Notes: a model not told the origin generated them from the letters alone. Positions 1 through 26,758 are shown, numbered from the stretch's first letter. The stretch: DNA of 26,758 bases from Gammaproteobacteria bacterium (GCA_050249855.1 JBFWPS010000001.1:1-26758), one strand, 5' to 3'. Numbers and translations are program-made.

Positions 1-1245
1 GGTTATCAAGGTGTATCATCTGTTTTTGCAGGGGCGATATTAAAGCCATGGGGTCAGCGTCATAAAAATCAAAATGCAATTATTCCTATCATGCAACAAA
101 AATTAAATACCATCCCTGGATTACAAGTTGCTGCGTTTCCACTCCCACCATTGCCTGTAGGTGGAAGTAATATTCCAATTCAGTTTACTGTCAATACAAC
201 TAGTGGATTTCCACTATTATATGAAGTTTCACAAAGCTTTTTCAAGGCAGCTAAAGACAGCGGAATGTTTGTTTATATCAATAATACTTTAAAATATAAT
301 CAACCTCAGTTGGACGTAAAAATTAATTATAGTAAAGCAGAAGAATTATCTATTAACATGCAAAGTGTTGGTGATGCACTTGCCGGTGCATTTGGTGGAA
401 ATTATATAAATTACTTTAGTATGATTGGTCAAAGCTATAAGGTTATTTCACAAGTTGAGCGACGCTTCAGACTAACTCCAGATCAAATCGACCAAATATA
501 TGTAAAAACAGCCTCAAATCAGTCTGTACCACTTTCTACTATTGCAGATCTTGTGCTGTCCGCTCAACCAAACAGTTTAACACATTTTCAGCAAATACAT
601 TCAGCAACCATTGAAGCTATCCCGATGCCTGGTGTTACCCTAGGTGAAGCATTACATTACCTTCAAAAATTAGCTGATAAAACTTTTCCTCAAGGTTTCA
701 CTTATAATTATGCAGGACAATCACGTCAATTTATCCAAGAAGGAAGTGCATTAGTAGTTACTTTATTTTTTGCACTCACGATCATTTATTTGGTACTTGC
801 CGCTCAATTTGAAAGTTTTCGCGATCCGTTTATTATCTTAATTAGCGTACCTATGTCTATCTGTGGCGCACTCATTCCTTTAAACCTAGGTGCTGCTACC
901 ATTAATATTTATACTCAAGTCGGATTAATCACACTGGTTGGTTTGATCAGTAAACACGGCATTTTAATGGTTGATTTTGCTAATCATCTACAAGTCAATG
1001 AAGGCTTATCAATAAGAGAAGCCATAGAAAAAGCCGCATCTATTCGTCTACGTCCCATTTTGATGACAACTGCAGCAATGGTCATTGGTGTAGTCCCACT
1101 TATTATTTCATCCGGTGCTGGCGCTGCAAGCCGCTTTGATATTGGATTAGTTATAGCAACAGGGATGTCTATTGGAACACTCTTTACACTTTTTGTTGTT
1201 CCTACAATGTATACCTTTATTGCTAAAAACAAGCATAAAGTCTAA
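1..1245 (+). CDS. RND efflux transporter permease subunit (AcrB/MexW-like), 5'-truncated by window edge
   Basis: Frame is open from base 1 (GYQGVSSVFAGAILKPW...) into the 91..1245 ORF. C-terminal RND motifs: LVLAAQFES, GLISKHGILMVDFAN, RLRPILMT, GTLFTLFVVP. Confidence 0.93.
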   Translation, partial: GYQGVSSVFAGAILKPWGQRHKNQNAIIPIMQQKLNTIPGLQVAAFPLPPLPVGGSNIPIQFTVNTTSGFPLLYEVSQSFFKAAKDSGMFVYINNTLKYNQPQLDVKINYSKAEELSINMQSVGDALAGAFGGNYINYFSMIGQSYKVISQVERRFRLTPDQIDQIYVKTASNQSVPLSTIADLVLSAQPNSLTHFQQIHSATIEAIPMPGVTLGEALHYLQKLADKTFPQGFTYNYAGQSRQFIQEGSALVVTLFFALTIIYLVLAAQFESFRDPFIILISVPMSICGALIPLNLGAATINIYTQVGLITLVGLISKHGILMVDFANHLQVNEGLSIREAIEKAASIRLRPILMTTAAMVIGVVPLIISSGAGAASRFDIGLVIATGMSIGTLFTLFVVPTMYTFIAKNKHKV

Positions 1246-1674
1246 TTACAATTTTAAATGATCCACTTTCCCATTTAAGTAATCTTCTAAATAGGTATAA
1301 ATTGATTCAACTTTTGTTCGGTAATGTAAGTTTTTATTAATGGTATGAGAATGATAATCTCCTACTCCTTGCCAAATACTTCCTGCGTTCGCAATCGCTT
1401 GGCTTAAAATCCATGTGCCTACGGTTACATTAACACAAGGATCATACTGTATCTGTTCGAGTGTGTATCCGTAGGGTCGTACTTTATCAAGCCAAATCGA
1501 ATTTATTTGCATAGGTCCATAGTCGTAGGTACCATTCTTATTTAATTTGGCTTGTCCAATTTGTCCATTTTCAATTGATAACACGGATATAATCACTTTG
1601 GCAGGCACAAAATATTGAATAGCTGCTTGATTAATACATTCAATTGGGACACCATGAATAAGTAAAGTAGACAT
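1246..1674 (-). CDS. Small lytic transglycosylase (SLT domain; TrbN/IagB/VirB1-like)
   Basis: SLT motifs: catalytic Glu in VLSIENG, YDYGPMQINS, and GDYHS; 142 aa; no obvious signal peptide. Confidence 0.85.
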   Translation of the reverse strand: MSTLLIHGVPIECINQAAIQYFVPAKVIISVLSIENGQIGQAKLNKNGTYDYGPMQINSIWLDKVRPYGYTLEQIQYDPCVNVTVGTWILSQAIANAGSIWQGVGDYHSHTINKNLHYRTKVESIYTYLEDYLNGKVDHLKL

Positions 1675-1740
1675 AATATGAACCCTATTTATTTACTATG
1701 AGATAATTATACGCTTTGTTCATTCGAGAGAATACACCTA

Positions 1741-2781
1741 ATGAAAATGATTGCTACTTTTATTTTTTTGATCAATATTTTATTTTTTCAATCCGCTTTC
1801 ACAACTGAAAAAGTTTTAAATCTATATGTTTGGTATAATGAAATCCCTTCCAACGTTATTAAACAATTCAAAAAAGAAACTGGCATCAGGATTAATATTT
1901 CTACTTTTGATGATAACGAAACACTCTATGCAAAATTAAAAGCAGCACCCCAAAGTGGCTATGATATCATTGAACCTTCTGGTTATTATACTGAACGCAT
2001 GCAAAAAGAAGGAATGCTTTTATCTATTGACCATTCTAAATTAAAAAACCTTGATGCAATCTATTCTAAATTACGACATCCTGCATATGACCCTAAAGGC
2101 CTTTATAGTATTCCCTATATTTGGGGAGTAACAGGTATTTTTGTAAATAAAAATTATTTCGATCCAAAATCTGTTGAAAAGTGGAGTGACCTATGGCAAA
2201 AACGTTTTTATAATAAAATCTCTCTCCTGAATGATCCTAGGGAAGTATTTTCTATGTCTCTCTTAAGCTTAGGATTTTCAGCGAATGATGAAAATCCAGA
2301 ACATATTAAAGTAGCTTATAATCACCTAAAAAAACTACTCCCCAATATAAAACTATTTAATAGTGATGCTATCCCTTCTTTGTTTATTGATGAAGATGCT
2401 ACTGTGGGGATGGCTTGGAATGGTGATATTTTTCGAGCAACCAAAGAAAATCCAAATTTAGTTTTTATATACCCTAAAGATGGATTTATTATTTGGGTAG
2501 ATACTTTTGCAATTCCAAAATATGCTCCGCATGTAGATTACGCTTATCAATTTTTAAATTTTATGCTACGCCCAGAAATTGCAAAACAAGTAACACTAAA
2601 ATTTGGTTACCCAACAGCCAACAAAGTCGCTCATGATCTTTTACCAGATGCCATTCGTAACAATCAAATTATCTTTCCACTTGAAAAAACTTTAGATACG
2701 GGTGAATTTCAAATTGATATTTCAGATAAAGCACTAGCACTATATGCACATTATTGGGAACAACTTAAAATTACGGCTTGA
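1741..2781 (+). CDS. potD: Spermidine/putrescine ABC transporter substrate-binding protein (PotD/PotF family)
   Basis: Signal peptide, then VLNLYVW, FDDNETLYAKL, YDIIEPSGY, PYIWGVTGI, LLNDPRE, AWNGD, YPKDG..W.D; typical PotD layout. Confidence 0.88.
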   Translation: MKMIATFIFLINILFFQSAFTTEKVLNLYVWYNEIPSNVIKQFKKETGIRINISTFDDNETLYAKLKAAPQSGYDIIEPSGYYTERMQKEGMLLSIDHSKLKNLDAIYSKLRHPAYDPKGLYSIPYIWGVTGIFVNKNYFDPKSVEKWSDLWQKRFYNKISLLNDPREVFSMSLLSLGFSANDENPEHIKVAYNHLKKLLPNIKLFNSDAIPSLFIDEDATVGMAWNGDIFRATKENPNLVFIYPKDGFIIWVDTFAIPKYAPHVDYAYQFLNFMLRPEIAKQVTLKFGYPTANKVAHDLLPDAIRNNQIIFPLEKTLDTGEFQIDISDKALALYAHYWEQLKITA

Positions 2782-2831
2782 TAACATGCATATTAGCATC
2801 AATGTTTATTTATCTTTTATTCATTAAATAT

Positions 2832-3836
2832 TTAATCTAGATTACAAATGTTATCAGCCAAATAGCCTATTGACGCTGCATAGAAAATCGAATTGTTATA
2901 TTTCATAATAACTTTGAAATTATTAAATACCATGAAGGTTGGTCCGCCAGTTGGCCTAATAACGGAAGCTAACATGGAATAGTTAGCTGGCAGTTTACTC
3001 TCATCCGTCGGTCTTACACCCATCTGCAACCATTTTGAAATTGGCATTTGATGATCAAGAACCATCATATCTTCACTAACGGTAGCCGGTACTTGAACTT
3101 CCAATCCCCAGGGTTGATTTTGATGCCAACCATTCATCTTCAAATAATTTGCAATAGACGCAAATGCATCACTATAACTAGTCCAAATATTTTTGTGACC
3201 ATCCCCATCATAATCAACAGCGTATTTTTGCCAACTAGAAGGCATAAATTGCGGTTGTCCGGAAGCACCAGCCCACTCTCCCTTGAACTTATCCAACGAG
3301 ACATGCCCTTCACTTAGAATGTGTAATGCAATTAATAATTCATTATGAAAATAATCAGCTCTTGAAGTCGCATACGCTAACGTTGCAAGTGATCTAGGTA
3401 CAGAAAAATGCCCTAAATAATTTCCGTAACTTGTCTCCATACCCCATAATGCAGTAATAAAACAAGGATCTACGCCATAACTATAACCAATACTTTGTAA
3501 CAAGTCCTGGTAACGTTCATATTTAGAACGTCCTAATTTTATTCGAAAGGGATCAATTCGAGTTTTACGATATTGCATGAAAGTTAATCGTTTTTCAGGC
3601 TGATGTTTATTGAATGAAAGTACCGATGGATCTGGCGTCATTTGAAAAAAAACCGCATCAAATAATTCGGGTTGAATTCCTTGAGATATTGCTTCCGTAC
3701 GCAAATTTTGTAACCAAGTATTCCAGCTTAAATTATTTCCCGCTGCAAAACTTTTTGTTGAAAAAACAACCAAAAAAATCAATGCGGAGTAGAATAATAA
3801 AGAATGCAATTTCAAAAAATTTTTTAACTTGATCAT
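2832..3836 (-). CDS. Lytic murein transglycosylase, MltB/Slt35 family (SLT_2), non-lipoprotein
   Basis: ALWGMETSYG (catalytic Glu), GEWAGASGQPQFMPSSW, AVDYDGDG, ASIANYL, IMKYNNS; N-terminal signal peptide ending SFA without a lipobox Cys. Confidence 0.9.
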   Translation of the reverse strand: MIKLKNFLKLHSLLFYSALIFLVVFSTKSFAAGNNLSWNTWLQNLRTEAISQGIQPELFDAVFFQMTPDPSVLSFNKHQPEKRLTFMQYRKTRIDPFRIKLGRSKYERYQDLLQSIGYSYGVDPCFITALWGMETSYGNYLGHFSVPRSLATLAYATSRADYFHNELLIALHILSEGHVSLDKFKGEWAGASGQPQFMPSSWQKYAVDYDGDGHKNIWTSYSDAFASIANYLKMNGWHQNQPWGLEVQVPATVSEDMMVLDHQMPISKWLQMGVRPTDESKLPANYSMLASVIRPTGGPTFMVFNNFKVIMKYNNSIFYAASIGYLADNICNLD

Positions 3837-3877
3837 TATTATTTTTCCCTTTAAATTTTATTATTCACGTCCTAAAT

Positions 3878-4627
3878 CTATTTTTTCTTAAAAACCAAGA
3901 TTGCATCTGCAACGGGCTTTAATCCTAAAACATTCATGCTGAATGTATTAAGCCTAGCATATAATTGGCTTGAAGTACCGCCATCTAAATTAATCGCATC
4001 GCTACAAGCAAATTGTTTTTGCATAATTTGGGCTAGTTCTGTGGTACTTAATGGTAAATTATCAGTAACTAAAATAATGACTTTTTTATCTTTAGTTATA
4101 CCTAAAGCACTGCGTTCATCAATACCTGGCTTTAAATGTGGAATACTACCCTGAATTATTAACCTAGGACCGCTTTGTATAGCAAAGATAATAGATGGAG
4201 TTAACGCAAAATCTCTATTTGAAGCAATATAAGGTTTATTATTTCTAATATAAAACACACCCCACCAACTAATTTTTCGTAAAGGATTCATTACTTTGAA
4301 ATCATTAATGCGCAGTCCTAATGAATCACCACTTACATTAAAAAACCCGCCATTAATTCCTAAGGCTGCTTGATTCTCTGTTACAAACTTTTTTACAGTA
4401 GCAAATGACAAATGAATTTCTCTTGCCTGTGCGGAACTTAAACGATAATGCTTCAAATCAACACGAAATGCTCTAATCGTTCCATTGTAAGATTGCTGTT
4501 GATTTGTATATTCCGCATAATCAAGACCCAAATCAATAGGACGCCAAACAACCGCAGCAAAAGAAATTTGCATATAAAAACAAACCGTTAATCCTGAGGT
4601 TATTCTAAGTATCCATTTTTTCAACAT
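3878..4627 (-). CDS. Phosphodiester glycosidase family protein (NAGPA-like), exported
   Basis: GINGGFF, QSGPRLI, RSALG and AINLDGGTSSQL motifs; N-terminal signal peptide. Confidence 0.82.
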   Translation of the reverse strand: MLKKWILRITSGLTVCFYMQISFAAVVWRPIDLGLDYAEYTNQQQSYNGTIRAFRVDLKHYRLSSAQAREIHLSFATVKKFVTENQAALGINGGFFNVSGDSLGLRINDFKVMNPLRKISWWGVFYIRNNKPYIASNRDFALTPSIIFAIQSGPRLIIQGSIPHLKPGIDERSALGITKDKKVIILVTDNLPLSTTELAQIMQKQFACSDAINLDGGTSSQLYARLNTFSMNVLGLKPVADAILVFKKK

Positions 4628-4739
4628 GATTTTTATCTTTTTAATGAGATTAAAAGCAGATTATATGATGCCTATTCGTAATAAGCGAACAAAATTAACT
4701 AACTAGATGCACAAAGGGAATATTAAATATAAACGAATT

Positions 4740-4774
4740 TGCGGCAATCTTAGTTTAGATACAAGACTGCCGCA
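4740..4774 (-). terminator. GC-rich hairpin downstream of fis, possible intrinsic terminator
   Basis: TGCGGCA (4740-4746) / TGCCGCA (4768-4774) plus inner TCTT/AAGA; 13 bp past the fis stop; the U-tract is weak. Confidence 0.4.
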
Positions 4775-4787
4775 GGTAATTTAACAA

Positions 4788-5078
4788 TTAACGATCAGCA
4801 GTGAATCGTTTCTTTTTTAACAATCCATACTGCGCCAATTTTTTGCGAACTGTACCACGCGCTAATCCAAGAACACGGGTAACTTCACACTGGTTGTAAT
4901 GTGTTTTTTCCATTAATAATTGTAATAAGGGTTCTTCTACAGCTTCTAAAATTAATTGATAAAGCTGTGTTGGTTTAAGTTCCCCACACTCATCTAAATA
5001 ACTTTCTACAGTATTGAGCACCGCATCACGTAAAGCAGCACCATTACTTGTATTAGAGATTTTTGCTATTGTCGCCAT
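4788..5078 (-). CDS. fis: Fis-family nucleoid protein/transcriptional regulator
   Basis: LRDAV..TVESYL, LYQLILEAVEEPLL, HTH NQCEVTRVLGLARGTVRKKLAQYG (E. coli Fis: [24 protein letters not shown]); SD-like AAGGAAG upstream. Confidence 0.88.
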   Translation of the reverse strand: MATIAKISNTSNGAALRDAVLNTVESYLDECGELKPTQLYQLILEAVEEPLLQLLMEKTHYNQCEVTRVLGLARGTVRKKLAQYGLLKKKRFTADR

Positions 5079-5453
5079 AGTTTTCTTCCTTGTATTGAAG
5101 TTACGTTAAAATTTTTATGATTTTATTTTGACCTAATTGCACGACGATTGTAAAGAAATTTTTCACAAAATCAAGAAAAATTTTTACTCACACGCAATTT
5201 TTTTACAATACTAATCATTTCTAGTACTTTCAAGCCATTTTTTGATTACATTATATATAAATTAATACAACTTTTATGACCCTGATTTCTACTACTGGGT
5301 GGATTGTACACTAAATAATCTTATTGGTCAACCTTTATTATTAAAAAAATTTATTAATTAATCATCGCTCAATTGGCGTTCTAGATAAGCTTGCGGTATC
5401 CTTAATGACCTATTAATTTCAACCTTAATTTAGGCTTTAAAACACTTAATATC

Positions 5454-6683
5454 ATGAATATTTTAATCGTTTCTCAGTATTTTTGGCCCGAATCATTTCG
5501 AATTAATGATTTTGCCCTGGGTCTACAAGCAATGGACCATAATGTTACCGTTCTAACCGGAATCCCCAACTATCCAAACGGCTCATTTTTTACAGGCTAT
5601 CATGCGTTAAAAATACACTCAGAAGACTACCATGGTATCCGTATACATCGAGTACCTTTAATCTCTAGAGGAAAAAGCAGATCTTTGCGACTCGCATTAA
5701 ATTATCTTAGTTTTGCAGTGTCAGCGAGCCTTCTAGGCCCTTTATTTTGTAAAGGGAAATACGATGTTATTTTCGTATTCATGCCCTCCCCTATCACTGT
5801 AGGCATACCTGCTATTATTTTGAAAATGCTAAAGAGAGCCCCTATTTTCTTCTGGGTTCAAGATTTATGGCCTGAATCGCTTCAAGCAGTTAAAGCCGTT
5901 AAATCAAGAAAAATATTAGCAGCCATTGAAAAACTAACACGCTTCATCTATCAAAGATGTGATAAAATTCTTGTTCAATCACAAGCATTTATACCTGCAA
6001 TCAAACGCCTAGGTATTGCAGAAGAGAAACTATTTTATTTCCCAAATGCAGCTGAAGCACTCTATCAAACTAATGACGCCACCGCAGTTAACGCAACATT
6101 ACCTAAAGGGTTTAACATCGTTTTTACTGGGAACATAGGAGTAGCACAATCATTTGAAACCATTATTCAAGCTGCTATACAATTGAAAGAATACAGTGAT
6201 ATTCACTGGATTATTGTTGGAGATGGGCGTCAAAAAGAGTGGCTTTCTGAACAAATTAAATTAAATCAGCTTGAAAATACATTTCATCTATTAGGTCAAT
6301 ATCCGCCTGAAGCAATGCCCTATTTTTACGAACACGCCGAAGCATTGCTGATTACTTTGAAAAAAGATCCTATTTTTGCTTTAACTATCCCAAGTAAATT
6401 GCAATCCTATTTAGCTTATGGAAAACCTGTTTTAGGTGCTTTAGATGGCGAACCTGCTCGTATTATCCAAGACGCGAATGCAGGATTGGTAGGTCCTGCT
6501 GAAGATCCTGTATGCTTAGCTGGAAATATCCTTAAACTTTACCATTTATCTAGAGAAAATCGTGCTATATTAGCTCACAATGGTCGTCAATATTTTACAA
6601 AACACTTCGAACGTAATAAACTTTTACAACAATTCAACTCATGGCTAGATGAACTAAAGGAACCTGTAGAATGCGTATCTTGA
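5454..6683 (+). CDS. Glycosyltransferase family 4 (WbuB-like)
   Basis: MNILIVSQYFWPE, TGIPNYPNG, WVQDLWPE, FTGNIG.AQ, PSKLQSYLAYGKPV; first gene of the sugar cluster. Confidence 0.9.
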   Translation: MNILIVSQYFWPESFRINDFALGLQAMDHNVTVLTGIPNYPNGSFFTGYHALKIHSEDYHGIRIHRVPLISRGKSRSLRLALNYLSFAVSASLLGPLFCKGKYDVIFVFMPSPITVGIPAIILKMLKRAPIFFWVQDLWPESLQAVKAVKSRKILAAIEKLTRFIYQRCDKILVQSQAFIPAIKRLGIAEEKLFYFPNAAEALYQTNDATAVNATLPKGFNIVFTGNIGVAQSFETIIQAAIQLKEYSDIHWIIVGDGRQKEWLSEQIKLNQLENTFHLLGQYPPEAMPYFYEHAEALLITLKKDPIFALTIPSKLQSYLAYGKPVLGALDGEPARIIQDANAGLVGPAEDPVCLAGNILKLYHLSRENRAILAHNGRQYFTKHFERNKLLQQFNSWLDELKEPVECVS

Positions 6684-7531
6684 TTTTAGGCGGCGATGGA
6701 ATGCTGGGTCATCAATTGTTAAAAACACTGGATCAACATACCACTTATGTTACCTTAAGACAGGAGCTTTCTTGTTACCAATCCTTCAAGATTTTTACAA
6801 AAGAAAATAGCTTTCCCAGTATTGATATTAGACGATTTGATGATCTAATAGATGTTTTTAATGTTTTTAAACCACAAGCGGTCATCAATGCTATTGGTAT
6901 TGTTAAGCAACGCAGTGATGCTAAACAATCAATACCTAGTTTAGAAATTAACGCCTTATTTCCACATCGTTTAGCAAACCTATGTTCCATGATCAATGCC
7001 CGCATGATTCATATAAGTACTGACTGTGTGTTTTCAGGAGAAAAAGGCCAATATACTGAAGATGATCCTATGGATGCTAGAGACTTATATGGTCAATCTA
7101 AATTCTTAGGCGAAGTACATGATAATCATTGTGTTACTCTACGATCATCCATTATTGGTTTAGAACTATCTAGAAAAACCAGTTTAATTGAATGGTTCTT
7201 AGCACAAAAAGGCTCTATCTCTGGTTATCGTCGTGCAATTTATACGGGAATTACTACAGCTGAAATGTCCCGATTAATTGAAAATATATTATTAAATCAT
7301 TCCGAATTATCAGGACTTTGGCATGTTGCAAGTACGCCTATTAATAAATTTGATTTATTAAAAATGCTTGCTGAAAAACTTCCTAAAAACGATGTCATTA
7401 TTCAACCTGATGATCAATTTTTTTGTGACCGAAGCCTGATAGGAACACGATTGCAAGAGGCCATTAATTATATCCCTCCTACCTGGCATGACATGTTAAC
7501 TGAATTAGCAAATGAAATTACTAACCGATGA
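6671..7531 (+). CDS. RmlD-like SDR 4-keto-6-deoxyhexose reductase (WbvR/QnlA-like)
   Basis: GGDGMLG Rossmann motif, HISTDCVFSG, YGQSK (YxxxK); 286 aa with no C-terminal cupin domain; overlaps the GT stop. Confidence 0.85.
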   Translation: MRILILGGDGMLGHQLLKTLDQHTTYVTLRQELSCYQSFKIFTKENSFPSIDIRRFDDLIDVFNVFKPQAVINAIGIVKQRSDAKQSIPSLEINALFPHRLANLCSMINARMIHISTDCVFSGEKGQYTEDDPMDARDLYGQSKFLGEVHDNHCVTLRSSIIGLELSRKTSLIEWFLAQKGSISGYRRAIYTGITTAEMSRLIENILLNHSELSGLWHVASTPINKFDLLKMLAEKLPKNDVIIQPDDQFFCDRSLIGTRLQEAINYIPPTWHDMLTELANEITNR

Positions 7532-7540
7532 GAGAAAATT

Positions 7541-8605
7541 ATGTTTAAAGATAAATCGATCTTAATTACTGGTGGAACTGGATCTTTGGGTAAGATTTTA
7601 GTGAAACGTATTCTATCTGGAGATTTAGGAGCACCTAAAAAAGTAATTGTTTTATCTAGAGATGAAGCAAAACAACATAATATGCGGCTTGCCTTCCTAC
7701 ATCGTAAAATTACTACGGATGAAGTCATCTATAACAATTTTATTAACACGCTTGAATTTAGAATTGGTGACGTTCGAAATTATGAAGATGTTTGTAGTGC
7801 AATTAAAAGCGTGGACATTGTCATCAATGCAGCTGCCCTCAAACAAGTACCAACATGTGAATATTTTCCTGAACAAGCAATTTATACAAACTGTCAAGGA
7901 GCTATTAATATCGTTCGCGCTATACGAGAACATGATTTTAATGTATCTACAGTTGTTGGGATTAGCACAGATAAAGCAGCTAAACCAATTAACGTCATGG
8001 GGATGAGTAAAGCTTTACAAGAACGCATTTTTATTTCAGCAAATATTCTAAATCCTCAAACTCGATTTGTTTGTGTTCGTTACGGCAATGTTTTAGCATC
8101 TCGTGGTTCAGTAATCCCACTTTTTCATGAACAGATTATCAAAGGTGGTCCAATAACTATTACACAACCAGAAATGACACGGTTTTTATTAAGTATTAAT
8201 GAGGCTGTGGATACGGTATTTGCTGCGATTAATGAAGCAAAACGTGGTGATATTTTTATTCCAAATGCACCTTCAGCAACAGTAATCAATGTTGCAAAAG
8301 CTTTAATCGAGGATCGAAAGATTCCAATTTCAATGATTGGCATCCGCCCTGGTGAAAAACTTCATGAAATACTGATTTCCGACGAAGAACGTTATTACAC
8401 AAGAACGTGTGGGAAATACTTTGCGATTGCATCCATGCTGCCTGAGTTACACGACTCGTTAGAAGAAAATCCACCGATTTTAGATAAAGAATTTAGTTCT
8501 CAAGATAATGTTTTAAGCTTAACTCAAACACATGAATTATTATCACAGCATCATTTATTAATTAATCAAGCTAAGATTGATTATCATCATGAAATAGTGG
8601 CTTAA
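7541..8605 (+). CDS. UDP-GlcNAc 4,6-dehydratase/epimerase (FnlA/WbjB/Cap5E family)
   Basis: TGGTGSLG, AAALKQVPTCE, STDKA, MGMSK (MxxxK in place of YxxxK, as in WbjB/CapE), RYGNVLASRGSVIP, GIRPGEKLHE. Confidence 0.9.
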   Translation: MFKDKSILITGGTGSLGKILVKRILSGDLGAPKKVIVLSRDEAKQHNMRLAFLHRKITTDEVIYNNFINTLEFRIGDVRNYEDVCSAIKSVDIVINAAALKQVPTCEYFPEQAIYTNCQGAINIVRAIREHDFNVSTVVGISTDKAAKPINVMGMSKALQERIFISANILNPQTRFVCVRYGNVLASRGSVIPLFHEQIIKGGPITITQPEMTRFLLSINEAVDTVFAAINEAKRGDIFIPNAPSATVINVAKALIEDRKIPISMIGIRPGEKLHEILISDEERYYTRTCGKYFAIASMLPELHDSLEENPPILDKEFSSQDNVLSLTQTHELLSQHHLLINQAKIDYHHEIVA

Positions 8606-8609
8606 CTCT

Positions 8610-9785
8610 ATGAAAAAAATTAAAGTTATGACTATCGTCGGTACTCGCCCTGAAATTATCAAACTCAGCCGCGTGATTGCAGAATTAGAAAAGCATACCC
8701 ATCATGTTTTAGTTCATACTGGACAAAACTATGATTACGAACTCAATGAAATTTTCTTTCGTGATCTTGAAATTCGAAAACCTGATTACTTTCTAGAAGC
8801 GGCAGGTCAAACGGCAGCTGAAACGATTGGTCAAGTCATTATTCGTTCTGATCAAATCCTTGAGAAAGAAAATCCCGACGCTGTATTAATTTATGGTGAT
8901 ACAAACAGCTGCTTATGTGCTATTTCCGCCAAACGGAGAAAAGTTCCTTTATTTCATATGGAAGCAGGCAACCGCTGTTTTGACGAACGAGTTCCTGAAG
9001 AAATTAACCGAAGGATTATTGATCATATCAGTGATATTAATCTAACCTTATCAGAACACGCTAGAAGATATTTGATTTCTGAAGGTTTAAAACCTGAAAC
9101 GGTTATTAAAATTGGTTCTTCTATGAGAGAAATATTCGATTATTATCAAACTGGCGTTGAAACTTCCACTGCTCTGGAAGAATTATCATTAGATCCCAAC
9201 GATTATTTTATTTTTAGTGCTCATCGTGAGGAAAATGTAGATGTACCTGAAAACTTACTCGAGTTGTTAAGATCTTTAAATACAATTGCGCAACAGTATA
9301 ATAAGAAAATTATCGTTTCAACACATCCGAGAACACGTGCACGATTAGAAGCGCTACAAAATCAAGGCAAAGAATTTGCAATGGACTCTCGTATTAGTTT
9401 CTTAAAACCATTTGGATTTTTAGCATATATTAAATTATTATGTAATGCATTTTGTGTTTTGTCTGATAGCGGTAGTATTACAGAAGATTCTAGTATACTC
9501 GATTTTCCTGCTATCACGATTAGAGAAACACATGAGCGTCCGGAAGGTATGGATGTTGCAACCTTGGTCATGAGTGGTTTAAACACCGAACGAATATTAC
9601 AATCCATTGAATTAGTCACTCAACAATACAAGAAAGGTCAGCGTAATTTTGCAATAGTTCCTGATTATGCCGTTACTGATGTGTCCAAAAAAGTAGTACG
9701 TATCATTTTAAGTTATATCGATTACATCAATCGTACGGTTTGGTATAAAAACAATCCATTTTCTGGTTCAGAAAAAAACAAATAG
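8610..9785 (+). CDS. Non-hydrolysing UDP-N-acetylhexosamine 2-epimerase (FnlC/WbjD/Cap5G family)
   Basis: GTRPEIIKL, HTGQNYD, HMEAGNR, DSGSITE, HERPEG, VSKKVVRII.SY.DY. Confidence 0.92.
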   Translation: MKKIKVMTIVGTRPEIIKLSRVIAELEKHTHHVLVHTGQNYDYELNEIFFRDLEIRKPDYFLEAAGQTAAETIGQVIIRSDQILEKENPDAVLIYGDTNSCLCAISAKRRKVPLFHMEAGNRCFDERVPEEINRRIIDHISDINLTLSEHARRYLISEGLKPETVIKIGSSMREIFDYYQTGVETSTALEELSLDPNDYFIFSAHREENVDVPENLLELLRSLNTIAQQYNKKIIVSTHPRTRARLEALQNQGKEFAMDSRISFLKPFGFLAYIKLLCNAFCVLSDSGSITEDSSILDFPAITIRETHERPEGMDVATLVMSGLNTERILQSIELVTQQYKKGQRNFAIVPDYAVTDVSKKVVRIILSYIDYINRTVWYKNNPFSGSEKNK

Positions 9786-9869
9786 GAAAATTTCAAATGA
9801 TTGTGAGAGATCTTCTACAATCTTTTCAGTCATAGCTTATGCCCAAAAATAAAATTTGTTTATAAAATC

Positions 9870-9900
9870 CCTCTTGTGACATTTATTTAATAACAGGAGG
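9870..9900 (+). promoter_or_regulatory. Hairpin sequestering the Shine-Dalgarno of the small ORF at 9905
   Basis: CCUCUUGU (9870-9877) pairs with ACAGGAGG (9893-9900): 8 bp including one G-U, 15-nt AU-rich loop. Confidence 0.45.
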
Positions 9901-9904
9901 TTTT

Positions 9905-10081
9905 ATGCTAACAATATACGCACCCTACTCTGGCGAATTAATCGTGGGACTTATCACACTGTTAGAAGTGGCTATTGTTCCTGTCATTCATTTATATTTG
10001 AAAAACAAGAAACGAAAGCAACCCTATAGAAAATCTTTACAAATTGAATATACAATTGGATTTTCTAGAAATCGTGCTTAA
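9905..10081 (+). CDS. Small single-pass membrane protein, 58 aa (absent from the ORF track)
   Basis: Strong AGGAGG 4 nt before ATG. Translation MLTIYAPYSGELIVGLITLLEVAIVPVIHLYLKNKKRKQPYRKSLQIEYTIGFSRNRA shows a hydrophobic helix followed by a basic cluster. Confidence 0.65.
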   Translation: MLTIYAPYSGELIVGLITLLEVAIVPVIHLYLKNKKRKQPYRKSLQIEYTIGFSRNRA

Positions 10082-10230
10082 TGATTTATACTTTTCTAAA
10101 AATTTTTGTTCTATAGTGTTTTGTATAAACAAAATTAGCTATATGTAGTACATTGACTATTAGTTTAATATCAAGATATGATCTCACTATAAAAAATTGA
10201 GTAAATAAAAATAATAATAAAGGAAAACTC

Positions 10231-11121
10231 ATGTTATCGGCTAAAGCTGCCCTATTTAGTCGAGATGAATTACGTCGTAACATTTTATCATCTCAACAAA
10301 ATTTAACTTTTCTATTTACGTCTTCTACTGAAGACCCTACATTAAATCAATTTTGTTGCACTGACCCTGAACTTTGCAAAAGATGGTCTGAAATTCTCAA
10401 CAGTGCTGAACAATTGAAAATAGCTTTAAATATGGAAGGTGACATCCCTGTACAAGGTCTCATTACTGATGTCAGTCCTTTTCATCAATTATTAGGTTTT
10501 TACTATTATAAATTAAGCTTGCCTATCACTCACACACCCATAACAGATGCAAATTATAAAACTTATTATCAATATTTAATTAAAGCTGCAAATCATCATC
10601 ATATTCCTTCACTATTGATTCTTAATCGACTTGAACTATCAGAAATTTCAAAAAGTAGATGGTTAGCAAAAATAGCCAATCATATAGAAAATTTTCAAAA
10701 AATAAATGACTATGATTTTTTAAAATATTTATCTTCTTTTACAAAGACACACGGCAGTGCTATTTATTTAATTATGGCTGACTTCTATTATGGATTGGCA
10801 TCTATCACTTCATCATATGAATATCAAAACTTTCATTTGGCAGATCAATTGATTAATGATTTATTAATTCGTTGCTATGAATATATATTAATTGCAGAAA
10901 AGCTTTCTAATATTTTTGAAACCTCTCTTCAAAATGCTGGCGGTGTAATAGGATTAAATACTTTTAGTTGTAACTCATTTGATGCGCTAAAAGATCTACT
11001 ATTAAAAAATGAAGGGCGTAGGCTTTTACCCTATCTAGATCAAGCCAGAGATGTTGCAAATACTATTGCAAATAATTATCTTGAAACTCCTCGTGCAGTT
11101 ACAATTGACTCGGCCCAATGA
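10231..11121 (+). CDS. Hypothetical alpha-helical protein, effector-like (loose resemblance to Legionellales DUF5630-type proteins)
   Basis: 296-aa ORF with AAGGA SD. Segments YLIKAANHHHIPSL and AEKLS...SLQNAGG.IGL..F...S.DALK recall that family from memory only; needs an HMM check. Confidence 0.6.
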   Translation: MLSAKAALFSRDELRRNILSSQQNLTFLFTSSTEDPTLNQFCCTDPELCKRWSEILNSAEQLKIALNMEGDIPVQGLITDVSPFHQLLGFYYYKLSLPITHTPITDANYKTYYQYLIKAANHHHIPSLLILNRLELSEISKSRWLAKIANHIENFQKINDYDFLKYLSSFTKTHGSAIYLIMADFYYGLASITSSYEYQNFHLADQLINDLLIRCYEYILIAEKLSNIFETSLQNAGGVIGLNTFSCNSFDALKDLLLKNEGRRLLPYLDQARDVANTIANNYLETPRAVTIDSAQ

Positions 11122-11759
11122 ACATGTCTTACATTATTTGTTGGGCTCATTGCTCTAGTGACCTCAGGTTGAAATATACTGGCAGCTACACTTGCTGGGT
11201 TTAGATATTCAACAGGTGATTCATCACTAGGACTGCTATTCAAAGAGTTACTATCAGAATCAGATGAAGATAAACTTGTTAGTTCCTCGTAATTTAAAGA
11301 TTCAACGCGAGAATTATCACGAGCTATTGTATCAACTTCATTTGAATATCTTATGCTAGCAAAATCATCGCCATCACTAATATCATCGATAGAGTCTTCT
11401 GAATCTTCTAATCTTCTTCGAGTTGTTATTGCTTGACTAGCGATAGCAACCTCTTCAATAGGATCCTCTGAATCTTCTAATCTTCTTTGAGTTGTTCTTC
11501 CTTGACTAGAGATAGGATCCTCTTCAATAGGATCCATTGGATCTTCTAATGCTAGTGTTGCTAACTTTGCTGGGTGTGGTGGATTTGGTTGTGTGTGGAG
11601 ATCGGATCGCTGAACACTTTCTCTTAATCTTTCCTGCCAATTTGATCCGACTTGAACACAATGTTGTCTTGAAAAAAAATCCCGTATAAGTTGATTGCGT
11701 ACAGTATTTTGACAAGTTAGTCTTCGATCTGAAGACCTTTTAGATATGTTTGTATCCAT
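11076..11759 (-). CDS. Hypothetical acidic/Ser-rich disordered protein with internal 23-aa repeats, effector-like
   Basis: 227-aa ORF; in-frame 69-bp repeats; D/E/S-rich; C-terminal RHVHW; 3' end overlaps the convergent gene by 46 bp. Confidence 0.65.
   Translation of the reverse strand: MDTNISKRSSDRRLTCQNTVRNQLIRDFFSRQHCVQVGSNWQERLRESVQRSDLHTQPNPPHPAKLATLALEDPMDPIEEDPISSQGRTTQRRLEDSEDPIEEVAIASQAITTRRRLEDSEDSIDDISDGDDFASIRYSNEVDTIARDNSRVESLNYEELTSLSSSDSDSNSLNSSPSDESPVEYLNPASVAASIFQPEVTRAMSPTNNVRHVHWAESIVTARGVSR
11395..11550. repeat. Intragenic tandem repeat, 69-bp period, about 2.3 copies
   Basis: TC(T/C)TCTGAATCTTCTAATCTTCTT at 11395 and 11464, partial TCCATTGGATCTTCTAAT at 11533; encodes DPIEE...TT.RRLEDSE units. 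Confidence 0.85.
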
Positions 11760-11892
11760 AATAATTCCAATTTGATCAAAAAGATTAATAAAAAATCATG
11801 ATATCAAAAATTCAACATATGTCAATTTTTTGATTAGCTTTATTCTGATCAAATGGATATAAAATGAAAGTATTTATCAGTTTTTAATCAAA

Positions 11893-13260
11893 CTATTTCA
11901 CAACGATGGTTTTTACATTCACAAACGACTTAATTCCTTCTTCAGATAACTCACGCCCATAGCCTGATTCTTTTATGCCACCAAATGGTAATCGTGGATC
12001 TGAGGCGACAAACATATTGATAGCGCAACTACCTACTTCAATATCCTCAGCTGCTAAACGTTCTCCACGTTCTATATCTTTAGTAAATACTGCGCCAGCT
12101 AATCCAAATTTAGAATCATTAGCAATTTCAATCGCATGTGCCTCATCTTCTGCTTTGATTAAAACAACTACCGGACCAAAGATTTCTTCATCATAGGCTG
12201 GCATACCCGGTTTTACATCCGTCAACAATGTAATCGGATAATAAAATCCTTTTGTCTTAGGTATTTCACCACCCATCACTAAGGTTGCACCATTTTTAAT
12301 ACTATCTAAAACTTGTCTATGTACTTCTTCACGCAAATCTTCTCGTGACATAGGTCCTATAGTAACAGTGGGATCCATTGGGTCACCCACAATATAATGT
12401 TTAATTTTCTCTATAAGAAGTTTTAAAAAAGCATCATATATTTTCTTATTTACGATTATGCGTTTTGCTGCTATACAAACTTGGCCTGTATTGTTTAAAC
12501 GTGAAGCGATACAAGCATCGACGGCTAACTCTATGTCTGCATCATCTAACACTATATAAGGATCACTTCCACCCAATTCTAATACAACTTTTTTAAGTGC
12601 GTTTCCAGCTGTGCTAGCAATCGAACGCCCTGCTCTCACGCTCCCTGTTAATGTAACTGCAATAACATGAGGATGCCCCATTACTTTAGCCGCTGTTTCA
12701 TTAGAGAGAATTAAAGATCTAAACAAATGTTTTGGAAATCCCGCATCTTGAAAAATTTCCTCAATTTTCAATGCTGCTCCCGTGGAAATAGGAGCATGTT
12801 TGAGTAATCCAGCATTGCCTGCCATCATATTTGGTACTGCAAATCGGAATACTTGCCAGAAGGGAAAATTCCAAGGCATGATTGCAAAAACAATCCCTAA
12901 AGGTTTATATACCACATAACTTTTACTATTATTTGTTTGTATTGCTCGTGGTGTTAAATAGTGCTCAGCTTCTTTTGCATAGTGTTCACAAATCCACGCA
13001 CATTTTTCGATTTCTGCTTGTGCCGCTGTAATTGGTTTACCCATTTCTTGTGTTATTACTTCCGCAAATTCTTGTTGTCTTGCACGTAAAATTTCACCGG
13101 TTTTATTCATTAATTTAGCGCGCTCAGCAAAAGATGTTTTTTTCCATTCAAGATAGGCTTGATGCGATTCATCTATTATATTCTCAACTTCTTTTAATGA
13201 CATTTCGTCATAAGTTTTAATCGTTTCACCTGTTGCAGGATTAATAGTTTGAATTTTCAT
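11893..13260 (-). CDS. NAD(P)-dependent succinate-semialdehyde dehydrogenase (Sad/GabD1 type)
   Basis: INPATGE, AIMPWNFPFWQ, LTGSVRAG, LELGGSDP, NTGQVCIAAKR (catalytic Cys), EEIFGP, PFGGIKESGYGRELS. Confidence 0.92.
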   Translation of the reverse strand: MKIQTINPATGETIKTYDEMSLKEVENIIDESHQAYLEWKKTSFAERAKLMNKTGEILRARQQEFAEVITQEMGKPITAAQAEIEKCAWICEHYAKEAEHYLTPRAIQTNNSKSYVVYKPLGIVFAIMPWNFPFWQVFRFAVPNMMAGNAGLLKHAPISTGAALKIEEIFQDAGFPKHLFRSLILSNETAAKVMGHPHVIAVTLTGSVRAGRSIASTAGNALKKVVLELGGSDPYIVLDDADIELAVDACIASRLNNTGQVCIAAKRIIVNKKIYDAFLKLLIEKIKHYIVGDPMDPTVTIGPMSREDLREEVHRQVLDSIKNGATLVMGGEIPKTKGFYYPITLLTDVKPGMPAYDEEIFGPVVVLIKAEDEAHAIEIANDSKFGLAGAVFTKDIERGERLAAEDIEVGSCAINMFVASDPRLPFGGIKESGYGRELSEEGIKSFVNVKTIVVK

Positions 13261-13274
13261 GGTTATCCTTCAGA

Positions 13275-14864
13275 TTAAAATTGATCTGAACGTGCTTCAT
13301 GCCAAGCAGTAGCAATATCTGGTGGTAAATTCTCACCTTTTAAGAGTTGATCTTTTTCAAAGAATGGAAAAATCTCATCATAATGTTTCACAACCCCTAT
13401 ACCAACGCGTCTATAAACATAATTAGGTGTTAACTCTGAAACTTTTTTTATCCCAGCAGCGCCTAACAACTCTAAAAAACTATTGATGGTTGCATCATGG
13501 AAATGTAATACACGAGGTGCTTTATCATTAACATCTAAAGCTGCGACACGTACAGGTTCTTGGGTTGCCACACCGGTAGGACAAGTATTTTTGTTACATC
13601 GCCTCGACTGAAGACAACCTAATGCAAACATCATACCACGTGCTGAATTACACATATCAGCGCCCATTGCCATTTTACAAACTAAATCAAAGCCTGAAAT
13701 AATTTTTCCACTTGCAATAATTCGAATATGTTCTTTTAAACCTGTGCCAACTAATGCATTACGAACAAATACCAATCCTTCATTTAACGGAACTCCAACA
13801 AAATCTACGAACTCAACTGGTGCTGCACCTGTTCCGCCTTCTGCACCATCAACCGTAATAAAGTCAGGGTAAATTCCTGTCTCTAACATAGCTTTACAAA
13901 TCCCATAAAAATTTTTACGGTGTCCTACACATAATTTAAAACCAACAGGCTTTCCACCAGATAATTCGCGTAATTTTACGATAAATGATAACAGCTCTAT
14001 TGGTGTTGAAAATGCTGAGTGCCTAGCTGGTGAAACACAATCTTGTCCTATTTCAACACCTCTTACAGCTGCGATTTCTGGTGACACTTTCACTGCGGGT
14101 AAAATACCACCATGTCCCGGTTTTGCACCTTGTGATAATTTAATTTCTATCATTTTTACATTATCAAGCTGTGCTTTTTCTTGAAAAAGCACAGGATCAA
14201 AATGACCTTTTTTATCTCTACAACCAAAATAACCTGATGCAATTTGCCAGATGATGTCACCACCTTCTGCTAAATGATAAGGACTTAGCCCTCCTTCCCC
14301 TGTGTTATGAGCAAAATTTCCCATTTTTGCACCTCGATTTAAAGCTAAAATGGCATTCTTACTGATAGCACCAAAACTCATAGCAGAAATATTTAATCGA
14401 GAAGCATCATACTTCTTACTGCATTGAGGACCTCCAACAATCAATCGCGCCTCCTCATGAGATGTTACAACAGGCATAATAGAATGATTGATGGAATCAA
14501 ATCCAAAAGCATGTACATCACGCTCCGTTCCAAATGGTAATGTATCTAGTGTTTGTTTTGCGCGTTCGTAAACCATCTCTCGTTCTTCACGACTAAATGG
14601 CATACCATTTTGATCCGTTTCTATAAAATATTGCTGAATTTGAGGTCGAATCGATAGTAGTATGATACGTAAATGACCGACGATAGGATATAAGCGTAAA
14701 ATAGTTTTCTTTTTTTGCCACATGTCATAAAGACCTATAAAAAACAGTGGCACTAGGTAACAAAGATGATAAAAGTATTTATGATCTACAAATGCAACTA
14801 ATACGCCAAGCAATAAAAATGCAAGGATTGAAATGATCCAGAATAATACTCTTGCTATAGCCAC
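13275..14864 (-). CDS. FMN-binding glutamate synthase family protein with N-terminal membrane anchor
   Basis: GTG start; NISAMSFGA, NTGEGG, EIKLSQGAKPGHGG.LP, KPVGFK, DGAEGGTGAAP, CLQSRRCNKNTCPTGVATQ [3Fe-4S] Cys motif. Confidence 0.9.
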   Translation of the reverse strand: MAIARVLFWIISILAFLLLGVLVAFVDHKYFYHLCYLVPLFFIGLYDMWQKKKTILRLYPIVGHLRIILLSIRPQIQQYFIETDQNGMPFSREEREMVYERAKQTLDTLPFGTERDVHAFGFDSINHSIMPVVTSHEEARLIVGGPQCSKKYDASRLNISAMSFGAISKNAILALNRGAKMGNFAHNTGEGGLSPYHLAEGGDIIWQIASGYFGCRDKKGHFDPVLFQEKAQLDNVKMIEIKLSQGAKPGHGGILPAVKVSPEIAAVRGVEIGQDCVSPARHSAFSTPIELLSFIVKLRELSGGKPVGFKLCVGHRKNFYGICKAMLETGIYPDFITVDGAEGGTGAAPVEFVDFVGVPLNEGLVFVRNALVGTGLKEHIRIIASGKIISGFDLVCKMAMGADMCNSARGMMFALGCLQSRRCNKNTCPTGVATQEPVRVAALDVNDKAPRVLHFHDATINSFLELLGAAGIKKVSELTPNYVYRRVGIGVVKHYDEIFPFFEKDQLLKGENLPPDIATAWHEARSDQF

Positions 14865-15156
14865 AGTGAATCCTTAACTGTTATATTTTTATATGCTAGA
14901 AATTCTTAGCTGCACTTTTACATGTATGTGAAATTTGTCTAACGTTATTGTATAATTTATAGCATAAAATCAAGAGATTTCCAATCATCGAACTGCTGAC
15001 GTTCCGCCTATAATAACCCAGGGTTAAAATAGAAAAAATCAAGAATTGCAAGATCGCAATTGTGTTAAAAACTCCTGTTGATCCGGAAATTAAACAATCG
15101 AAAAGCATTGAAAATGTCGGTATGGCCAGCGACTGCCTTCAATCAGATGAATTAAA

Positions 15157-15381
15157 TTATTTCCGAAGTGTCTTAGACGCTGCTATTAGAGCATCAGAAT
15201 CTTGAATACGCCATTGACTCTCAGCAATTGTTTTATCCGCAAGACTAATACATTCTTGACGTTTCGCTTCAGAATTTTGTAGCGCGGTTTGTGCAGCTAT
15301 AAAACGACTGTTTAATGAGAAAAAACCAACCAACATCCCAATAATTGAATAACTGCTTGCCTGCTTTTGTGATGTTTTCAT
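15157..15381 (-). CDS. Hypothetical 74-aa protein (hydrophobic segment plus coiled coil)
   Basis: GGGAG SD upstream of ATG; 4 bp downstream of the 142-aa gene, suggesting an operon. Confidence 0.6.
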   Translation of the reverse strand: MKTSQKQASSYSIIGMLVGFFSLNSRFIAAQTALQNSEAKRQECISLADKTIAESQWRIQDSDALIAASKTLRK

Positions 15382-15385
15382 TGAA

Positions 15386-15814
15386 TTACTCCCTATTTGT
15401 TAATTTAGAACTCGTAGTAGGCGATTTACCTGTTGTCATGTCTGATGATCCATGGAATGTATCAACCTGGACCCGCCAAAAACACCAAGAATTCCTATAC
15501 GCGCTTGTAGTTGCATGAACAAGATACTTGCAATCGCTAAAACCTCTATCTATTTTACGAAGTTCGTCTCTTAATTCATCATTTCGATTTGAGAGTCTAG
15601 TATTTAGCTCTTGCAGTTTTAATATTTCATCTTGCAGCTTATTGCAATCGGACTGTGCTTGTTCCAAATCTCGAACATTTTTGGATTTTGTGAACAAATG
15701 TGTTGCCGTAGCTCCCGATAACCCACCAATGATCGTTAACCCCAAAGGGCTTTTTGTTCCTGACCATATTGTGGACAAAACAGTTTTAGCAAAACCACCC
15801 ATTTTCTCTTTCAT
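15386..15814 (-). CDS. Hypothetical 142-aa protein (Gly-rich TM-like segment plus coiled coil)
   Basis: AGGTGAG SD; LGLTIIGGLSGATATHLF followed by heptad-like DLEQAQSDCNKLQDEILKLQELNTRLSNRNDELRDELRKI. Confidence 0.72.
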   Translation of the reverse strand: MKEKMGGFAKTVLSTIWSGTKSPLGLTIIGGLSGATATHLFTKSKNVRDLEQAQSDCNKLQDEILKLQELNTRLSNRNDELRDELRKIDRGFSDCKYLVHATTSAYRNSWCFWRVQVDTFHGSSDMTTGKSPTTSSKLTNRE

Positions 15815-15923
15815 ACTCTCACCTTTGAAGTACCTATTTAGAAATTAATTCACTCATACTCGAGGCATGAGTCAATCTTATTCATAGTACCATAAAATAG
15901 AGCGAAGATTAATAATTTTTAGT

Positions 15924-15971
15924 CCCCCTCACCTCAACCCTCTGCCACCAAAAAAAATGTTGGGGGAGAGA
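15924..15971. repeat. Degenerate REP-like palindromic element (CCCTCACCCnAACCCTCTCCC...GGGAGAGG type)
   Basis: CCCCCTCACCTCAACCCTCTGCCACC-A-rich loop-GTTGGGGGAGAGA; resembles a widespread proteobacterial extragenic repeat; only one copy in the window. Confidence 0.4.
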
Positions 15972-16160
15972 CAAAATGCATATCATTTGAATTACGCGTT
16001 ACAAACCAACTGAAAAACTATCTGTTGTATTTCCGTGAACGCTTACAAAGATAGGCGGGACAGACTTCTCCAAAAAATAACGCCCGAAATCAGGAGTTAA
16101 ACTTTTAACCGATTCCGAAATCTGTCCTAATTAGTTAAATCTGATTTGCCTATGGATTTT

Positions 16161-17417
16161 CTACAAAACATGATTTCTAGCTTGCTGATAAAATTCTTCA
16201 GGTGATAATAGATCATTAAAATACGATTTGGCTACTCGTTTCAAGAAATCACGGAAAATAATTTTAACAATTTTATCTTCAACTCCCTGTTTATTGAATT
16301 TATCTAAAATATAGAATTCCTTGTTGTTTCGTAATTGTTCAACAAATAAATCTAAAAGATGTTGTTTTTCTTCTGTACCAAGATTTAAAAATTGCTTATC
16401 TAAATTTTCACTCAAATATCGATTATACAATTCTATATTATGCTCTTCTTTAGAAATTTTTTGTGGGTTAATTGGCGCAAACTTTCTAGATTTTATTGAG
16501 GGTAAATAGTTATCTTTTAAAGCACTAATCAAATAACCACTTAAATTGATGATATTTTTACGTTTAAAATTTGTCGATTGCATGATGACCGACATTTTCT
16601 CTTTAATAACCTCTTCTCCATAAGTCTGTAATAACTTCTCAGCTAGTGTATTTTGTAAATTAAACTGCGACATTAATTTGGCTTTTAGTGTGTCATCTTT
16701 AGATATTTTTGCATGATTTTCTGATTCTATTATCTCACTTAATTTAAAACGAATGCCCGTTACAGTACGTCCAGACTTTCGTAATTCAGGCGTAATATTC
16801 AGATCGGAGTAATCATTAACTTCTTGTACTGATTTGTCTAAAACTCTTTTCTTAAAATCACGAAATGTTAAATATCTCTGAGCGGGGATCCCCATCAGTC
16901 TTCTGAAAATATCCAATCCAAACCATTTGGTGTAAGGCAAGCCTTTAAAACGAATACAATTTTCATACAATGCTAAACCATAATTTGAATGAAAGCGCGC
17001 TTGTATTGCCATGCTAATTTTGCCATACATGATTGGAGAATAAAGTAAATCTCGCATCCTTGGACTATAAGCGTAAGTACAAACAGAACCTTTAATTCTC
17101 ACACACGATAATGCAGAACTTGCTGACCAATCTTCTTCCATACTTTGTTCATCGATGACATTCCATTCAATCACCGTTGCTAGTAAACCTTTCAATGCCT
17201 CCTTAATGGCGGCATAATTATGACCCTTATAATCTATTAATTCACATAGTTGTTTAATAGAGATAGTATGCTCTTCTTGTTGTAATAAATGATCATAAGC
17301 ATTAAATAAAAGCGCATTACTTACTTTACGCTGTAATAAACTCAACGTATTTGCGCAATGTATGGTTGCAATATGTTTTTTTATTTCTGTTCTTTTTTGT
17401 TTCATTTTTATTACCAA
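16161..17417 (-). CDS. repA: Plasmid-type replication initiator (Rep_3 winged-helix family); start may be the ATG at 17405
   Basis: LSLLQRKVSNALL, YGLALYENC, W..LD.FR.LMG, Y..F.DFK.RVL..SV.EVN..SDL, K.GR.V..I.F; iterons lie directly upstream. Confidence 0.9.
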   Translation of the reverse strand: MVIKMKQKRTEIKKHIATIHCANTLSLLQRKVSNALLFNAYDHLLQQEEHTISIKQLCELIDYKGHNYAAIKEALKGLLATVIEWNVIDEQSMEEDWSASSALSCVRIKGSVCTYAYSPRMRDLLYSPIMYGKISMAIQARFHSNYGLALYENCIRFKGLPYTKWFGLDIFRRLMGIPAQRYLTFRDFKKRVLDKSVQEVNDYSDLNITPELRKSGRTVTGIRFKLSEIIESENHAKISKDDTLKAKLMSQFNLQNTLAEKLLQTYGEEVIKEKMSVIMQSTNFKRKNIINLSGYLISALKDNYLPSIKSRKFAPINPQKISKEEHNIELYNRYLSENLDKQFLNLGTEEKQHLLDLFVEQLRNNKEFYILDKFNKQGVEDKIVKIIFRDFLKRVAKSYFNDLLSPEEFYQQARNHVL

Positions 17418-17440
17418 CGTTTTGCTATTCGCCTAAACTC

Positions 17441-17540
17441 CCCACAAACGTCACATTTTCCCCATAAATGTCTCATTTGCATCCCATAAAAGTCTCAAAT
17501 GAATCCCTCAAACGTCACAAAAGCTCCCATAGACGTCACA
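17441..17540 (+). repeat. Five direct 15-bp iterons (consensus CCCAYAAACGTCWCA), replication origin
   Basis: CCCACAAACGTCACA 17441, CCCATAAATGTCTCA 17461, CCCATAAAAGTCTCA 17483, CCCTCAAACGTCACA 17505, CCCATAGACGTCACA 17526; periods 20, 22, 22, 21 bp. Confidence 0.88.
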
Positions 17541-17716
17541 AAACTATGATTTTTCTTCATATTTTTCAATAGATTACAATCTTCTAAACAATTAAACATA
17601 TGTAAACATATAACAACATGTGATGCTTTTTAAAATAAAACAAATACATACGTTTTAAGATTACATTTAAATCAAAAACAAATAATCTTATAAATCAAAA
17701 CGTATTACATAAAAAA
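17541..17716. other. AT-rich tract adjacent to iterons, probable DNA-unwinding element
   Basis: Line 17641-17700 has 10 G+C in 60 nt; short AACAT and TAAATCAAAA (17668, 17691) repeats. Confidence 0.55.
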
Positions 17717-17761
17717 TTTTACGTAAAGTCTTATTTGATGATATAGTATGATTTTACGTAA
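17717..17761 (+). promoter_or_regulatory. Putative par promoter with two TTTTACGTAA boxes
   Basis: Extended -10 TGaTATAGT (17739-17747), -35-like TTTACG (17718-17723); TTTTACGTAA at 17717 and 17752. Confidence 0.45.
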
Positions 17762-17778
17762 TACAACAGGATATCCTA

Positions 17779-18654
17779 ATGAAAATCATTGCACCTGTAA
17801 ATAATAAAGGTGGTGTTGGTAAAACAAAAATCACAACCATTCTTGCAGAATATTTTAGTACCATTTTAGGTAAATCTGTATTAGGGATTGATTTTGATCC
17901 GCAGTGTAATTTTTCACAACTGTTTTTAAAGATGGATCTTGATCCAGCTTCACCTCAAGGCGTTATGCCCCCCATTCATCCCGAACATGATCCAAATGAT
18001 ACAGAATTTGATGACGATGGTCGAAGTTCTATTGCCAATATCTTTTTTGGTCGCCCATTTGTACCTTACCCAACTCGCCTGAAGAACTTTGAACTTGCGC
18101 CTGGGCATGCCGACAAATTACTACAAGCTGAAGCTGTTAGAAGAGCTGACGTGGCAGAAAAAGTACATAAGCAGTTGACTTTGTTGCTAGAATCACCAGA
18201 ATTACAAGAAGCTTATGACATCATCCTTATTGATACCGCGCCTTCAAAAGGACCACTAACGGTGAGTGTCTTTAAAGCAGCAACGCATATTTTGATACCA
18301 ACTGTTATGGAAGAACAACCCATTCAAGGTGTCTATGGCATGATGCAACTGTGGATGCAAGAAGCAACTTCTAGGCCTAAATCTAAACCCTTACATTTAC
18401 TTGGCATACTGCCTAATATGTTTGATAAGCAAACTTCATTACATCGTAATATGCTGGAAAGTCTCATGGAAAGTAGTGCTATTAGTAAGTACATTATGCC
18501 TACAAAGTTAGGTGACCGTATTGTTTTTGCTGAAGTTGATACTACATCAAACAGCTCTCAATCTATTTTTGATTTACCAGATTCAAATCCAGCAAAGATT
18601 GAGGCTTTGAAATTTTGTGAATATGTAACGAATAAGGTGTTTCAAGATGAATAA
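17779..18654 (+). CDS. parA: ParA family Walker-A partition ATPase (no N-terminal HTH)
   Basis: Deviant Walker A NNKGGVGKT at residues 8-16, IDFDPQCN, YDIILIDTAPS, GILPNMFD. Confidence 0.92.
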   Translation: MKIIAPVNNKGGVGKTKITTILAEYFSTILGKSVLGIDFDPQCNFSQLFLKMDLDPASPQGVMPPIHPEHDPNDTEFDDDGRSSIANIFFGRPFVPYPTRLKNFELAPGHADKLLQAEAVRRADVAEKVHKQLTLLLESPELQEAYDIILIDTAPSKGPLTVSVFKAATHILIPTVMEEQPIQGVYGMMQLWMQEATSRPKSKPLHLLGILPNMFDKQTSLHRNMLESLMESSAISKYIMPTKLGDRIVFAEVDTTSNSSQSIFDLPDSNPAKIEALKFCEYVTNKVFQDE

Positions 18655-19648
18655 AAAAAAACGTTTTGGTGTATCTAATGTTTTAAGTAAGGGTTTTGAA
18701 GAAACCATAGCACTGGTTGAAAATAATCAAGGATTATTTCGAAGCGCATCGATACCACTGACTCGCATTGAGTTGGATCCTGATAATCCACGTGAGCTGG
18801 CATTAACCATGTTAGATGTTCAAACAAGTATTGTATCTGAAGATCCTTTGTTTATTCAGAAGCAAGAAGAGCATGCACGTTTATCCGAGCTAGCTAATAC
18901 AATTCGTTTAAATGGAGTCATCAATCCCATTATTGTATACAAACATCGAGAGAACTATCGTGTTGTAGCTGGCGAGCGGAGAACACTTGCTTCAATCATT
19001 GCTGGTAAAACGGAAATCGACGCCAGAATTTATCATGAGAAACCTTCGTTGTTGGATTTAAAATTGGTTCAATGGATAGAAAATACAGCTCGGGAAGATC
19101 TAAGCTTGGCAGAAAGAATCAATAATATGAATGATATTATTTCGGCTTACGTTGCTAAGTATCAAGTTGATGTTTTAAGTCCGGCGTTGCTTCGCGAAAT
19201 AACGGGTTTATCAGCTGCTCAAGTTTCTTGTTATCAAGCCATTATCAATGCACCAACTGATATTCTAGATGCAATTAAGGAAGGCCGTGTTAATAGCCTT
19301 GATAAGGCTGCCTATCTAGCTAAAATCGATGATCCCAGTTTAAGAGGAATGGCTTTAGTGCACTGTATTAATGGTGCAACACTAAAAGCTTTAAAAGAAT
19401 TGACCACGTCGCAACGACGAATGAATAGAAATAAGACTTCAAAGGGTCAACGTGGCAGGGTTCCATCACGTATTGACTTGGGATATGCCAATAAAGCAAA
19501 AGTCGTTCAATTGATTGTTGAAGCGATGTTAAATCAAGGAACAAATAACAAATATAGTCGTTTATTTAATAACATGGATTGGAGTAATATGCCACTCGTC
19601 AGTCAGACCTTTAAAAAGTTTATAACCATGTTAGAAGCCGAGATATAG
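18647..19648 (+). CDS. parB: ParB/RepB/Spo0J family partition protein
   Basis: DPDNPR, L..TI...GVINPI.V, VVAGERRTLA (CTPase arginine patch), ENTAREDLS..E, HTH region; overlaps the parA stop. Confidence 0.92.
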   Translation: MNKKKRFGVSNVLSKGFEETIALVENNQGLFRSASIPLTRIELDPDNPRELALTMLDVQTSIVSEDPLFIQKQEEHARLSELANTIRLNGVINPIIVYKHRENYRVVAGERRTLASIIAGKTEIDARIYHEKPSLLDLKLVQWIENTAREDLSLAERINNMNDIISAYVAKYQVDVLSPALLREITGLSAAQVSCYQAIINAPTDILDAIKEGRVNSLDKAAYLAKIDDPSLRGMALVHCINGATLKALKELTTSQRRMNRNKTSKGQRGRVPSRIDLGYANKAKVVQLIVEAMLNQGTNNKYSRLFNNMDWSNMPLVSQTFKKFITMLEAEI

Positions 19649-19649
19649 A

Positions 19650-20000
19650 ATGATGCTACAAGATACGATAATGACCTCCGTTAAAATTCCCAAAACGATT
19701 CATACACAATTATTACATGCGGTTGTTGCTCAAGGTTACGGTATGCGTGGAAAAAGTAAATGGGTTACGCAGGCTGTTGATGAATTACTTGCTTTACCAT
19801 CATCTACGTTAGCTGACTTAGTTGATATTGCAGCAGAGATGACAGATCTAACAGAAGTACTAACCATCCGTTTACCTGCTTCTATTGTAGAGCGTCTTGA
19901 AAAAAGCGTGATCTTGGTTAGAACGGTTTATCCAGCAATGGAAGGTGTTAAGAGTAATATCATTCGTTCAGCGATTCTCCAACGCTTATTACGCAATTAA
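19650..20000 (+). CDS. Small DNA-binding protein with two tandem ribbon-helix-helix-like units
   Basis: Unit 1 TSVKIPKTIHTQL...KSKWVTQAVDELL; unit 2 LTIRLPASIVERL...KSNIIRSAILQRL; 1 bp after the parB stop. Confidence 0.7.
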   Translation: MMLQDTIMTSVKIPKTIHTQLLHAVVAQGYGMRGKSKWVTQAVDELLALPSSTLADLVDIAAEMTDLTEVLTIRLPASIVERLEKSVILVRTVYPAMEGVKSNIIRSAILQRLLRN

Positions 20001-20013
20001 TTCGGTCACCGAA
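20001..20013. promoter_or_regulatory. Perfect 13-bp palindrome TTCGGT-C-ACCGAA, candidate parS/operator
   Basis: Begins at the base immediately after the par operon stop codon; no U-tract on the + strand. Confidence 0.45.
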
Positions 20014-20080
20014 AAATCACATAACTCATTGAAAAATAAAGAATTTAATGTGTTTTAATTCGTTGCTAGAATTTATAATA

Positions 20081-20161
20081 TGTGACGTTTGTGGGATAGT
20101 TGATTTTTATAATTGATATATTATAACCTAATTTATGATAAGTTAGTGTGACGTCTATGGG
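20081..20161 (-). repeat. Two inverted iteron copies (accessory inc-type locus)
   Basis: TGTGACGTTTGTGGG 20081-20095 is the exact reverse complement of iteron 1; TGTGACGTCTATGGG 20147-20161 is the exact reverse complement of iteron 5; 66 bp apart. Confidence 0.85.
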
Positions 20162-20180
20162 GTTTAAATTATTGACTAAA

Positions 20181-20196
20181 TGTTCCATGTAGAACG
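20181..20196. promoter_or_regulatory. Degenerate chromosomal-type parS-like 16-mer
   Basis: TGTTCCATGTAGAACG matches TGTTCCACGTGGAACA at 13 of 16 positions. Confidence 0.3.
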
Positions 20197-20474
20197 TTAG
20201 GCATTGTTTTATTTTAACGCAGCATATTGATCAAGATAGGTGGAAAAAGGAATATAATGTTGAGGAATAGCGCATTTTAATTCCCAATGTGAGTAATGGA
20301 TTAAAAATTTGGCTTTATGAGCAGGTTATCTCATTGAACAGAGCTTAAATATGATTTGGACTCAATTTTTGTGAAAATCGCGGAGATATAGATAGATTAT
20401 TGGTATGCTTAGTATTCAGGTAAACTAATAGGTTTGATAAGTGCAAACCTGTACGTTGTTCCATTTCATGTACT

Positions 20475-21185
20475 TTGGCAAAAATGATGCAAAAATTTAG
20501 ATTTATAATTTTAATATTGTTTCTAGGGGTGTGTTTTCATACACATGCTGAAGAAAATAATACGATTGTTTGGACAGATGTCATCTTGTTTGGTTCATTA
20601 CATCCTGATAATAAATGGAAATATTTTATCCAACCACAATTGAGATGGATCGACAGAGATCATAAGCTAGAGCAGGCTATATTTCGCTCAGGTATAGGAT
20701 ATGCATGTAAAGATAGTCTGCTATTTTGGATAGGCGAGCAATTGCACGCGAGCAATCAAGTCAATGGTAACCCACCATTAGGTTATATCTGGGAACGGGC
20801 AGATTATCGAGTGCTAAATTATGATAATTTTAAGCTATGGGGACGTACTCAATTTGATGAGCGTAGAATGGAAGGTCGCTCAACATGGTCAATCCGTTTA
20901 AGAGAAAGAGTTTCGTTCTTATTTCCCAATACAATCCATCATAAAATAAGTCCTCTTATCTATAATGAAGTTTTCTTTTATTTAAATAAAATGAACTGGT
21001 CAAAAAATGACGAAAATCTACAAAATCGATTTTTCGCTGGGGTTAATATTCCCTGGAAACGTTCAGCATTTTGGGAGGTTGGTTATTTTAATCAGTCATT
21101 TTTTAGAGCAAGTGAAAACCGTATCAATTCAAGTGGGAACCGTGTTAATAATGGTATATATTTGTCTCTTATTATCGATTTATAA
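20475..21185 (+). CDS. DUF2490-like outer-membrane beta-barrel protein; start probably the ATG at 20484 or 20487
   Basis: Signal peptide (..HTHA-EE); alternating beta pattern, R.GIGY, R.R.R, YNEVFF.LN, QNRFFAGV, EVGYFNQ, terminal LSLIIDL. Confidence 0.72.
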   Translation: MAKMMQKFRFIILILFLGVCFHTHAEENNTIVWTDVILFGSLHPDNKWKYFIQPQLRWIDRDHKLEQAIFRSGIGYACKDSLLFWIGEQLHASNQVNGNPPLGYIWERADYRVLNYDNFKLWGRTQFDERRMEGRSTWSIRLRERVSFLFPNTIHHKISPLIYNEVFFYLNKMNWSKNDENLQNRFFAGVNIPWKRSAFWEVGYFNQSFFRASENRINSSGNRVNNGIYLSLIIDL

Positions 21186-21205
21186 AAGTATATGTGAGTA
21201 AATAA

Positions 21206-22078
21206 ATGGGTGGTTATAAAGAAAACCTGAATTCTATTGATAAAAAGATAATTGTATTAGCACTTGAAGAAGATCTGGGGCCTGCTATGCAGGATGTCAC
21301 TTCAGAATTATTATTAGGTGAAGATACGCGTAGATATAAGGCACGTATTATTTCAAAAGAAAAAAATACGATCGTTCTTTGTGGGTTAGCTATTTTAGAA
21401 ACGCTATTAGCTTCTAGTAGTGAGGAGATCTCATTTCAAACGAATTTTGTGGATGGGCAAATAATAGAACCTGGAGAAACAATCTTAATTCTCGAAGGTC
21501 CTGCAAAAGATTTACTTATTATCGAAAGAACGTTACTTAATTTTTTACAGCATCTTTCTTCAATCGCAACCCACACGGCACGTTTCGTAAAAGCAGTGGA
21601 AGGGACCGTATTAAAAATATTAGATACACGTAAAACAACACCGGGATTGAGACATCTTGAGAAATATGCTGTGCATTGTGGTGGTGGCGTGAACCATCGA
21701 GTTGGTTTGTATGATGCAATCATGATTAAAGATACGCATGTAGATTTAATAGGCGGTATGCAAAAAACGTTAAGTTATTTTGCAAAATTACCTAAACAAA
21801 ACGTGCCTGTGATTGTGGAAGTAAGAAATAAAGAGGAATTAGCAATTGTGTTGGAGTATCATCGTTTTATTTCACGTATACTTTTAGACAATATGGATAT
21901 TGAGTTACTAACAGCTTGTGTGAAACAATGTAAAGGTATTATTAGCACGGAAGCTTCGGGCGGAATTACTTTAGCAAACATACGTGCAATTGCAGAAACT
22001 GGTGTTGATTTTGCTTCAATTGGTCAATTAACACATTCTGCTGTGCATGTCGATTTATCTATGAAATGTGATATATGA
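21206..22078 (+). CDS. nadC: Nicotinate-nucleotide diphosphorylase (carboxylating), QPRTase
   Basis: AL.ED, ERT.LN, DTRKTTPGLR, HRVGLYDAIMIKDTH, VEV, ILLDNM, EASGGI, S.G.LTHS. Confidence 0.96.
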   Translation: MGGYKENLNSIDKKIIVLALEEDLGPAMQDVTSELLLGEDTRRYKARIISKEKNTIVLCGLAILETLLASSSEEISFQTNFVDGQIIEPGETILILEGPAKDLLIIERTLLNFLQHLSSIATHTARFVKAVEGTVLKILDTRKTTPGLRHLEKYAVHCGGGVNHRVGLYDAIMIKDTHVDLIGGMQKTLSYFAKLPKQNVPVIVEVRNKEELAIVLEYHRFISRILLDNMDIELLTACVKQCKGIISTEASGGITLANIRAIAETGVDFASIGQLTHSAVHVDLSMKCDI

Positions 22079-23712
22079 CAAATCAAGTTATTTCTCAACG
22101 TGGTGATCGATACGAATTTGACGTACTTGTCTTTGGTGGCGGTCTAGCGGGTTTAAGTTATATATTAGAATTACTTAAAATACATCCAACTTTACGTGTA
22201 GCATTATTAACTAAAACAGAATTATCGGAATCCAATAGTGCATATGCACAAGGTGGTATTGCAGCAGCGATACAGCCACCGGATAGTATTCCACAACATT
22301 TACAAGATACTTTAGTTGCAGGAGATGGGTTGTGTGATCACGATGTTGTGGAATCTATTACACTGCATGCCAGTGAAAGTATCGACTATTTGGTTAAGCT
22401 AGGGGTACAATTTACTCGTAATACAGAAGGTGAATTGGAGTGTGGTCACGAAGCAGGTCATTCACAACGGAGAATTTATCATTGTGGTGATGCAACAGGT
22501 GCCGAGATTATCAAAGCGCTTTTAAGACACCTTCAAACACAATCATCATTAACTATTTTTGAGGAACATATGGCTGTGCGTTTAATCAAGCGCACACGAT
22601 TTTATATTCCTGGGGAATTTCCAGAGATTATCGGCGCATATGTTTTAGATGAAAAAACCAGTAAAATCCATACTTTTTTAGCTAAAGTTGTTGTTTTAGC
22701 CACAGGTGGTGCTGGCAAAGTTTATCGTTATACATCCAATCCTGATATTGCAACGGGTGATGGTATCGCAATGGCATATCGTGCAGGTGCACGCGTGAGA
22801 AATATGGAATTTTATCAGTTTCATCCAACTTTGCTTTATCATCCTAAAAAACATAACTTTCTTATTTCTGAGGCTTTGAGAGGGGAGGGTGCTTATCTTC
22901 GACGGGTTGAAGATGAGACTCGATTTATGAAAGATTATGCGCCTGAAATGATGGAACTAGCTACACGAGATGTGGTTTCGAGAGCTATTTTTACAGAGAT
23001 TGAGCGAAGTCATGATGATTATGTGTATCTTGATATACGTCATAAAAATAAAGCTTTTTTGCAAAAGCGTTTTCCAGTAATTTATCAGACATTACAATCA
23101 TTAGGCTTAGATTTAGCGAAAGACCTAATACCCGTTGTTCCAGCAGCGCATTATTTATGTGGTGGTGTTTTGGCAGATGTTCACGGCCAAACGGATTTAC
23201 AACGTTTGTTTGTGATTGGTGAAACAGCTGCAACTGGTTTACATGGTGCTAATCGACTTGCTAGTAATTCTTTGTTGGAATGTATCATCATGGGAAGAAA
23301 TGCTGCACATGCTTGTAGCCCTTGGTTATCAACCCCTACTATTGATTCAGTAAATGATTGGGATTCAACGAGTGTTGTTGATTTACGTCGAGCAACCCAA
23401 ATTAGCGCTAACTGGAGAGGGTTACGTGGAGAAATGAGCTCATATGCGGGGATTATTAGGACTGAAAAAGGCTTGAGTGATTTGCTAAAATTAATAATAG
23501 AGAGGCAGAAAATGGTTGAAGAATATTACTGGAATTATGTTATTACCAGAGATGTTGTTGAACTTAGGAATATTATTACAGTTGCTGAATTAATTGTTCG
23601 TTCTGCCTTAAGACGCAGAGAGAGTCGCGGAGGTCATTTTAGGGAAGATTTTCCAAACAAATATGACCAAGCTTCTCCGTATGCTATATTTTCAAAGGAT
23701 ACACGATATTAG
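22075..23712 (+). CDS. nadB: L-aspartate oxidase
   Basis: GGGLAG, S.YAQGGIA, EAGHS.RR, TGDG.AMA, QFHPT, SEALRGEG, ELATRDVVSR, HY.CGG, GLHGANRLASNSLLE, R.ESRGGH. Confidence 0.96.
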   Translation: MTNQVISQRGDRYEFDVLVFGGGLAGLSYILELLKIHPTLRVALLTKTELSESNSAYAQGGIAAAIQPPDSIPQHLQDTLVAGDGLCDHDVVESITLHASESIDYLVKLGVQFTRNTEGELECGHEAGHSQRRIYHCGDATGAEIIKALLRHLQTQSSLTIFEEHMAVRLIKRTRFYIPGEFPEIIGAYVLDEKTSKIHTFLAKVVVLATGGAGKVYRYTSNPDIATGDGIAMAYRAGARVRNMEFYQFHPTLLYHPKKHNFLISEALRGEGAYLRRVEDETRFMKDYAPEMMELATRDVVSRAIFTEIERSHDDYVYLDIRHKNKAFLQKRFPVIYQTLQSLGLDLAKDLIPVVPAAHYLCGGVLADVHGQTDLQRLFVIGETAATGLHGANRLASNSLLECIIMGRNAAHACSPWLSTPTIDSVNDWDSTSVVDLRRATQISANWRGLRGEMSSYAGIIRTEKGLSDLLKLIIERQKMVEEYYWNYVITRDVVELRNIITVAELIVRSALRRRESRGGHFREDFPNKYDQASPYAIFSKDTRY

Positions 23713-23718
23713 GGGTTT

Positions 23719-25065
23719 ATGATGGATATAAAAGATTTTAAAACGACAGAGGAAAAAATACATAAAACGAATGTATTACAATATCCTTCCGAAATGGAAA
23801 TCTGTCAAAGTGATTATCCAACTGATTGGTATCAAGAGGAATTTTTACCTTATGCTGAAGAATATCAACAATTACCTGATAGAGATTTAGTAACGGTTCT
23901 AGCATGGATGAAGCCTTATTTTGAAAAAGCAATTGATCATTTTGGTGATGCACTTTTATTATTAGCTCATTATTATATGGGTGGTGATATTGTTAGAATG
24001 GTAAAAGAGTTGGGTGGAGAGATAGGTGATTCTTATCAACTTGCGCTTATGGCAGTCAATCATCCAGAAAAGAAAGTGATTATTGAGTCTGCAGTGCATT
24101 TCATGGCGGAATCTATCAGTATTTTAGCCAATAAGGATCAAACAGTTTGTATTACTAATCCAAAATCAGGTTGTACTATGGAAATGTTGGCAAAAGATTT
24201 TATGGTTGCCCCTGCATTTAAAGGACTGAATGAACGGTATGGTGATGAAAATATATTGCCGGTTTGCTATATGAATACTTCGGGACGTATTAAGGCAATG
24301 ACAGGTGCACAAGGTGGTGCCGTTTGTACTAGTTCTAATGTAAAGAAAATATTTGCTTGGGCTTTAGCACAGAATAAAAAGATTTTATTTATACCCGATA
24401 GACATATGGGCGAAAATGTTGCTCGTTGGCTCAATATTCCGGATAAAAAAATTGCGTATTGGCCTGCTGGTGAAGAAGGTGCACGATACGGATTAAAAAA
24501 TTTAGATCAAAAATCAATTGCGCATTTTGATCAATCTCAATTGATTTTGTTTGCTAGTCAATGTGGTGTGCATACCTATTATACCCCGGAAATGATAGCC
24601 TATTGGCATAAAGAAGGATATAACGTCGTTGTACATCCAGAATGCCGTAAAGAAGTGGTAGCTGCCGCAGATGCGTGTGGATCAACCGCGTTTATATATG
24701 ATTATGTTGGAAAAGATCGTGCTGGTACTGGGAAATATGCTGTTGGTACTGAAAATCACATGGTTAAAAATTTAAAAGAAGAATTTAGAAATTTACAGAT
24801 TGTAAATTTAGGAGACGTACCAAACATTACTGCAAAAATGGGATGCGGTTGTGCAACCATGTCACGTAATGATCCGCCACATTTGGTTGCGTTACTAGAT
24901 TTATTAAGATTAGGTAAAATTCCTGAATTTAATATTGTACGTCCTGGCGATGTAGTAAATGAATTTACTGGGACACGACAACGATTAGATGAAGCGGGTC
25001 AAGCGTGGATAATCAATAATGCAAAGCGTGCATTAGAAAAAATGATTAGCATTACTGAAAGTTAA
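23719..25065 (+). CDS. nadA: Quinolinate synthase, long (448 aa) form
   Basis: LAHYY, GDSYQL, VHFMAE, GCTM, YMNTS, CTSSN, PDRHMG, QCGVH, HPEC, GST, GTE, GCGCATM; three Fe-S Cys present. Confidence 0.94.
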   Translation: MMDIKDFKTTEEKIHKTNVLQYPSEMEICQSDYPTDWYQEEFLPYAEEYQQLPDRDLVTVLAWMKPYFEKAIDHFGDALLLLAHYYMGGDIVRMVKELGGEIGDSYQLALMAVNHPEKKVIIESAVHFMAESISILANKDQTVCITNPKSGCTMEMLAKDFMVAPAFKGLNERYGDENILPVCYMNTSGRIKAMTGAQGGAVCTSSNVKKIFAWALAQNKKILFIPDRHMGENVARWLNIPDKKIAYWPAGEEGARYGLKNLDQKSIAHFDQSQLILFASQCGVHTYYTPEMIAYWHKEGYNVVVHPECRKEVVAAADACGSTAFIYDYVGKDRAGTGKYAVGTENHMVKNLKEEFRNLQIVNLGDVPNITAKMGCGCATMSRNDPPHLVALLDLLRLGKIPEFNIVRPGDVVNEFTGTRQRLDEAGQAWIINNAKRALEKMISITES

Positions 25066-25121
25066 TTGTTTTTTTATTCTCTTCGAAATATCAAAGTTGA
25101 TTTTTCTGGTGCTAGCAAAAA

Positions 25122-25424
25122 TTATAAAGAGCGAAGAGGAACGGGCGTGTCATTTAATGCTGTCTCGTCGGTTATAACATTGGCTTTCCTCGAGTATTTT
25201 TCTACAGGGAGTATATTTTCTCGTAGTATGACATCTTCTAGTCTCTCAGATAAATGCCAACGTTGTTGCCAAGCTTCTGGAGAAAGTTTCAAATTGAGCA
25301 TCTTTCTACCTGCCTTCTCTAAAGTATCTATGAAATCAGGGTCCCACCACGAGTGAAAGCGAAACTGTCGTTGATAATCGTCACCGACTTTACTTCTCAT
25401 GCCTTTTGTACGTAAAAATGTCAA
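25122..25424 (-). CDS. Hypothetical protein (about 92-100 aa; start TTG 25424 or ATG 25400)
   Basis: Protein-like composition (FHSWWDPDFIDTLEKAG, PEAWQQRWHL); AAAAGG before ATG 25400; fills a gap between nadA and the RNase III gene. Confidence 0.5.
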   Translation of the reverse strand: MTFLRTKGMRSKVGDDYQRQFRFHSWWDPDFIDTLEKAGRKMLNLKLSPEAWQQRWHLSERLEDVILRENILPVEKYSRKANVITDETALNDTPVPLRSL

Positions 25425-25685
25425 AATGTAAACCCCCCATTTATAGAATTTAGCATTCTCCCCCCAGTTACGTAAATCAGTTATAGGTTTTTCACGCTGC
25501 TGCTATGGTGTCAATGTCAAAAGACCGTAATATGGTTATCTCAAAAGTTGACTATCTCATGAAGAGTGATTTTTAAAAGATATATAAGTTAGAATAAGTT
25601 CTGATGTTTCGTAAAATAGTTAAGCAACTTATTTGGTTGCTTTATGTTCTAGTTATATTTAATAATATGGACGTCAGCTTCATGA

Positions 25686-26758: not shown

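Follow-up and report, generated by a model that had tools for sequence, protein, structure and literature searches.

Replication and partition genes at the locus

An initiator gene, an array of short repeats, an AT-rich tract and a partition operon lie side by side at 16.1-20.2 kb of the window, the term used here for the whole stretch of DNA analysed, which is the complete contig C1 (26.8 kb) of a MAG. The repA reading frame (16161..17417, minus strand) is intact and encodes a Rep3-family (WH1+WH2) initiator, its matches to Pfam Rep3_N (3.4e-14) and Rep3_C (6.8e-18) both lying over the gathering cut-offs. Translation probably begins at the ATG at 17405, which gives a RepA of 414 aa carrying an extra C-terminal extension of ~190 aa. 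RepA is ~40-41% identical to plasmid Reps of Legionella, Aquicella and Coxiella (QpH1) and has more than 1000 metagenomic homologues; a PDB sequence search returned no chain at E <= 0.01. As a member of this family it would be expected to bind iterons.

Five direct iterons with the core CCCAyAaAcGTCaCA occupy 17441..17547 on the plus strand. They start at 17441, 17461, 17483, 17505 and 17526, a period of 20-22 bp, and the array begins 36 bp upstream of the repA ATG. The 15-bp core, CCCATAAACGTCACA, has seven matches in the window at up to 2 mismatches against 0.03 expected from shuffles, and the rest of the assembly (2.04 Mb) holds just two isolated matches. The remaining two copies in the window are inverted, on the minus strand at 20081-20095 and 20147-20161, 66 bp apart and downstream of the par operon. 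Tandem repeats of about 17-22 bp in helical phase adjoining rep are a mark of Rep3-family iteron theta replicons. The five-copy array would serve both as the Rep-binding core of the origin and as the repA operator, and the inverted pair may control copy number by handcuffing or be additional binding sites for Rep.

Between the iterons and parA lies a tract of 231 bp and 80% AT (17548..17778), a putative DNA-unwinding element and par promoter. Two TTACGTAA palindromes within it, at 17719 and 17754, are candidates for a par operator or centromere site. No DnaA box, TTATCCACA, was found at up to 1 mismatch within 17300-17900 or 19950-20500, and the locus has no DnaA-box cluster of the kind that characterises a DnaA-dependent oriC. 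A DnaA box at the origin is common in iteron plasmids, though not universal. The par operon is read on the plus strand. Its first gene, parA (17779..18654), encodes a small partition ATPase of the Walker type (291 aa; Pfam AAA_31/CbiA, NCBIfam ParA_partition) which has no N-terminal HTH and is 45-64% identical to the ParA proteins of homologous cassettes. It is followed by parB (18647..19648; 333 aa, with a ParB_N domain) and by orf116 (19650..20000; 116 aa), which is conserved in homologous cassettes and has no significant Pfam match, the sole Pfam hint being a sub-threshold RHH match. An intact repA, five iterons, an AT-rich tract and parAB had all been reported in a preliminary description of this DNA, and each is borne out here, with orf116 as a third gene of the par operon.

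The divergent order of rep and parA-parB-small ORF is kept in homologous cassettes, and every one examined has a gene of 107-121 aa at the orf116 position. Six of them share the iteron core upstream of rep, and the same six carry one or two inverted iterons behind the par operon. Within the cassette, the synteny that had been proposed as a check is found in both gene order and repeats.

Strand composition and assembly of the contig

Since the window is the whole of C1, a full count of G-C skew covers the entire contig. It gives -0.091 for 1-17440 and +0.138 for 17779-26758. The switch in strand composition falls at 17418..18445, with the change-point of skew at third codon positions (GC3) at 17779 and the cumulative G-C minimum at 18445. 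GC3 skew is uniformly negative along the left arm (1..16160) and turns from -0.22 to +0.24 at the rep-parA boundary irrespective of gene strand. On the top strand it is -0.23 for plus genes and -0.21 for minus genes of the left arm, and +0.24 for the right arm. Left-arm genes on the two strands are thus equal in skew, and gene orientation is therefore not the cause of the switch. The preliminary description had drawn the same C-rich to G-rich switch from selected lines, had held it to be independent of coding-strand bias and had expected a cumulative minimum near 17.4-20.2 kb, and the full count upholds all three points.

The change-point at 17779 (z 9.1) is the strongest among 115 MAG contigs of at least 6 kb, the next having a |z| of 4.8. 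Genome median components of GC3 skew are 0.19 for replication and only 0.045 for transcription, and the skew amplitude of C1 equals the genome-wide replication skew. An intact module situated exactly at an origin-type switch of genome-typical amplitude therefore points to a bidirectional origin which has functioned for a long time in C1 DNA.

The MAG comprises 309 contigs, is 93% complete with an estimated contamination of 2.2%, and has a coverage of about 6-7x. Positions 14966-25024, from the 142-aa ORF through rep and par to nadCBA, are reproduced with zero differences by an independent Logan contig from the source run. The left contig has a depth of 6.3x, the right one 7.4x. In an independent sludge sample the GltB-like gene is joined directly to repA, and all parts of C1 co-occur at similar depth in four runs. 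Misassembly, which had been raised as a possible objection, is countered by the recovery of the join with a second assembler and in another sample. The ends of C1 share no k-mer overlap of 21-127 nt with any other contig, and neither a circular junction nor an end overlap was found. The right end of C1 matches C286:153-286 (134 bp, 95% identical), which is probably a strain-variant branch leading to ychJ/dacB. Exact-protein look-ups with the RNase III-like and PotD proteins returned no record. GC content is 34.96% in C1 and 35.04% in the genome, and the tetranucleotide distance of all three C1 segments lies within the null, a likeness for which binning itself selects.

Cargo genes and the probable nature of the replicon

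The right, leading-strand arm carries a nadC-nadB-nadA operon, assigned by Pfam (21206..25065, plus strand). It is the only nadCBA copy found in the assembly, and no nadA or nadC paralogues were found elsewhere in the source MAG. No match to the NadA family was obtained in any of the four same-family genomes searched. The C1 protein is of a divergent long type, scoring 209 bits against ~290-375 bits for all class relatives but one. The copy of nadA on C1 is therefore probably not a relocated core gene. No NAPRTase family (PncB/NadV) was found in the MAG, an absence weakened by its incompleteness. The left arm (1..16160) encodes an AcrB fragment, an SLT protein, a PotD-like SBP, an MltB-family transglycosylase, an NAGPA-like protein, a Fis-like HTH protein, a four-gene sugar-nucleotide/glycosyltransferase cluster, DUF5630, SSADH, a GltB-like FMN protein and a 142-aa coiled-coil ORF. 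Besides rep and par, C1 is without plasmid-typical genes.

No integrase, transposase or conjugation domain was matched by Pfam in C1 ORFs of at least 80 aa, in keeping with the earlier statement that mobility genes are missing from the window, and no att-like direct repeats (at least 18 bp) bracketing the module were found. Inspection of C1 for dnaA, rRNA and ribosomal-protein genes, which had been put forward as a check, was negative: the contig has no tRNA, rRNA, Rfam match, ribosomal or other universal core gene, and dnaA lies on another contig, C186. The cargo of C1, which comprises nadCBA and genes for the cell wall, LPS sugars and transport, is flexible and was probably acquired in part horizontally rather than relocated from the core genome; the description of the flanks as housekeeping genes is not upheld.

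On a 320-kb contig of the relative G041 the cumulative GC3-skew minimum, at 249.8 kb, lies inside the rep-par cassette. The contig also has a terminus-type maximum and no match to the DnaA family, the dnaA match of G041 being on a different contig. Only 16% of its ORFs have orthologue-like matches in the MAG, against 47% in a chromosomal control segment; its cargo is therefore flexible, as in megaplasmids. That cargo is not conserved with C1, and none of the contigs from relatives links any C1 cargo to Rep. In the closed genome G003, of the same family, Rep, NadA and PotD have no match, and the matches to MltB, the GltB-like protein and DacB are distant, at 33-43% identity. Orthologues of PotD and of MltB, the GltB-like protein and DacB are present in the same-genus G004, which has three Rep matches; G001 and G002, like G004, have both Rep and cargo matches. 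A 124-kb contig of G001 clusters orthologues of PotD, MltB, NAGPA, SSADH, the GltB-like protein and YchJ, has no Rep match, carries one tRNA and could be chromosomal. The position near 86 kb at which the skew of this contig switches is occupied by genes for a group II intron RT, a LuxR regulator and an amidotransferase, and has neither Rep nor iterons.

Taken together, the region at 16.1-20.2 kb probably comprises the working oriV and the partition genes of a secondary replicon which is of megaplasmid type, replicates by the theta mode at low copy number and has long resided in a Legionellales-like lineage. Points that weigh against this reading are the lack of plasmid-typical genes other than rep and par, the missing DnaA box, and the grouping of orthologues of left-arm genes and of YchJ, which is encoded on C286 as the probable next contig, on the 124-kb contig of G001. 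The Rep family and the DUF5630 gene agree with the Legionellales-like host proposed earlier. The preliminary description had seen here the active origin of a large domesticated replicon; the skew sustains a long-functioning origin, and the terms large and chromid go beyond a known extent of 26.8 kb with no core genes. We infer the firing, bidirectionality and copy number of this origin, its physical separateness from the chromosome and the size of its replicon.

A chromid, a secondary chromosome-like element made indispensable by functions for which the cell has no substitute, for example the only route to NAD, would accommodate several of these observations: the plasmid-type rep/par system, the match to the genome in GC and tetranucleotide usage, a skew as strong as that of other contigs, and the sole nadCBA copy in a MAG with no NAPRTase found. 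Cassettes of relatives, moreover, adjoin purine-biosynthesis, methionine-salvage, leucine-catabolism and rRNA-methyltransferase genes. Against it stand the lack of universal core genes on C1, a nadA which is divergent, probably acquired and without a match in any of the four same-family genomes searched, and a cargo which differs from that of the homologous 320-kb replicon. It is thus unlikely that C1 belongs to a true chromid on which the sole pathway to NAD in the cell was gained by horizontal transfer, following loss of nadA in the family; if it did, a domesticated plasmid would here have restored metabolic autonomy to a host-associated bacterium in nature. We give rather little credence to an integrated plasmid or co-integrate, in which C1 would be chromosomal with the rep/par block and nadCBA inserted between the GltB-like gene and ychJ, and the skew switch would stem from continued activity of the integrated origin or from an inversion that happened to break there. 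Integration of plasmid sequences into the chromosome is known from Coxiella strains, C1 is without mobility genes, and the C1 block at 15.0-26.7 kb stands, after one inversion, where the 124-kb contig of G001 has a 569-aa ORF amongst its cargo orthologues. A silent integrated origin, however, predicts flanks of the same sign, whereas those of C1 (at least 16 kb on the left, at least 9 kb on the right plus C286) are opposite and of full amplitude, and a simple inversion from YchJ to SSADH predicts a switch at the segment ends rather than in the middle. Integrase, att repeat and tRNA are missing, rep, par and all seven iterons are intact, and in G041 the skew of the 320-kb contig reaches its minimum at the homologous cassette.

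The preliminary description had also entertained a Rep-driven chromosome origin, in which a plasmid-type origin replaced oriC. C1 does have the strongest origin-type switch of the assembly, and the 40 kb examined around dnaA of G041 has no skew switch. Such a main chromosome is nevertheless very improbable, because dnaA is kept on C186, where its N-terminal and AAA+ domains are intact as far as the contig extends. The intergenic region upstream of it (80% AT) holds three perfect DnaA boxes, and the skew changes locally from negative to positive, as at an origin. A paralogous second rep-par cassette on contig C121 marks these modules as multi-copy backbones of accessory replicons, the closed G003 has no Rep match at all, and the cargo near the C1 origin is accessory. 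An artefact, be it a chimeric contig or a foreign plasmid mis-binned into the MAG, might be suspected from the low coverage, the number of contigs and the estimated contamination, and is scarcely credible in view of the identical 10-kb contig from the second assembler, the tie between repA and a left-arm gene in an independent sample, the similar depth of all parts in four runs, the agreement of GC, tetranucleotides and skew amplitude with the MAG, and a Rep family and DUF5630 gene suited to a Legionellales-like host.

For the secondary replicon favoured here, a mechanism may be proposed from homologous Rep3/iteron plasmids, among them pPS10, F and R6K. The five phased iterons just upstream of repA would be bound by RepA monomers, which would open the neighbouring 80% AT tract and bring in the DnaB of the host and the replisome, whereupon forks would depart from the origin bidirectionally. 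By occupying the iterons over the rep promoter, RepA would regulate its own gene, and the inverted copies beyond the par operon, at a distance of 2.5 kb, could pair with the array via Rep so as to limit copy number. Segregation of the replicon copies would fall to ParA, ParB and the conserved 116-aa protein.

The rule that DnaA and oriC govern the main chromosome is not overturned by the C1 origin. The Rep/iteron/par cassette family appears to be more than a small-plasmid backbone: it is common in Aquicella-, Coxiella- and Legionella-like bacteria, its 15-bp iteron is strikingly conserved, and it can serve as the long-term origin of chromosome-like replicons carrying whole metabolic pathways. 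In genome-resolved metagenomics, contigs such as C1 are better treated as separate replicons, and for intracellular bacteria the findings point to secondary replicons as a site where lost biosynthesis, here de novo NAD, is regained.

Comparison with known systems

The module shares with the origins of pPS10 (RepA), F (RepE), R6K (pi) and pSC101 (RepA) the order of an AT-rich tract, phased ~22-bp iterons and rep, and C1 RepA has the Rep3_N and Rep3_C domains of the classical Rep3/WH1-WH2 initiators. It differs from the classical iteron plasmids in having no recognisable DnaA box and in the additional ~190 aa at the C-terminus of Rep. Distant additional iterons, as at C1, occur at the copy-control loci incA of P1 and incC of F.

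A comparable RepA/ParA/ParB module had been noted in Coxiella plasmids. In QpH1 of Coxiella burnetii (CBUA0036-CBUA0039), a 37-kb plasmid, Rep is indeed homologous (41% identity over 96% of the protein) and the ParA and ParB genes adjoin rep as in C1, both hosts being of Legionellales/Coxiellaceae type. The likeness does not extend to orientation, ParA form or iterons: parA, parB and rep are co-directional in QpH1, its ParA is the long form of ~406 aa, and the 6.7 kb examined contained no C1-type iteron array, with one match at 3 mismatches.

C1 resembles gammaproteobacterial megaplasmids and chromids in its plasmid-type rep/par genes, chromosome-like composition and own GC-skew polarity, and differs from them in that its known part is 26.8 kb and bears no universal core gene. 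For such replicons diCenzo and Finan reportedly adopted, in 2017, a size convention of at least 350 kb. To our knowledge, chromids are considered rare in Gammaproteobacteria outside Vibrionaceae, Pseudoalteromonas and Rahnella.

The nearest parallels are the Aquicella-type cassettes, found in Aquicella lusitana (QQAX01000010 and a 281-kb contig) and on metagenomic contigs of 35-750 kb. Their Rep proteins are only ~46-55% identical to that of C1, and their cargo consists of liu genes with RlmI, purine-biosynthesis or methionine-salvage genes as opposed to nadCBA, cell-wall and LPS genes. Despite this, the architecture is that of C1, with 4-5 iterons of the core CCCATAAACGTCACA at a period of 21-22 bp directly upstream of rep, and with metabolic operons alongside rather than mobility genes. 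Aquicella and Legionella are among the genera with strains holding secondary replicons of at least 350 kb (PMC10272867). The C1 locus represents a secondary-replicon arrangement already known in the Legionella/Coxiella-like group rather than a new kind of chromosome origin.

A plasmid-type origin on C1

The rep/par module of contig C1, from the Legionellales-like metagenome-assembled genome (MAG) GCA_050249855.1, is predicted to be, and very probably is, an active origin of plasmid type that has long served a secondary replicon. Its initiator gene, repA (16161–17417, minus strand, with a likely ATG at 17405), encodes both winged-helix domains of the Rep3-family initiators. Five direct iterons, with a period of 20–22 bp and the core CCCAyAaAcGTCaCA, lie 36 bp upstream of the repA ATG, and two inverted copies with the same core are found at 20081 and 20147. 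Allowing up to two mismatches, the core occurs seven times in the window versus 0.03 expected, and the remaining 2.04 Mb of the assembly holds just two isolated matches. Next to the iterons is a 231-bp tract (80% AT) with two TTACGTAA palindromes and no recognisable DnaA box; beyond it lie parA (start 17779; 291 aa), parB (333 aa) and orf116, an ORF of 116 aa. No integrase, transposase or conjugation domain was detected in any window ORF of at least 80 aa. The inventory of the preliminary description, an intact repA, five iterons, an AT-rich tract and parAB without mobility genes, is thus borne out. The att-like repeats it had named as a sign of an integrated plasmid were not seen: searches of the window for bracketing direct repeats, as for tRNAs and Rfam families, found none.

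The skew inflection claimed for this locus is confirmed by a full count. Up to the iterons G–C skew is −0.091, it turns to +0.138 over the stretch that begins with parA, and the cumulative minimum of the whole contig falls at 18445. Coding-strand bias can be ruled out: top-strand skew at third codon positions (GC3 skew) in the left arm (1–16160) is −0.23 for plus-strand and −0.21 for minus-strand genes, values so nearly equal that gene orientation contributes almost nothing, and in the right arm, from parA on, it is +0.24. Genome-wide, the median replication and transcription components of GC3 skew are 0.19 and 0.045. A change-point scan of the 115 contigs of at least 6 kb places C1 first by far (z 9.1) and puts its change-point at 17779, precisely where parA begins; the runners-up reach |z| values of 4.8 (C23, of the ter type) and 4.6 (C2). 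The ori-type pattern, negative to positive, reads the same whichever way the contig is oriented, and it is what forks leaving the gap between repA and parA in both directions would imprint once they had done so long enough for synonymous sites to re-equilibrate. Switches of the opposite, ter type were seen on C23 (z −4.8), C72 (z −4.6) and C39 (z −3.9), which may carry the termini of the chromosome and the secondary replicons.

Assembly and the chromosome origin

The 26,758-bp window is C1 in its entirety, and C1 is the longest of the 309 contigs of the MAG (2.07 Mb, 35.0% GC, 93% complete, 2.2% contamination), which derives from a landfill metagenome. In the independent Logan assembly of the source run, a 10,059-bp contig is identical to window 14966–25024, taking in hyp142, repA, the iterons, parAB, orf116, DUF2490 and nadCBA; the depth was 6.3x on the left contig, 7.4x on the rep/right one. 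Independent runs from sludge and wastewater also contain near-identical pieces of C1. One contig from an independent bioreactor-sludge run connects window 14894 to 16182, with 40 unrelated nucleotides in place of 1287 bp (14895–16181), a segment comprising a 142-aa coiled-coil ORF and its spacers. Hence in this sample also the left-arm GltB-like gene adjoins repA at its 3' end, and the 142-aa ORF is dispensable for the replicon. Misassembly, a concern of the preliminary description, is countered by the Logan contig and the sludge sample; the rep–par region is not an assembly artefact. At the right end, the last 134 bp of C1 (26625–26758) match positions 153–286 of contig C286 at 95%. Beyond the match C286 carries ychJ (minus strand) and a PBP4/DacB-type carboxypeptidase gene (plus strand); GC3 skew is positive in both, as in the right arm. 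The replicon probably continues into C286 by way of a strain-variant bubble.

The C1 origin is not that of the main chromosome, as had been entertained, since dnaA resides on a separate contig, C186. The gene, with N-terminal and AAA+ domains, runs off the contig end; upstream of it is a 350-bp spacer (80% AT) with three perfect TTATCCACA boxes, and GC3 skew is negative in the two genes preceding dnaA and positive in dnaA itself. In the Aquicella-like relative G041, skew is uniformly negative over the 40 kb examined around dnaA (contig C10, 60–99 kb), so that dnaA there lies away from any skew switch.

A second, paralogous cassette, rep beside parA-parB-orf113, is found on contig C121 of the MAG (550–4560) and is 37–45% identical to that of C1. 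Its iteron differs (TGTGACnnTTACAGGG): six copies lie downstream of the par operon, at about 4413–4550, but just a single one at the rep promoter (1850). Such modules thus serve as accessory replicon backbones in this organism, the C121 cassette presumably belonging to a third, compatible replicon.

Cargo and the status of the replicon

The flanking genes, first described as housekeeping, are not classical core genes. The nadC-nadB-nadA genes (21206–25065) include a long (448 aa), divergent NadA. Of 36 relatives at class level 28 have this family, but the four same-family genomes yielded no match. NadA of C1 scores 209 bits, versus about 290–375 bits for all but one of the class relatives which have it, a score like that of a divergent, long type; the gene was probably acquired. 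The evidence suggests that a de novo NAD pathway was horizontally regained and is carried on the secondary replicon.

Other cargo is similarly uneven. The closed same-family genome G003 has no Rep, NadA or PotD match, and its MltB, GltB-like and DacB matches are distant paralogues only (33–43% identity). G004, of the same genus, has three Rep matches and cargo orthologues at 57–67% identity; G001 combines Rep matches with close orthologues of the MltB, GltB-like, DacB and PotD-type cargo; and of the Rep and cargo genes sought, the search of G002 recovered just Rep and the GltB-like gene. Orthologue-like matches in the C1 MAG exist for 16% of the ORFs of G041 contig C2, versus 47% for a chromosomal control, and C1 and that contig have nothing in common beyond rep/par and a Fis-like gene. 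Such flexibility is megaplasmid-like; an old chromid would be expected to keep a conserved set of genes. The window also contains two tandem 69-bp repeats, 84% identical (11383–11520), within an acidic 227-aa orphan ORF (11076–11759), and a protein of 346 aa (25686–26726) in which Pfam and NCBIfam recognise two RNase III domains.

That the replicon is a chromid, indispensable to the cell, is nonetheless conceivable. The nadCBA genes are the sole copy found in the MAG and no gene of the NAPRTase family (PncB/NadV) was found in this 93% complete genome, so that the replicon could be conditionally indispensable. Given its flexible cargo and the distribution of NadA, chromid status appears unlikely. 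The large domesticated replicon first proposed is partly supported: the underlying observation, the plasmid-type origin at a skew switch, stands and its activity in a secondary replicon is very probable, whilst chromid status is unproven. Less likely still is a plasmid or co-integrate lodged in the chromosome. Orthologues of the PotD, MltB, NAGPA, GltB-like and SSADH genes, and of YchJ from the probable continuation of C1, cluster on a 124-kb G001 contig (C25) which has one tRNA and no Rep match, and relative to its order C1 resembles an inversion plus insertion of the 15.0–26.7 kb block. However, skew would not change sign at full amplitude across the rep–par gap of an inactive integrated origin, and a simple inversion puts the predicted breakpoints elsewhere. 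The G001 contig has an ori-type GC3-skew switch of its own at about 85–90 kb, at a group II intron reverse transcriptase and a LuxR-type regulator, with no Rep or iteron array at the switch.

Related cassettes and large replicons

The plasmid Reps of Legionella, Aquicella and Coxiella QpH1 are about 40% identical to C1 RepA. Its homologues in metagenomes number over 1000, and contigs of 120–750 kb carry some of them. Six homologous cassettes were compared, from G002 contig C166, a 750-kb ENA contig, G041 contig C2 (320 kb), an Aquicella lusitana contig and contigs of 122.6 and 34.7 kb. All six share with C1 the gene order, the small third gene and the 15-bp iteron core, with four or five phased copies upstream of rep and one or two inverted copies behind the operon. 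Their neighbours are genes of leucine catabolism with an RlmI-like methyltransferase, purine biosynthesis or methionine salvage; operons of these three kinds (purC/purQ/purL for purines) adjoin the cassettes of the ENA, 122.6-kb and 34.7-kb contigs, two of which also have an orphan chromosomal-type ParB (HTH_ParB and ParB_C) and a LexA-like gene beside the cassette. More distant homologues belong to mobile plasmids of the ordinary sort, with VirB4/VirB6, a Mu-like transposase or a serine recombinase as neighbours.

Rep may drive a very large replicon in the case of the ENA contig (749,608 bp), whose cassette lies near 157 kb. Across all 320 kb of G041 contig C2, cumulative GC3 skew has its maximum near 76 kb and its minimum at 249.8 kb, inside the rep–par cassette; skew itself is positive at both contig ends, as a circle would show; the dnaA match of G041 is on another contig. 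Thus this Rep family drives large replicons with their own ori/ter polarity. Aquicella and Legionella are among the genera with strains carrying secondary replicons of at least 350 kb (PMC10272867). The kind of replicon is a known one, of which C1 is a further example.
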